A stretch of DNA of 64,000 nt from NCBI GenBank assembly GCA_036160955.1, contig JAYYDJ010000095.1, positions 1,790 to 65,789 of the forward strand, read 5' to 3'. The first letter of the stretch is position 1. Each line of letters begins with the position of its first letter. The translations under genes were made by a program, and so were the position numbers. This document shows positions 1-64,000 of the stretch, piece by piece. This DNA is from Verrucomicrobiota bacterium (GTDB taxonomy: Bacteria > Verrucomicrobiota > Verrucomicrobiia > Opitutales > Coraliomargaritaceae). The notes beneath the pieces are model-generated. The model ran no database searches, was not told where the DNA came from, and was given only the letters and a program-made list of their open reading frames with translations.

Positions 1-453
1 AAGCCCGAGATCCACCTTTATGCGTAATTCAAGTCACTAGATCTGTTTTTAGTCTATGCGAGGAATAACATTTTACATAGGAACGCGGCTACTTTTTTCG
101 AGTGAAAGATAAAAGAGTAGGGCGCGGGTACCGATGTCAGTTTACAGTAAGCAGTACTAGAGGATTAAACAAATACCCCTACGGTCCCATTAGGGGTCGA
201 ATAATAAGTAATTACAGGTACATTATAGGACTTTTTAAAAAGTAGCTTTATACCCATTATGTGGTTATGGATGGTGCTGTTTTGTGTGACTTATGGTGGG
301 TAGTCTCCAATAAGCTGTGGAGTGTCAAAATTGGTTGCAATTGGAGCCTAATTTATAGAAAAATTTAATTTTTTATATCTAAACGATAATAGTCCCATTG
401 TAAAATAACTATAAAATGTTGTTCGCAGTTGATTGTGAATAACTTGTGCATAA

Positions 454-500
454 TAACTATATGTAGTGGTTAAATTGTAAAATTTCACAATATATTGTGT
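454..500 (+). promoter_or_regulatory. Tandem NrdR-box-like palindromes, probably overlapping the nrdBA promoter
   Basis: Box 1 at 485..500 is tCACAATATATTGTGt, with a perfect 14-bp palindrome at 486..499. It matches 15/16 positions of the NrdR consensus acaCwAtATaTwGtgt as I remember it. Box 2 at 454..469 is taACTATATGTAGTgg (12/16). The centres are 31 bp apart, which is the usual tandem NrdR spacing. A TATATT -10-like hexamer lies inside box 1. Confidence 0.55.
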
Positions 501-699
501 TCCCATGTTGACAGTAGCATTAAAAGGGAACATGTTTACCGTTCTATGATGTCCAAAATATACAACATAAAAGACGTATCTTTTTGTTGTACAAGGCACT
601 CCAAATTTTAAATGCAAAAATTTATTTACAAGGGCCAATTTAGGTAAAATCTTAGAAAAACTTCATTCTAACTCACTGACTCAAAAAAGACGCAATATT

Positions 700-1782
700 A
701 TGGAAAAAACTTACAAAATCGGAGATCGCACATTCGTGCTTGACGAAAGCAAAGCAGAAGCCGCTTTCTCTGCAAAAAAGATCATCAATGGTAAAGACAC
801 AATGTTCTTTAATATTTTGCCTCTAAAATATCAGTGGGCATATGATTTGTACAAGACAATGAAGAACAACCATTGGGAACCAGAGGACATACCAATGCAA
901 AAAGATGTTGAACTTTGGCGTAGCAGTGAACTATCAGAAGTGGAGCGCTGGATTATCAAGATGGCGATTGGTTATTTCTCTGCGGCCGAGGGCATTGTCG
1001 GAGACAATATACAGCACGTCACACGCGAACTTGTGACTGCACCCGAACTAAAGCTAGTTCTCGGCCGACACGCACACGAAGAAAATATTCATGCTGACTC
1101 ACTAGTATACATGATCAGCTCACTCGGCATCAACCCACATGAATGCGAAGCAATGTTCGAAGATATTCCAACGATTGCCAAGAAGACAGAATTCGTTGTC
1201 AGTAACTCACGCGCACTGCGCCGTGACATGGACTTGGAAACAGTCGCCGACAAGCAGGCTTTTGCGAAGAATCTATTCTTGTTTGGCCAGTGTATGGAGG
1301 GGACACAGTTTTACGGATTGTTTGGCATGGTGCTATCACTCTATCGTCAAAATAAGTTTCCCGGACTTGGGCAGATGTTCCGTTACACGCTACGTGATGA
1401 GTCTAATCACATTGAAGTTTTCCGCAACTTATTAATGGATTTGATTGAAGAAAACAGTGATATATGGACACCCGATTTTAAAGAGGAACTCAGCGACATG
1501 ATGCGTGAAGCGATCACTCTAGAAAAAGAGTTTATTCGTGACTGCTTGCCTGTAAACTCCGTCGGGTTAAGTGCAGATGAGTTTTGTCAGTACATCGACT
1601 ATATTGCAGATCGCCGTCTCGAAGGCGTCGGTTTACCGCCCATAAGTGATGGTGTGGCCAATCCTTTCCCTTGGCTCGCAGAAATGATGGACATTAAAAA
1701 AGAACAAAATTTCTTTGAAGGTCGCGTGACTGAATACCAGAAAGCATCCGCGCTAGGTTCAGTCGATGACGACGAACTTTAA
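700..1782 (+). CDS. nrdB: Ribonucleotide reductase small subunit R2, class Ic-like (no radical tyrosine)
   Basis: The 360-aa ORF is colinear with chlamydial R2c as I remember it (PLKYQWAY, FFSxAEGxVGxN, EENIH, MEG, LRDESxH, NPFPW, NFFExRVxEYQ). The first metal ligand is Glu (E97) rather than Asp. The residue four positions after the EENIH histidine is Leu135 (cta, 1102..1104) where class Ia has Tyr. Confidence 0.93.
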   Translation: MEKTYKIGDRTFVLDESKAEAAFSAKKIINGKDTMFFNILPLKYQWAYDLYKTMKNNHWEPEDIPMQKDVELWRSSELSEVERWIIKMAIGYFSAAEGIVGDNIQHVTRELVTAPELKLVLGRHAHEENIHADSLVYMISSLGINPHECEAMFEDIPTIAKKTEFVVSNSRALRRDMDLETVADKQAFAKNLFLFGQCMEGTQFYGLFGMVLSLYRQNKFPGLGQMFRYTLRDESNHIEVFRNLLMDLIEENSDIWTPDFKEELSDMMREAITLEKEFIRDCLPVNSVGLSADEFCQYIDYIADRRLEGVGLPPISDGVANPFPWLAEMMDIKKEQNFFEGRVTEYQKASALGSVDDDEL

Positions 1783-1788
1783 TTGTAC

Positions 1789-1808
1789 TGGCGGAGTAAT
1801 TACCGCCA
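1789..1808 (+). promoter_or_regulatory. Intercistronic GC-rich hairpin between nrdB and nrdA
   Basis: TGGCGG (1789..1794), an 8-nt loop, then CCGCCA (1803..1808), followed by the T-rich stretch tggttcttcttctct. This could be a partial terminator or an RNA-stability element. Confidence 0.3.
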
Positions 1809-1876
1809 TGGTTCTTCTTCTCTACCCCACAAAATTGATTAAAACTTACCGTTAGCCTACTGACCCAAAATAAAAA

Positions 1877-4800
1877 ATGATACAAAAAATTTCCTTCGAA
1901 GAAGATCTTGAGCTCAAACGCTTCGCAACAATTCCAAAAGAAAAAAAACCGCGTTTTGATTGGCGCGGAGTGATTGAGCAGGGCGGGATGCAAGGTCCGG
2001 AAATAAAGGTAGCAGCAGAGGGAGTAGAGCGCGACTTCGACCTTGCAGAAATTGCTGATACGATTGGTGCAGCTTTGACTGATTTATTGTTATCTCGACA
2101 GGAGGATGAAATTTTTACCGACCAAAACCAAAAGTTTGTGGCGACAGTAGCAGAAAGTGTAGGCCGTGTACTAGCCGAGCAAATTGAGCAAGGGCGCGAG
2201 CTAAAACTGTCTTCTCATGATATTGATTTACTCATTGAAAAAGCGCTCATTGAAAACGATGCACATGATGTAGCGAAGAGTTTAGTCTTCGCACGTAATC
2301 ATGGTGATACGACTGAAGAAAGAGGCCCGGTTTCAATACGTTTGATTCGTAGAAACACGCAGGTTGTTCCCTGGAATGAATCAAAAATTGAAATAGCTGT
2401 GCGTAAGTCCTTCCTTTCGCTGCAGATGGACTCATCGCCAGCAGTTGAAGTGGCACGCTCGGTGACAGACCGACTCAACAGTTACGGCCAAGCGTTTATC
2501 AACATAGAAGATGTCCAAGATGGTGTTCAAGAAGAGCTTATGCGCCAAGGCCACTTTAAGGTAGCGGAGTCTTACATCCTTTACCGTGCGCACCGCTCGC
2601 GTCTACGTGAAAACTCTGATGATGCTGCTGGTTCTGATGAAGCGCAGCAAGAATCAATGATTGTAGTCACTGAAGAGGACGGTGAAAACACTTTCTGGGA
2701 TGGTATAGATCTTAAAAAACGTATTGAATTTGCATCTATTGGTTTAGAGCTGAGATTAGATTCTGATGCAATTGAGCTAGAGTTGCGCCGCTCTTTATAT
2801 CCAGAAATGAAGCGTGAGGATCTGGAAAAGACAATTATATTAAATTCGAAAGCTTTAATTGAGCGAGATGCTGACTTTGCGCGCTTTGCTGGTCGCATTC
2901 TTTTATCGTATATTTACCAAGAAGCATTGGGTTGGGATATCGTCGAAGATGGTGTTGATAAACTCAAGGATGCGCATCGCCGTGGCTTAAAAACTTATCT
3001 CAAGCGAGCCGTAGAAATAGGTCGGGTGAATCCTAAGCTTTTGGAGTATGACTTGGATAGGCTTGGTGATGCTTTGGACCCATCTGCAGATTTAGATTTT
3101 GATTATTTGGGAGTGCAGACCCTTTACGATCGTTACTTGATTGTTGATAAGACCTCTAAGCAACACCGCCGCTTAGAGGTGCCTCAATACTTCTGGATTC
3201 GTGTTTCCATGGGTCTTTTCCATGCAGAAAAAGAAGACCGTGAGGCTTACGTTATTAGTTTGTACAATTTATACAAAAGCAGGCGTTTTTGTTCATCGAC
3301 TCCAACTCTCTTCAACTCAGGTACTTTGCACTCTCAGCTTTCATCGTGCTACTTGTACAAGGTAGACGATAGCATTGAGTCGATTATGCACCGCGGTATC
3401 GCAGACAATGCGTTTTTATCGAAATGGGCCGGGGGCCTAGGCGGTTCATGGACAGCTGTACGCGGGACAGGAGGATTTATCAATGGAACTAACGGAGAGA
3501 GCCAAGGGGTCATTCCATTTTTGAAGCTTCATAATGATCAGCTTGTTGCAGTTAATCAGGGTGGAAAGCGTCGTGGCTCAGGATGTGCCTATTTAGAAAC
3601 CTGGCACAATGATATCCACGATTTTCTTGAGTTACGTAAGAATACTGGTGATGACCGCCGTCGCACTCATGATATGAATACGGCTAATTGGATACCAGAT
3701 TTATTTATGAAGCGCATGGAAGCACGAGAAGTGTGGACGCTCTTTCGCTCGAATGAAGCACCAGATTTACACGACCTATATGGGAAAGCTTTTGAGTCAC
3801 GCTACGCCGAGTATGAAGCGATGGCTGAGAGAGGGGAAATTTTAGGAAAGCAAGTTCCTGCTATTGAGTTATGGAAGTCCATGCTTCGTATGATTTTCGA
3901 GACCGGTCACCCGTGGATAACATTTAAAGATCCTTGTAATATACGCAGTCCGCAAGATCATACAGGTGTCATACACAGCTCCAATCTATGCACAGAAATC
4001 ACGCTAAATACGTGTGACGAAGAAACAGCAGTATGTAATCTTGGCTCTGTTGTTTTGGACTCCCACTTGGATAAGGACGGCAATTTAGATCATAACAAAT
4101 TGCGTGAGACCATTCGTATTGCTGTTCGAGCTCTGGATAATGTAATAGATATTAATTTCTATCCAACAAAGGCTGCCGAGACAGCAAACAGTCGCCATAG
4201 ACCAATTGGTTTAGGTGTGATGGGTCTACAAAATGCTCTTTTTGTAAAGAATATACCATTTGCTTCTCAGGCAGCAGTCGAGTTTAACGATGAATTTATG
4301 GAGGCGATTGCTTACTACGCCTATGAAGCATCTTCCGACCTTGCTGCTGAGCACGGAACTTACAGTACTTATTCAGGTTCTAAGTGGGATCGCGGATTAA
4401 TGCCACAAGACACTTTAGATATGCTCGAATCAGAGCGCGGTGAAGAAGTTAAAGTACCTCGTGCTGGGAAGATGGATTGGAAACCACTTCGAGAAAAAGT
4501 TGAAAAACAGGGAATGCGTAATTCTAACGTTTTGGCGATCGCTCCAACCGCTACCATTTCTAATATTATGGGTACGTCGCCTTGTATCGAGCCGACGTAT
4601 AAAAACCTCTTTGTAAAAAGTAATTTGTCCGGCGATTTTATTGTCTTAAATGGTCATTTAGTTAGAGACCTCAAAGCGCAAGGTCTCTGGAATGATGAAT
4701 TATGCGAGCAACTTAAGTATTTTGATGGCGAGCTTGAAGCTATTGAAGGAATACCAGATACAATACGTGAAAAATATAAAACTGCATTTACTGTAGACTA

Positions 4801-5131
4801 TAAATACTTGATAGATGCGGCATCACGCCGGCAAAAATGGATTGATCAGTCGCAGTCGGTGAATCTTTTTCTAGCAGAACCGGACATTAAATCACTCTCA
4901 CACATGTATCGTGACGCTTGGCACAAAGGTTTGAAGACTACTTATTATTTACGTACTCTAGGTGCTTCAAATATTGAGAAAGCTACGGTCAGCGTTAAAA
5001 AAGAGGTTCGAGGGCGAGCAGGTCAAACAGAGGGAACGTCTTCTGAGAAAAGGGAGTACACTGATGCCGAGGTCAAGGCGTGCTCATTGGATGCTATGAT
5101 GAATGGTGAAGAGTGTGAAGCCTGCCAGTAG
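1877..5131 (+). CDS. nrdA: Ribonucleotide reductase large subunit R1 with an extended N-terminus of ATP-cone-like repeats
   Basis: The 1084-aa ORF carries SNLCTEITL, GLGVMG, IAPTATIS and the C-terminal TTYYLRT motif plus a CxxC tail. ATP-cone-like segments precede the catalytic barrel, for example IRLIRRNTQVVPWNESKIEIAVRKS...YILYR. Confidence 0.95.
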   Translation: MIQKISFEEDLELKRFATIPKEKKPRFDWRGVIEQGGMQGPEIKVAAEGVERDFDLAEIADTIGAALTDLLLSRQEDEIFTDQNQKFVATVAESVGRVLAEQIEQGRELKLSSHDIDLLIEKALIENDAHDVAKSLVFARNHGDTTEERGPVSIRLIRRNTQVVPWNESKIEIAVRKSFLSLQMDSSPAVEVARSVTDRLNSYGQAFINIEDVQDGVQEELMRQGHFKVAESYILYRAHRSRLRENSDDAAGSDEAQQESMIVVTEEDGENTFWDGIDLKKRIEFASIGLELRLDSDAIELELRRSLYPEMKREDLEKTIILNSKALIERDADFARFAGRILLSYIYQEALGWDIVEDGVDKLKDAHRRGLKTYLKRAVEIGRVNPKLLEYDLDRLGDALDPSADLDFDYLGVQTLYDRYLIVDKTSKQHRRLEVPQYFWIRVSMGLFHAEKEDREAYVISLYNLYKSRRFCSSTPTLFNSGTLHSQLSSCYLYKVDDSIESIMHRGIADNAFLSKWAGGLGGSWTAVRGTGGFINGTNGESQGVIPFLKLHNDQLVAVNQGGKRRGSGCAYLETWHNDIHDFLELRKNTGDDRRRTHDMNTANWIPDLFMKRMEAREVWTLFRSNEAPDLHDLYGKAFESRYAEYEAMAERGEILGKQVPAIELWKSMLRMIFETGHPWITFKDPCNIRSPQDHTGVIHSSNLCTEITLNTCDEETAVCNLGSVVLDSHLDKDGNLDHNKLRETIRIAVRALDNVIDINFYPTKAAETANSRHRPIGLGVMGLQNALFVKNIPFASQAAVEFNDEFMEAIAYYAYEASSDLAAEHGTYSTYSGSKWDRGLMPQDTLDMLESERGEEVKVPRAGKMDWKPLREKVEKQGMRNSNVLAIAPTATISNIMGTSPCIEPTYKNLFVKSNLSGDFIVLNGHLVRDLKAQGLWNDELCEQLKYFDGELEAIEGIPDTIREKYKTAFTVDYKYLIDAASRRQKWIDQSQSVNLFLAEPDIKSLSHMYRDAWHKGLKTTYYLRTLGASNIEKATVSVKKEVRGRAGQTEGTSSEKREYTDAEVKACSLDAMMNGEECEACQ

Positions 5132-5248
5132 GGATTATCCTTAATGATAGCTTTTTCTTTGATGCGCCCAAAAAGTACTCATCGTTGATTATTGTCTGCA
5201 AGCAAAGTGCATTCAGAAACATTATAGTTTCCCTCACTTTGTAATTTT

Positions 5249-5905
5249 TTATGATTTGCTGTAGATTGTGCTTACTAAATCTTTTGTAACTGCCCAGCGC
5301 GTCAATGCTACCGAATTTGGTAATTGTAGCTTTTTTAAGATATTTGCACGGTGCGTATCGGCAGTCCTAGCGCTAATGCCTAGTTTGATCGCTATTTCTT
5401 TATTTGTATAAGCTTCAGCTACTAAAATAATAATTTCACGTTCTCTTTTGGTTATAGATTCTAAGCGATTACTATTGTAAGACTCTTTAGATTCAATAAA
5501 TTCACGTAATACTTTTTCTGTGTCTGAGTTAAAGTAGGCATTGCCTTCAGCCGTCTGTTTAATCGCTTTTTCTAACTCGTCTAGGCTAGCACTTGTGTGA
5601 ATATATCCTGTTATGCCGATTCTTATAAGTTTTCTAAGCGCGGATTTATAAGTAAGCGAAGCAGAAATTAAGACATTCTGTCTTGGTAGCCTTTTTTTTA
5701 GACGACTGATTAGTTCATAACCTTGGGAGCTTGGTGAGGTTAAATTGATAATGACTAAATCAGGATTGTGTTTTAAGCATAAGTCGTATCCGTCAGAGTC
5801 GTTACCAGCTTTGGCAACTAAATCAAGCTTTGGGTATCCACTAATAGCAAGAACTAGAAGATCTCGCAGTAAATTTTCTTCTGCAATTATAACAATACTT
5901 CTCAT
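5249..5905 (-). CDS. NarL/FixJ-family response regulator with an atypical (Asp-less) receiver domain and a LuxR-type HTH
   Basis: The protein is colinear with NarL. The C-terminal HTH is ITKREREIIILVAEAYTNKEIAIKLGISARTADTHRANILKKL. The receiver motif PDLVIINLTSP has Asn54 at the phosphoacceptor position. The acidic pair is EE, and Thr104 sits where the conserved Lys is expected. Confidence 0.85.
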   Translation of the reverse strand: MRSIVIIAEENLLRDLLVLAISGYPKLDLVAKAGNDSDGYDLCLKHNPDLVIINLTSPSSQGYELISRLKKRLPRQNVLISASLTYKSALRKLIRIGITGYIHTSASLDELEKAIKQTAEGNAYFNSDTEKVLREFIESKESYNSNRLESITKREREIIILVAEAYTNKEIAIKLGISARTADTHRANILKKLQLPNSVALTRWAVTKDLVSTIYSKS

Positions 5906-6014
5906 AGTTTTATTATTGTTTCTAAATTAACTAGAAAAAAGATTTGTGAAGGGATTAACTTTTTTGAGTGATGGTTGATTTGCCCTTTATACTTGTCGGA
6001 TTGCTATTTACTGA

Positions 6015-6728
6015 GTGTTTAGCATTTTGGATGCCGTGTTTGTAGAATTATCAATATATAATGGTGCAACTGCATTTATTGCTGGGCTTGTTTCAAGTGT
6101 CCACTGTGTTGCTATGTGCGGTCCTCTTTCCTGCGTTTTTTTAACGGGTCGTGTAAATAAGGTAAATCCTCATGTAATTTTGAGTTCCTATCATCTTAGT
6201 AAACTCATAGGATATATTTTAGTAGGTGCTTTAGCTGGAGCTTTTGGAGGAAGTTTAATAAATTTATTGCATAACTCATGGTTAAATTATTTACCGTGGG
6301 TCTTAATTATTTTTTTTCTAACAATTGCATTTCGTTTGGAACGATATTACCCGAGACCTTTATGGTTAGCCAGTACATACCAAAAAATTTCTTCAAGAGG
6401 AATTACAGTTAGCCCAATAGCCAAAGCTATTTTTTTTGGATTTACTAGTCCGCTACTCCCATGCGGGCCACTGTATATGATTATGGGACTAGCCTTATTT
6501 TCTGGATCTGCACTTAGCGGAGCTGAATTTGCTGCTGGATTTGGAGTCGGCACAATGCCTCTACTTTGGCTAGCACAAAGCCAATTGTTTCGCTTACGAA
6601 ACAATCAGGCAATTAGTTTTCTTTCAACCATACAGCGTGCGATTGCACTGTTTGCAGCAATTGTCGTTATGTGGCGATTGAGGGCGACTCTTGGCATTGA
6701 GAGTACGATTGATTGGATATGTCAATAG
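6015..6728 (+). CDS. DsbD_2 / TauE-like polytopic membrane protein with paired Cys motifs
   Basis: The GTG-start ORF has about 6 hydrophobic segments. It carries HCVAMCGP and LLPCGPLY motifs typical of the 'cytochrome c biogenesis transmembrane region (DsbD_2)' family. Confidence 0.6.
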   Translation: MFSILDAVFVELSIYNGATAFIAGLVSSVHCVAMCGPLSCVFLTGRVNKVNPHVILSSYHLSKLIGYILVGALAGAFGGSLINLLHNSWLNYLPWVLIIFFLTIAFRLERYYPRPLWLASTYQKISSRGITVSPIAKAIFFGFTSPLLPCGPLYMIMGLALFSGSALSGAEFAAGFGVGTMPLLWLAQSQLFRLRNNQAISFLSTIQRAIALFAAIVVMWRLRATLGIESTIDWICQ

Positions 6729-6758
6729 ATTCAAAGCTAAATAAAGCTAATAGAATAT

Positions 6759-7484
6759 TTAATCGTTTTCTTCAGGTGGAGAAGTTTGTTCCTTGTAATC
6801 ATCTTGACCCTCCTCTTCTTCCTCTTCTTCCCACTTCATAGTATCATCAGCCTCTATGGTTTCACTGGTGTCGGCTTCAACGTCAGAGAGCTCTTTTTGT
6901 AACTCCTCATCTTCTGATTTAGGCCCGCTACTATCTTCATCGTCGAGTTCAAATCCTTCAGGGACATATTCAAGTATAGCGGTCATTTCATTAAAAAAGT
7001 GACTGGCTCTTCCTTCCATGAAGTCATTGTTCTGAGTCTCACGAATTTCTTCTTCTAGTTCTTCGATGGTGAAGCTTTGTGAGAAGTCTATCAAATCATT
7101 GAGTAGCCGCACTCTGAGTTTGGTAATGTGATTGATTAGATCGGCATAGGGGCCTTTCTCCTCATCCATTACATTAGGCAGAGCAAATAGTTGTTCTTCA
7201 CTTTCGAGAATACTATCATTGATTCGCTTTAAAAGGACGCTCTTATCTTTCTCAATTCTATCGATAGCAAAGGAATAAAAAGCTTCTTCAACTAACTCAT
7301 TTTGTAGACCATAGTCAGATAGAGATTCAATTAAATCTAGAATGTGTTGGAACTGCCTTGGATCAATTATGCCCAAGCCATCGATGTCCCAGTGAATAGG
7401 ATCGCTGATCTCTTGAATCCACCAATTCATGTCTTCGCCAATTCGTGCCTTACACCATGTGAGTTTTGAAGTCGTATTTGTCAT
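6759..7484 (-). CDS. Hypothetical, highly acidic protein
   Basis: This 241-aa ORF is rich in D/E, with a C-terminal EEEEEEE-GQDD tail. I recognise no motif. It is divergent from pyrD. Confidence 0.5.
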   Translation of the reverse strand: MTNTTSKLTWCKARIGEDMNWWIQEISDPIHWDIDGLGIIDPRQFQHILDLIESLSDYGLQNELVEEAFYSFAIDRIEKDKSVLLKRINDSILESEEQLFALPNVMDEEKGPYADLINHITKLRVRLLNDLIDFSQSFTIEELEEEIRETQNNDFMEGRASHFFNEMTAILEYVPEGFELDDEDSSGPKSEDEELQKELSDVEADTSETIEADDTMKWEEEEEEEGQDDYKEQTSPPEEND

Positions 7485-7666
7485 GCCTCAGAAATGTCCT
7501 GATTACTATGTGTTATATAGAAATGTACTCTATTCGGTAAATCTACAGCAAGAGGGCTTGTAAAGGGCTTAAATAGAGAATTTTTAGTAAATGCCATTTT
7601 ACTTGTTAAGAATAATATTAACCTTAGCTTATTATCTTTTAAAGTTAAGTCGTATAAATTATTATT

Positions 7667-8731
7667 ATGGGATATATTTATGAAAATATTGTGCGTCCAG
7701 CACTCTTTCAAATGGATCCAGAACAAGCTCATGATCGAGGGCGTCAAGTATTGATTGCTACTAGTCGAGTACCTGGTTTATGCACTTTCTTACGAGCCTT
7801 CAATCAAGTTAAAGAAGATAAGCCAGTAAAATTGTTTGGATTAGAGTTCCCTAACCGTGTTGGCTTAGCAGCAGGGATGGATAAAGATGGAGAGTTTGTA
7901 AGGGCTATCGAAGCACTTGGTTTTGGACATGCAGAAGTTGGTACTGTAACACCGAAGGCTCAACCTGGTAACCCAAGACCAAGGCTTTTCCGCTACCCTG
8001 AGCGCAATGCTTTAATCAATCGAATGGGTTTTAATAATCATGGTGCAGATGCCATGCTTAAATGCCTCACTAAAAATTATCCTAAAGGTAAAAGGCGCAT
8101 TCCAGTGGGAGTAAATATAGGAAAAGCTAAAGCAACTCCACTAGACCAAGCAGTAGAAGATTATTTAGCCTGTTTTCATATTCTGGCTGATCAAGCTGAT
8201 TACTTTACGGTTAATTTAAGTAGCCCGAATACCCAAGGATTACGTGAATTACAATCTGCTGAGTATTTGCGTGATTTACTCCAATGTCTAAGAGATGCTA
8301 ATAAAAGACATGCAAAAAAACTTGGGCGTCAACCGCATCCGATGTTGTTGAAGATTGCCCCGGATCTAACATATCCTGAGATCGACGTTATTATGGAAGT
8401 ATTATTGGATCTAGGATTTGACGGTATCATTGCCACTAATACCACCATAGCCAGGCCATCCGGTCTAATTTCAAATGAAACGGGAGGCTTGAGTGGAGGA
8501 GCTTTCATTCGCCAACGTTCAAGTGAAGTCATTAATTATATCCATCGTTCTACTTTAGGGCGCTTGCCAATCATCGGTGTCGGTGGAATTGATTCACCTG
8601 AATCTGCGGGGGAGAAGATGGATGCAGGCGCAGCAATGGTACAACTCTATACAGGTTGGATTTACCGCGGACCATTTTTTGCCAGAGTATTAGCTAATGC
8701 ACTCAAGAGTCGTGGCGATGAGTGGGTCTAA
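7667..8731 (+). CDS. pyrD: Dihydroorotate dehydrogenase (quinone), class 2
   Basis: Motifs NRVGLAAGxDK, GFGxxEVGTVTP, NRMGFNNxG, NxSSPNTxGLR and IGVGGI are present. Confidence 0.9.
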   Translation: MGYIYENIVRPALFQMDPEQAHDRGRQVLIATSRVPGLCTFLRAFNQVKEDKPVKLFGLEFPNRVGLAAGMDKDGEFVRAIEALGFGHAEVGTVTPKAQPGNPRPRLFRYPERNALINRMGFNNHGADAMLKCLTKNYPKGKRRIPVGVNIGKAKATPLDQAVEDYLACFHILADQADYFTVNLSSPNTQGLRELQSAEYLRDLLQCLRDANKRHAKKLGRQPHPMLLKIAPDLTYPEIDVIMEVLLDLGFDGIIATNTTIARPSGLISNETGGLSGGAFIRQRSSEVINYIHRSTLGRLPIIGVGGIDSPESAGEKMDAGAAMVQLYTGWIYRGPFFARVLANALKSRGDEWV

Positions 8732-8741
8732 GCAAGCTAGA

Positions 8742-9689
8742 TCAGACTTCAGAGAGCTCTTTTTTAACTTTAACACTCTTAGTTTTTATTAGCTCTTGCT
8801 TTGCTAGCATTTTCCTACGACGTGCTAATACGTCAAACAAATCAGATTGCTCATCTGCATGATAAGAGGAACGCACAAGTGGCCCTGATTCACAGACACC
8901 AAAGCCAATTTCCAGGGCATATTTTTTCCATCTCTGGAATTCATCTGGTGTGACCCAACGATCGATAGGAGAGTGCTTTTTCGTAGGTTGTAAATATTGT
9001 CCGATTGTAAGAATATCGACTCCAACATCGACCATGTCTTGCAAAGTTTGTTTGATCTCGGACTCCTCTTCTCCAATACCAAGCATAATGCCAGATTTTG
9101 TTATGAAGCCACGACTTTTTGTATGTTTTAAGACCCACAAAGAACGTTCGTAACGAGCAGTTTTTCTTATGGGGCGTTGCAGACGCTTTACCGTTTCCAT
9201 ATTGTGATTGAAAATATCAGGGCAGGCATCGAGTACAATATCGAGATATTCTTGCTGACCACGAAAGTCAGCAGTGAGTACTTCAATCGCACAATCTGGT
9301 TTACGATGACGAATTGCTCTAATTGTAGCTGCCCATACAGAGGCACCACCATCTTTTAGATCATCTCTAGCGACAGATGTAACAACAGTGTATTTTAAGC
9401 CCATTTTGGCGATTGACTCAGCTACTCGGGCTGGCTCACCTAAATCGAGTTCTGTTGGGCGACCGGTTTGGATAGCACAAAAAGAGCAAGAACGAGTACA
9501 GACATTTCCAAGAATCATTACCGTAGCAGTTCCGCGAGACCAACACTCACCCATATTTGGGCATTGAGCGCTTTTACATACTGTGTGTAGATTATGAGTA
9601 TCAACTATCTCACGAGTCGCTTTGTAGCCAGCACTAGTTGGCAATTTGGCGCGAAGCCAAGTAGGTTTTCGATTCTCCATATCAACCAC
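8742..9689 (-). CDS. lipA: Lipoyl synthase (radical SAM)
   Basis: Carries CxxxCxxC (CTRSCSFCAI), an N-terminal CEEAxCPN-like motif (CKSAQCPNMGEC) and the C-terminal RSSY. Confidence 0.95.
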   Translation of the reverse strand: MVDMENRKPTWLRAKLPTSAGYKATREIVDTHNLHTVCKSAQCPNMGECWSRGTATVMILGNVCTRSCSFCAIQTGRPTELDLGEPARVAESIAKMGLKYTVVTSVARDDLKDGGASVWAATIRAIRHRKPDCAIEVLTADFRGQQEYLDIVLDACPDIFNHNMETVKRLQRPIRKTARYERSLWVLKHTKSRGFITKSGIMLGIGEEESEIKQTLQDMVDVGVDILTIGQYLQPTKKHSPIDRWVTPDEFQRWKKYALEIGFGVCESGPLVRSSYHADEQSDLFDVLARRRKMLAKQELIKTKSVKVKKELSEV

Positions 9690-10323
9690 TTATAGTTGCA
9701 AAAATAGCTTCGAACTCAACTGCTAATCGTGATTTAATCAATTTTGAAGAGGGTGGATTGTTTAGCTCCTTTGCTATGGATGTTACTTCTCCATCGGTTA
9801 TACCGCAAGGTACAATACCTTTAAAGTAAGATAAATCAGTGTTAACATTCAATGCAAGACCGTGATAGGTAACCCATGATCGAACGGCGACTCCAATAGC
9901 ACAAATTTTTCGGTGATTTTCTAGCCATATTCCAGTTTTTCCATCTCTTCTAGAAGTTACTAAATTGAAATGACTAAGTGTTCGAATCACAACTAATTCT
10001 AGATCTCGTAAATAAGCATGTAGATCTTTACGAGCTTGAAGTGAAAAGATTGGATAAACCACTATCTGACCAGGACCATGATAGGTAATGTCACCACCGC
10101 GATTAGATTTCAAAAACTCAATGCCCCGCTTAGATAGTTGCTTTGGAGACCAAATCAAGTGCTCAGACACGTTTTTTCGCATTCCCGTAGTAAATACAGG
10201 ATTATGCTCAGTAATTATTAAAGTATCTCCAATCTGGCCATTAATCCTCTGCTGAACCAAGGCCTTTTGTTGCTCTAAGGCATCAGAATAATTGGTGCGA
10301 CCCCAATCGACGACGGTTAGCAT
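9682..10323 (-). CDS. lipB: Octanoyltransferase
   Basis: Contains the RGGDITYHGPGQ motif and the ...KICAIGV... motif. It overlaps the lipA start by 8 nt. Confidence 0.9.
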   Translation of the reverse strand: MLTVVDWGRTNYSDALEQQKALVQQRINGQIGDTLIITEHNPVFTTGMRKNVSEHLIWSPKQLSKRGIEFLKSNRGGDITYHGPGQIVVYPIFSLQARKDLHAYLRDLELVVIRTLSHFNLVTSRRDGKTGIWLENHRKICAIGVAVRSWVTYHGLALNVNTDLSYFKGIVPCGITDGEVTSIAKELNNPPSSKLIKSRLAVEFEAIFATISG

Positions 10324-10327
10324 GTGG

Positions 10328-10867
10328 CTAGTTTTTGTTGGGCAAGATGACTCTACGGCGTGGAACCACAGCAGACTTATTTACTATCTGTGGTTTAGGT
10401 GGAGTTAATGTTGTAGGACGTCGTGGTGAGACTTCTTTACTGATCGGGGCAGACACGGCTACTGGTAACGGGCTATCGTTTGCGGAAATCAAGATCAATT
10501 GTTCAACCGTACCATTCATACTGAGAGTCAGCGACATAGACTGGGGGTTATAATTCATAGCTTTTATTCCATTTGATCCTTCATTCTCAGTCACCCAATA
10601 GCCTTTATTTTCCTTTTTATTAAACAGGCTAAAGCGGTAGCTACCACCGAGTTGAATAATGCCACGAAATTCTATTTGCCGTGAAATAAGTCCATTACCT
10701 CCAGCGGGTTGGGGGCGTGGTGTCACTTTCTTAATGCCATAATCGTGGGGGAGAAATGGACTATTCTTAGGTAATTCTAAATTACTACCAGTTAGTGGAT
10801 TAGATATAAAAACCGCTATTATTAGGGTAGTCTTGGCAGTCATTAACTTTATTTCCATTTTTCGCAT
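10328..10867 (-). CDS. Secreted/periplasmic protein, possibly a PilP or GspC-HR-like secretin partner
   Basis: It has a signal-like N-terminus. The beta-rich core (FRGIIQLGGSYRFSLFNKKENKGYWVTENE...LTLSMNGTVEQLILI) has the pattern of PilP/GspC HR domains. It lies immediately downstream of the secretin gene. The functional call is inference only. Confidence 0.4.
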   Translation of the reverse strand: MRKMEIKLMTAKTTLIIAVFISNPLTGSNLELPKNSPFLPHDYGIKKVTPRPQPAGGNGLISRQIEFRGIIQLGGSYRFSLFNKKENKGYWVTENEGSNGIKAMNYNPQSMSLTLSMNGTVEQLILISANDSPLPVAVSAPISKEVSPRRPTTLTPPKPQIVNKSAVVPRRRVILPNKN

Positions 10868-10884
10868 GTTTTGATGAATAAAGA

Positions 10885-13149
10885 TTAATTATTAGATGTT
10901 TTCCACAATTCACTAATTTTATCCTTTAAATAGGGCTTTTTTAAATCACTAGTAGCATCATCAATTTCTAGAATAGCCTCTGTAGAAATTTTGGGCATAT
11001 TCTGTTTGATCTTCAAATCTTGTTGCTCCCTCATTAGGCCGAAATGCCTGAATCTGTTATTTGTTTCTTTATCCTTACGAATGGGCTCATCTTCGAAGGC
11101 GCTACCGTCCATGTAAATATCTCCAGTGGTTCCAGTATCTAAGTACTCCAGTACTGCTTCCCGCTCCTTTAAGCGATCGATAGCTTCTTGGCTCATTTTG
11201 TTTGTTTCCACAGGATTCTTTAATATCGTTGGCCTAATAAAAATTATTAGTTCCGAGCGCGTATACTTCACAGTTTCTCCGCTGAAGACTTTCTTTAGTA
11301 CTGGTAATCTTCCAATGATAGGAAAGTAGGTATTAGATATATCTTTCTTATTTTCCTGTAAGCCACCCAGTATAATGACATCGCCATCATTAACAGTAAT
11401 AGTAGAATTGGCTTCTCGCTTGCCGATAATCGGCTGAGTATCAATCGAGCCATCAGCTGTGGAGGATTTACTCACAGCTTGAACAGTATCAATGGTCTGC
11501 TCAATTTGTAGCTGCACAGATCCATCAGCGCCGATAAGGGGTGTTGCGGAGAGCTTGATTCCAACATCGCGATACTCAACTTGGGTTTGAACATTTCCTA
11601 CACTCGATGTAAATGATGTCGAGCCGGTTTGAAAGGGTCGAGATTGGCTGACATTGATGACTCCTTCTTCGTTATGGCTCACTACTATTGAAGGAGTTGA
11701 TAATATTTTAATCATATTGTCACTTTCAGCGATATCGAAAATTGCATCTAAAGAATATTTTCCCTCCCATCTTGATATGTTAGAGATAGAGATAGGGTCA
11801 TTATTAGCATCCAGTAAAGGAGCCGTCGTAGATACAATTTTGCCGAGACTGCCGGTTAATTGGGTCAAGCCATCTGCATATTGAAGATTAAATCGACTGA
11901 ATCCACTAGCTTGGTCTTCATCTAATGTTACTTCAGTTATAATTGCCTCAATACGAACCTGGGGTAGTGGAATATCTATTTTATCGATGAGTTCTTTGAT
12001 CGTTCGCAGATCGCTTGGGGTGCCATATGCTACAATAGAATTGGTACGCTCGTCAGCTGATAATCCTACAAAGTTAGAGAACTGCAAGGCACTATTAGAC
12101 TCGCTGCCGCCCGATGAGCTGCGTGCATTCACTGTGTTTGGCGCCTGAGGTTGTGGTGCTTGGTTGTTAGCGTTTTCGCTTTGTTTTTCTCGGGCAACTT
12201 TCGCGTCTTCCTCACGACCTTCTTCTTGACCAGAGATAATATCCTCAATGATGGGGACGACTTCTTCTGCTTTTGCTTGCCGCAACTGAAACACTTCACT
12301 GCTGGTAAGTGGTGCGGCGTCCACATCTACTTTTTCAACAACATCCATAATCATCTCTAGGTTTACAGGATGAGATACAATGATAAGTTGATTGGTACGT
12401 TCGTCAGCAGTGACACTTGTGTTGCCCTCTAAATAACTTTTTAGAGGGCCATTTATTAAGTCTTCGAGTTGCTTCTGCATTTCATCTGCTTGAATGTAAT
12501 TGAGTTTAACAAACTGCATAGTTTCTCTTAAATATTGCGGCTGGTCAGCTTCCGTCACAATATTTTCGATACGTTGTAAATTGATTAGTGCATCGGTGAT
12601 AAGGAGTGCATTCGATTTTGGGAAGAGAATAAAACTCGAACTCTGCGACATTAGTGGAGTAATTATTGAGGCGCTAGTTTGTTCTGCATTTAAATATTTA
12701 AAGCGAAATAATTTAGCGTATATTTGCTGACTAGGCGCTAGCTCCAGAGTAGTACCGATTAGCATTTCTGGAACGTGCCGGTTTACTTCTGTAGCAGGTA
12801 CAGCTTTCATAAAGCGACCACCCATTTCGGTGAGCATGATTCCATTGAGAGTGAGCAAGCTTTCCAGCGCGAGCACTGCCTCGCCTTGGGTAATTGAACC
12901 TCGAGAGTTAAAATTGATTTTTGCAGGAGATAAATCTTGGCGTCGTAGAATAATCTTACCAGTAAGCTGCTCCAACAAGTCCAGTACCTGCAGTGCAGAT
13001 TCATCACTTAGGATAAGTGTACCAATCTCAATTTCCGGTGATCCGGATTGCGGCTCAACTACAGGCTGACTGGTGCGCACTTGAGCATGTATCACAGTTA
13101 CTAAGCTGAGCAGCAAAATAGTGATGTATTTTGGCAGATTTTTTTTCAT
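10885..13149 (-). CDS. gspD: Type II secretion / type IV pilus secretin
   Basis: The 754-aa protein has a signal peptide and repeated N-domains (ADERTNQLIIV, ADERTNSIVAYG). The C-terminal secretin core reads ...VIILGGL...FPIIGRLPVLKKVF...ELIIFIRPTIL. Confidence 0.9.
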   Translation of the reverse strand: MKKNLPKYITILLLSLVTVIHAQVRTSQPVVEPQSGSPEIEIGTLILSDESALQVLDLLEQLTGKIILRRQDLSPAKINFNSRGSITQGEAVLALESLLTLNGIMLTEMGGRFMKAVPATEVNRHVPEMLIGTTLELAPSQQIYAKLFRFKYLNAEQTSASIITPLMSQSSSFILFPKSNALLITDALINLQRIENIVTEADQPQYLRETMQFVKLNYIQADEMQKQLEDLINGPLKSYLEGNTSVTADERTNQLIIVSHPVNLEMIMDVVEKVDVDAAPLTSSEVFQLRQAKAEEVVPIIEDIISGQEEGREEDAKVAREKQSENANNQAPQPQAPNTVNARSSSGGSESNSALQFSNFVGLSADERTNSIVAYGTPSDLRTIKELIDKIDIPLPQVRIEAIITEVTLDEDQASGFSRFNLQYADGLTQLTGSLGKIVSTTAPLLDANNDPISISNISRWEGKYSLDAIFDIAESDNMIKILSTPSIVVSHNEEGVINVSQSRPFQTGSTSFTSSVGNVQTQVEYRDVGIKLSATPLIGADGSVQLQIEQTIDTVQAVSKSSTADGSIDTQPIIGKREANSTITVNDGDVIILGGLQENKKDISNTYFPIIGRLPVLKKVFSGETVKYTRSELIIFIRPTILKNPVETNKMSQEAIDRLKEREAVLEYLDTGTTGDIYMDGSAFEDEPIRKDKETNNRFRHFGLMREQQDLKIKQNMPKISTEAILEIDDATSDLKKPYLKDKISELWKTSNN

Positions 13150-13184
13150 GGATAATGCAAAATATTTAATTTATTATACTCCAA

Positions 13185-13742
13185 TTACGGAGCAGATACA
13201 ATAAGTTCTAGCGAGCTGATTTCATAGCGCACATCAAGTTCTTCAGGCTTACTGCGGTTGGCTGTAATGCGCATGCTTTGTTGATTGATATAAGGAGTTT
13301 GCTGACGAAGCAATTTATTTAGTTCGATCAGTTGTTTTATGTTTATACGTTTTAATCGAACACGAATCGTGTGTTCATTAAAAATTTCACCTTCTTTTGA
13401 TCTCACTGGATCAATGTCAGCGAGATTAGAGAGCTGGCTTTGCCGTAGCAATTTATCAATCTGACCCGATAGTTGTGTTGCTGTATAAGTACGCGCTGTG
13501 TCAAGTTGTTCTTTTGCTTGTGCAGCTTCAGCGGAGTATGTGTCCGCTTGGTCTAACCAGAGTTGCTGTGTTTGTAAAATAGACGATGCTTCTTTTTTTG
13601 CGCTAATCCATTGGCCATAGCGCTTAAAACAATTGCCCGACCAAATACTCAACATAACGATTACGAAAAGTAGGGTGAGAAATTGTTCACGCAAACTCAT
13701 ACGCTTAAAATAGCCTTCTAATAATATGAGTCGTGCCTTCAT
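13185..13742 (-). CDS. GspM/PilO-like inner-membrane assembly protein
   Basis: The architecture is a single N-terminal TM, a coiled-coil and a small C-terminal domain. The call rests on its position between the gspL-like gene and the secretin gene. Confidence 0.5.
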   Translation of the reverse strand: MKARLILLEGYFKRMSLREQFLTLLFVIVMLSIWSGNCFKRYGQWISAKKEASSILQTQQLWLDQADTYSAEAAQAKEQLDTARTYTATQLSGQIDKLLRQSQLSNLADIDPVRSKEGEIFNEHTIRVRLKRINIKQLIELNKLLRQQTPYINQQSMRITANRSKPEELDVRYEISSLELIVSAP

Positions 13743-14830
13743 TCAGAGCTTACAGTAGTGTTGTCTTTTTCTGGCGTATATTCCAAAGTCATAGTGAAGG
13801 TAGTTTTTCCTGATCGCGTCAAAGACTTAGGGTCTTGTGCTAAAGAAAATTCGCCAGAGCCCTTTAGTATCTCTATGTAATTGTTAAGCTCGTTGATCGT
13901 CTGTGCAACTCCCTCAATTGTTATGTTGTTACCTAATGTTGTTGTCGTGCTAGTAAAATAGATACCTCTAGGTCTCACGGTATTAAGCGCACCTAAAATA
14001 GCGACTGGCCGTACCTCATTTTGAAACATCTGCTCTAGCTTATTAATTAAGTTGCGCTGTTCCTCTATTTTAGAGACGGCGCCAGATTGTTTAGCGATTA
14101 GATCCTCTTGCTTCGATGTCCATAAATTTATTCCCAATAAAATGCATTCAAGTGCGATAATAAATATAGCAAATATTGATGCCCAATAAAAGTATCGAGT
14201 AATACGTGCACTTATGTTGCGCCTGCTTTTTTCTCTTTTTTTATATTCTAGGCTACGCACATCAGAGCGCCAAAGTTCAAGATCGTTAGGGGTGAATATA
14301 ACATGTTCTGGAGGAGGATTTGAGTGCTCTAGTCCAGTAATTTCTTCTGAATCGCTATCACCTGTACAAGTATTTGTTGCCGTTACTACAAATTTGAAAG
14401 TGGGCAACCCAGCTTCATCTATCTCAATTTCTTTTTTTAATAAACTTAGTGCAGTACCATCATAGCTTGCTTGCACGGGAAAAGTATTTACTTCCAAAGA
14501 ATTGATATCTGGGAGTACTGCAATTTCTGGAAGTACCCAAAGGTATGATTCTAATTCCTTGTAGTAACTATTTTTTAGTCGATCACGGTGTGTTGCAAAT
14601 AAGAGTATCTTTCGTGAATTTTGGTCAAAACGAAAGCCCCAGTTTAATTGATCTATAGGAAAGGGCGAAGAGCCTTCCATGTTTAGTTCAGCAAAAGAAT
14701 CAATTTCATTTTCGTCGACTTCAATTGGTAGCTCTGTGATATCTACAAAAAACAAATCATTAGGTAGAATTATGACTTCACGGCTTATATCGCTATGCTT
14801 GATTCGTTCTTCTGCAGCAGTAATTTTCAC
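13739..14830 (-). CDS. GspL-like (PilM/PilN-like) bitopic assembly protein
   Basis: A cytoplasmic N-domain of about 190 aa is followed by one TM (YWASIFAIFIIALECILLGINLW) and a PilN-like periplasmic domain. Confidence 0.5.
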   Translation of the reverse strand: MKITAAEERIKHSDISREVIILPNDLFFVDITELPIEVDENEIDSFAELNMEGSSPFPIDQLNWGFRFDQNSRKILLFATHRDRLKNSYYKELESYLWVLPEIAVLPDINSLEVNTFPVQASYDGTALSLLKKEIEIDEAGLPTFKFVVTATNTCTGDSDSEEITGLEHSNPPPEHVIFTPNDLELWRSDVRSLEYKKREKSRRNISARITRYFYWASIFAIFIIALECILLGINLWTSKQEDLIAKQSGAVSKIEEQRNLINKLEQMFQNEVRPVAILGALNTVRPRGIYFTSTTTTLGNNITIEGVAQTINELNNYIEILKGSGEFSLAQDPKSLTRSGKTTFTMTLEYTPEKDNTTVSSE

Positions 14831-14860
14831 AAGAATTATTTCTATTATTAGTGAAGCGTT

Positions 14861-15961
14861 TTATTGCAGGATGTCTACAGCTGAATATCGCGCAGATTCT
14901 TGCTTTACAATATGTGATTCGTATTCGCTTATTTGAATAATCTTAAATGGATATTGGATAGCATCTTGTTCTTCTAGAGTGCCAGTTTTTGAAATTTGTT
15001 CATTGCTAGTGCTTGGCAGTGAGCGGTTTGATGAGCTTGAGCTAAAATTAGGTTCCACTAAGGCGCTAAGTGTCATTGGAACCGAGCCGCGCGTCACTCT
15101 TATAGTCACTCGAAGTAAGCTAATTTCAGTGGTGAATAGATCGCCTCCTAGAAAATCTGGGAGCTCTTCAAACCATGGCCTATTTAGTAGTTGATCAAAT
15201 ATTCGATCTGGATCCCAAGATTGATTTTCACTGAGTGCTGAAAGTAAGTCGCTAGAGACGGAATTAATATTTACTGGGCCTTTTATGGATACAGAAAATA
15301 GTTTATCCAATTGTTCAAATTTTCGATTAGGGAATCCGTTCTCATCAAAAAACTCATCTTGCCAAACTTTAATTAAGCGTAGCTCATTAAGTGATTGTAG
15401 CGGACTGTTAGCCGCTCGATAGGGTGGGTCCTCGTCTAGGTAATGTTCACTTTCCGCTCCGTTGAGGCGTTGATCCCCATCAATATCTATCCAGTCGGCT
15501 AAGGTACTAGTTAGTTCTCTGGTAGTGCCGTAATCGATTTCAAAGGTATCTTCAAGGATTCGATTTAAAGTTGGTTCATCGATTAAGTTTATCGGTAAGC
15601 GTGCACTTTCATCAGTAATATTAATGGATATAGAGCACCCATCTAGCGGTTTTTCTTGAGCATAGTACAGCGGGTCTGCCCAACCCTGTTCGGGAGCGTA
15701 TAATTTGCCCCCATCAATGAGTGCCACTTCATGAATGGTTGCTAAAGAGAGCTCTAGCAGACTGTATGCATAGGCTCGTATTTCTGGACTTTGATTAAAT
15801 AAAGTTCGGTATTTGAGATCGTCTACCGCTTCATCAACAAAGCGTGTTACCAAATATGCAAGGAGCGCAATAATAGCGAGAATGGCGACTAGTATACTGC
15901 CATTATTTTTACGGTTTATGGATACGTTTAGCCTGCCTTTTCTGTGAGGGTATTGGTACAC
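14861..15961 (-). CDS. gspK: Minor pseudopilin GspK
   Basis: It has an N-terminal hydrophobic helix. GspK hallmarks are present: ITDESARLPIN, DWIDIDGD..., YRAANSPLQSLNELRLI. Confidence 0.8.
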   Translation of the reverse strand: MYQYPHRKGRLNVSINRKNNGSILVAILAIIALLAYLVTRFVDEAVDDLKYRTLFNQSPEIRAYAYSLLELSLATIHEVALIDGGKLYAPEQGWADPLYYAQEKPLDGCSISINITDESARLPINLIDEPTLNRILEDTFEIDYGTTRELTSTLADWIDIDGDQRLNGAESEHYLDEDPPYRAANSPLQSLNELRLIKVWQDEFFDENGFPNRKFEQLDKLFSVSIKGPVNINSVSSDLLSALSENQSWDPDRIFDQLLNRPWFEELPDFLGGDLFTTEISLLRVTIRVTRGSVPMTLSALVEPNFSSSSSNRSLPSTSNEQISKTGTLEEQDAIQYPFKIIQISEYESHIVKQESARYSAVDILQ

Positions 15962-15969
15962 TTTTTGAA

Positions 15970-16860
15970 TTAAAAAAGAATTGTGCTGTATGAAGTGACT
16001 GGGATTGTGAGAGTACGCATTTTTATTTCATTTTCATAAACAAAAGATAGCTGAATAGCTCTAGGTAAGAGATATTCTCGATTAGTAGAGTTTTCTCCTT
16101 CTTTAGGTTTTTTCTCAATTTCCCACTTTTCAAAGCTTGAATCCCAATAGACGTACTCTAGTGATTTTACGTAAGGACTTATTAAAGTTCGCCTTAAATC
16201 TTCGACAGTTTCAGTTTTCTCCTGAAGGACTGAATGCCACAACACGCTCAAGCCCTTGGAGGAATCAAAAAATAGGTATACCTCGACTTGATCTAGGCTA
16301 GGTTGGGCGCTTTCAGAAACAAATAGCGGAGGGGTGTAGTTAAGTTTAAAATGTAGTAATGGCTCTTGGTAGTTAGGGGATCCTGGTAGTTTCTCCCATA
16401 TTATTGGTGTAGAATCTCTATTTCTTAAGCTGGTTTCATATGTCATTAAGCCTCTAGAATTAGAATCATATCTGAGATTTTCTTGCGGATCTTTTTTTCG
16501 GCCAGCAATATACGTATCGTTTTGCTCAGACGGAATTTCTGAGGTACTTAGAATATTTATCTCTGCACCATTTTGTTGCTGCTTAAATGAATTTTTGTTA
16601 TCATTTAATTTAATGTGGTTCCCAGCTGATAGTAGCATAACATTAATAAATTCAGTGACTCCATCCACGTGATCTTCGAAAAAATTTCGCTGCGATCGCT
16701 CCGCCCATATATTGCTAATGGATACAACAAAAGAGGTGGCAGCAGTCAGTAAAAACCCTGCTACAGCGAGTGCTAGTACGACTTCTATCAAGGTCATTCC
16801 GCTACGAGAAAGAGACCTTTTTATGGGTAAAAATTTGTTACTATGGCTGCATCGAAACAT
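15970..16860 (-). CDS. gspJ: Minor pseudopilin (GspJ-like)
   Basis: It has a prepilin-type N-terminus, GMTLIEVVLALAVAGFLL. The call rests on its size and its position between the gspI-like gene and gspK. Confidence 0.55.
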   Translation of the reverse strand: MFRCSHSNKFLPIKRSLSRSGMTLIEVVLALAVAGFLLTAATSFVVSISNIWAERSQRNFFEDHVDGVTEFINVMLLSAGNHIKLNDNKNSFKQQQNGAEINILSTSEIPSEQNDTYIAGRKKDPQENLRYDSNSRGLMTYETSLRNRDSTPIIWEKLPGSPNYQEPLLHFKLNYTPPLFVSESAQPSLDQVEVYLFFDSSKGLSVLWHSVLQEKTETVEDLRRTLISPYVKSLEYVYWDSSFEKWEIEKKPKEGENSTNREYLLPRAIQLSFVYENEIKMRTLTIPVTSYSTILF

Positions 16861-17339
16861 TATTCAAAATCTCGAGAATTCATAAGCTCTCGTCTTTTAG
16901 TTACAAGTAAGTCGCTGCGCTCATCACTCTTAGACCAAGTCGGGCGTAGTAAATACAGTGACTCCAGATAGTTCTCATCAGTGCCTTCAATGGGGTCACT
17001 AAAATTTATTTCGAACAGGACTTTAAACAAGTCGATAATTTGAGATTCTTCGATCGAGCACCTCCATGTAGCAAGACCAGAATGAAGAGTTTCGAAATCA
17101 CCACCATCTTCTGCATCGTCCCTATTTTCTTCTAGTAGTAATTGTAGGCGTACCGCACGAATATCATCGGTACGCAGCGAATTGTTTTGACCATGTTCGC
17201 GCGCAAGTAGTGCATTTACAAAGGCTGAAGTAAGAACGATGGAAGCGGCTGCGAAGAGTGCAACTGCGACCACAACTTCAATAAGTGAGAATCCATGACG
17301 ATTTTTAGATATAGATTCGTTTGATTTTTTGGCTGTCAT
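16860..17339 (-). CDS. gspI: Minor pseudopilin (GspI-like)
   Basis: It has a prepilin-type N-terminus, HGFSLIEVVVAVALFAAASIVL. The protein is small and its position fits. Confidence 0.55.
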   Translation of the reverse strand: MTAKKSNESISKNRHGFSLIEVVVAVALFAAASIVLTSAFVNALLAREHGQNNSLRTDDIRAVRLQLLLEENRDDAEDGGDFETLHSGLATWRCSIEESQIIDLFKVLFEINFSDPIEGTDENYLESLYLLRPTWSKSDERSDLLVTKRRELMNSRDFE

Positions 17340-17866
17340 GGAGAGGATACCTTTCGCAAGCTGGAAAATGGATCATAAACATGTCTTTTGCTAGTGCCTT
17401 CACCTTCATCGATCTCGACAACAAATGGTGTCGAACTTCGGTCAGGTGCAAATTGTACAGCTGCTATTTGGCTACGGCTTTGAACTGGATCCACAATGGG
17501 CGACATGCCTTCAGAAGATAAAACCGAATAAAACACAATACTGCCACGTCCATTTTCTCTGAATACTTCATCTAATTGGAATTGGACTAGGGTATTATTA
17601 CCGGAGCTTAGAACGAGTTGCCCTGTTTGATCATCATAATAGAGGACAATGATTTTTTTTGTGCTTGCTGCTAAGTAGCGACCTTCACGAATAGAAGCAT
17701 CTAAAATGTCGACCGTACTTAAGCTATCACCTTTATTAGCGAATGCAGCGAAATTATAAATCACAATACTACTCGCCACTGCCATCAGCGCTAAAACCAA
17801 TAGAATCTCAATTAAGCTAAAAGCGCTTAATTTTTGGATTCGTTTATTTCCAATTGCCGATATCAT
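17336..17866 (-). CDS. gspH: Minor pseudopilin (GspH-like)
   Basis: It has a prepilin-type N-terminus, [21 protein letters not shown] prefer the Met33 start at 17866 over the ORF-track start at 17962, which would overlap gspG by 119 nt. Confidence 0.55.
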
Positions 17867-18308
17867 CGGCGCTTTCACTGCCATCTGGACCGAACGACCA
17901 TACATCATAGCCGCTGCTGCCGTTAACATTTTTGGATCCCGGATAACGATACTGATAGGCATTTCCCCATGGGTCTGTGGGTAGTTCCTCTATGTATGGC
18001 TTCTTCCACTTACTTGATTTACCGCTTGGAGCCTGTATTAGCGCTTTAAGACCTTCTTCTGTGCTAGGATAACTTCCGATGTCAATTTTGTATGCAGTCA
18101 GAGGAATCTTCAATGATTGGCTAACAAAAATTTGTGCGGCCTTTTCTTGTTGACCACCAAATATGCCACCTAAGTTACTGATAGCCAGTCCTGCAATAAC
18201 TGCGATTAACGCAATTACTATGAGGATTTCAATCAAGCTGAAGCCGCCTTTACGGTTAGCTTTTCTTAGTAGATTTGTTTTCAATACGTATAGCATAATT
18301 AGGGACAA
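17844..18308 (-). CDS. gspG: Major pseudopilin GspG
   Basis: Shows [22 protein letters not shown], then ...[12 protein letters not shown]..., ...[13 protein letters not shown]... and ...DVWSFGPDG..., the classical GspG pattern. Confidence 0.88.
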
Positions 18309-18469
18309 TTTAATTTAAATATTAGTATTAACCTGCTATCTTGGTAGGGGCAAGAATACAATCTACAGTTTGATTTTTTTGGTGCAGTACTATAAAATAC
18401 TAATTTTGCAATTATCTTGTAACATATTGGGCTCTTTGTATCCATGGTGTTATTATTTTATTAGTTCTT

Positions 18470-18877
18470 ATGGAAGAAACTCTTATTATACTCAAACCAG
18501 ACTGTATGGAAAAACGTATCGCTGGTGAAGTCATTGGGCGCTTTGAAAATGCTGGATTCACAATTGTCGCAGCAAAGATTATGCAATTAGACGGAATTAT
18601 TCTGCGTGAACACTATGCCCATGTTGCTGATTTACCATTTTTTCCAGATATTGAGGCTTTTATGAGCTCACTGCCTGTTATGCCAATTATACTAAGCGGT
18701 GACGGTGCAATCTCTAAGGTTCGCGATTTACTAGGTCCCACTAATTCTAAAGAAGCTCCAGTTGGTACCATCAGAGGTGATTTGGGCACGGATATGATGC
18801 GTAACGTGGTGCATGCATCTGATAGCGCTGAAAGTGCGGTAGTTGAAAAGAAGCGTTTCTTTCCTGAGTTGTATTAA
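18470..18877 (+). CDS. ndk: Nucleoside diphosphate kinase
   Basis: Motifs TLIILKPD, GPTNS...GTIRGD and NVVHASDS (catalytic His) are present. Confidence 0.92.
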   Translation: MEETLIILKPDCMEKRIAGEVIGRFENAGFTIVAAKIMQLDGIILREHYAHVADLPFFPDIEAFMSSLPVMPIILSGDGAISKVRDLLGPTNSKEAPVGTIRGDLGTDMMRNVVHASDSAESAVVEKKRFFPELY

Positions 18878-18905
18878 TCGGAGATAGTTCCAGCTTACTT
18901 ATCAC

Positions 18906-19388
18906 ATGAAAATAAAGACAGGACTAGGAATTGATAGCCATCGTTTCGTGGAAGGTGCTTCTGATAAGGCACTAGTTCTTGGTGGCTTAGAGTTTGAAGA
19001 TGCTCCTGCGCTGGACGGCAACAGTGACGCTGATGTTATTTTACATGCCTTGACCGATGCGATCAGTGCAGTAACTGGGCGTACAGTGATTGGAGCTCAA
19101 GCAGATTCAATGTGTGCGGATGGAGTGACAGACAGTCGTGAGTATTTAAAAGTTGCCCTTTCTGACTTAGGCAGCTGGAAACTGTCGCATGTTTCGATCG
19201 CGCTAGAGTGCCAGCGCCCTAAGATCGATCCAAAGGTGGCTGCTTTACGCAATTCTATAGCACTATTACTCGGAGTAGATTTTTGTGACATCTCTATTAC
19301 TGCGACCAGTGGTGAGGGCTTAAGTGATGTGGGTAGAGGCTTAGGTATTCACGCTTCGGTAATTGTCACAGCGATTCAAGCAGTGTGA
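18906..19388 (+). CDS. ispF: 2-C-methyl-D-erythritol 2,4-cyclodiphosphate synthase
   Basis: Shows GLGIDSHRF, ...SDADVILHALTDAI... and a ...ITATSGEGL... pattern. Confidence 0.9.
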   Translation: MKIKTGLGIDSHRFVEGASDKALVLGGLEFEDAPALDGNSDADVILHALTDAISAVTGRTVIGAQADSMCADGVTDSREYLKVALSDLGSWKLSHVSIALECQRPKIDPKVAALRNSIALLLGVDFCDISITATSGEGLSDVGRGLGIHASVIVTAIQAV

Positions 19389-19404
19389 TGATTCCAGTCT
19401 AGGA

Positions 19405-19794
19405 CTAGCTGTGTTCCAGGATTTCGACCTCGTATCCATCAGGATCTGTAATAAAGGCCATTTTCTTAGACTTTTTAAAGCGCTCGCGCCAGTCATTAGG
19501 CCATAGATCAATTTTTAGATCAAGCTCTTCGAGCATATCGCAGTAGGTCGTAATATTATCTACACGTATGCAGGTGTGCACCAAATCTTCGGGAAATTTT
19601 ACTGTATAATCAGCAGAGTAGGTAAGCTCTAGTTTATGACTACTACCGGGAATTTGCAGGTGAGCTAGTTGATTGCCGCTAGGCGAGCGCTCGGTACGTC
19701 GCAGGACCTTAAACCCGCAAGTCTTACAGTACCAATTAATTGATTTATCTAGGTCGGAAACACGAATTCGGGTATGGTCGAAGGTAACTTGCAT
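19405..19794 (-). CDS. VOC-family protein / glyoxalase I-like
   Basis: Shows FDHTRIRVSDLDKSINWY...GF, ...LELTY... and ...DPDGYEVEILE. I prefer the internal Met at 19794 as the start. Confidence 0.75.
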   Translation of the reverse strand: MQVTFDHTRIRVSDLDKSINWYCKTCGFKVLRRTERSPSGNQLAHLQIPGSSHKLELTYSADYTVKFPEDLVHTCIRVDNITTYCDMLEELDLKIDLWPNDWRERFKKSKKMAFITDPDGYEVEILEHS

Positions 19795-19868
19795 GATTAC
19801 AGGTATAGTAAATATTGTAGCGATACGAGAGGAGCTTGAAATAAGTGCCAAGCACGCATTAGAAGCAA

Positions 19869-20510
19869 TTACAAATTTCTAACGACTGCCTTTGCTACTC
19901 CTTGCACGCACAGTTCTGTCACTGGGTACAGTTCTGGGTAAAACTTGTTTTCTGCCTTTAAATAAGGCGGTTCACCGGCTTTTTTAATGTAGCGCTTTAG
20001 TGTTGTCTCTCCGTCAATTAAGGCAGCGACGATGTCACCATCATGTGCATCGCGTGGCTCAATGACAACACGATCACCATCGTAAATTTCAGCATCTACC
20101 ATGCTATCTCCACGCACTTGCAAGGCAAAACTACGACGTTGCGAGCTAAAGCCTGCACTGCCAATATCGACTTGTAGGCGGCCAATTTCTCCTGCGCTTT
20201 CGACGCGGTCAGGATAACCGGCTGCGATAGCCCCAACGATTGGAATGTCGACTACCTCATGAGCATCTTCAGGGAGTTGAGTGGACTCTTCATCGTTAGG
20301 GCGGTGAATTCTAAATGTACGCGCTTGGCCTGGGATGCGCTCGAGCACATCCTTTTTTTCCAAGGCACGTAGGTGACCCATCACAGCATTGGTGCTTTTA
20401 AATTGAAATTTCTCTTGGATCTCACGAATACTTGGCCAGAAGCCGTTACGCCACTCATGGTGTTCAATATATTCTAAGATTTCTTTTTGACGTTGGGTTA
20501 AATCTTTCAT
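19869..20510 (-). CDS. lexA: LexA repressor
   Basis: Contains LTQRQKEILEYI, a winged HTH, the cleavage region VGAIAAG, and the catalytic Ser (GDSM) and Lys (LKR). The start is set at the Met preceding KDLTQRQ (20510), because the operator lies just upstream of it. Confidence 0.92.
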   Translation of the reverse strand: MKDLTQRQKEILEYIEHHEWRNGFWPSIREIQEKFQFKSTNAVMGHLRALEKKDVLERIPGQARTFRIHRPNDEESTQLPEDAHEVVDIPIVGAIAAGYPDRVESAGEIGRLQVDIGSAGFSSQRRSFALQVRGDSMVDAEIYDGDRVVIEPRDAHDGDIVAALIDGETTLKRYIKKAGEPPYLKAENKFYPELYPVTELCVQGVAKAVVRNL

Positions 20511-20515
20511 AGTGT

Positions 20516-20549
20516 ACAAGTGTTTATGTGAACACTTGTCCATTGTCAA
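20516..20549 (-). promoter_or_regulatory. lexA promoter with an SOS-box-like operator
   Basis: There is a perfect inverted repeat ACAAGTGTT-N6-AACACTTGT at 20516..20539. Its core, TGTTT-ATGT-GAACA (20521..20534), differs at one position from the TGTTC-N4-GAACA motif I recall for Verrucomicrobia LexA. On the minus strand a perfect TTGACA -35 (20544..20549) sits 17 nt upstream of TAAACA, so the box overlaps the spacer and the -10. Confidence 0.65.
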
Positions 20550-20631
20550 GGTTTCTGCAATAATTTAGTTAATTAATGACTGTGTAAATGAGGTTGAAAA
20601 TTGTGACCGAGAGGCTTTCGTTGAGGTTTAC

Positions 20632-22467
20632 ATGTTGGATTCAGAAAGTCATCAAATTGCATTATACCGGATAGCTATTCTGTGGGTCATGCTTGGCATT
20701 CTGACTATACTTGTCGGGTGTTCGAAGCCGCCTGCGATCTTGCGCGATGAACATGCGTTGCCTGCGGATGTACTTTGTGTATCAGCTGATCCAGGCGAGT
20801 ATGGTGGTATCTTTGTACTAAGTGAAACTACAGAGCCTACCACCTTTAACCCGCAGGTACCCAATAACGTTAGCACCTCGCTTTTGCTCTCGCGTCTGTT
20901 AAGCTCGCTAGTTGAATATAACCCACGTGCCGAACAGTTTATACCAGCGCTTGCCAAAGCATGGGAAGTGAGCGAGGACCTTAAATCATACACTTTTTAT
21001 TTGCGTGAAGGGGTACGTTGGAGTGACGGAGTGCTCTTCACAGCAGACGATGTTATTTTTACTTTCGACTGTATCTTAGCAGAAACTGTAGATGCCGTCA
21101 CGGGCAAGCGGCTACCAAAATACCCCTCAAGAAACTATCAGCAGTTTCACATCAATGGAGAAAAGTTGCGCTACACAAAGATCAATAAACATACGGTGCG
21201 TTTTGATCTACCAACAGTTTACGCGCCATTTATATATGACATTAGTCAATCGATTTTGCCCAAGCACAAGCTACATTCAGCATTTGAAGATGGAAGCTTT
21301 CAAAAACAGTGGTCCACAAAAACAGCGATTGAATCGCCAGAAGCAATTGTGGGCACGGGTCCCTTTACTATCTTGTCGTATAAACCAGGGGAGCGCTTAG
21401 TGCTACAACCTAATCCGCATTACTGGAAAGCGGATCGTGATCATCAGCGTTTACCATATCTGGACTATCTAGTCCACCAATTTGTCAAAGAGGCGAATAC
21501 ACAAGTAGCACACTTCGCCACAGGCAAGAGTGATGCGTCTGGCATAGGAGCCGATGATTATACATGGGTACAAAAAGCTGCCGATACCTATCGCTTTAGC
21601 ATTTATGACCGTGGACCATCCGCTAGTGTAAACTTCTTTTGGTTCAATCAACACCGAGGAGTAGACGCTGATGGGAAGGCATACTTGCCAGCGCATAAGC
21701 TACGCTGGTTCACTGATAAGCGCTTTAGGCAGGCTGTTCAGTATGGACTCAATCGTCAGGGTCTAATCGATGCCCTACTTTTTGGTAAAGGCGAACCATT
21801 GACCTCTATTATAGCGCCCGCGCAGGGCAAATGGCACAATCCAAATTTACCACGCTATGATTTTGATCCGGAGAAAGCCAAACGTTTACTTAGGCAGGCC
21901 GGATTTAGCTGGGATGCAACCGGTCAATTAATCGATTCAAAGGCAGTGCCGGTGGCTTTTACTCTCTTATTAGTAGAAAGTAATTTTTATGACCGAGTCG
22001 GCGTGACCTTCGTCGAAAACATGAAGGATTTGGGCATGGATGTGAATTTGGAGCGCTCCGACTTTGCGACTTTGCTGCGCCGCACCGACGACACCTTTAA
22101 TTATGATGTTACAATTCTTGGTTGGGGTTCTAGTAGCGCGGCTTATGATCCATCTGGTAGTAAGGCGCTCTACCTAAGTAGCGGCGAGTACCACCAGTGG
22201 TATCCTGAGCAGCCTTCTCCTGTGACAGAGTGGGAGGCGCGCATTGATGAGCTAATTGGCTTACAAGAGCGCACTTTAGATGAGGTGCAGCGCGTCAACT
22301 ATATGCATGAGGTGCAGTCTATCTTGGCTGAAGAGTTGCCACTATTATACGGATTTACGCCGTACGGATATGCTGGGGTAAAAAATAAATGGCGTAATAT
22401 ATACGTGCCAAATGCAGGCACGATTTTATGGAATATAGAAGAGATTTGGGAGGGTAGTGAAGAATAG
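20632..22467 (+). CDS. ABC transporter substrate-binding lipoprotein, family 5 (peptide/nickel type)
   Basis: It has a lipobox (LVGC). The length and the motifs (NPxxxxS, ...LRxGVxWSDG..., PGERLVLQPNPxYW) fit DppA/OppA-type SBPs. Confidence 0.85.
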   Translation: MLDSESHQIALYRIAILWVMLGILTILVGCSKPPAILRDEHALPADVLCVSADPGEYGGIFVLSETTEPTTFNPQVPNNVSTSLLLSRLLSSLVEYNPRAEQFIPALAKAWEVSEDLKSYTFYLREGVRWSDGVLFTADDVIFTFDCILAETVDAVTGKRLPKYPSRNYQQFHINGEKLRYTKINKHTVRFDLPTVYAPFIYDISQSILPKHKLHSAFEDGSFQKQWSTKTAIESPEAIVGTGPFTILSYKPGERLVLQPNPHYWKADRDHQRLPYLDYLVHQFVKEANTQVAHFATGKSDASGIGADDYTWVQKAADTYRFSIYDRGPSASVNFFWFNQHRGVDADGKAYLPAHKLRWFTDKRFRQAVQYGLNRQGLIDALLFGKGEPLTSIIAPAQGKWHNPNLPRYDFDPEKAKRLLRQAGFSWDATGQLIDSKAVPVAFTLLLVESNFYDRVGVTFVENMKDLGMDVNLERSDFATLLRRTDDTFNYDVTILGWGSSSAAYDPSGSKALYLSSGEYHQWYPEQPSPVTEWEARIDELIGLQERTLDEVQRVNYMHEVQSILAEELPLLYGFTPYGYAGVKNKWRNIYVPNAGTILWNIEEIWEGSEE

Positions 22468-22470
22468 CCA

Positions 22471-24774
22471 ATGAGTGCTTTTATTTTGCGCCGTTTACTT
22501 AGCCTGATCCCTTTATTATTGGGCACGAGCCTGCTCGTCTCGATATTAATGTATCTTTCGCCAGGAGATTTTCTGACGCAAGCTCGCGCGGCTCGCGATA
22601 TCCCGCAGGAAGTCATTGAGCAGCAGGAGCGCCAGCTTGGGCTCATTGATGAAAGTGGAGCGCCAACTCGCTGGTTTGTGCGCTATGGTCACTGGATCGC
22701 AAATATTGCGCCGATTAAATATGGACCTTGGGTCGGGGCTCCAGAAAAAGGTCTGCACCTTGGCTGGCCGTATTTTGGAGAATCATGGACTTATCAAGTG
22801 GAAGTATTTAGTTTACTAAAACAGCGAGTCCCTGCGACCTTTATTTTATCGCTGACCTCGATAACCTTTGCATGGTTTATAGCTATACCCTTGGGAGTTC
22901 TTGCAGCACTCTATAAAGACTCGATCTTTGATCGCTTCTCTGCGCTACTTGCATATGCCGCGCTATCGATCCCTGAGTTTTTTTTGGCGATTTTAGCGGT
23001 GTACTTTGCCTCCATCACTGGACTCTTCCCTGAGGGCGGTCGATCATCGGTAGAGAGTGACTTTTATCCATGGGCGCTGCAGTGGGTGGATTATGCCTAC
23101 CATCTAATTTTGCCCACTCTGGTTTTAGGCGTTGGCAGTGTGGCTGGTATGATGCGTATCATGCGCGCTAACTTCATCGACTATATGCGCGCAGAATTTG
23201 CGACTACCGCGCGGGCGAAGGGTTTGCGCGAGCGAGTGATCATGTTTCAGCACGTACTGCGCAATGCTATCAACCCACTTATAACCTCTTTTGGGTATTC
23301 CTTTGCGAGTCTTTTATCAGGAGCTTTACTAGTCGAAAATGTGATGAACTACCCAGGTCTAGGACAACTAATTTTTGATGCGCTGACTCGTGAAGATCAG
23401 TATGTCGTTATGGCAGGGGTGATGATTGGTGTAGTCATGTTAGTCCTGGGTAATTTAGTTGCCGATTTAATGCTCGCATGGGCGGACCCTCGTATTCGCA
23501 ATGCGCAGACCGTTAGTTCAACTAGCGTTGGCTTTGGAAAGACTACTTGTGTATGGACTGTCCTGCTTGCAGTGATAGCGGCGGAAATTTTACTAGAAGT
23601 GTTTGCTCCATCTTTACTGATAAAGATTGTAGTCGGGCTTAAATACATTGGCATTATGCTTGCAGGGTTGCTAGCCGTGGCATGCGTCGCATTGGTCGGC
23701 TATATTGTTTATGTCCTCTTTAAGCGCTTGATGGGTCAAGTGTTGCGCCGCCCGCTCGGCGCTACAGCCCTTGTTATATTGGGAGTACTATACAGTGCCG
23801 CCTTACTGGCTCCTTGCCTAGCGCCTTACTCGATAACAGAACAAAATTTGGATAAGGCTTATCACCCACCGATAGGCTTTGTTTGGAAGGAGGGCGGCTT
23901 ACATGCGAAGCTCTACGCTAAGAAATCACTGGGTTCTCCCTTATACGAAGCGACTGGAGAGACGACGCCTGTAAAGCTCTTCGCAAAGACTGATCCTTAT
24001 TACTTGTGGGGCATTATTCCGATGCATCGCACGCTGTTCTCGCTGGATGCCTCTGTGCCAAATGCGCGGCTATATTTACTTGGTTCAGATGATACGGGCA
24101 GGGATATTTTTAGCCGATTGTTATATGGTTCAAGGATTTCACTTTCGATTGGGTTTATTGGAATATCGATTACCCTGATCCTTGGTTTTATTGTCGGTTC
24201 GCTTGCAGGTTACTATGGTGGAACTGTCGACTTTTTTGCTATGCGCTTTGTGGAGCTCTTAATGTCGATCCCCGCGCTTTATCTACTGCTCGCTCTTCGC
24301 TCGGCATTAATTAGCCCAGAGCTTTCCCCCGGTCAGGTCTATATGATTATCGTGGTGCTGCTATCGATTATAGGATGGGCGGGCACAGCGAGAATTATTC
24401 GTGGTATGACTCTTTCGATTCGCAATCGCTCATATGTACTTGCTGCAGAAAGTTTGGGCCAATCACTTCCTAAAATTCTTATCAAGCATATTTTGCCAAA
24501 TCTTGCTAGTTATCTACTAGTCGCAGCGACTTTATCCATACCCGGCTATATATTAGCAGAAGCCGCGCTTTCCTTTCTAGGGCTTGGCATTTCTGAGCCT
24601 TCCGCCTCGTGGGGACTTATGCTTAAACAATCGCAGGGTAACATGATCGTATTTTTTATGAATTTTTGGTGGATGCTTGTTCCTGGTTTCGCAATTTTTA
24701 TTACCGTGATCGCTTACAATGTACTTGGTGATACATTGCGTGATTGTGTGGACCCTAAGATGCAAGTGCGGTAA
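22471..24774 (+). CDS. Fused DppB-like + DppC-like ABC permease in a single 767-aa polypeptide
   Basis: The N-terminal half begins FILRRLLSLIPLLLG...SPGDF, has the EAA loop ARAKGLRERV and ends ...WADPRIR. An extra hydrophobic linker follows. The second half begins LRRPLGATALVILG...LAPY and carries LGSDDTGRDIFSRLLYGSRISL and an EAA-like loop. Confidence 0.88.
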   Translation: MSAFILRRLLSLIPLLLGTSLLVSILMYLSPGDFLTQARAARDIPQEVIEQQERQLGLIDESGAPTRWFVRYGHWIANIAPIKYGPWVGAPEKGLHLGWPYFGESWTYQVEVFSLLKQRVPATFILSLTSITFAWFIAIPLGVLAALYKDSIFDRFSALLAYAALSIPEFFLAILAVYFASITGLFPEGGRSSVESDFYPWALQWVDYAYHLILPTLVLGVGSVAGMMRIMRANFIDYMRAEFATTARAKGLRERVIMFQHVLRNAINPLITSFGYSFASLLSGALLVENVMNYPGLGQLIFDALTREDQYVVMAGVMIGVVMLVLGNLVADLMLAWADPRIRNAQTVSSTSVGFGKTTCVWTVLLAVIAAEILLEVFAPSLLIKIVVGLKYIGIMLAGLLAVACVALVGYIVYVLFKRLMGQVLRRPLGATALVILGVLYSAALLAPCLAPYSITEQNLDKAYHPPIGFVWKEGGLHAKLYAKKSLGSPLYEATGETTPVKLFAKTDPYYLWGIIPMHRTLFSLDASVPNARLYLLGSDDTGRDIFSRLLYGSRISLSIGFIGISITLILGFIVGSLAGYYGGTVDFFAMRFVELLMSIPALYLLLALRSALISPELSPGQVYMIIVVLLSIIGWAGTARIIRGMTLSIRNRSYVLAAESLGQSLPKILIKHILPNLASYLLVAATLSIPGYILAEAALSFLGLGISEPSASWGLMLKQSQGNMIVFFMNFWWMLVPGFAIFITVIAYNVLGDTLRDCVDPKMQVR

Positions 24775-24826
24775 CAAAGTTGTTGAGTATTGATTCCAAA
24801 TAAATGAACTATTTGGTTAGTAAATT

Positions 24827-25669
24827 ATGCCAGACTTACTTAAAGTTAAGAATCTAAAAATTGCCTTTCAAGGGAGTGGTGAAAGTATTGAGGTAGTGCA
24901 TGGCATAGACTTTTCAGTGGCAAGAAGTGGACAGACTGTCGCAATTTTAGGCGAAAGTGGCAGCGGTAAGAGTGTCACTTGTTTGTCGCTGACAAATTTG
25001 CTGCCACAGGCGCCAAGCTGTACAGTGAGTGGCGAAATTCTTTTTGCAGAGAAAGACATTCTAAGGATGAGTGGTAAAGAATTGCGCAAGATCCGTGGCG
25101 CGGGTATTGCCTATATTTTCCAAGAGCCCTCTGCGTCTCTTAACCCAGTTTTTACAGTCGGTTACCAGATAAAAGAGGCCGTGCGGTTACACCGCCCCGA
25201 TCTTAGCGATGCTAAAGCGCGCACGATTGAACTACTTGAACTTGTGGGGATTCGCGATGCCGCTCAGCGCTATAGCGCGTACCCGCATGAAATGAGTGGT
25301 GGTATGCAGCAGCGGGTAATGATAGCGATGGCACTCGCTTGTGAGCCTAAGCTCCTCGTGGCAGACGAGCCTACCACAGCTCTCGATGTCACCATTCAGG
25401 CTCAGATCATTGATCTTTTACGCGAACTGCGAAGCAAGCTCGGTATGAGCATTATCCTCATCACGCACAATTTTGGTATAGTTAAAGGCTTTGCTGATGA
25501 GGTGCTGGTAATGTATCAAGGTAACATTGTTGAGCGCGGTACTGTGGATACTGTCTTGAGCACGCCCCAGCATCCCTATACGAAGGCACTGATTGCTTGT
25601 ATTCCAAAACTAGGTGCCAAACAACACCGCCTGACAACAATTGATCAGGAAATGGCAGCCTCGAAATAG
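24827..25669 (+). CDS. ABC transporter ATPase (DppD/OppD-like)
   Basis: Shows Walker A GESGSGKS, signature MSGGMQQR, Walker B LLVADEPTTALD and the C-terminal oligopeptide-type motif HPYT. Confidence 0.9.
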   Translation: MPDLLKVKNLKIAFQGSGESIEVVHGIDFSVARSGQTVAILGESGSGKSVTCLSLTNLLPQAPSCTVSGEILFAEKDILRMSGKELRKIRGAGIAYIFQEPSASLNPVFTVGYQIKEAVRLHRPDLSDAKARTIELLELVGIRDAAQRYSAYPHEMSGGMQQRVMIAMALACEPKLLVADEPTTALDVTIQAQIIDLLRELRSKLGMSIILITHNFGIVKGFADEVLVMYQGNIVERGTVDTVLSTPQHPYTKALIACIPKLGAKQHRLTTIDQEMAASK

Positions 25670-25708
25670 CTTTTTAGCTTGCAGCGAAATAACAGGTACA
25701 AAAATCTA

Positions 25709-25873
25709 TTAGCGAAATTGCTGCTGTTCGCTAATAAACTCGTAGCCGCTACATGCCAAGCGCTGTACCAGTAATTCGCGGCTAATATCTTGAGTTAAGC
25801 AAAGATCCTCAAGCGATTCATAGTCATTTCGCAGAGCAGTATTTATAACTCCAACTAGTAAATTCGGGTCCAT
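25709..25873 (-). CDS. Small DUF4250-like protein
   Basis: The sequence MDPNLLVGVINTALRNDYESLEDLC...LACSGYEF resembles DUF4250 proteins as I remember them. I prefer the internal Met at 25873 as the start. Confidence 0.55.
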   Translation of the reverse strand: MDPNLLVGVINTALRNDYESLEDLCLTQDISRELLVQRLACSGYEFISEQQQFR

Positions 25874-25994
25874 ACTTTGGTAGCAACTTATATCCACATT
25901 ATCTTAATAGAGTTTTTAAATTCCGATCTCAAGGTAAACTCTTTGTGCAAATAGCTTGAAGCTTTCAGCACATACTATGAAGTAACAAAACCTA

Positions 25995-26801
25995 ATGAGT
26001 GAATTAAATACCTTAGAACCACTGCTCGTGGTGCGTGATTTACAAGTACACTTTCCTATTCGGGAAGGCGTGTTCCAACGAGTGGTAAGCCAAGTAAAGG
26101 CGGTAGATGGGATTTCTTTTGAGGTACCGCGTGGATCGACTACAGGCCTCGTTGGCGAAAGTGGTAGTGGTAAAACCACAACAGGTCGTGCAATCGCTAG
26201 GCTAACACCGATCACATCTGGCTCCATAGGCTATGCAGGGCAAGATTTATCAACGGTCTCTAAGGCAGCGTATTTTCCGTATCGCAAAAAAATTCAGATG
26301 ATTTTTCAGGACCCTTTCAGCTCGCTCAACCCACGCATGAGTATTTATAATAGTGTTGCAGAGCCCCTAGATATTCATTATAAGCACTTATCTAAATCGC
26401 AGAAAGAGGAGCGGGTCGCGCAGTTATTAGAAAAGGTCGGTTTAGAAGCGGATTTTATGCGTCGCTACCCGCACCAGTTTAGCGGAGGGCAGCGACAGCG
26501 TATTGGAATAGCGCGCGCGCTCGCAGTCGAACCAGAATTTATTATTTGTGATGAGCCTGTTAGCGCCCTGGATGTCTCAGTGCAGGCGCAAATTGTAAAT
26601 CTCTTACAGGATTTACAGCAGGAGCTGGGGCTTACCTATTTGTTCATCGCGCATGATTTAGCGGTGGTCGAACACATTAGTGATTTTGTACTAGTCATGA
26701 CTGAAGGGAAAATCGTCGAGCAAGCGCCAGCAGACGCGATCTACTCCAATCCGCAGCATCCGTACACTAAGAAGCTGCTCGCTGCAGTGCCGACGCTTTA
26801 G
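25995..26801 (+). CDS. ABC transporter ATPase (DppF/OppF-like)
   Basis: Shows Walker A GESGSGKT, signature FSGGQRQR, Walker [12 protein letters not shown] and HPYTKKLL. Confidence 0.9.
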
Positions 26802-26831
26802 TGCCTTGTGCGTTCAAGTGACTTCAATGAA

Positions 26832-27731
26832 TTATTCAACCGTAATTGGAATCACGATCTCATTCATGCCCGGTCCTTGTATATACAAACTTCCAGCGCC
26901 TGGCTCACCCGCTTGCACGGCAATATTTACTGTTCTAGCTGTTTCGGGTATAATCACCTCTGGCATAATAACACTACTAGGAATGTCTGTTGTTACATTT
27001 ATATATAGTCCACCCATAGGCGCTGGATTATCCATAGCAAAGGCGAGCGCTTGGCGCTGTCCTTTTTGTAGTGTCAAACTATCAGGGATGACTCGCAGTG
27101 GTAGGGCAGGGTCTACTTTAAGAGTACCTGCACTCTCAGTGCTAACGCCTCGGACCTCAACTAAATGAGACATTGCTGGGGTAACATTTGGGACAATATA
27201 CTGGAGAGTATTACTAGAAATAAAGCGGGTGTTTGCTTCCACACCTCCGACATAAACTTTGTCTCTGCGCGAGAAACCCCGACCCAAAACTGCTAGTGAG
27301 GTTCCAATCGGAGCTCGGCTTGTATCCAGGGAGATCGAATAGCGATCGATTAGCTTCATTTGCTCGATACTCGATTGAACAGTAGCATCTTTAATCACCT
27401 TGTCTTTGTTAATAAATTTGTAATCCAGAACATAGTAAAAGCGGGCACTGTCTCGATTCTCTGGCATTGTATAGTCATAATCAAAGTAAGCTTCACCAAC
27501 TTCGCTTTGGCTCATCTGGTGTGTTTCCCCATCAATCACAATTGATGCGCTCATGCTTTCGCGAATGACAGACTGATTACTAAGCTTAGCATAAGCGCTC
27601 AAAGTATAAATCCCAGAAGGATTGGCTGGAACGCGTGTGGGTGTCATATTTTCTATCTGAGTATTACACCCAGACAATCCCAATAGTAGAACTAGAATAA
27701 AAGCGCTAAAAATGTAACATATTTTAATCAT
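26832..27731 (-). CDS. Lipoprotein with an IPT/TIG-like Ig fold
   Basis: It has a lipobox (LSGC). The IPT-like segment is LAVLGRGFSRRDKVYVGGVEANTRFISSNTLQYIVPNV. Confidence 0.6.
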   Translation of the reverse strand: MIKICYIFSAFILVLLLGLSGCNTQIENMTPTRVPANPSGIYTLSAYAKLSNQSVIRESMSASIVIDGETHQMSQSEVGEAYFDYDYTMPENRDSARFYYVLDYKFINKDKVIKDATVQSSIEQMKLIDRYSISLDTSRAPIGTSLAVLGRGFSRRDKVYVGGVEANTRFISSNTLQYIVPNVTPAMSHLVEVRGVSTESAGTLKVDPALPLRVIPDSLTLQKGQRQALAFAMDNPAPMGGLYINVTTDIPSSVIMPEVIIPETARTVNIAVQAGEPGAGSLYIQGPGMNEIVIPITVE

Positions 27732-27858
27732 TTACCTAGCAATGCTTGTACTCGAGTATTCGGCAAGCAAAACTGCTTATTTAAGTTAATTGCTTCTTGA
27801 TTTCTTAGATCGCAGTAAGAGGCTAATTTTTATTTAGAGGTACTTAATATTTGAATTA

Positions 27859-29046
27859 GTGAAATCAATACTTCCTAGGTCTCGAACAAATGTGCTATCC
27901 ACTCTGCCAATTGGAGTTTACTGCCATGTACCATTTTGCGCATCCACTTGTGATTTTTGTGCCTTTTATCATGAGAAGCCAAGGCGCGGTGATCTAAACC
28001 GCTATTTAGATGCGATGGACTTAGAATTCTCACGCTTGCCCATGGGTCGTGAAGTGGGAACAATCTTTTGGGGTTGGGGTACTCCTGGTTTATTATCAGC
28101 AAAAGACTTAGAGCGCATGGGGCGAAGCCTACTCGAGCGCTTGCCAAATGCGCCGCAGGAATGGACTGTTGAAATGGCGCCGTCCACCGTTAAGGCGGAT
28201 AAGTTAGTTGTTCTGCGCGATTTAGGAGTGACGCGCATTTCTATGGGAGTACAAAGCTTTGATGCCAAATTACTCGAATCTCTTGGACGCTTGCATAAAC
28301 CAAAGCAGATCTACAAGGCGTGGGATCTCATTCAAGATGCAGCTTTTAGTAATACAAACTTGGACTTGATCTTTGCGATACCAAACCAATCGATACAAGG
28401 CTGGGAGTCTGACCTACGAGAGGCGGCAAAGCTGCGTCCCAATCATATTTCTACGTATTGCCTAACTTTTGAAGAAGATACTGCGCTGTATGTTAAACTA
28501 TCCGAAGGAAAAGTAAGCATCGATGCAGATCGAGAGCTTTACTTTTACGAGCGAGGATGGGAGCTCTTAAGCGAGCTCGGTTTTGAACAATATGAGGTCT
28601 CTAATTTCTCATCGAATAGGTCGGGCCAATGTCAGCATAATTTAAATACTTGGCGTATGCACGAATGGATCGGTTGTGGCCCGTCTGCAGCAAGTCAGTA
28701 CGGAGGTTTTCGGTATCAGCGTGCGGCGAATCTAGACCAATGGATTGAGGACTTATCTAATAAGGATGAAGAGGGTAGCCGAATAGAGCAAACAATGCTC
28801 GATGATAGAATACTTTTTTTTGATGCTGTGATTTTTGGACTGCGCATGAATAAGGGTATTGAGTGGAGGCGATTACAACGTCGTTTCCCGGGTGCTGGTT
28901 CACTCCTACAGTTGCAGAAGTTACTACAAAAATATGTGAATGAAGGCTTAGTTATTCAAGAGGGTACGCTTTTTAGGCTGAGTCCTAAAGGACGATTGCT
29001 TGCCGATGGAATTGGCAGTGCCTGCTTAGAGCTCATTTCCAAATAA
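27859..29046 (+). CDS. hemW: Radical SAM HemW/HemN-like protein (heme chaperone / coproporphyrinogen oxidase-like)
   Basis: Shows YCHVPFCASTCDFCAFY (CxxxCxxC), ...ISMGVQSF... and a HemN_C-like tail. At 395 aa, the size fits HemW. Confidence 0.8.
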   Translation: MKSILPRSRTNVLSTLPIGVYCHVPFCASTCDFCAFYHEKPRRGDLNRYLDAMDLEFSRLPMGREVGTIFWGWGTPGLLSAKDLERMGRSLLERLPNAPQEWTVEMAPSTVKADKLVVLRDLGVTRISMGVQSFDAKLLESLGRLHKPKQIYKAWDLIQDAAFSNTNLDLIFAIPNQSIQGWESDLREAAKLRPNHISTYCLTFEEDTALYVKLSEGKVSIDADRELYFYERGWELLSELGFEQYEVSNFSSNRSGQCQHNLNTWRMHEWIGCGPSAASQYGGFRYQRAANLDQWIEDLSNKDEEGSRIEQTMLDDRILFFDAVIFGLRMNKGIEWRRLQRRFPGAGSLLQLQKLLQKYVNEGLVIQEGTLFRLSPKGRLLADGIGSACLELISK

Positions 29047-29098
29047 GAAGTACCATAGTATATTTGTAGGGTTTTTAATTTTGTCTCGATTGATCTAA

Positions 29099-30283
29099 GT
29101 GCACATTCCAAACAGGCAATCAGCGCTAGATGCGCTTCATCGATTCCTTCCACATGCAGGGAAAAATTATGCGTCGAGAAGAAATTATGTTAGTGCTTTA
29201 AGTACTGGCGCTAATGTTTCTGGTCTCTCGCCCTGGGTAAGAACGCGATTATTACAAGAGTGGGAAATTATTAATCATGTTCTTGATCACCATAGCGCTG
29301 GCGCCGCTAGCAAGTTTATAGACGAAGTGTGTTGGCGCACTTATTGGAAGGGTTGGTTACAGCTTCGCCCATCCGTTTGGGGACATTATTTAGCAGAGCT
29401 GAATCAAGCGCGTGAGGTATCTTTTATGGATCCTTGTTATCAAGCAGTAATTGCTGGGAAAAGTGGAGTTGAGTGCATTGATGAGTGGACTCAGGAGCTT
29501 CAGCAGACTGGGTATTTACACAACCACGTGCGGATGTGGTACGCGAGTATTTGGATCCATACGCTAAAGCTTCCGTGGGTCTTAGGTGCTGATCTATTTA
29601 TGCAATATTTACTCGATGGTGACCCCGCGAGTAATACTCTTAGCTGGCGCTGGGTTGCCGGATTGCACACGGAAGGAAAGACTTATCTTGCGCGTCCAGA
29701 TAATATTCGAAAATACACCCAAGGTCGCTTCGAAGTTAAAGAGAGATTAGCGACCAAAGCGATTATTACCAAGCCCTTTCTAAGGCATAAGCCATGCAGT
29801 CTACCAAACTTAGGACCTCCTCCACAAAAAAATTCACGCGTAGGTGTACTTTTACAAGAAGATGATGTGTGTGCGCTCAATTGGTTGGTTACGAATCAAG
29901 ATAAAGCTGATATTCATATAGCTGGCTACTATTCACCGGCAGTGTATACGATAAATAAAATTGCTCCTATGGTGTCGCGGTTTCGCCAAGAATCGTTACG
30001 TTCAGTACTCCAAAATGACCATCCGATGTTTAAAGATGTTTATTCTTTGAGCAACTGGGTAGTAACGAATCAATTAGATACCGTGCTTATGGCTGAAGTT
30101 CCAACTGGAATGTGGGATTCGATAATACAAGATCTTAAAACTGCTATTGAAGCGCAAGGAGTGAAGTTATCCATGCAGCGTTGTCCCTGGGATGCCCATT
30201 TTTACCCTTTAGCCACAGCTGGATTCTTCCGCTTTAAGCAAGGTATACCTGCGGCGCTTGATTTAATCGTATCGTCTTCTTAA
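29099..30283 (+). CDS. Photolyase/cryptochrome FAD-binding-domain protein with no N-terminal photolyase domain and an unrelated C-terminal domain
   Basis: The ORF has a GTG start. It carries [31 protein letters not shown] and [18 protein letters not shown], which are hallmarks of the photolyase helical FAD domain. An uncharacterised C-terminal region of about 170 aa follows. Confidence 0.7.
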
Positions 30284-31711
30284 ATTTGTCGGTAGAATAC
30301 CCAACTCTTCTCGGTATTTAGCTACTGTGCGGCGCGCAATTTTTATCTCTTTCTCTTTTAATAGATCGACTATTTTTTGGTCAGAGTGGGGTTTAGCGGT
30401 ATTTTCTTCCTCAATTAGATGTGCGATCATATCTTTAATTGATTTATTCGATACGGATTCTCCGCTACTCGAGGTGAAGCCAGGGGTAAAAAAGTATTTG
30501 AAAGCAAACACACCATGTGGTGAGCGCATATATTTATTTGCAATAGCACGCGATACAGTCGTTTCATGCACATCTACGGTCTGCGCAATTGTGTTCATCG
30601 TTAGTGGTCTTAACTTTGCGATTCCGTGCTCAAAAAAGTCGGACTGGAAAGATAGAATTTCGCGGGTAATACGCTCGATGGTTTGTTGGCGCTGCTCAAT
30701 GGAATTAATCAGGAATTTCCCTGATCGCATGCGCTCAAGCATAAAGTCTTTTTCTTTTTTACTGAGGGTTCCTTTAGCAAGCATTTCTTTATAGACTCCG
30801 CTTATTCTTAAGCGGGGTATATAGTCATTGTTAAGTAGCACTTGCCATTTTCCGTAATCATCTTTAAAAACAGTTACGTCTGGTTCTATAACAGTATTAC
30901 TGTCAGCGCTGAATCTCTTTCCAGGAGCAGGATCTAGGGTCGCGATCTCTTCAATAGCAGTTTGTATATCGTCGGTTGTAGTACCTGTCTTACGCGATAG
31001 TTCAGGTATACGTCGGCGTATGAGAAGCTTGAAATAATCTCGTATAATACGCGCAGCGACCGAGTTGCCGCGCCCATTTAATTCTAACTGCGTAATTAAG
31101 CAGTCTTGCATATTATTTGTGCCGATCCCAGGAGGGTCGAATGATTTTAATAAAGCTGCTGCGCTTTGAACTGCGCTGTAGGAAACGCGACTAGTGAGGG
31201 CTACATTCGATAAAGTTTCCGTCAAGAAGCCGCTCTCGTTAAGGCTACCAATTAAGTAGGTGAGGGCTTCTCTCTGCTCGTCCGTACAGTCAGCTAAGTC
31301 AGCTTGCTCGATTAGGTGTTGTTGGAGTGAAACTCCAACAGTGAGCGAGTTCATAAAATGTTCTCGCCGCTCAGCTACTTCGTTTGTGACAAGTGAAGGA
31401 GTATTTTCTTGGGCAAATTGCTCGCGCACATCTTCACTCATTCGCTCAAGAATACTATAGTCTTCAGCATCAAAATCTAACTCTTTCTCAGGTTCTGGCT
31501 CACTTACATCTGGTTCGCTGATGCGCTCCTCAACACTAATACTATCTATAGATAGCTCTTCGAGTAGCGGATTCGCCTGTAATTCCTCTAAAATAGCGGT
31601 TCGTAGATCTACTGCTGGCGCTTGCAGTATTTTCAGAGAATTTCTTAACTGCGGCGCTAGTACAAGCGATTGAGTTTGCTTTTGTGATTGTTGAAATTCG
31701 AGCGCGCACAT
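30263..31711 (-). CDS. rpoN: RNA polymerase sigma-54
   Basis: The N-terminal region I reads [15 protein letters not shown]. The core-binding region is present, and the C-terminal RpoN box is [11 protein letters not shown] prefer the Met at 31711 as the start. The 3' end overlaps the convergent gene by 21 nt. Confidence 0.92.
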
Positions 31712-31927
31712 AGTTTCTACAAAGTCTATGGATAGCTGGTTGACTTGAGTATTTTTTGAGCAATTGTTGCAAAAAACCAATCTTCAGAATAAATAAAAAT
31801 CATTAACAATGATGTCTGCAAGGTGTTTTTTATTTAATCTAGCATGATAATTGCTTTTGTTTATCTTATTTTTTTATGTTCGTATGTATAATTTGACACT
31901 CGATATTTCCTAGTTTTTTTTGTTTGA

Positions 31928-32245
31928 GTGATAACATTTACTGACAGCGCCTCTTCTCATATACTGGGCATGTTGCAAGATAAGGCGTTACTTGGTCAGC
32001 TACTTAGAATCTTCGTTGAGGCAGGTGGTTGCTCTGGATTTGAGTATGGTATGTCTTTCGACGATTCCAAAGAGGGTGACGCAGAGTTGTCCCACAATGG
32101 TGTGACTTTTTTAATCGATGCCGCCAGTCTTGAATATTTAGATGGTAGTGAAATTCACTTTGATGACGGTCTAAATGGTAAGGGTTTTGAAATTCGTAAT
32201 CCAAATGCTAGCAGTACCTGTGGTTGTGGCCGCTCGTTTAATTGA
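31928..32245 (+). CDS. erpA: Iron-sulfur cluster insertion protein, HesB/IscA/ErpA family
   Basis: The ORF has a GTG start. It shows GGCSGFEYGMSFD and the C-terminal CGCGRSF. Confidence 0.8.
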   Translation: MITFTDSASSHILGMLQDKALLGQLLRIFVEAGGCSGFEYGMSFDDSKEGDAELSHNGVTFLIDAASLEYLDGSEIHFDDGLNGKGFEIRNPNASSTCGCGRSFN

Positions 32246-32331
32246 TATAGATATATGACTGTCTACAGTTCATTAAAATGTATATTCGCTCAAGTATTAC
32301 GCTCGTGGCTTGGTTTAACTCGCCGTGTAAT

Positions 32332-33738
32332 TTAAGTAAGTCCTGCCATTTTCGCAGGATCTAATAAATTATTAATTTCTTCAGCGGTCATTTTTAATGC
32401 ATCCATTCTTTCTATACAAATTTCTCTTACAGTTCTTTTAGTAGCGATACTTTCTTTAGCAATTTCAGAGGCTAGGTCATAACCTATTTTTGGGGCTAAG
32501 GAAGTGACCATAGAAAGTGAATATTCTATTAACGATTCACATCTTTGTGGATCTGATTCTAATCCGAGTAAGCATTTCTCACGGAATGCTTTAAGTCCAT
32601 GTGTCATTAATTGTAAGGACTCTGATATAGTATGTGCCATAAGCGGCATATATGTGTTGAGTTCTAAGTGACCATTAGCCCCTGCCCAGGTGACTGTTGT
32701 TTGATTTCCAAATACTCGAGCCGCGATCATGGTTAGTGATTCTGACATGACAGGATTGACTTTGCCAGGCATGATAGATGAGCCAGGCTGAGTCGCTGGT
32801 AATTGAATTTCTCCAATAGAGCAGCGTGGGCCGGACCCCATAAGCCTTATATCGTTCGCAATTTTAAAGAGGGAAGTACATATCGTCGATAATTGCCCAT
32901 GGCACTCAACTAATCCATCTTTGGCAGATTGCGCTTCAAAATGATTTTCTGCCTCCTTGAATTTAATTTCAGTGGTGTCTGAAATTATATTTATTGCCTT
33001 GGTGGCAAAATCTATGTCGCAGTTTAGACCTGTCCCGACTGCAGTACCCCCTAAGGGTAATTCTGAAAGAGCATCGAGTGCTTTGTGAGCTCTTTGTATT
33101 GCATATTGAAGTTGTTTTGCATAACCACCAAATTCTTGCCCTAAGCTAATTGGCGTGGCATCCATTAAATGGGTTCTGCCTATCTTGAGAACATCTTTAA
33201 ACGCCTCAGATTTTTGAACAAGCGCTTGATAAAAAAGTTCTAGTTCGTGAAGCAACTCATTTTTTATCTTTAAGCTAATTGCAATGTGTATGGCGGTAGG
33301 AAATGTATCATTCGACGACTGAGATTTATTCACATCGTCATTGGGGTGGACGCAGAGCTTGCTATTACCATCTTTTGTAGTGCTTGCGCCAATTTGGTTA
33401 CTACGATTAGCGATCACCTCATTGACGTTCATGTTAGTGGACGTGCCTGACCCAGTTTGATATACATCGACTGGGAATTGTTCATAATGCAGCCCATCAT
33501 AAATTTCTTTAGCTGCAAGAGTAATGAATTCTCTTTTCTTATCTGATAAAAGACCTAGCTCAGAATTAACTTGGGCAGCGGCTAACTTAATCAATCCATA
33601 CGCACGGATAAGCGCTCTATCCATCGGTATTCCTGATATTTGGAAGTTTAGGACCGCACGTTGAGTAGAGGCGCCATAGAGCGCATTAATTGGTACTTCC
33701 ATTTGACCCATGGAGTCGGACTCAGTTCGCATTTTCAT
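32332..33738 (-). CDS. fumC: Class II fumarate hydratase (aspartase/fumarase superfamily)
   Basis: Shows DSMGQMEVP...YGASTQR, TGSGTSTNMN and the signature GSSIMPGKVNP, which is more fumarase-like than aspartase-like. Confidence 0.75.
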   Translation of the reverse strand: MKMRTESDSMGQMEVPINALYGASTQRAVLNFQISGIPMDRALIRAYGLIKLAAAQVNSELGLLSDKKREFITLAAKEIYDGLHYEQFPVDVYQTGSGTSTNMNVNEVIANRSNQIGASTTKDGNSKLCVHPNDDVNKSQSSNDTFPTAIHIAISLKIKNELLHELELFYQALVQKSEAFKDVLKIGRTHLMDATPISLGQEFGGYAKQLQYAIQRAHKALDALSELPLGGTAVGTGLNCDIDFATKAINIISDTTEIKFKEAENHFEAQSAKDGLVECHGQLSTICTSLFKIANDIRLMGSGPRCSIGEIQLPATQPGSSIMPGKVNPVMSESLTMIAARVFGNQTTVTWAGANGHLELNTYMPLMAHTISESLQLMTHGLKAFREKCLLGLESDPQRCESLIEYSLSMVTSLAPKIGYDLASEIAKESIATKRTVREICIERMDALKMTAEEINNLLDPAKMAGLT

Positions 33739-33840
33739 TTTTCATAATGTAGATTTTAATTGAAGCAAATACTACTAGATTCGCAAAATTTTGTTGGTTA
33801 TTTTAAAGTTGTTGTAGTGCATAATGAAAATCCATTGTGT

Positions 33841-34524
33841 TTAGTCTATCGAAATTATATCGCTTTTTTTCGTTAATATATCAAAGGCTGTTTGGCTATG
33901 GTCTAATAACTTCCTTAAATTTGGGTAGGTGAGCAAACGAAAGCTCATTTGCATTTCAGTGACCTGAATATGAAGGTCTTGATCGTTTAATTTAAGATCA
34001 AAGGATCTAGCATCTGGCGCGTAGTCTAGATAATTAGCAAACTCTTCAATCTCCTCGATCTGGTCAATTTTATTGCTGAGATCGATTACTTTAGGAAATA
34101 TAACTATAATTTGATCGCAGTGATCATTGAAGCAGTGAATGAAGCGCTCATCTTTCTTAATACTTGTAGTATCTGTATCTAGGTGATTCACCACAGTGCT
34201 AATACAGTAGTTTTTGGGCTCTGATGCTTCAATCCCTTGATCGATACATATTTCTATTTCAAAGTCAGGTGTCTTAATACTAGCGAAACCGTCTTCGCAC
34301 GTATAATTAAAGTCGCGGCGCTTGTAAGCAAACTGTCTGCGAATTTTTTGATAAAGTAGTTCTGCAGATTTCTTTACGTCTTCATGGCCGATACGCCTCA
34401 CGAATTCGAGGGCGGCATCACTGAAGCGATCCGGTTCATGATGGTGCCTTTCGAAGCTCGTGAGCTTACGAATACGTCCGAAATCGGACCCTTTTAGACA
34501 AACTGATAGCTGTGGTGCATTCAC
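33841..34524 (-). CDS. Hypothetical protein
   Basis: This is a 227-aa ORF with normal-looking composition and no motif I recognise. Confidence 0.5.
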   Translation of the reverse strand: MNAPQLSVCLKGSDFGRIRKLTSFERHHHEPDRFSDAALEFVRRIGHEDVKKSAELLYQKIRRQFAYKRRDFNYTCEDGFASIKTPDFEIEICIDQGIEASEPKNYCISTVVNHLDTDTTSIKKDERFIHCFNDHCDQIIVIFPKVIDLSNKIDQIEEIEEFANYLDYAPDARSFDLKLNDQDLHIQVTEMQMSFRLLTYPNLRKLLDHSQTAFDILTKKSDIISID

Positions 34525-34619
34525 TCAAATAGTATTTAAATTAAAGATTAGGTCGATGATTCGAGCGACTACAATGCTTTCTTTACTAAAATTGTGCTTT
34601 ACATAGGCACCCAGACACT

Positions 34620-34661
34620 GTGTTTTCTGCATCTTTTCCAAATTTCTCATGCAGAAAACAC
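34620..34661 (+). promoter_or_regulatory. Perfect 13-bp hairpin that sequesters the rpmI start codon
   Basis: GTGTTTTCTGCAT (34620..34632), a 16-nt loop, then ATGCAGAAAACAC (34649..34661). The 3' arm begins with the rpmI ATG. No U-tract follows, so this does not look like a terminator. Confidence 0.6.
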
Positions 34662-34840
34662 GTAAATCAATCGCCAAGCGCTTTAAGAAGACTGGTACCG
34701 GTAAGCTCCTTCGTCGTACCCCAGGTCACCGACACCTTCTTCGCAATAAGAGTGTGAAGCAACGCCGCCGTGCAGGTAGCAGTAAGCTCGTAGCAGATGG
34801 GCAGCGAGCTAACCTCATCCGCGGATTGCCTTTCGCTTAA
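34649..34840 (+). CDS. rpmI: 50S ribosomal protein L35
   Basis: This basic 63-aa protein reads KTRKSIAKRFKKTGTGKLLRR...GHRHLL..K. Confidence 0.92.
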   Translation: MQKTRKSIAKRFKKTGTGKLLRRTPGHRHLLRNKSVKQRRRAGSSKLVADGQRANLIRGLPFA

Positions 34841-34930
34841 ATTTAATCGCTAATCAAATTAACTTACGCTACCCGGGTAACATGATAGTGGGCGACCCAG
34901 CAGCGACATAAAAATAGAGATCAAAATAAC

Positions 34931-35290
34931 ATGCCTAGAGCCAAAAATGGACCCGCGACGCTCGCACGTCGCAAAAAAGTACTGAAGAAAGCCAAGGGTT
35001 ACTTTGGTAATAAATCCCGACTCTTTCGTTATGCGAAAGACGCAGTTGATCGCGCTGAATTGTATGCTTATCGTGATCGTCGGAAAAAAAAGACCGAATT
35101 TCGTCAACTTTGGATTATTCGCATCAATGCAATATGTCGTGCGAACGGAATTAATTACAGCCGCTTCATACATGGATTGAAGGCTGCTGGAATCGATATG
35201 GATCGTAAACAGCTTTCTGAACTAGCTATTCACGATGAAGCAGCTTTTGTAGCTTTGATTGAAATAGCAAAGCAAGCTAACACAGCGTAG
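34931..35290 (+). CDS. rplT: 50S ribosomal protein L20
   Basis: Shows MPRAKNG...RRKKVLKKAKGYFG, ...AYRDRR.KK..FR.LWI.RINA and ...LSELA pattern. Confidence 0.95.
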   Translation: MPRAKNGPATLARRKKVLKKAKGYFGNKSRLFRYAKDAVDRAELYAYRDRRKKKTEFRQLWIIRINAICRANGINYSRFIHGLKAAGIDMDRKQLSELAIHDEAAFVALIEIAKQANTA

Positions 35291-35312
35291 CCGCTAATTT
35301 ATCTCAACTAAA

Positions 35313-35346
35313 AGAGCTAGTATCTTAAGTTACTGGCTCTGTTTTT
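35313..35346 (+). terminator. Intrinsic terminator after rplT, possibly bidirectional with clpP
   Basis: AGAGCTAGTA, an 8-nt loop, then TACTGGCTCT gives 10 bp including one G.U pair. GTTTTT follows. On the other strand the stem is followed by TTTAGTT, facing the clpP 3' end. Confidence 0.6.
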
Positions 35347-35387
35347 AGTTACTAGAGTAATAACCATATTAATAATTAGGTGCTTCC

Positions 35388-35957
35388 CTAAATGGACTCC
35401 ACAATTTTGTCCGCTAAGCCGTATTCTATTGCTTCGGTAGCAGTCATATAAAAATCTCGATCTGTGTCTTCTTGAATCTTTTCAAGTGGTTTTCCCGAAG
35501 AATTAGCTAATATTGTATTTAGCTCATCTCTCAAACGTTCCATTTCTTGCGCTTGAATATGAATGTCGACTGCGACAGCAATCATTTGTCCTGATATTAG
35601 TGGCTGGTGGATTAGAACGCGGCTGTGTGGATAAAGCACCCGTTTGCCCTTAGTAGCTCCACAAAGCAAAATCGATCCCATGCTTGCTGCCATTCCTGTG
35701 ACGACGACCTTGATCGGAGAACTAATAAGCTGCATGGTGTCGTATACTGCCATACCCGCAGTGATCGATCCTCCTGGTGTGTTGATATAAAAAGTAATTT
35801 CTTTACCGGGCGCCTCTGCCTCCATATAGAGTAGCTTCTCGGTTATATCCTTAGCTGACTTGTCACTTACTTCTCCCCAGAGAAATATTTTTCTCTGTTT
35901 TAGGAACTGTTCTTGTATCTTAGCGCCATTATTTTGCTTATTATTTTTATCTGCCAT
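35388..35957 (-). CDS. clpP: ATP-dependent Clp protease proteolytic subunit
   Basis: Shows INTPGGSITAGMAVYDTM, the catalytic Ser in MAASMGS, and the His in LIHQP. Confidence 0.93.
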   Translation of the reverse strand: MADKNNKQNNGAKIQEQFLKQRKIFLWGEVSDKSAKDITEKLLYMEAEAPGKEITFYINTPGGSITAGMAVYDTMQLISSPIKVVVTGMAASMGSILLCGATKGKRVLYPHSRVLIHQPLISGQMIAVAVDIHIQAQEMERLRDELNTILANSSGKPLEKIQEDTDRDFYMTATEAIEYGLADKIVESI

Positions 35958-36029
35958 GAGTGTATACTAGTGAATTATAAATATGCATATAGAGAGCATG
36001 AGTTTGATATCTTTCAAGCCATGACTTAA

Positions 36030-36509
36030 TTAAGCTTCGATTTTATTTATTCTCCGATCGTGCCTGCCACCTTTGAACTCTGCATCTAGCCAAGCAGTAA
36101 CAATTTCAAGAGCCAATCGCTCGGAAACTGAGCGAGCACCAATTGCAATGCAATTGGCATTGTTATGCTCTTTGGTCATGCTTGCTGACCAAGTATCCCA
36201 GCACACACCGCATCGAACCCCCTTCTCCTTATTAGCTACAATTGCCTCACCGTTACCGCTGCCTCCGAGAACTATGCCTAAATCTGCTTTGCCTGATGCA
36301 ACAGCTTGAGCTGCAGGACGCACATGATCTGGGTAATCGCAAGAGTCCTCAGACATGCAACCAAAATCAAGACTTGTATGTCCGCGGGCTTCTAATAATT
36401 GACTAATAGGGCTCTTGAGACGAAAGCCTGCATGGTCACTACCAATTGAAATTATTAAAGAATGGTGATGCATGTGAGAAATTAAGTGCTCGAGTAAAGG
36501 GTAGGGCAA
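36030..36509 (-). CDS. rpiB: Ribose-5-phosphate isomerase B (LacAB/RpiB family)
   Basis: Shows IGSDHAGFRLK, ...DYPD..., GIVLGGSGNGEAIVANK, ...GVRCG... and ...NANCIAIGAR. The true start may be the internal Met at 36473. Confidence 0.85.
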   Translation of the reverse strand: MPYPLLEHLISHMHHHSLIISIGSDHAGFRLKSPISQLLEARGHTSLDFGCMSEDSCDYPDHVRPAAQAVASGKADLGIVLGGSGNGEAIVANKEKGVRCGVCWDTWSASMTKEHNNANCIAIGARSVSERLALEIVTAWLDAEFKGGRHDRRINKIEA

Positions 36510-36619
36510 TACGTAAGGTATCTATCAGCCATATTTTTAATAGAAAAAAGGACTTGCGCTATGTGCTGTTAAACATAGTTTCACGCGCTTTCTATTTTCT
36601 ACAATAAAAAGTTTTAATC

Positions 36620-36790
36620 ATGGCAAGAGAGCACGTAATTATTGAATGCACAGAAGCCCGAGCTGAAGGTAAGCCGGTTTCACGTTATATGACCACACGT
36701 GATAAGAAGCAGCAACCTGAGCGTGTTGAAAAAATGAAGTACAATAAATTTCTTCGTCGGCTTACCTTGCACCTTGAGATCAAAAGTTAA
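36620..36790 (+). CDS. rpmG: 50S ribosomal protein L33 (below the ORF-track size cut-off)
   Basis: Hand translation gives [56 protein letters not shown], which is 56 aa with a TAA stop at 36788..36790. This is the typical non-zinc L33 pattern (...Y.T.KNK.....L.L.KY.p..r.h..h.E.K). Confidence 0.85.
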
Positions 36791-36890
36791 CGGGTAGTAC
36801 ACTTCATCATTGAAAATACTGCTAATAATAGCGGGTTTATTTGCTTCACTACTCCTTTTTATAGGAAAATATGGGAGTCATATTAGCAAC

Positions 36891-37151
36891 TCAAGGACGG
36901 TTAAGAGAGGACTCAGTTTTAGTACCTACTAGGCAGTTGCGATAGAAGCGCCATTCGCTTCGGTGCTTGCAGATCCAGTCGAGAAGGGCTCGCTCGAAGC
37001 CGATATCTTTCCCTTGTTTCTCTGACTCTATCCATTTGTGCTTTAATATTTCATCGCGCTCTGCAAGAAATTCACGATAAAAAGTCGATCGTTGTGTAAA
37101 ATCTTCATTTTTTTCTGCATTATTCTGCGGAGTTGTAGTCAAAACTGTCAT
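36891..37151 (-). CDS. Small conserved hypothetical protein
   Basis: The 86-aa ORF carries the motif ILKHKWIESEKQGKDIGFERALLDWI. I recall seeing it in small bacterial proteins of unknown function but cannot name the family with confidence. Confidence 0.5.
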   Translation of the reverse strand: MTVLTTTPQNNAEKNEDFTQRSTFYREFLAERDEILKHKWIESEKQGKDIGFERALLDWICKHRSEWRFYRNCLVGTKTESSLNRP

Positions 37152-37258
37152 ATTTGGAAAAGGGGTAAGTTAGTGTTTAGAATTTGGCTACAATAATAAA
37201 TAGTAAAAAATGTTTTTATTGTTATTATTATGCTAGTTTAAAACTCCTTATTTATTAT

Positions 37259-38338
37259 TCAGTGTATATTTAATAATGTTATAATTTTTTTAGCGACGCT
37301 TATAAATGCTTTCGCTGCAGGAGAATCTGGATCGCTAACCACGATTGGTATACCATTATCACTACCGACTCTTAGGGCTGGTTCTAATGGAATTTGACCA
37401 AGAAGTTCAGTTTGAAGGCTATTTGCTGTTTCCTCTCCACCGCCTTCTCCAAAGATGGCGTGGCGATAGCCATCAGCAGCTTCTAAATAACTCATATTTT
37501 CAACGACACCCATGATAGGAACATTCACTTTTTCAAACATTCTAGCACCTCGGCGTGCAACCTGAAATGCTGCCGCTTGAGGCGTTGTGATGATGATTGC
37601 TCCATCTAGAGGAATCGTTTGTACAAGAGACAACTGTGCATCGCCCGTACCAGGCGGAAGATCAACAACTAAAACCTTGAGTTCTCCCCAGTTAACATTT
37701 TGAGCAAATTGCTGAATCGTTTTCATGATCATTGGTCCTCGCCAAACCACTGGAGTGTCCTGATCTACAAGGAATCCCATCGACATAGAAGAGACTCCAA
37801 AATTACTAATGGGTCGGATTAAATCATTTTCTATCTCTGGCTGCCCGTTTACACCCAACATAAGTGGGACCGATGGGCCATAAATATCGCAATCCATTAT
37901 ACCGACACCTGACTTATTCTTGGCTTCAAGTAATCGTTGCAGGGCGCATGCTACGTTTACAGCAACAGTAGACTTACCAACCCCACCTTTACCGGAGGCA
38001 ATCGCAATTGTATGTTTCACTTGCTGCATGGTCGTATGTGTACTAGGGGTAGAGGCACTACCGCTCGCTGTTGCCGCTAGCTCTTGCGGGCTGTTAACTT
38101 CCATGCGAACCCTGACTTCACTAACTCCTACGAGCTCTCCTACCTTAGCTTTTATGTCAGCTGCAATCTGCTCTGGTACTTTTGGGTCTCGGCTGGTTAT
38201 TTTAACTCCTATTTGCACCATACCCTGCGTTAATTCTACCTCACTAATTAGTCCAAAAGAAACTATGTCGCGACTAAATCCAGGATATTTAACTAATTTA
38301 AGGGCGTCTTCTACTTTTTGTTTGTCCACAACTGTCAA
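37259..38338 (-). CDS. apbC: Fe-S cluster carrier ATPase, Mrp/ApbC/NBP35 family, with an N-terminal DUF59-like domain
   Basis: Shows the deviant Walker A ASGKGGVGKST, ...DCDIYGPS... and ...DLPPGTGD.... The N-terminal part, LKLVKYPGFSRDIVSFGL, is MIP18/DUF59-like. Confidence 0.9.
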   Translation of the reverse strand: MTVVDKQKVEDALKLVKYPGFSRDIVSFGLISEVELTQGMVQIGVKITSRDPKVPEQIAADIKAKVGELVGVSEVRVRMEVNSPQELAATASGSASTPSTHTTMQQVKHTIAIASGKGGVGKSTVAVNVACALQRLLEAKNKSGVGIMDCDIYGPSVPLMLGVNGQPEIENDLIRPISNFGVSSMSMGFLVDQDTPVVWRGPMIMKTIQQFAQNVNWGELKVLVVDLPPGTGDAQLSLVQTIPLDGAIIITTPQAAAFQVARRGARMFEKVNVPIMGVVENMSYLEAADGYRHAIFGEGGGEETANSLQTELLGQIPLEPALRVGSDNGIPIVVSDPDSPAAKAFISVAKKIITLLNIH

Positions 38339-38452
38339 AGTATAATCTGTTTTGAAATGTGAAAGTTTTTTCGGTGATTTAAAATAATTATTTTTTTAAT
38401 TTCCAATAGCTTTACATTTGCGATCAGTTGGTTCGTATAATCTTATCATAGC

Positions 38453-39655
38453 ATGCGTTTATCTGCATCTTTATTATTTATCACATTTATTACATTAAAG
38501 TTATTTTCCAATCTAGATGCACAATCGGGTGTCATTGAACTAGAAGAGGCGGTACGTGAAAACTCTGCAGTCCTGCCGATTACTATTGAAAGTACCAATT
38601 CTTTAATTCTCTCACATTCCCGACAAGTCTTTAGACTGCATGGTGGATATCGTGTCGTCACTACTAATGAGTCAGTATTTAGGTTTAGTTTAGAGCTTTC
38701 TGGAACAGATTCGGTGAAATTGTCCATATTCCAAGGCTTGGAGAATAATGCAGTCTATACGAGTACTTTTAAAGGTGATGACTTAGAACATGCAGTATGT
38801 CTTGCCTGTGACTACGCCGTTGAATATACATCCAACGATATAGGGTTTTTTGCAGGAAAGCTTAGCTTTGTAGTAAAGAAACATCGGACGTCAGAAATCT
38901 ATATAAGTGACTTATTGTTCACAAAGGTGCGCGCCGTCACAAGCGATCGTTCATTTGCGATGGGTCCAAGCTGGTCGCCAGATGGCACACAGTTATTATA
39001 CACGACTTATCATAAGTCAGGGTTTCCAGATATATACCTTATGGACTTGAATGCAGGTGTCAGGCAAGCGGTTGCAAGTTTTAAAGGAACAAATAACGGC
39101 GCAGAATTTAGTCCCAACGGAAGTAGGATTGCGATGACCTTATCAGGGTCTGGCAATGCTGAGCTTTACGTATCAAACCAACTTGGTAGGGAATTGCGCC
39201 GTATAACAAAAAATAATTCATTGGAGACTTCTCCTAGTTGGTCGCCAGATGGTCAGAGTATAGTGTATGCATCAGATGCACTAGGAAGGCCACAATTGTT
39301 CGTTGCAAGTGCTACGGGAGGTGCGCGCCGTCGCTTACCAACGAATATTAGTCGCTATTGCGCCGAGCCGGATTTGAATCCACGCAATTCGAGCCAAATT
39401 ACTTTTACCGCGGCGGTAAATGGTGGATTTCAAATCGCCTTATATGATTCTAAATTGCAGAGCTCGAAAATCATATCTAACCTAAAAGGTTCTGCAGTGG
39501 AACCAACTTGGCTCAATGATGGTCGGCACATAATTCTAACAGAGCGTTTAGACGGGCGTAGTCGTTTAATGATATTGGATTCTCTCAGTGGTCAGTCATT
39601 AGCACTGCATAAGCCAAGCTTAGGTGATGCCTGTGAAGCATCCTTTGTGTATTAA
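38453..39655 (+). CDS. TolB-like periplasmic beta-propeller protein
   Basis: It has a signal peptide. Repeated blades are visible: PSWSPDGTQLLYTT, EFSPNGSRIAMT, PSWSPDGQSIVYAS. An N-terminal TolB_N-like domain is present. No other tol-pal genes are nearby. Confidence 0.7.
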   Translation: MRLSASLLFITFITLKLFSNLDAQSGVIELEEAVRENSAVLPITIESTNSLILSHSRQVFRLHGGYRVVTTNESVFRFSLELSGTDSVKLSIFQGLENNAVYTSTFKGDDLEHAVCLACDYAVEYTSNDIGFFAGKLSFVVKKHRTSEIYISDLLFTKVRAVTSDRSFAMGPSWSPDGTQLLYTTYHKSGFPDIYLMDLNAGVRQAVASFKGTNNGAEFSPNGSRIAMTLSGSGNAELYVSNQLGRELRRITKNNSLETSPSWSPDGQSIVYASDALGRPQLFVASATGGARRRLPTNISRYCAEPDLNPRNSSQITFTAAVNGGFQIALYDSKLQSSKIISNLKGSAVEPTWLNDGRHIILTERLDGRSRLMILDSLSGQSLALHKPSLGDACEASFVY

Positions 39656-39657
39656 GC

Positions 39658-40980
39658 TTAATTAACTGGCTGCAACTGCTTGCTTGTAATAGTTCTTTTC
39701 CAAAGTTCATTACCTTCAACACTAATAACTCGAAGAGTGAGCTGACGGTTTTCTTCTGTACCAGTAAAATCTATTAGAGTAAATTGACGCTCAAGAGTAT
39801 TCGTTCCAGGCATACGAAAATAGTTGAGTTCATCGACTTGCTTAGGATTTGCAGTTAATGGGCCAACACTAAGGTCGTATAGGTTATAACTGTTAATATG
39901 TACCAAGCGGGTTAGTTCACCATGATACTTTCCACCGCTAATAAATAAAAGTCCTGCTATTTTCTCGGTCCTTATCATTTCTAATAGTCGGGACTGTTCT
40001 TCGGATGCATAGCTTAAATTTGTTGGTGTAGCTGCTGGATTTAGGACAGGTGCACCTGCTATGATGAGCTTAAATGTTGCCGTACTACGGACTAATTCTT
40101 GGCGCAACCATTCGATTTGAGCACTTCCAAGTATTTCAGCTTTCTTATTTGAACTTGGTAGGTCATCACGGTTACTTCGAACATCTAGTAAAAAGAAGTC
40201 TACATCCGAGCGACGCATACGTGTTGGTATGCCCTCAAGTTGAGAAACTTCGACTGCTCGAGGCCAAAATGCTTTGAAGGCTTTTTCTGCCTGCTCACGA
40301 TGGGAGTAAAACTTGCCATCATTATTTACGCTATATTCTGCACTACTCCAAGTTGCATAGTGAGGAATACTTGCAAGCAGTGGTTCAAGCTGAGGCGTGG
40401 AACGTGCTTTGCTGTAACGCTTGAAGTAACCGCTTTGAGAGGACCAATCACTTTGTCTTAAGTGAGAAGTATTACCAGTCCATATCATAAGTTCTGGTTT
40501 GGTTTTCATCAGCGAAGTAAAAATCCTATAATTATTACCTAATATCTGGTAAGGAGGCTCAAAGCCATTTTCTGTTTGGTAATGTGCGCCGCCTATTGCT
40601 ATACGCAAATCTGGAGGAGGCATGCGATCATGATAGAATGTTGGCGTGGTGAAAGAGTTTTTGTTGGCAATTAGGTTTCCATCTACTTCGATTTGGTAAG
40701 AATAGGTTAATCCTGCTTCAACCGCATCAAGATCTATGGTAGCAGTATTTGCTTCACACGCTTTAGTTTTAACAGGAACGCTCCAGTTAGGCAAATTGGA
40801 TTTGGATTCAGTATAAACAACCCTAACTGTTGCAGGTGAAAAAGTCTGTACCCATACTTTTGCCTCTCTCATACCAACGTGACCTAGCATTGGACCAGCA
40901 CAGAGTTCTGCAAACAGATTACTAGATAGCGAACAGAAGCTAGTAGTTAATAATAAAAGAAATAATTTATGAATTTTCAA
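39658..40980 (-). CDS. PhoD-like metallophosphatase
   Basis: It has a signal peptide. A PhoD_N-like beta sandwich (GPMLGHVGMREAKVWVQT...VRVVY) is followed by a calcineurin-like fold (...FFLLDVRSNRD..., ...LLFISGGKYHGEL). Confidence 0.6.
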   Translation of the reverse strand: MKIHKLFLLLLTTSFCSLSSNLFAELCAGPMLGHVGMREAKVWVQTFSPATVRVVYTESKSNLPNWSVPVKTKACEANTATIDLDAVEAGLTYSYQIEVDGNLIANKNSFTTPTFYHDRMPPPDLRIAIGGAHYQTENGFEPPYQILGNNYRIFTSLMKTKPELMIWTGNTSHLRQSDWSSQSGYFKRYSKARSTPQLEPLLASIPHYATWSSAEYSVNNDGKFYSHREQAEKAFKAFWPRAVEVSQLEGIPTRMRRSDVDFFLLDVRSNRDDLPSSNKKAEILGSAQIEWLRQELVRSTATFKLIIAGAPVLNPAATPTNLSYASEEQSRLLEMIRTEKIAGLLFISGGKYHGELTRLVHINSYNLYDLSVGPLTANPKQVDELNYFRMPGTNTLERQFTLIDFTGTEENRQLTLRVISVEGNELWKRTITSKQLQPVN

Positions 40981-41037
40981 AAATAGATAAAAAAAAGATT
41001 TTTATAGATTATTAATTTACTCTAGCATAGCATGTAA

Positions 41038-41862
41038 TTACGAGATCTTTATTTTTCTGTGTCTGGAAAAGTGCATGGTGTTAACCATACGATCGACTAT
41101 TGCAGGCCTGATAATAGATGTTTGATTTACCGACTGTAGAAGGTTTTTTAGAATAAGCTCTCGATTTATTAAATTTGTTTTGTAACGCATTTTTACTTCT
41201 ACAAGTTCCGGTTTCATTTCCAACCACTGAGCCCTTACTTTGGAAACTCGCGGATATATGGCAGTCCGGTTCTTTAATTGTCTGTTAGTTTGTATGTTTG
41301 GATTCTTATCCTGTGACATGCTTATTGCTTGAAGGCATTTACGCTCATCTAGCGCAAGTGATTTCCAGCTTATCCCGCATAATTCACAGCGAGCTTCTGC
41401 TAATACTGCATGTAGTACCTTAGGTTTGAGGCGCATGACCAGAGATACACATCTCAGAGACCAATTCTCTAGTTCATAGGCAATTAAGGCAAAGCGCACT
41501 TTTGGTTCTAAGAGGCGCATCTTCATGACTATAGCGCTATTGGAAGTTATGCTGGCATGGGAAGAAGTATTTTCAAACAACAAGGATGCTAATATGAACT
41601 CAAAGTCAGATAAGCGCTCAGTATAGCCAAGTTGTTGCCAGAGCGCTACAAATACTTTTTCTATTCGTGCATTACGATCTGACTCTTTTTCCGAATAGGT
41701 AGAACCAAAGTAACAATTAGTTAGATCAAGATAAGCGGCAGCCAGGCAGAGAAATTGCTCGGTATCTCCATTCTTTGCAGCCTTCAGTTGCCTCCGACCA
41801 ACTGCTCGTGCGCGAGACGAGTCGCGAAATCTCCATAAATAGCTACGTAACTGGCTTAACAT
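41038..41862 (-). CDS. Hypothetical protein with a degenerate sigma-70/ECF-like region 4 and a C-terminal extension
   Basis: The segment LEPKVRFALIAYELENWSLRCVSLVMRLKPKVLHAVLAEARCEL has the pattern of ECF sigma region 4 (R..f.L...eg.s..e.a..l......v...l..Ar..L). The rest is unrecognised. Confidence 0.4.
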   Translation of the reverse strand: MLSQLRSYLWRFRDSSRARAVGRRQLKAAKNGDTEQFLCLAAAYLDLTNCYFGSTYSEKESDRNARIEKVFVALWQQLGYTERLSDFEFILASLLFENTSSHASITSNSAIVMKMRLLEPKVRFALIAYELENWSLRCVSLVMRLKPKVLHAVLAEARCELCGISWKSLALDERKCLQAISMSQDKNPNIQTNRQLKNRTAIYPRVSKVRAQWLEMKPELVEVKMRYKTNLINRELILKNLLQSVNQTSIIRPAIVDRMVNTMHFSRHRKIKIS

Positions 41863-41959
41863 TGTATTGTCTATCTACTGCTAATTAGTCGCGGTTCATG
41901 GGTTATTGGCTGTAATAAGACGTTAAAAACGTGAAGTTTATAAACAAGATGAATTGTAA

Positions 41960-42691
41960 TTAATCTTGTTCGCGACCTGGACGTCTCTTGCATTCAGACC
42001 GGCAGTCGCCGATGACTCGAATCCATAATTCACGTAAATCATATAGACGTATGCGTACCTCTTTATGAAATGCTTCTAAGAACTTTTTATTGGGGTGATT
42101 TAGTTGATTCAATATCGATAAAGATTCATTGAGCGCGGTAAGGCTGTTTTTTAAGTGGCAAATGGTGAGGCCAAAGTCACCTAAATCAAGTGCTTGTACA
42201 GAGAGTAGCACGTTTATTTCGGCTTGGTGAAGTGAATGAACATATTTCCAACATGTTTTTAAAGATGTCGTAGAGCTTCCATCTTTTGTATGTTCAGATG
42301 TATTAATCGATGTCTCGGAGTTTAAATAATGCTCCCAACTTTGGTGTAAATAACGGTATAGTCCCCTTGTAACTACTATTACTGGGTGTTTGTGTAGAGT
42401 GTACGGCGCCGACTCATTCTCATTTATACTTTCCAGGTCGTTACAATCTGCTGCACTAAATTCATCCATTTCATCTTTTAAAGAAATATCATTAGCATCC
42501 CATCCCATCTGAGAAGCAACCTCATCTAAATGATTCGGTTTGTCTTTAAGACTATTGTAAATAGATATAAATCGCGCGGGTTCGCGATCAGAGTTTTTAA
42601 GATAGCCTCTCCATTGGGACTCCCCCCATGAAGATCCCTGAGAGAAGTCCTCCCAGTTTCCTTCTGAATGATCAAAGTTTGGTTCGTTCAT
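41960..42691 (-). CDS. Hypothetical protein with an acidic, Trp-rich N-terminus
   Basis: This 243-aa ORF has no motif I recognise. It lies upstream of, and is co-oriented with, the sigma-like gene. Confidence 0.45.
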   Translation of the reverse strand: MNEPNFDHSEGNWEDFSQGSSWGESQWRGYLKNSDREPARFISIYNSLKDKPNHLDEVASQMGWDANDISLKDEMDEFSAADCNDLESINENESAPYTLHKHPVIVVTRGLYRYLHQSWEHYLNSETSINTSEHTKDGSSTTSLKTCWKYVHSLHQAEINVLLSVQALDLGDFGLTICHLKNSLTALNESLSILNQLNHPNKKFLEAFHKEVRIRLYDLRELWIRVIGDCRSECKRRPGREQD

Positions 42692-42849
42692 TGGAGATTT
42701 TATAACCTCGGTTCAAATATAAACTGAGCTGACTCTTTAAATAAATCAATAATGATTTATTAGGCTATTTAATTTATTTATAATTTTTACCATTTTTTGC
42801 AGTATCGCTTTTATAATTAAAATAACGTAGTTTCAACATGGTTATTCTT

Positions 42850-42865
42850 CGGATTTTGATTTGCA
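42850..42865 (+). promoter_or_regulatory. Candidate sigma-54 (-24/-12) promoter upstream of acyP
   Basis: cGGattttgatTTGCA has GG and GC separated exactly as in TGGCAC-N5-TTGCW, with TTGCA conserved. It lies about 35 nt upstream of the acyP ATG in an otherwise AT-rich 209-nt spacer. Confidence 0.3.
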
Positions 42866-42900
42866 CATAGTACCGTCAGTAACATATTTAAGAATTTTTA

Positions 42901-43179
42901 ATGGGAGGTATTGTCTACAGTATAAAATGTTGGTTTGAAGGTCATGTCCAAGGAGTCGGCTTTCGATACCAAGCTGCGGCTATTGCAAAGGGCTATGACG
43001 TTACAGGTACCGTATCCAATATCGACGATGGGCGTGTCTTCATTCACGCAGAGGGCGAAGAGGCAGAAGTTACTGCATTTAAGGCTGAGATAGAAAGCGA
43101 AATGTCTAGTTTCATACGGCGCACTGAAATAAAAAATGCCACAGGCCCAAGAGTTTACAATAGCTTTTCGATATCGTAA
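42901..43179 (+). CDS. acyP: Acylphosphatase
   Basis: Shows GHVQGVGFRY and ...GTVSNIDDGRV.IHAEGEE.... Confidence 0.85.
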   Translation: MGGIVYSIKCWFEGHVQGVGFRYQAAAIAKGYDVTGTVSNIDDGRVFIHAEGEEAEVTAFKAEIESEMSSFIRRTEIKNATGPRVYNSFSIS

Positions 43180-43181
43180 AA

Positions 43182-44066
43182 ATGAATGACGTGGCGATTC
43201 AAATTAAAGGAGTTACAAAAGATTTCATTTCAGGTTTTAGAGGGGTGAAGCTTAGAGCAATTGAAGATATAAATCTAGAAGTTGCTAATAACGAGATTTA
43301 TGGACTTTTAGGTCCGAATGGAAGTGGTAAGAGCACGACTATAAAAATAGTACTAGGCCTTTTGCGTGCATCTAAAGGTTCGTGTCATATTTATGGTCAA
43401 CACAGCTATACTTTGTGCGTTAGAAAAAGTGTCGGTTATCTACCCGAAGCACCTTATTTTCATAGTTATTTGAGTGGCTATGAACTGGTTCGTTATTATG
43501 CACGCATCTGTGGTTTGGATCGGAAGATAGTAAATGAACGTGTGGACGATTCTATCGAACTAGTTAAAATGCAAGAGGCTAAAAATCGACTTATTGGTAC
43601 ATATTCTAAAGGCATGTTACAGAGAATTGGACTCGCTCAAGCACTAGTCCATGACCCAAAGCTTGTAATTTTAGATGAACCTACTGCAGGGTTAGACCCA
43701 ATGGGGACAGAAGCAGTTGCAGCTATAATACGCACATTAAAAGATCGCGGTAAGACCGTACTAATTTGTTCTCATTTATTAGGTCAAATCGAAGGCTTAT
43801 GTGATCGAGTAGCCATCTTGCATAGAGGTCGGTTAATTTGTAGCGGTCGAGTAGAAGATCTACTTCAGCAAACTGAGAGAGAATCGTTCATTGTGAAGGA
43901 TCTTGGTGTAGATGGTCGACTGGCAGTGGAAAAATTAATCAAGAAGCAAGGTGGAAGACTTTCGAGTATAAAAAAGCCACTTCTAAGTCTCAATGAGCTA
44001 TTTCTTAAGGAGGTAGAGTTGAGTGAATCAACACACTTAAAAAAGCGTTACGAAGAGACCAAATGA
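43182..44066 (+). CDS. ABC transporter ATPase (ABC-2 / CcmA-type)
   Basis: Shows Walker A GPNGSGKST, signature YSKGMLQR and Walker B LVILDEPTAGLD. Confidence 0.88.
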   Translation: MNDVAIQIKGVTKDFISGFRGVKLRAIEDINLEVANNEIYGLLGPNGSGKSTTIKIVLGLLRASKGSCHIYGQHSYTLCVRKSVGYLPEAPYFHSYLSGYELVRYYARICGLDRKIVNERVDDSIELVKMQEAKNRLIGTYSKGMLQRIGLAQALVHDPKLVILDEPTAGLDPMGTEAVAAIIRTLKDRGKTVLICSHLLGQIEGLCDRVAILHRGRLICSGRVEDLLQQTERESFIVKDLGVDGRLAVEKLIKKQGGRLSSIKKPLLSLNELFLKEVELSESTHLKKRYEETK

Positions 44067-44896
44067 CAGCATCTTTACAAAGAATACGTTTAATAGCCTA
44101 TAATACTTTTTTAGAAGCATTACACCAAAAATTTTTTAGTGCATTATTACTCATTTCAGTGGGCTTAATCCTTACTGCTAGTTTTTTCCAGCAATTTGAT
44201 TTCGGCACTAACGAATTAAAATTTATAATTGATTTTGGTTTTGGCGCTATATTCTTTTTTGGTTCTATTTTAGCTATATCTCTAATGGCACAGCTATTTT
44301 TTAATGAGATCGAGAGCCGCACAGTTTTAACTTTATTATCGAAACCTGTTCACAGGTCGGAGTTTTTGATAGGAAAATTTATTGGTACACAGTTCCTTAT
44401 GTTGATTTTCGTATTTGTTCTTTCACTAGTCCTTATTGTAATTTTATTTTGGCGAGAGAGTATATTACTCTCTCGCTTTGGTAATGATGTGAAATTGGAT
44501 ACATTGTTGCATTATTACGATATATTCATTTTTGCCATTTTGCAGTGGGTTAGATTTTGTGTGATCGGAGCATTTACATTGCTAATTTGTAGCTTTGCCA
44601 AATCTTATGTTTATACATTTATTACTTCACTTTTTGTACTCATTGTATGCCAATTGCAGTACATTGCGTATGAGTTGTATGCTCATATGGATGTAGGTCT
44701 AACTCGCCTCCTTGCGCAGTTAGTCGCATGGACTTTTCCTAACTTTCAGCTGTTTAATGTTGGTGATCAATTAGTTCTCGAAGGTAGCTCAAGCCTATCA
44801 TATTCGACTACTATTCATATAATCGGATATGGGTTTATCTATGTGTGCACATATATTTTCTTAGCATATCACAATTTCAAAATGCGTCAGATTTAA
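44063..44896 (+). CDS. ABC-2-type permease
   Basis: It has about 6 hydrophobic segments. It overlaps the ATPase gene by 4 nt, and the ...EIESRTVLTLLSKPV... motif is typical of ABC-2 permeases. Confidence 0.7.
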   Translation: MTASLQRIRLIAYNTFLEALHQKFFSALLLISVGLILTASFFQQFDFGTNELKFIIDFGFGAIFFFGSILAISLMAQLFFNEIESRTVLTLLSKPVHRSEFLIGKFIGTQFLMLIFVFVLSLVLIVILFWRESILLSRFGNDVKLDTLLHYYDIFIFAILQWVRFCVIGAFTLLICSFAKSYVYTFITSLFVLIVCQLQYIAYELYAHMDVGLTRLLAQLVAWTFPNFQLFNVGDQLVLEGSSSLSYSTTIHIIGYGFIYVCTYIFLAYHNFKMRQI

Positions 44897-44909
44897 GCTT
44901 ACGGATGTA

Positions 44910-45734
44910 ATGTTTAGTTTATGTGATACGTGTCCAGTAATGTCTAAAATTTGGACAATTATAATTGTATCAGTATTGCTTATATGCTCCGCATTTCTGT
45001 CACAACCTTTAGAGAACAGAGCTTGGCAAGAGGTAGATAGTCAGCAGTTGCGTGTAAATATTAAGGCAGTCGAGGATTCACTAGGGCAGGGTTTAGCGGT
45101 TGGAATTCTTGGAGGATTTCGGGGTATCTTAGCTGATTTTGCTTGGTTGCATCTAAGTGCAGTTTGGGTTAATGAAGATAGGCTAAAACTGTCGGCTATG
45201 ATTCGATTAGTGACGACTTTAGATCCTCGCCCTGAATTTTTTTGGATCAATGCAGCTCGCATGGTTGCTTATGATGTTCCAGCTTGGCGGATTCGAAAAG
45301 CTGGCGGTTATAATTCTATTTCGGACATTCAAAAATCTGCGATCGATAAGGAGCAAGCGGGTCAAGCTTTCGAGATTTTGAAGAGAGCTATAAATTATCA
45401 CCCGAATACGGCTCGCCTACCGATGGAAATTGGACAGATTTACTTGAATAGACTTCAGAACGATGCGCTCGCAGCTAAGTGGTTCTATGAGGCTAGTAAA
45501 TTTCCAGATGCACCTGAATTTGTTGTACGTATTTATGCAGAGTTGTTGCGTCGCCAGGGTAAATTAGTTGAGGCTTATAAATATTTGACGCAGATTTATC
45601 CTAGTTTGATAAACACCTCTGATTATAATCAATCACTTGTTCTAGAACGTATACAAATGCTGGAGAATGACCTTAACATAATGAAAGAGAATCGTTTTCA
45701 AGCCACTATTATAAACACATGGAAAGACTTATGA
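44910..45734 (+). CDS. Membrane-anchored TPR-like protein
   Basis: An N-terminal TM and a second hydrophobic segment (GILGGFRGILADFAWLHL) are followed by TPR-like helical repeats. The start is more likely the Met at 44940. Confidence 0.5.
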   Translation: MFSLCDTCPVMSKIWTIIIVSVLLICSAFLSQPLENRAWQEVDSQQLRVNIKAVEDSLGQGLAVGILGGFRGILADFAWLHLSAVWVNEDRLKLSAMIRLVTTLDPRPEFFWINAARMVAYDVPAWRIRKAGGYNSISDIQKSAIDKEQAGQAFEILKRAINYHPNTARLPMEIGQIYLNRLQNDALAAKWFYEASKFPDAPEFVVRIYAELLRRQGKLVEAYKYLTQIYPSLINTSDYNQSLVLERIQMLENDLNIMKENRFQATIINTWKDL

Positions 45735-45759
45735 GAGCCTTGATTTTTTATAATTTTTT

Positions 45760-46611
45760 TTGAAACAGTGTATGAATTTATCAAGCCGCCAATCTCGGGC
45801 TATTTATGATGCTAATGTAAAGCATCGCATTAATGCTGGGCGAATCGCAGTGCGTGAACAAATAGCATTTTTTAGTCGACAATTTGGTCAAATAGCGAGC
45901 GAATGGAAAAAAGATGATACGCGGGTTACTTTCGCAGATTTTGCAATTGCAGAAAGAGTTTCTGCCTCTTTACGCCGTGATTTCTCTGAGGATATCTTTT
46001 GTAGCGAAGAAGCCAATCCTTTGGATGAAATTTTGGAACTTAACTCTGAGTTTGCTTGGATCATTGATCCTATTGATGGAACGAATAATTTTGCACTTGG
46101 ATTTCCAATTTGTTCAATCTCATTAGCTCTATTATATAATGGTGAACCAATTTATGGTTTCATATATGATCATGGTACAGGTAAATTATATGAGGGTGGG
46201 TGCGGATATGGCGTACGCACCAATTCACAAAAGATTAAGCGTGACCAATTGGTTGCTAATGCACAAGTGATGTTGGGCTTACACTTTCCTATGACCAATT
46301 CCCAATTAGTAGGTTTGATACCTATGATGAAGAAGTACCGTTGTCGTTGTATCGGGAGTGGTGCATTGACTGCAACTTACGTAGCGACTGGTTATCTGAG
46401 TGGATCGATTGATTATCGAGTAAAAGTATGGGATATAGCAGCTGCTTATGCATTATGCAAAGCAGTGAAAGTAGAATTTCATTTCTTAAAAAAACCACCT
46501 TTCCCACTAAAAAAATTCCACCCTAATATGGATTTCTGTCCTTACTATGCCGGAACAAATGCATTTTGTAAGGAATTAGCCACTTCTTTGAAAATACAAA
46601 ATATTTATTAG
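45760..46611 (+). CDS. Inositol monophosphatase family protein
   Basis: Shows the WIIDPIDGTNNF motif and the downstream ...WDIAA... motif. The start is either TTG at 45760 or ATG at 45772. Confidence 0.85.
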   Translation: MKQCMNLSSRQSRAIYDANVKHRINAGRIAVREQIAFFSRQFGQIASEWKKDDTRVTFADFAIAERVSASLRRDFSEDIFCSEEANPLDEILELNSEFAWIIDPIDGTNNFALGFPICSISLALLYNGEPIYGFIYDHGTGKLYEGGCGYGVRTNSQKIKRDQLVANAQVMLGLHFPMTNSQLVGLIPMMKKYRCRCIGSGALTATYVATGYLSGSIDYRVKVWDIAAAYALCKAVKVEFHFLKKPPFPLKKFHPNMDFCPYYAGTNAFCKELATSLKIQNIY

Positions 46612-46913
46612 CAGTCTTTAGATTTAGGTTCAGATTCTGAATCGATTTCCTGATTATCCAGTGGACTCGTTTTTTGCAGATTTTGTATTTGTTCGGATTC
46701 GGCAACTTCGCTAGTATTTTGGTCATCCATTGCAGTCTGAATGTCATTCTCTATCTCAGAGGTAGCTTTTTTAAATTCACGTATAGATTTACCAAATGAA
46801 CGGAAGAGTTCCGGCAATCTTTTCGCCCCAAAAAGCAACAGCACTACCAAAAAAATTAGAATTAATTCTGGCGCGCGAAGATTTTGGATAAAGGCTAAGT
46901 TTGTAATATGCAT
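46608..46913 (-). CDS. tatA: Twin-arginine translocase subunit TatA/E
   Basis: PELILIFLVVLLLFGAKRLPELFRSFGKSIREFKKA is followed by an acidic tail. Confidence 0.85.
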   Translation of the reverse strand: MHITNLAFIQNLRAPELILIFLVVLLLFGAKRLPELFRSFGKSIREFKKATSEIENDIQTAMDDQNTSEVAESEQIQNLQKTSPLDNQEIDSESEPKSKDC

Positions 46914-46930
46914 AAATATAAGTATATTAA

Positions 46931-47320
46931 TTATGTATTCGCGTCACGAAATATTTTTCTCAAAGATTCGTGTTGTTGTTTAGAGGCTTTAAATATTTTA
47001 TCATTTATCTGTGGAGTGCCATCTAGGATGTAAGCAGTTTTTAAACTATCATTCAATTTTATTATGCCTTTGAGTACTCCAGTTTGTTCTCCATTGGCAT
47101 CTCTTGAAACTAGGAATTCATTACTTAACTCATTTCCAAATTGTATTGTTGCAAGTCTTTCTTTGAGGTCAATATGCACTATACGAGAAGTTCTCTCGTA
47201 ATTTTGAGTTAGCGAAATATTTGTATCGGGTGAGTTAGGGTTACTTTTACTTACGTTACTACACCCAATTGCTATAAAACAAATAATAATAAGTAAGCAG
47301 TTATAGGTTCTTGTGTACAT
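46931..47320 (-). CDS. Small lipoprotein, unknown function
   Basis: It has a signal peptide with a lipobox (AIGC). Confidence 0.5.
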   Translation of the reverse strand: MYTRTYNCLLIIICFIAIGCSNVSKSNPNSPDTNISLTQNYERTSRIVHIDLKERLATIQFGNELSNEFLVSRDANGEQTGVLKGIIKLNDSLKTAYILDGTPQINDKIFKASKQQHESLRKIFRDANT

Positions 47321-47369
47321 ATGAAAGGTTTATATTTCTTTTTATTAATTATAACTGTTGAGCAGATGG

Positions 47370-49364
47370 TTAGCTTTTGCCCATCTCTCGCTTGAGAGCT
47401 TCCATTCCGGGCTTTTCAATATTAATGTCACCTTCGAAGAAACCGTGCAACTGACGTATGCGAGTGGGATGTCGCATCTTGCGTAGAGCTTTTGCTTCAA
47501 TTTGCCGAATACGCTCACGAGTAACTTTAAATTGGCGACCGACTTCTTCAAGTGTACGTGAGTACCCATCAGCTAATCCAAAACGCAAGGATAGAACTTT
47601 TTGCTCACGTTCAGTTAGGCTATCGAGAACGTCAGTGATTTTTTCACGCAATAGGCTATAAGCTGTCATATCGTATGGATTTTCAGCTCCTTTGTCTTCA
47701 ATGAAATCTCCAAAATTAGTATCGTCTGAATCTCCCACAGGACTCTGTAGTGAGATTGGCTGTTGTGCCATTTTCATAATCTGTTGCACGCGTTCAATAG
47801 GTAAATTCATTTCGTCAGCAACTTCTTCAGCGGTAGGCTCATGGCCTAACTCTTGGAGTAACTGTTTTTGAACCTGCATTACCTTGTTGAGAGTCTCGAT
47901 CATATGTACGGGAATACGTATCGTGCGTGCTTGATCTGCGATCGACCGAGTAATCGCCTGGCGAATCCACCATGTGGCGTAGGTAGAGAATTTGTATCCC
48001 CTACGATATTCAAATTTTTCAACTGCTTTCATTAAGCCCATATTACCTTCTTGAATTAGGTCGAGGAAGGAGAGTCCACGATTAGTATATTTTTTGGCTA
48101 TTGATATGACTAAGCGAAGATTAGCCTCAACCATTTCGGTTTTTGCTTTGTGCGCTTCACGTATACCGACTCTGACTTCACGTAAGATATCTAGTAGTTC
48201 TACCGCTTCAATTTTGAATTCTAATTTTATTTGATCAAAACGTTTGTTGATAGAAGCTAAATTAACTTTTTTGCGTCGGCGAGCAGATACTTTTTTAGCA
48301 ATTTCAATATCATCACTAAGATCCTTTAGCTCTCGGTAAATTGGATGTAGATCTTTTAGGAAGTCTTCGAATACTTTTAGTTTCAAGCAGTACTTTCGAA
48401 GCACTAGACGAAGTTCACCTTCGTACTTCTTCATACGCGTGCGTGCGCGCTTACGATTACTTTCATTTCCAGCTGCTACAGATTCAAGTTGGCTATCCCA
48501 AGCTGCATATATTCGCTCGCCTAGTTTGTGTGCTTGTTCAAGAAGTTTTGGTAGACTGTTAAAGTAAGTCTCTCGACTCTCAATTTTTTTATCCAAAACT
48601 ACGCGGTCAAAGCGTTCTTCACGGTTGAGTAGCTTCTGGATAATATTATTTTGAAACTCTAGAGTTAGTGTTGTTGAAAACAGTGCGTCTTGGGCACGCA
48701 ATTCAGCTTTTTCTATGCGCTTTGATATCGCTACCTCTTCTTCTCGGGTCAAAAGTGGGACTTGTCCCATTTGCTTGAGATACATTCGAACTGGATCATC
48801 AAGAATGTCGTTTTGAGAGGTACGAACTTCTTTCTCCTCTGTCTCCTCTTGGCGTGCCTTAAAAGCTTCTACTTCACTGTCATCGAGAATTTCTACTTCG
48901 AGGTTTTGTAAAATAGAAATAACATTTTCAATCTCATCAGGGCTATTGATACTTTCAGGAAGAGCTTTATTTATGTCTTTATAGGTTAAAAATCCTTGCT
49001 CTTTTGATAGGCGAATGAGAACTCGAATTCTTTCATTTAGCTTTTCCTGAGCCTTCGGAGAGAGGCGACGCTTTTTCGGGGCTATTGCACCAGCTATTTG
49101 TGCTTCAATTTTAGCTTCATTTGAATGTCTGCTGCTAGATTTTAAAATTTTCTTAGAATCCACTATTTTTTTTGAGCGCGTATTATTAGTAACAGATGAC
49201 TTTTTACTAGTCTCAACAGCTACTTTTTTCTTTGCAGTTTTTTTAGTAACTGGCTTTTTAGCAGCATCCTTCTTACTACTAACTTTTTTCGCGACAGCCT
49301 TCTTTATTGTGGGATTGTTTTTAGTCGCAGTCTTTTTAGTAGTCTTTTTCTTTACAGCAGGCAT
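47370..49364 (-). CDS. rpoD: Primary sigma factor RpoD with a lysine-rich N-terminal extension
   Basis: Regions 1.2 to 4 are conserved ([77 protein letters not shown]). The first 90 aa or so are K/A/T-rich ([11 protein letters not shown]...[13 protein letters not shown]). Confidence 0.95.
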
Positions 49365-49388
49365 AACAGTTTAAGAGTCTTGGTATAT

Positions 49389-51221
49389 TTACAATTCGAT
49401 ATTAATAGGTTGGGCGATTTTAGTGCGTAAATTCTTAACTTTCTGCATAAGTTCAATTTCTTTTCCCTCAGAGTCCGCGTTGGTAATTTTTTGTTCCAGA
49501 GAGTTTTTTTTGTTAACTAAATGATTGCGATAAAGTGTTTTCAGGCAGGCTATTATTTGCTCCTTAGGTGTTTCGACTTCTAAATCTCGCATATTAATAT
49601 CAGCTAAAATTTGGCGGTCTTGAGTACTTACCATTAGTTGTTCCATACTTTTAGTATCTGTTACAAGTCCCTCACGAAACTCAGCAAGAATGCGGACTAA
49701 CAAAGCGCCTGTCTGAGAATTCGTATTAATCCATTCGTAATTAATAATTTGAGAAACATTTAAACCATATTCGGGAAAATGGAAAATTAGCCAAAGTAGC
49801 TCCCAAGTGGCTTGTGTCAATAGCGCGTCTTTAGTACTACTATTGTGTGATGGAGCATTATCTTGTGATCTTTTCTGCGTACTATTCTTCCTGCTGAGCT
49901 TGTAATCTCGCAGGGCAGCAAGAGGGTCTACTTTTAAGCGTCTGGCGGCCGCTTGGATATAATCTTCCCGTGCGACTTCTGAATTCACGTATTGAAGAAG
50001 GTCGAATACATTACGCAGAGCCGTTGTTTTTTCATGTGTGGATGGTTTTCGATCTTTAGGTAGATATTCCGCTATGGCTAATTCTATTCCATCACAAGCT
50101 TCTGTGCGAAGAGCATGTAGCGCATCAGCACCATGCTTGCGAAGTAGATTATCTGGATCCGCATTTTCTGGCAGTAGTAAAAATCTGAAGTCGAGGCCAG
50201 CTTTTAGCGCAATAGGTACATAGCGCAGTGCCGCTTTATGTCCTGCAGAATCTCCGTCGAGGAGACATTCGACTTGTTTCGGGTCGTATCGACGCATTAG
50301 CGTAACTTGTTCGTCAGTTAGTGCAGTTCCCTGCGGAGCGACTGCAGTATGTAGACCAACCGTCCAACATCGGATAGCATCCAGTTGTCCTTCAACTAAT
50401 ATAAAGTGATCATTGTGATCTTTTAAGTGAGTACGAGCATGATCCAGACCAAATAGTATTCGGCCTTTGTGAAAAATGGGTGTTTCTGGTGAGTTTATAT
50501 ACTTTGCATCTCTCGCAGGGTCGTTTTGAGGGGTTTGCTCTAACTTGCGAGCAGTGAAGGCAACAACGCGCCCTTGAACATCTCTTATGGGAATGATTAA
50601 TCGACCTCTAAAACGAGATTTGAAGCGCCTATGATCTCTTTCATTTTCATATGCAAAGAACAATCCAGAACGATGCATAGCAGCAAGCGAAATTTCACGC
50701 TCTTTACACAGTAGTGCAAAGGAATCAATGGCAGTCGGCGCATAGCCTATTTTAAATTCAGTGGCATTTTCTAAGCTAAAGCCTCTTTTTTCTGTCCAAT
50801 AGGTACGAACAGGAGTAGCCTCCTTACTTTTTAAAAATTGGTTGTGGAACCAGTTAGTTGCTAGATCATGTAGTTCAAAGAGTTGTTTTCGCAATGAAAC
50901 ATCTTCACGTGAGGGTCCTCCTGCTTCGTACTCTAAGCTGTGATTAAATTTCTTAGCAATAAATTCAACCGCTTCTATAAATTCTAAATTTTCTACCTTC
51001 ATTATGAAAGTGAACAAATCGCCGCCTTCACCAGTACTAAAGCATTTGTAAAAACCTCGATCTGGGTGTACATAAAAGGATGGTGTGTTTTCTTGTGTAA
51101 ATGGACTTAAACCCTTCCAAGATCCACCTGCTCGCTTAAGTTGCACGTAAGGGGATACCACATCCACCAAGTCTACTTGGTGTTTCATTGTTTCGATAGA
51201 GCTATTCGCAACGCGGGGCAC
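49389..51221 (-). CDS. dnaG: DNA primase
   Basis: A degenerate zinc-finger region (PFTQENTPSFYV....FYKCFSTGEGGD) is followed by a TOPRIM domain (ILVEGQLD, LLDGDSAG). Confidence 0.92.
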   Translation of the reverse strand: MPRVANSSIETMKHQVDLVDVVSPYVQLKRAGGSWKGLSPFTQENTPSFYVHPDRGFYKCFSTGEGGDLFTFIMKVENLEFIEAVEFIAKKFNHSLEYEAGGPSREDVSLRKQLFELHDLATNWFHNQFLKSKEATPVRTYWTEKRGFSLENATEFKIGYAPTAIDSFALLCKEREISLAAMHRSGLFFAYENERDHRRFKSRFRGRLIIPIRDVQGRVVAFTARKLEQTPQNDPARDAKYINSPETPIFHKGRILFGLDHARTHLKDHNDHFILVEGQLDAIRCWTVGLHTAVAPQGTALTDEQVTLMRRYDPKQVECLLDGDSAGHKAALRYVPIALKAGLDFRFLLLPENADPDNLLRKHGADALHALRTEACDGIELAIAEYLPKDRKPSTHEKTTALRNVFDLLQYVNSEVAREDYIQAAARRLKVDPLAALRDYKLSRKNSTQKRSQDNAPSHNSSTKDALLTQATWELLWLIFHFPEYGLNVSQIINYEWINTNSQTGALLVRILAEFREGLVTDTKSMEQLMVSTQDRQILADINMRDLEVETPKEQIIACLKTLYRNHLVNKKNSLEQKITNADSEGKEIELMQKVKNLRTKIAQPINIEL

Positions 51222-51259
51222 TTCTTTAGGATGAGCTGATAATTTATATTAAGTGTGAG

Positions 51260-52750
51260 TTATCGAAAACGCTCTAATGCAGCGTCGGCCTCAGCGCGGA
51301 GTGGGTGATTTGGAGAAATTTCAAGGAATCTGCTGTACATGAACCCTGCAGCAGTGGTATTATTAATTACTTTATCATATACTCGTGCAAGAGAGAGAGC
51401 AATATCTGCATTTTTAGGAAAGCGGTCATACGCAGTTTCCAGTTCAGCTAGGAATTGCCCAGATGGCTTGTTGCGTTGGGCAATCCGAAGATAATTAATT
51501 GTGTATTTAATTTCGCTCGGTGAGAGACGAATAGCTTCTAGAGCAGTTGTCTCGGCATTTGCTAGTTGTTTATCTAATAAGTAAACTTGAGAGAGTTCAT
51601 CCCAAATTTCTGGATTATTGTTTGCTTGTCCTAATGCCTGCCAATATAAGCGGATGGATTTATTGTAATTTAGGTCGTACTGGGCACTTCTGGCATTTGA
51701 AATTAGTTTTTCGAAGTTTGGCTCATGTGGGGTAAATTCTATATTTGCTTCCTCTGTAATCTGTTTCTCTGTAGTTACGTTATTAATAGCAGGCTGGGTG
51801 GCAATTTTTTGCATTTTCTCAAAATCTTCTATTCCATCAGATTTTATGCTTCTGTTAGCCTGATTTAAATCTTTCGCGGTTGATTTTCCTGCTTTAAGTG
51901 GTGAATTTTCTACATTTGCTAATGCTTTTTTTCGAGCCTCATTGGCTTTATCTAAATTAGCTTTAGAAATATCAATTTCTTCTTTCCAACGCTGTAATTC
52001 CTTACGTGCCTTAGTCCAATTGCTGGCATCTAAAGCGCCTGGAAAGCGTTCATCTAGTTGCAAGATAACTTCTTCTGCTTGTGCCAAGTTATTATTACTC
52101 AATTTTATTTCAAGAAGTCCAAACAATGCATCTAGTGCATCTATATTTTCGCTGTTTGTGGCATTAATAAACCAGTACTCTGCCCGGGAAGGGTTATCGA
52201 GCAACAAGAACAATCGACCAAGAGCTGCCGCAGTACTTGAATCTGTTAGGTTAACTTTTTCTGGAACACTTTTAAGGTATGCTTCGAGAGCCGGTTGGAG
52301 TTGTTTTTCTGCCATCCTATGTTGAGCAAGTTGTGTCCATAGCTCCGATGATAACGCGCTAGAATCTAAATCAGCTAATTTTTCTAATAAATGTCCAGCC
52401 GCCTCATTTGCATTTAGTAAAGTTTTAATTGTTTTTATTAGTAGATCAACGTCTTGTGGGGATTGTTCGTGTGCCTGCTCAAAAAATAAAGCGGCCATAG
52501 TAGCATCATCTTTGCGTAAATAGACCTGTCCAATTTGCTCCAAAATTTCTACATCTTGGGGTGCTTGCACGCGAAGGTTTTCGAGTTTTACCAGTGCCCC
52601 ATCATAGTCGCCATTTTCTTTTAATTCTAAAGCAAATAGCAGATTTTTTTTTCTAGTAGCTTCAGGATCCGAACAACCTATTAGCCAAGCTAAGCTAATA
52701 ATTAACAGGGAAATAAGAGTGCTGGTTTGATTGGCTTTGGGCATATTCAT
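51260..52750 (-). CDS. TPR-repeat lipoprotein
   Basis: It has a lipobox (LIGC) and multiple TPR-like repeats. It is co-oriented upstream of dnaG-rpoD. Confidence 0.6.
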   Translation of the reverse strand: MNMPKANQTSTLISLLIISLAWLIGCSDPEATRKKNLLFALELKENGDYDGALVKLENLRVQAPQDVEILEQIGQVYLRKDDATMAALFFEQAHEQSPQDVDLLIKTIKTLLNANEAAGHLLEKLADLDSSALSSELWTQLAQHRMAEKQLQPALEAYLKSVPEKVNLTDSSTAAALGRLFLLLDNPSRAEYWFINATNSENIDALDALFGLLEIKLSNNNLAQAEEVILQLDERFPGALDASNWTKARKELQRWKEEIDISKANLDKANEARKKALANVENSPLKAGKSTAKDLNQANRSIKSDGIEDFEKMQKIATQPAINNVTTEKQITEEANIEFTPHEPNFEKLISNARSAQYDLNYNKSIRLYWQALGQANNNPEIWDELSQVYLLDKQLANAETTALEAIRLSPSEIKYTINYLRIAQRNKPSGQFLAELETAYDRFPKNADIALSLARVYDKVINNTTAAGFMYSRFLEISPNHPLRAEADAALERFR

Positions 52751-52775
52751 TATATGAATGCAGCGCTAGTGTTAT

Positions 52776-53897
52776 TTGCAGTTTACGAATGCATTACAAT
52801 GTTCACTGTTGATGCCGATGTTTATGTGTCAAGTGGATAGGCGGTTTGTAGTGCTCGTTAGAGTATTCTTATTGATTAGCTGGTTTTGCTTACTGACTAT
52901 TCCTTTCAAACTAGTTGCAAATAGTGAGGAAATCCCACCAATGGGGCCACTTGGTCTAGTTTGGGAGACTCAGCTAAGTGTGAATGGTGGATATATGAAA
53001 GAAGTGGAAGCACTTCTAGCTGCTTATGAAGCGGCTGTAGAAAAAAAAATAAATCCAATTTCGCGTAATAAGGTTGGTCTTAAGGTCAATACCCGCGGCG
53101 GCAGAGGACTATCGACTCAATTAAACCTATTACGTAGTGTTATCGCGGCGCTAGTCAAGAGAGGGTTTACTCGCGAAAATATATTAATTGTTGATTTTTC
53201 AGAACATAAACTACGACAGGCAGGAATTTTGCCTTTGCTAGGTGATTCAGGAGCTCAATTTGATGGTTGTCCAGTGCTGGCTTTAGACAGCGGAAAATAT
53301 TTTGATGTAGACTGGTTTTATGATAGCCCATTACCGCCTGTAATGGAGCGAAAATCACAATTTTTCGATTATTCAAAAGTTCCAAGCCCGAGAAAAATTA
53401 GTTTGGAAAAGCGTAAGAGCTATTTACCTATGCCGTTATTATTTGATGTAGATTTCTGGTTAAATATTGCTACTGGAGTCGATGATCCAGCGCTTGGTGT
53501 TGATGGCGCACTTGCCAATGCTACATTATGGAATGTGAGCAACAGTCAGCGTTTTTTAGTAAACCAAGCGACTGCATCTGCGGCTGTAGCTGAAATAGCT
53601 GCGATTCCTGAATTGCGCGAACGCATGATTTTACATATCATGTCTATGGAATGTTATCAGTTTATTGCAGGACCGTTTTTTAATTCTATTTATACTCGCA
53701 ATGAGCAATGCCTTCGTTTGAGCAGTGATCCGATAGCTTTGGATCGATTACTATTCGATCGTATCAATGAATTAAGGCTTTGGGAAGGCTTTCCTCAAAT
53801 TGATACATTGCCAAGGCAGTTCCCTTTTGCTGCAAGTTTAGGCATGGGAATATTTGAGCGATCAGCAATTCGGGTTCATGTAATTCAATCACCATAA
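52776..53897 (+). CDS. DUF362-like protein
   Basis: The segment KVGLKVNTRGGRGLSTQLNLLRSVIAALVKRGFTRENILIVD matches the N-terminal pattern of DUF362 proteins. The ORF-track start is TTG, and a Met at about 52812 is more likely. Confidence 0.45.
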   Translation: MQFTNALQCSLLMPMFMCQVDRRFVVLVRVFLLISWFCLLTIPFKLVANSEEIPPMGPLGLVWETQLSVNGGYMKEVEALLAAYEAAVEKKINPISRNKVGLKVNTRGGRGLSTQLNLLRSVIAALVKRGFTRENILIVDFSEHKLRQAGILPLLGDSGAQFDGCPVLALDSGKYFDVDWFYDSPLPPVMERKSQFFDYSKVPSPRKISLEKRKSYLPMPLLFDVDFWLNIATGVDDPALGVDGALANATLWNVSNSQRFLVNQATASAAVAEIAAIPELRERMILHIMSMECYQFIAGPFFNSIYTRNEQCLRLSSDPIALDRLLFDRINELRLWEGFPQIDTLPRQFPFAASLGMGIFERSAIRVHVIQSP

Positions 53898-53913
53898 ACC
53901 CCTCATTGATGAA

Positions 53914-54348
53914 TTGAATTTAATTGAGACGAATGCACTTGAAATAAAGCTAAAATATCGTGTCATGTTTTTTATGAGTGTTGCTGATTATTATCCTATT
54001 TTAATTCAATTTTGTTTGGCAATGAGCGTTGGTATTTTGGTGCTTGCTGTATCCCATATTTTTGGTCAACGCGGTACAGCTTCTGACATAAAAAATTCCC
54101 CCTATGAATGTGGTATGCTTGCTGCGGGATCGAGTCATGCGCGTTTTGCTGTAAAATTTTATGTGACTGCTATGTTGTTTATACTTTTTGATATTGAAGT
54201 AGTATTTTTGATACCATGGGTATTAGTCTTCCGCGAATTTCTTGCTGCACAATTACCCATATTAATGCCTATCTTCTTTTTTCTATTTGTGCTTATTATA
54301 GGTTTTATCTATGAAATTAAAAAAGGTGCGATAGAGTGGGAGAAGTAG
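53914..54348 (+). CDS. nuoA: NADH:quinone oxidoreductase subunit A
   Basis: Shows NSPYECGM, FDIEVVFLIPW and three TM segments. The real start is probably an internal Met (MFFMSV...). Confidence 0.8.
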   Translation: MNLIETNALEIKLKYRVMFFMSVADYYPILIQFCLAMSVGILVLAVSHIFGQRGTASDIKNSPYECGMLAAGSSHARFAVKFYVTAMLFILFDIEVVFLIPWVLVFREFLAAQLPILMPIFFFLFVLIIGFIYEIKKGAIEWEK

Positions 54349-54480
54349 GTTTTCATGTGGTCCAGTTGCTATGTGTACTTATGTTGGCTATCTCAAGCGT
54401 ATTAAATTTTAGTTATTCTACAAATGAACTCTAGTCTTTAGTATACTCTCTAATTTTACACTTATAGATTAAATTTCTTT

Positions 54481-55836
54481 ATGCGTATCGACCGTTATAT
54501 CGCTAAAAATCGAGTCATTGATTTAAAAAGCACTAATTTTAAGAGCGATTTATCGGAATTTTTGGTTGTTTGTGACTTAAGTAGTGAAAGGTCGCTTAAT
54601 AAAAAACGTCTACACTCAGAACTTATTTTTCGAGAGAAGCAAATGACTACTTATTTAGGCAATGGAGTTTGCTTGCCTCACGCACGTGTCAAAATGCAAC
54701 GCAGTTATATGATTGCGGTAGGACGCTGTCCGAATGGATTAGAGTATGATGGCCAAGAAGAGTACAATAATATCCGCTATGTTTTTCTACTTTTAGCAGC
54801 TAATAATGCTAGAAATTATCTTTATAGTTTAGCCTCTCTTGCTAGAGTATTCCAGAATGTTTCTCAGATGCAGCGGCTAGAACTCTCTGGATCACTAAAA
54901 GAGTTTCGGGACACACTTAAAACTGTATTTGGGGGCGAGGGAGGACAGCTTCCTCATCGCCATAATCGATTTAATAATTTAATTCTTAAAGAGGCAGCTA
55001 AAATTGCTCAAGGCTCAAATTGTACTTCTGTCTTGATATTTGGAGATACATTTGGAGGTGGTATTGAATTAGGGAATACTTTTAAGAATTTCAAGACAGT
55101 TCTCATTGCACAAGGTACATCTGATGGCTTAATTGGGCGCAATAATATTGCGGCAACACTACCACTCAGGGCATTTAGTAATAATCGATTTTCTCAACTC
55201 CGTAGCGCAGTGCTTATTGGTCTGACGCGAGGTATCTTTTCAAGCAAAGATCGCATTTGTTGCGTCGGTGGTTTGCCTCAAAGTAATCAGTTCGATAGCA
55301 TCACAGTTGTTGATGTAGAACGCGAATTTCATACTATGTTATTTCGTAAATCAGAGATGCTTCCATCTGCAGTGGAACCAGAAGTGATCGAGCGTGTTTT
55401 AGCAATTGCTACCGAACTTGCTGTTGAGGGTAGGGAAGGTCGTCCTATTGGCTGTCTTTTTGTGCTTGGTGATGCCGAACTTATTTCTAAATACACCAAG
55501 CCACTGATATTAAATCCTTTTCATGGATACAAGGACGAGGATCGAAATATTTTGAATCCATTTATGGATGAGACGGTTAAAGAGCTATCATCTATTGACG
55601 GAGCTTTCATCATTCGTGGAGATGGTGCCTTAGTGTCGGCAGGATCATTGATCCACGCGCCGGATTATAATCATGATCTTCCGAGTGGTTTGGGCAGTCG
55701 TCATGCTGCTGCTGCTGCTATTACTCAAGCAGTTGATTGTTTATGCATTGTTGTATCTGGAAGTTCTAGTCAGGTGACTTTATTTCGTCAGGGAGAAATG
55801 CTGCCACTGATTGAGAAAACGTTATTAAAAAAATAA
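54481..55836 (+). CDS. Multidomain protein: PtsN-type PTS EIIA domain + PK_C-like middle domain + DisA_N/diadenylate cyclase domain
   Basis: The N-terminus is colinear with E. coli PtsN (REKQMTTYLGNGVCLPHARV, with the His retained, and IRYVFLLLAANN). The C-terminus carries the DAC hallmarks IDGAFIIRGDG (D373) and GLGSRHAAAAAIT (R407-H408). Confidence 0.7.
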   Translation: MRIDRYIAKNRVIDLKSTNFKSDLSEFLVVCDLSSERSLNKKRLHSELIFREKQMTTYLGNGVCLPHARVKMQRSYMIAVGRCPNGLEYDGQEEYNNIRYVFLLLAANNARNYLYSLASLARVFQNVSQMQRLELSGSLKEFRDTLKTVFGGEGGQLPHRHNRFNNLILKEAAKIAQGSNCTSVLIFGDTFGGGIELGNTFKNFKTVLIAQGTSDGLIGRNNIAATLPLRAFSNNRFSQLRSAVLIGLTRGIFSSKDRICCVGGLPQSNQFDSITVVDVEREFHTMLFRKSEMLPSAVEPEVIERVLAIATELAVEGREGRPIGCLFVLGDAELISKYTKPLILNPFHGYKDEDRNILNPFMDETVKELSSIDGAFIIRGDGALVSAGSLIHAPDYNHDLPSGLGSRHAAAAAITQAVDCLCIVVSGSSSQVTLFRQGEMLPLIEKTLLKK

Positions 55837-56976
55837 TTATATTTCACGAGAGCCTTTGTAAATGCGGGTAACTCGCTTGGTAATAGAGCATAATGATTCC
55901 CAAGCATGACTGCCTGCAGATTGACTAAATTCATTAAGACTAATAGACTGTGCTAGGTTTTTTCCAATAATGATGGCAACGTCACCTGCAGTTACTTCTC
56001 GTATATCGGTGACATCCACGATTGTTTGGTCCATAGTAACACGTCCAATAATAGGGCAGCGTTTTCCGCGAATAAGTACCGCTCCTTTGTTGCTTAGCGA
56101 AAGCGGGATACCATCCCCATAGCCAGCGGTGAGTACTGCGATACGCGAGTCTCGCTTGAGTTGATAAGTACGACCATAACTAATATCGGTTTGTCTGGGT
56201 AATTCTTTTATCAGTCCAACTCGTGCGTAGAAGCTAAGTACTGGTTCTACGTGCACATGACCTAGGGCAGACTTTGGATAAGGTAGTACTCCGAACTGCA
56301 GAAGTCCGACTCGGACTGCGTTAAATGGGTTCGTTTCATTAAGCGATTGTAGACTTGAGGAATTATCTGCGTGAATGAATAGTCCTCTCATTGGCACTGA
56401 CTTTAAAACTTTAATCAGTCGATCACGCTGTAAATTAGTAAACTGAGCATCACAATCAGCACTTGAGAAATGAGTGTAAATTCCCTGGAGATTTAAGTGG
56501 GGTAGAGATTGTATAGTTTGCAGCAATTGTATCGCTTGCGTATGCCATACTCCCAAGCGACCCATGCCTGTATCGACTTTTAAGTGTACTTTGAGCTGTG
56601 ATTGATTCGCTTCGGATAGCTCGTTTAACCATCTTGCTTCATCCGATGTACTGATAGTCGCTGTTAGGTCATTTTCAATTAATTGAATAGCCTCTTCAGG
56701 AAGAACAGGGCTTAGAATTAATATTGGCCATCCGGTACCCATATGGCGAATATCCGAAGCTTCTTTGACATTAGCTACTGCAAAAGCATCGACTCCGCTT
56801 TGCATGAGTCGGCTAACTATTTGTGGCATTCCATGGCCATAGGCATCTGCTTTGACTACAGCTAGATAGCGCATCTTTTTTGGCATTGCAGCTTGAATAC
56901 CTTTAATATTTCTTTCAAAAGCGGCTAAATTAATTTCAGCCCAGCAACGCAGCTGCTTTTGGTGGTCTCTCATCAT
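55837..56976 (-). CDS. alr: Alanine racemase
   Basis: Shows [10 protein letters not shown] (PLP Lys) and ...GRVTMDQ... motifs. Confidence 0.9.
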
Positions 56977-56991
56977 TACTGAAAATTGAAT

Positions 56992-57672
56992 CTATTTGCT
57001 TCCATGCCTTTTAGGGATCCATTTTTTATAATTGTTAACAGTAGTACTGAAGAGTTCTATACTTTCGGTACGGTGCAAAATTCCTGAATCGATGCATTCA
57101 ATAATGCGCTTTGGTTGGTAATGAATTGTGTTGCAGTTAGCAGGTGGATCTTGCCAGCCTTTTCTTTGAGGTAAGTGAAAAATGGCTCCACTCCAAGAGC
57201 TTAATGTATCCGAGTCGATAATTTGTAACTTATATTCTTGATCCTCCAGAAGTTTAACGGCGTGCCAGGCATCTTTTTTCCAATCAGAGACTAATATTGA
57301 TCCGCTAAGTTTTATTTGATCTAATTTTAAAGTCCTAATACAAAAATCCAAGCTGTTGTAAGTGTACACTGGAGCTTTCCTAAAGTGGATCCTAGCCCAA
57401 GTCTGAACTGCCATGACGGCTAAGCGTAAGCCTAGTACTGATCCTGGCCCTACACAGCATATAAAGCTATGAATATGATCGAGTTCAGCATTAGCATTTT
57501 TAAGGGTTTTTTCGATACATTTAAAAAGCGTTTCGAGCGCAGTTCCATTAAGTTCATTATATGATAGCCAAGTGTTTTTGGTACTAAGGACTCCAGTTGC
57601 TATAGATTGTCCGCTAGCATCAATTAAAAGAGCAGGCAATTCGGGGGTGTCCATATTACAGTCATTATGCAT
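56992..57672 (-). CDS. tsaB: tRNA t6A synthesis protein TsaB (YeaZ)-like
   Basis: Shows ALLIDASG and ...VGPGSVLGLRLAV..., which is the typical GPGSFTGLR pattern. The size fits. Confidence 0.7.
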   Translation of the reverse strand: MHNDCNMDTPELPALLIDASGQSIATGVLSTKNTWLSYNELNGTALETLFKCIEKTLKNANAELDHIHSFICCVGPGSVLGLRLAVMAVQTWARIHFRKAPVYTYNSLDFCIRTLKLDQIKLSGSILVSDWKKDAWHAVKLLEDQEYKLQIIDSDTLSSWSGAIFHLPQRKGWQDPPANCNTIHYQPKRIIECIDSGILHRTESIELFSTTVNNYKKWIPKRHGSK

Positions 57673-57805
57673 GTTTATATCCGAATAGAATCCTCTATCA
57701 GTTGCAAGTGCAGTTCATTTGATAAATAAAGTTCTCTTAAAATTAGCTAAATTACAATTAAGTGTTATCATTAATTTTAGCCACTAGTTTTTTGGATGTT
57801 GATGT

Positions 57806-59569
57806 GTGCTTCAGTTCCTCCTTAACTTGTTGTTTGTGAATACTTTTGAACAGAGTCCCTTTGACAGATACGCACGCTCTAATGTTAATGCAGCGTGGGG
57901 CGCTGTTACTATGGAAGTTTTGGCGCGTTTAGGTATATCTACCGTAGTTATTTCTCCTGGTTCACGATCTGCTCCACTGACTCTCGCAGCTTCTAATAAC
58001 ACTAAGTTAAATACTCTAGTCGTGCTCGACGAGCGAACAGCTGGCTTTATAGCTCTTGGGGAAGCAAAACGTAGTCATAAGCCAGTCGCTTTAATCTGCA
58101 CCTCTGGTACTGCTGCAGTTAATTATTACCCAGCAGTTTTAGAGGCGTCATTAAGTGGTACACCTTTAGTTGTTTTAACTGCGGATCGACCGCCTGAATA
58201 CAGGAATTGTTCGTCTGGTCAGACAATTGATCAAATAAATCTCTACGCAGCCTCAGTCCGTTCTTTCACCGAATTAGCTCTACCTGAAATTAGCTCTGAA
58301 AGACTAGCATATTTGCGTCAATCATTAGTCCATGCTGTGGATAGTGCCTTACATATAAACCCTGGCCCTGTACACTTGAATTTTCCGTTTCGTGAGCCTC
58401 TAATTGCTCAACTAGATGATGCACCAATAATAGATGCCGATTGCTTGGAGAAGGCCTCGACCGTGATTACACGTTTAGTCGATTCTGGGACGAAAGTAGG
58501 TCACATAGATACTGTCGCTCTTGAGCGCCTCACTAGCCATCGCAAGGGATTAATTGTCGTGGGTAATATTAATCCTCCTAACGATGATGATTTTACTACT
58601 GCAGTAGCACTAATTTCAAAGAGTTTAGGATGGCCTATTTTGGCGGATGTATTGAATCCTTTGCGGGCTAAAGCCAACTCGATCAGAGGGTTGATTTGTA
58701 ACTATGATCGGCATTTGAGGGATGTTAAAGATGCTGCAGAGCTGGTGCCTACCGCCTTACTCCAAATTGGCACTTTGCCAACGAGCAAAATTTTGCGCGC
58801 GTGGGTAAAACAGATAGATGCCACGCACTTTATTTTAGCTGATAGGCCACATAACAGTGATCCCTTGCATCGGGAAGCTACTATTTTACATGGGGATGCA
58901 TCTTTTCTACTTAGTTATTTAGTAGAAAAGAAACCTGATTTAGATTGGCTTAATAGTTGGATCTACAAGGAAAGTAGCCAAGCACAGTATGTGAACAATA
59001 AGCTTGAGGCAGTTAAAGAACTATTTGAAGGTAAAGCAGCGTGGTTACTCTCGAAGCATGTGTATGCAGGCAGCTCAGTTTTTCTAGCTAGCAGTATGAG
59101 TGTGCGCTACGCTGAATGGTTTTGGAGCACTGACAGTCCAGCGGGTGCCATTTATTCGAACCGTGGTGCCAATGGCATAGATGGCACTTTGGGTACAGCA
59201 ATCGGAATTGCAAATAATGGGCCCCCAACAGTTTTACTTACCGGAGACTTGGCTTTTTTGCATGATACAAATGCCTTATTATCCGCTAAGGACTTTAAGG
59301 GTAGTTTAACCGTCATTCTAATTAATAATAATGGTGGCGGTATATTTGAGCATTTGCAGTTTTCTTCGCGTGAAGGCTTTGAAGAGTTCTTTGCGACTCC
59401 ACAGCATGTAGATATTCAGAAGTTATGCGTTGCATATTCTGTTCGGTATAAAAGAATTTTGAATTGGGAATCATTTACTGAACAGTTACATGAAAAAATT
59501 AATGGACTGCGTGTCTTAGAATTAAAAACCGATCGAAAGTTTGATTCTAAATTTCTCAAAGAATTTTAA
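57806..59569 (+). CDS. menD: SEPHCHC synthase (menaquinone biosynthesis, ThDP-dependent)
   Basis: Shows [22 protein letters not shown] and the ThDP-binding motif GANGIDG...[11 protein letters not shown]. Confidence 0.85.
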
Positions 59570-59582
59570 TACACTACTACTT

Positions 59583-60416
59583 ATGAACTGGGAAAAAGTA
59601 CACGATTTTGAAGATATCATTTACGAAAAATGTGACGGTATTGCTAAGGTTACTATCAATAGACCGCATCGCCGCAACTCTTTTACGCCAGACACGGTTA
59701 GTGAATTAATTCAAGCATTCAATGATGCGCGTGAAGATACAAGTATTGGAGTTGTTCTACTCACTGGTTTTAATCCTCAGAGTGATGGCAAGTTTGCTTT
59801 CTGCGCTGGAGGCGACCAGAAAATCCGTGGTCACAAGCAGGGTGGGTACATCGGCAATGACGGTGTGCCGCGTTTGAATGTTTTAGATTTACAGAAGCTA
59901 ATTCGTTCGATGCCCAAGGTCGTAATAGCCTTAGTTGCAGGCTATGCAATTGGTGGTGGACATGTTTTGCATGTTGTATGTGACCTCACCATTGCTGCTG
60001 ATAATGCTGTTTTTGGTCAAACAGGTCCCAAGGTAGGCAGTTTTGACGGAGGATTTGGTTCAAGTTTTTTAGCAAGAATTGTTGGGCATAAGAAGGCTCG
60101 TGAAATATGGTATCTATGTCGCCAATACTCAGCTAAGGAGGCACTAGAAATGGGTCTAATAAATAAAATAGTTTCTTACGAAAATTTAGAATCAGAAGGA
60201 GTTCAATGGGCGCAGGAAATTTTGAACCATAGTCCTCTTTCTATCCGCTGTTTGAAGTCTGCTTTTAATGCTGACGTCGATGGGCAACAAGGTCTCCAGG
60301 AACTAGCTGGAAATGCTACTTTGTTGTACTATATGACCGATGAGGGCGAAGAAGGACGTAAGGCATGGAATGAAAAGCGCTCGCCGAAATACAGAAAGTA
60401 TCCTTGGTTGCCTTAA
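59583..60416 (+). CDS. menB: 1,4-dihydroxy-2-naphthoyl-CoA synthase
   Basis: Shows the crotonase fold FCAGGDQK and [22 protein letters not shown], plus the C-terminal KRSPKY. The start is set at the Met following the menD stop. Confidence 0.9.
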
Positions 60417-60509
60417 AAATCTTACATGTACAGGTGGGATTTCTTCTATATGGCTCGATTGAGAGCCTTGGATTCACTACTTAATCACTTTTGCGTCCAA
60501 CTTTTCGGA

Positions 60510-61523
60510 CTACATGTAGTATCGAATGTAAGCTTTGCTACGTAAGTTTTCAATCCAGCGTCTTTGGTTTTCACGCGCTATTTCTCCGACAAGAACCTCT
60601 TCTATTGCATCTCTAACTTGCGATACTGGTTGAATCATCTCTTCCCGCTTTGCTTCGCAGTAAAGAACGAAAATAGTGCCGCCTAACTCGACTGGATCGC
60701 TGTATTGGCCTGGATCTAATTTAAATGCGATTGCGCTAAGCTCCTCACGAATATCGGACCGTTTGATCCAGCCCCAATCTCCACCTCGACGGCTCATGTT
60801 ATCCTGACTGTATTTACGCGCAAGGTCACCAAAATTTGCCCCGTCTTGCAGTTCTTTGATAACTTGGTTTGCTGTTTGACGAAGCGGTGCTAGTCCTTCG
60901 TCAGCAAGCGGGGTTAGAATAATCTGGCGCAGGTGCAAGGCTTCTTCTTGGTAAAAGCGGATCTTGTTTTTGACATAAAAATCTTCAATTCGCTCAGGAC
61001 TTATTTCCGATTGTGATTTGCGGTTTTCTTGACGCATAGCATTAACCGCGACGCGGCGGTAAATTTCTTTGCGGAATTCTCGTGGCGTTTCACCTTTTTG
61101 TTTTAAGTATTCAAGGAATTTACTACGATCGCCTCCGAAGTCACGGGCGATGGTTTCGTTATATTCTTGATCGATGTATGATTCAGGTATCATCAGTCCT
61201 TTATCTTCGGCAGCTTTAAGTATGACGATACGATCGATCATATTTTGCAGAACATCACGACTGAGTTTGTCAATAAGCTGGTTAAAATCAGATTCACTTT
61301 TAGCTTCTAAGCGAATACGCGGTATGATAGGCTCTAATTCTCCTCGCAATTCTTCTAAAGTTATGATTTGTCCTTCTGCTATTGCAGCAATTCCATTACT
61401 AAGGCGCATTATGGATCGGTCCTGTTTAGTGCTTTCACGTACGGCTTTACCCAGAAGATTGGTGCCTTGGTAGATAAGACCAAAAATTGCTAGAATAATT
61501 TTAAATTTACGAAGTAGCATCAT
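60510..61523 (-). CDS. SurA/PrsA-like peptidyl-prolyl isomerase (parvulin domain)
   Basis: A signal/anchor and a SurA_N-like helical region are followed by a parvulin core (HLRQIIL...GGDWGWI...). Confidence 0.75.
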
Positions 61524-64000
61524 GAATCTATGCGGTGTTTAAGGAATATGTTAATCTCCTTTAACCTTAGAAGTGGATCTTCGGCGGTCAAGCGGGGAAA
61601 ACGACTGCCGATCTTTAGGAATTCTCGATCTTTCTTTGGATTAGCATATCGACAGATAAGTCGCTCCTTTTCACTTTCTACTCTTCGAACTCCTGCTAAT
61701 TCAGCAGAAATACGTATTTCACATAGTTCGATTAGTGCATCGACTGCAACTGGTCTTTTACCAAAACGATCTTCAATCTCATCAGAAATACTGCGAATTT
61801 TTTGTGAATCTTCTGCTAGAGCTAAGCGTCTATAAATGTCTATTCTTAATCGCGGCTCTGTGATATAATTTATTGGTAAGCTCGCATCAATTATTCTGTT
61901 AAGGGATGTATACTCGGCTTCTTTTATTGCAGCAAAGCTAGCAGTTCCACTAGTGCTTCTCGAGGCTCCTCCACCTTCACCGCTGGCAATAAAGTCTAGC
62001 TTTACCTCTGCTCTTATTCGATCTGCTCCTGGTTCTCCTTTTAGACGAGCTACACTTTGTTTTAGAAGTTGGCAGTATAACTCGAATCCAACACCAGCAA
62101 TATGACCACTTTGTTGGGCACCGAGTAAATTGCCAGCTCCACGTAATTCTAAATCACGCATAGCAATTCGGAATCCAGCGCCTAGTTGATTATGCTGTTT
62201 GAGTGCATGCAGGCGTTTCTGCGCTTGATTATTTAAGGTAGCATGTCTATCCATTAGCAAATAGGCATATGCTTGTTGCTTGAATCGGCCTACGCGTCCT
62301 CTTATTTGGTATAACTGTGCCAATCCGAATCTATCCGCTCCTTCTATTATTAATGTATTACAGTTTGGAATATCGATACCCGACTCAATGATTGTCGTGC
62401 AAACAAGAACATCGAATTGTCCTGCCACAAACTCAGTCATCACTTTTTCTAAAGCGTTACTCTCCATTTGGCCGTGACCCACCGCTACTTTAATTGTAGG
62501 AAGCATATCTCTAATTTGCTGGGCTACTGCATCAATAGTAGTGACTTTATTGTGTAGATAGAAAACTTGGCCATTACGTTTCGTTTCAAATTCTATAGCT
62601 TGTTTGACAAGTTCTGGATCGTAACTTTTTACAATAGTTTTTATTGGGCGACGGTTTATAGGAGCTGTTTCAATAACACTCATCGAACGAGCGCCAGAAA
62701 GCGCTAAATATAGAGTGCGAGGAATAGGCGTCGCACTAAGTGTAAGTATGTCTACCTCCGCCCGTAGTTGTTTGATTGAATCCTTTTGTTTGACCCCAAA
62801 TCTTTGTTCTTCATCCACGATTAGGAGGCCAAGATTTTGAAAATGGACGTCTTTACTTAGAAGTCGGTGGGTGCCTACAACAATGTCAATCTTGCCTGCA
62901 GCTAATTGAGCCAAAGATTGTCTATTTTCTTTCGTAGTGTGAAAACGGCTGACTTGTTCAATGATAACAGGAAAGTCACTCATTCGCTCGCGCAATGTAT
63001 TATAGTGCTGTTGGCAAAGCACTGTAGTGGGGGCGAGTAAAGCGACTTGCTTACCCGCAAGCACTGCCTTTAGTGCTGCGCGAATCGCCACTTCAGTCTT
63101 ACCAAAGCCTACATCTCCACAAATTAAGCGATCCATTGGAGTGGGTTTCTCCATGTCCTGCTTGGTTTGATGAATTGCAGTTAGTTGATCTGGCGTTTCT
63201 GAAAAAGTAAAGGCATCTTCAAAGTTTTTCTGCCAAGGAGAATCCGGTGGAAAGGCATAGCCAGTGGACTGATCGCGGCGCGCGTGCAAGTTAAGTAATT
63301 CAGCAGCGTAATCTAAAGTTGCGATTTCAGCTGCTCTTCTAGTTTTATCCCATGTGGATCCTCCAATCTTACCAAGCTTAGGAGAGGATTTTGTTAAGCC
63401 AACATATCGAGTTAGTAGATGCGATTCATGTAAAGGTACATGGATTGTCATATTGGCTGCAAATTCTACTGAAATAACTTCCTTAGTTCCGCCCTGTATT
63501 TTAAGCTTTGTTAAGCCGTGAAAAAGGCAGATTCCATGTTGGAGGTGCACTAAAAGATCGCCATCTGCAAGCTCGCTGAAATCAAGTAACTGATCGACTT
63601 GAGAAATACTTGACCGTGGGCTTACTCTTCGGGTTTGGTGCCTAAGTTTTTGGTCATTAAAAAATTCATGATCACAGATCAATACGAATCCTTTATGGTT
63701 TGATTCTGGAAATATATTTGGCTTATATTTGGATTTATCAGTGTTGCGATATAAAAACCCAGCGCTCAAAGAACCAATTAAAAATGTTGGTTTGAGCTTA
63801 GCAGTTACTGGATTCATAGATAAGGATTTTCGGATACTTTCTATCTCATCTTGACCACTACAAACGAACGCAATAGCAAGATTTTCTAGCTTAGCCCAAT
63901 TCGCAACTTGATTTTCAAATCGGGTTAGAGAATCTTGTTTAATTACAAAGTAGTTATCTCCCTTATTATATACATCATTTTGGTGGCGGTAGTAGGCGGT
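61520..64000 (-). CDS. mfd: Transcription-repair coupling factor, N-terminally truncated by the window edge
   Basis: It has a CarD-like domain and the SF2 helicase motifs [29 protein letters not shown] and RGRVGR, plus TRG and C-terminal domains. Hand translation upstream of the ORF-track Met (63817) shows no stop codon up to position 64000, so the gene continues beyond the window. Confidence 0.92.

Follow-up and report, generated by a model that had tools for sequence, protein, structure and literature searches.

Less is understood about what controls diadenylate cyclases than about any other part of c-di-AMP signalling, and only for a minority of DAC classes is the input signal known. The locus considered here, part of a 64-kb stretch of DNA (the window, meaning the whole of the sequence analysed), raises the question of whether a PTS-type EIIA domain fused to a diadenylate cyclase could supply such an input, and whether the fusion is new, as an initial annotation had suggested it might be.

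The three domains of the protein

The gene occupies positions 54481..55836 of the forward strand, exactly where the initial annotation had placed it, and is complete, with an ATG start and a product of 451 aa that is identical to NCBI MEC8650726.1, annotated as "diadenylate cyclase". The alignment with homologues begins at residue 1, so the start codon is correct, and hundreds of full-length homologues that are collinear from that residue exclude a mis-start or a fusion artefact. All three domains, namely PTS_EIIA_2, the PK_C-like DacZ_P and DAC (DisA_N), score above the curated cut-offs in a Pfam search, and the motifs quoted by the initial annotation (His67, Asp373-Gly-Ala and Arg407-His408) lie at the positions it had given for them. 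In the predicted structure the Foldseek matches run in the order IIA-Ntr, pyruvate-kinase C-domain and CdaA/DisA. The AF2 model of the whole protein (pLDDT 83.4) has a pTM of 0.60 and low-confidence linkers at residues 153-160 and 213-219, and for these reasons is unreliable on inter-domain contacts.

The PTS_EIIA_2 domain spans residues 31-147 by its Pfam envelope (54571..54921, forward strand; E 8e-19, 68.5 bits against a cut-off of 27), within a fold that takes in residues 1 to about 152. It had been described as PtsN-type, a label that holds for the nearest structures, which are IIA-Ntr proteins both by PDB sequence search (PtsN 4gqx, E 5e-5) and by Foldseek (2a0j, TM 0.84); the fold is the same as that of IIA-Ntr from N. 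meningitidis, B. pseudomallei and E. coli (TM 0.80-0.84), as is the A-I-P-H context. The label does not hold at the level of the PtsN equivalog TIGR01419 of NCBIfam, which has a cut-off of 138.7 bits and gives the domain 32.8; the best NCBIfam EIIA match is the fructose-EIIA model TIGR00848, at 38.3 bits. Since the PtsN cut-off is missed and the fructose-EIIA model scores slightly higher, the domain is assignable to the EIIA-2 family and no finer.

Homologues go by the database names 'diadenylate cyclase' or 'PTS sugar transporter subunit IIA', and the second name, given to many of them by automatic annotation, together with the rank of TIGR00848 among the EIIA models, would be in keeping with a genuine sugar-PTS enzyme IIA. 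There is next to no likelihood of this: 38.3 bits is far under the TIGR00848 cut-off of 103.5, no EIIB or EIIC gene was found in the window or flanks, a DacZ-type cyclase makes up two thirds of the protein, and the name can be traced to an annotation pipeline choosing one domain.

The middle of the protein had been likened to the C-terminal module of pyruvate kinase, and three lines of evidence now agree on that. Residues 162-285 (54964..55335, forward strand) match the Pfam model DacZ_P (E 6e-18, 65.2 bits against a cut-off of 27.4), whose fold is that of the allosteric domain at the C-terminus of pyruvate kinase; a sequence profile of the region finds pyruvate-kinase C-domains as almost all of its best PDB matches; and when the domain is modelled by itself with AF2 (pLDDT 79.5, pTM 0.75), the 50 best Foldseek PDB matches are all pyruvate kinases, with TM 0.6-0.7 and an rmsd of 2.6-3 A over some 120 columns. 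The domain is thus a putative metabolite-binding and/or dimerisation module.

The catalytic domain, of DacZ type, covers residues 314-439 (55420..55797, forward strand), where Pfam PF02457 is matched over profile positions 3-118 of 119 (E 2e-20, 73.2 bits against a cut-off of 27); by Foldseek it resembles CdaA, DacA, DisA and DacM. The best NCBIfam model for it is that of DacZ (NF041371, 122.8 bits, positions 55-262 of 270), while the CdaA or DisA models give 29 bits, with the CdaA cut-off at 188.8. The DacZ score is nevertheless far below the equivalog cut-off of 430, which makes the protein a relative, and not an orthologue, of haloarchaeal DacZ. When haloarchaeal DacZ was sought among acidic representatives of 300 aa, none came up at that cut-off (111-153 bits against 430).

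The two hallmarks of the DAC domain that the initial annotation had recognised are under strong conservation. The DGA catalytic motif, Asp373-Gly374-Ala375 (55597..55605, forward strand), aligns with D171-G-A of L. monocytogenes CdaA, and Arg407-His408-Ala409 (55699..55707, forward strand) is the counterpart of the RHR motif, its R and H being invariant and its third position variable across the clade. Both DGA and Arg407-His408 are present in all of 83 distant homologues, and the D and G also in 120 of 120 close ones; D373, G374, R407, H408 and S426 do not vary among 83 representatives whose identity to the query is only 27-50%. Position 409 is A, T, Q, R, H or V across three-domain and two-domain DacZ-like proteins. 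Position 427, opposite Glu223 in the alignment with L. monocytogenes CdaA, is mostly Glu or Gln in the family and Gly in 119 of the 120 close homologues. Among 116 Opitutales homologues conservation is highest in the DAC domain, at 87% identity against 69% for the EIIA domain.

Could the DAC domain be catalytically dead, and the protein a nucleotide sensor or scaffold? RHA where other cyclases have RHR, already flagged as a possible warning, and the glycine at 427 where most relatives have Glu or Gln would speak for it. The warning probably loses its force, as the third RHR position varies clade-wide and "RHA" is therefore normal in DacZ-like proteins, whereas R407 and H408, like DGA, do not vary. 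With the DAC domain also the best conserved of the three, a dead cyclase appears very improbable. An indirect argument points the same way: the DacZ-like lineage includes enzymes with demonstrated cyclase activity, DacZ of H. volcanii and CdaZ of M. jannaschii (PMC6741144).

In DacZ of Haloferax volcanii and in CdaZ/DacY of Methanocaldococcus jannaschii a PK_C-like domain likewise lies directly N-terminal to the DAC domain; in contrast to these archaeal enzymes, the 451-aa protein is bacterial and has an extra EIIA domain of 150 aa. CdaA/DacA shares with it the catalytic fold and the DGA and RH motifs. In CdaA three N-terminal helices provide a membrane anchor, and CdaR and GlmM, the products of adjacent genes, regulate the enzyme in trans, whereas the EIIA-fused protein is without transmembrane helices and without cdaR or glmM, and has a soluble EIIA N-terminus, with its regulatory modules in cis. 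Judged by its sequence, it is cytoplasmic and belongs to the DacZ lineage of diadenylate cyclases, in a subclass with an additional N-terminal EIIA domain.

Spread and apparent name of the family

The view that this architecture may be new has to be given up. Two homologue searches returned 2988 and 2891 matches; all 120 matches listed for the first carry PF00359, PF21755 and PF02457, while some of those in the second are without a DacZ_P call. Clustering at 50% left 2238 representatives; of the best 150 among them, 83 were full length. Precomputed Pfam strings place the combination of EIIA-2, DacZ_P and DAC in thousands of database proteins, and the middle domain has a Pfam model dedicated to it. 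The architecture is spread over the class Opitutia, including the cultured Opitutus terrae and Coraliomargarita, and over Verrucomicrobiia and Spirochaetota, a distant branch of the family bearing the names Spirochaetia, Spirochaetales or Spirochaetota. All 80 genome loci examined belong to Opitutia, where complete genomes with the gene include those of O. terrae (CP001032.1) and C. algicola (CP138858.1). The 451-aa protein is 73-80% identical to proteins of Coraliomargarita, Lentimonas and Puniceicoccaceae.

A name also appears to exist. In Braun et al. 2019, a class "DacD", credited to Corrigan & Gründling 2013, is listed with members that are all Opitutae and with Lacunisphaera, Puniceicoccaceae, Coraliomargarita and 'Opitutae' as its representatives (PMC6741144); in the literature searched, no other pointer to a name turned up. 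These taxa match those of the 80 genome loci of the EIIA-fused family. The DacD class is presumably defined by its EIIA domain, and would then be the class of the 451-aa protein. On this taxon match, the EIIA-fused subclass apparently corresponds to 'DacD'; there is probably no difference between the two, and the 451-aa protein looks like a typical member of a family that the databases already annotate and that apparently has its name. The family is apparently named but not characterised, which goes only part of the way towards the ground for rejection set out in the initial annotation, a family both named and characterised: a literature search found no experimental study or enzymatic data for any member, and nothing relevant came up in full-text searches that paired diadenylate cyclase with PTS_EIIA_2, EIIA, DacZ_P or Verrucomicrobia.

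The nuoA gene and the neighbourhood

The cyclase gene lies, as first described, between nuoA and alr, and no cdaR/ybbR or glmM (phosphoglucosamine mutase) gene is found in the 64-kb window. The convergent alr (55837-56976) adjoins it in this genome; as a conserved partner it was rejected, being near the DAC gene in only 2 of 80 loci. The description of the gene as an isolated unit does not survive the comparison of loci. The nuoA gene, for subunit A/ND3 of complex I (53914..54348, forward strand; Oxidored_q4, E 6e-30), stands directly upstream and on the same strand in 67 of 74 Opitutia loci, with a gap of 1-174 nt (median 55; in many loci between 1 and 45 nt), and the genes on the downstream side differ from locus to locus. 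On gene order and spacing, nuoA-dac looks like a conserved operon in the class Opitutia and is probably co-transcribed. It may have a first gene in the reading frame at 52776..53897 (forward strand), for a protein of 373 aa of unassigned family and with a hydrophobic N-terminus, which ends 17 nt before nuoA and keeps this position in 48 of 80 Opitutia loci. The spacers between nuoA and dac in close relatives have no conserved element in common, promoter and terminator scans around the DAC gene stay at background level, and neither Rfam families (the c-di-AMP riboswitch included) nor tRNA genes were detected anywhere in the window.

The literature searched, including searches for c-di-AMP with nuoA, contained no description of the conserved nuoA-dac operon; the 451-aa gene itself adds little, and the operon is the sole point for which such a description was not found. 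Some archaeal dacZ genes share an operon with an MscS channel gene, according to Braun et al. 2019 (PMC6741144), so that the operon partner is a channel gene there and nuoA for the EIIA-fused cyclase.

This linkage admits the reading that NuoA or complex I recruits or regulates the cyclase, coupling c-di-AMP to the respiratory or ion-motive state, either besides a PTS input or replacing it. The constancy of the upstream gene beside variable downstream ones, and the short gaps, are in its favour; so are the facts that no other nuo gene is near nuoA, be it in the window or in two complete genomes, and that the nuoA product scores below every NCBIfam NuoA equivalog cut-off. Against this, the translation retains the usual PYECG and FDIE signatures and may simply come from the organism's only nuoA, and gene order may stay conserved without physical interaction. 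Moreover, the linkage is absent in the homologues of Verrucomicrobiia and Spirochaetota that have the same three domains, and is lost in 7 Opitutia loci, which means that the cyclase can do without this linkage. A role for NuoA as partner is accordingly rated as quite improbable.

His67 and a possible phosphorelay input

If a phosphorelay does reach the cyclase, it would do so at His67 (codon 54679..54681, forward strand), the predicted phospho-acceptor, which lies within ...GNGVCLPHARV..., forms part of an A-(I/L)-P-H motif and aligns with the PH of PtsN. The conservation of a phosphorylatable histidine, claimed from the outset, extends to 120 of 120 close, 79 of 84 distant and 80 of 80 mixed homologues. 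Arg51, Glu52 and Pro66 likewise vary little or not at all in the alignments, and all four residues are retained with few or no exceptions though the EIIA region is otherwise only 27-35% identical to the query. Position 113, the second active-site His of EIIA-Mtl/Ntr, is His in 55 of 83 distant members and Tyr in all 120 close homologues.

As a free protein of some 160 aa, usually with its gene next to rpoN, PtsN works by binding targets such as TrkA and KdpD. Here, by contrast, the EIIA domain shares one polypeptide with its presumed target, is not encoded beside rpoN (which lies at 30263-31780 and has no ptsN, hprK or ptsO neighbours) and, in the subclade, has Tyr for the second His. A precedent for a PTS_EIIA_2 domain that is fused to an effector and serves as a regulatory phospho-acceptor, not in transport, is provided by the EIIA-Mtl-like domains of PRD-containing regulators (MtlR, LicR, ManR), whose output is DNA binding or antitermination and whose phosphodonors are HPr and the cognate sugar-PTS EIIB/EIIA. 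The EIIA-fused protein differs from these in having a nucleotide cyclase as its output, with no sugar PTS evident.

The search for a phosphodonor was negative nearby. Used as tblastn queries, HPr and NPr of E. coli and HPr of B. subtilis gave no match in the window or the 80 genome loci, an HMM built from the three gave none in all ORFs of 85 loci, and no EI, HPr/NPr or HprK gene was found within the 64-kb window or in the roughly 1.3 Mb that flanks homologous loci. As PTS genes do not normally lie beside the targets they regulate, the lack of any near the DAC gene weighs little. In one spirochaete locus a stand-alone EIIA-2 gene lies about 5 kb from the DAC gene, and a 2026 review reports PTS-Ntr genes in Spirochaetales, Planctomycetales and Chlamydiales (PMC13104625); by analogy, a phosphodonor for the EIIA-fused family is plausible. 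The same review gives K+ homeostasis as the unifying output of PTS-Ntr (PMC13104625), and a regulatory rather than a transport role, with a likely link to K+ homeostasis, is what EIIA-Ntr and the fused cyclase would have in common.

The EIIA-like domain might instead be a regulatory or docking module that works independently of phosphorylation, with control exerted through a metabolite bound at the PK_C-like domain or through protein partners. PtsN itself appears to regulate by binding, and according to the review no target has been identified as its phosphoacceptor (PMC13104625). Such a module would also be consistent with the lack of PTS partner genes both in the window and around the 85 homologous loci searched, the replacement of the second catalytic His by Tyr in the whole Opitutales subclade, the loss of His67 in 5 of 84 diverse representatives, and the PtsN and FruA equivalog scores far under their cut-offs. 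It is still an unlikely explanation, as the near-invariance of R51, E52, P66 and H67 in so divergent a domain fits a working phosphoryl-transfer site, not a scaffold, and the local absence of partners, for the reason given, counts for little in its favour.

We are therefore moderately inclined to the proposal that a DacZ-lineage cyclase is gated by HPr/NPr-type phosphorylation of His67 together with a metabolite at the PK_C-like domain. The DACs studied all need the head-to-head meeting of two DAC domains for the conversion of two ATP into c-di-AMP, and in CdaA, as in the fused protein, activity would be set through formation of the productive DAC dimer. In the proposed mechanism, two C-terminal DAC domains would meet head to head and make c-di-AMP from two ATP, and the EIIA and PK_C-like modules would decide whether the productive dimer forms. 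His67 would be reversibly phosphorylated by an HPr/NPr-type carrier (PEP to EI to HPr/NPr) and, being so supplied, would report the PEP/pyruvate or the carbon/nitrogen state; the PK_C-like domain would bind a phosphorylated metabolite and/or mediate dimerisation, as in pyruvate kinase. The sign of the effect of phosphorylated His67, activating or inhibiting, is not predictable. The c-di-AMP output would act on K+/osmolyte homeostasis, the same physiology that in proteobacteria is under the direct control of free EIIA-Ntr. The further claim that a PTS-type phosphorelay directly switches c-di-AMP synthesis via His67, and that co-transcription with nuoA adds a link to complex I in Opitutia, is advanced tentatively, with slightly more doubt than confidence; neither a PTS-c-di-AMP nor a nuoA-cyclase connection is mentioned in the papers found by literature search or in the 2026 PTS-Ntr review (PMC13104625).

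What gives the family its interest is that a candidate input is written in its own sequence, in the form of an EIIA phospho-acceptor site and a domain resembling the allosteric domain of pyruvate kinase. If the proposal is true, no other diadenylate cyclase would have been shown before to take its input from histidine phosphorylation, and a single polypeptide would join two separate governors of K+ and osmotic homeostasis, the PTS-Ntr of proteobacteria and the c-di-AMP used elsewhere. For the Opitutia, which are abundant degraders of polysaccharides in marine and soil environments, and for some spirochaetes, it would mean that carbon/nitrogen status feeds straight into the control of K+ and osmolytes.

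Domain architecture and classification

The diadenylate cyclase (DAC) gene is an ORF at 54481-55836 (+) that begins with ATG and encodes 451 aa. Its initial annotation as a fusion of an EIIA domain, a pyruvate-kinase C-terminal-like module and a DAC domain agreed with a Pfam HMM scan, in which PTS_EIIA_2 (residues 31-147, E 8e-19), DacZ_P (162-285, E 6e-18) and DAC (314-439, E 2e-20) all scored well over the curated cut-offs. The motif residues likewise lie where they had been placed: His67 is encoded at 54679-54681 (+), Asp373-Gly-Ala from 55597 (+), and Arg407-His408-Ala409 at 55699-55707 (+). Phmmer searches against PDB sequences aligned REKQMTTYLGNGVCLPHARVK of the query with RERLGSTGLGEGVAIPHGRIK of Burkholderia PtsN, and its DGA and GSRHA with D171-G-A and GTRHR of Listeria CdaA.

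An AF2 model of the protein, built with 80 homologues, had a mean pLDDT of 83.4 and a pTM of 0.60, with low confidence confined to two linkers (153-160 and 213-219). The best PDB fold matches of its N-terminus were IIA-Ntr of Neisseria, Burkholderia and E. coli (target TM 0.80-0.84), and those of its C-terminus were CdaA, DacA, DisA and DacM. For the middle domain, a profile of 23 sequences retrieved pyruvate-kinase C-domains almost exclusively from the PDB sequences (E from 1e-3), and the top 50 Foldseek matches of a separate AF2 model (pLDDT 79.5, pTM 0.75) were pyruvate kinases in 50 cases out of 50. These profile and fold matches confirm the three-domain observation, including what had been a guess at a PK_C-like middle domain.

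Among NCBIfam models, the best was haloarchaeal DacZ (122.8 bits, profile positions 55-262 of 270), with CdaA, DisA, CdaM and CdaS at about 26-29 bits each. As the DacZ equivalog cut-off of 430 bits was missed, the protein is, judged by profile scores, related to DacZ without being its orthologue. The EIIA part scored 38.3 bits with the fructose-EIIA model and 32.8 with PtsN, both far under the cut-offs, so that its 'PtsN-type' identity is suggested by the modelled likeness to IIA-Ntr but not established.

Family membership and residue conservation

The exact sequence is annotated at NCBI as MEC8650726.1, 'MAG: diadenylate cyclase [Verrucomicrobiota bacterium]'. A word-indexed search returned 2988 homologues, and the 120 of these that were listed, from Coraliomargarita, Lentimonas, Puniceicoccaceae and Opitutaceae, all (120/120) combine PF00359, PF21755 and PF02457 under the names 'diadenylate cyclase', 'PTS sugar transporter subunit IIA' and, from JGI, 'DisA.../mannitol/fructose-specific PTS IIA component (Ntr-type)'. 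When 1.84 billion cluster representatives were searched exhaustively, 2238 matched at E<=1e-3 and, of these, 267 at the stricter E<=1e-30; full-length proteins made up 83 of the best 150. A profile search found an orthologue at 53% identity in the cultured Opitutus terrae PB90-1, a 39%-identity member labelled Verrucomicrobiia, and a branch at 30-35% identity labelled Spirochaetia, Spirochaetales or Spirochaetota. In the spirochaete MAG locus L083 (GCA_964397655.1), the EIIA-DAC gene has a stand-alone PTS_EIIA_2 gene of 148 aa (16208-16654, -) some 5 kb away, and thus this lineage has free EIIA-2 proteins alongside the fusion. The 80 loci from GTDB species genomes belong to the class Opitutia, save two with odd bin labels: L004 and L080, with their Opitutia-type gene, come from MAGs named 'Polaribacter sp.' and 'uncultured Enterobacteriaceae', and are probably mis-binned contigs rather than a real presence in those groups.

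The architecture, which had been thought perhaps new, is therefore known already, and the protein belongs to a large, annotated family as one of its ordinary members. Galperin is said to have defined DacZ_P in 2023 while cataloguing such architectures. The family has apparently been named as DacD, which we take to be the class marked by the PTS_EIIA_2 domain; the taxa agree with the published list. Braun et al. 2019 (PMC6741144) include this bacterial class, following Corrigan & Gründling 2013, with five representatives from Lacunisphaera, Puniceicoccaceae, Coraliomargarita, 'Verrucomicrobia' and 'Opitutae'. A literature search found no experimental work on any family member.

Across a distant set of 83 full-length proteins, each representing a 50%-identity cluster (27-50% identity to the query), G317, E319, G324, N345, P346, E368, D373, G374, G403, G405, R407, H408 and S426 were invariant; His67 was kept in 79/84 distant representatives, and R51, E52, A64 and P66 were at least 90% conserved. 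His67, DGA and R-H-A were each present in 120/120 of the closest homologues (73-100% identity), among which mean identity was highest in the DAC domain (87%, versus 76% in DacZ_P and 69% in EIIA). The possibility that RHA, instead of RHR, marks incompatible catalysis is made unlikely by the variability of position 409, since the three-domain proteins include 46 with A, 14 with T, 7 with Q and 6 with R there and two-domain DacZ-like proteins of roughly 300 aa are just as variable; RHA is thus the lineage norm and probably no lesion, and the two residues before position 409 do not vary. Two states are subclade-specific. At position 113 the 120 closest homologues have Tyr where EIIA-Mtl/Ntr has its second active-site His, and at position 427, the counterpart of Glu223 in CdaA, the subclade has Gly in place of the Glu or Gln of most relatives. 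From its sequence the DacZ-type catalytic domain is apparently competent, and we are highly confident that the protein functions as a member of the EIIA-DacZ_P-DAC family.

Gene neighbourhood

The DAC gene is preceded, in order, by rpoD (-), dnaG (-), a TPR protein gene (-), unk373 (+) and nuoA (+), and followed by alr (-), tsaB (-), menD (+) and menB (+). The reported absence of cdaR and glmM holds for the rest of the 64-kb window. The description of the gene as an isolated unit does not hold, however, as nuoA (53914-54348, +; Pfam Oxidored_q4, E 6e-30) is the immediate upstream neighbour, in the same orientation, in 67 of the 74 Opitutia loci with enough upstream DNA. The nuoA-dac spacers measure 1-174 nt (median 55), and no conserved element shared by them was found. 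Seven Opitutia loci, among them L001, the closest, have lost the linkage, and it is absent from the Verrucomicrobiia and spirochaete homologue loci. The unk373 gene (52776-53897, +), which ends 17 nt before nuoA and precedes it in 48 of 80 Opitutia loci, encodes a protein of 373 aa whose N-terminal segment is hydrophobic and which has no match in Pfam, NCBIfam or PDB sequences; the gene downstream of the DAC gene is not conserved among loci. The gene order of the window recurs in the complete O. terrae and Coraliomargarita algicola genomes (nuoA at 9460-9885 of locus L081 and 9524-9898 of locus L085, respectively), with no other nuo genes within 10 kb, and the window nuoA reaches none of the NuoA equivalog cut-offs in NCBIfam (80 bits at best, vs 145). 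The three genes probably form a unk373-nuoA-dac operon of Opitutia, and the conserved nuoA-dac operon is the sole element not found described before.

A search for phosphodonor genes that covered the window and the flanks of homologous loci found none. The rest of the 64-kb window holds no PTS component, nuoB-N, DHH or HD phosphodiesterase, RCK_C protein, Rfam match or tRNA. In the O. terrae locus (L081, CP001032.1) the DAC gene has, 6-8 kb upstream, a gene (1407-3740) for a CPA2 cation/proton antiporter with TrkA_C (RCK_C), a domain type that binds c-di-AMP in other bacteria; the window contains no equivalent of this antiporter. The window's rpoN (sigma-54; 30263-31780, -) stands without the hpf, ptsN, hprK/rapZ and ptsO neighbours typical of proteobacteria, and shares some 20 nt at its 3' end with a photolyase-like gene on the opposite strand. 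Elsewhere, the Mfd (transcription-repair coupling factor) ORF (61520-63817, -) has only 765 aa and aligns with TIGR00580 from profile position 273 onward, so its UvrB-homology N-terminal module is either missing or separate beyond 63817, near the window end. An Opp-type ABC transporter operon includes a single 767-aa ORF (22471-24774, +) with two BPD_transp_1 permease domains and OppC_N that appears to be an OppB-OppC fusion, and a type II secretion/type IV pilus-like cluster (10885-18308, -) encodes a secretin, a PilN-like protein, T2SS protein K and an N-methylated pseudopilin, together with several ORFs without a family match.

A possible phosphoryl input to c-di-AMP synthesis

The initial functional reading, in which a PTS(Ntr)-type phosphorelay is coupled to c-di-AMP synthesis, is a reasonable one. 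The phosphoryl-transfer residues of the EIIA domain are conserved over a large evolutionary distance, and both this domain and the homologue of the pyruvate-kinase allosteric domain stand in cis, ahead of the catalytic domain. In other DACs, catalysis needs two DAC domains face to face, and the known regulators target that dimer. Here, an HPr/NPr-type carrier would phosphorylate His67, the PK_C-like domain would take up a phosphometabolite and/or dimerise, and the two domains might jointly set the frequency of productive DAC dimers. The resulting c-di-AMP would feed into K+/osmolyte homeostasis, which a 2026 PTS-Ntr review that nowhere mentions c-di-AMP (PMC13104625) gives as the best-conserved output of free proteobacterial EIIA-Ntr. 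The case for His67 phosphorylation as a real input is evenly balanced. What the family offers is a good and cheap hypothesis on how DACs may be regulated, rather than a new architecture.
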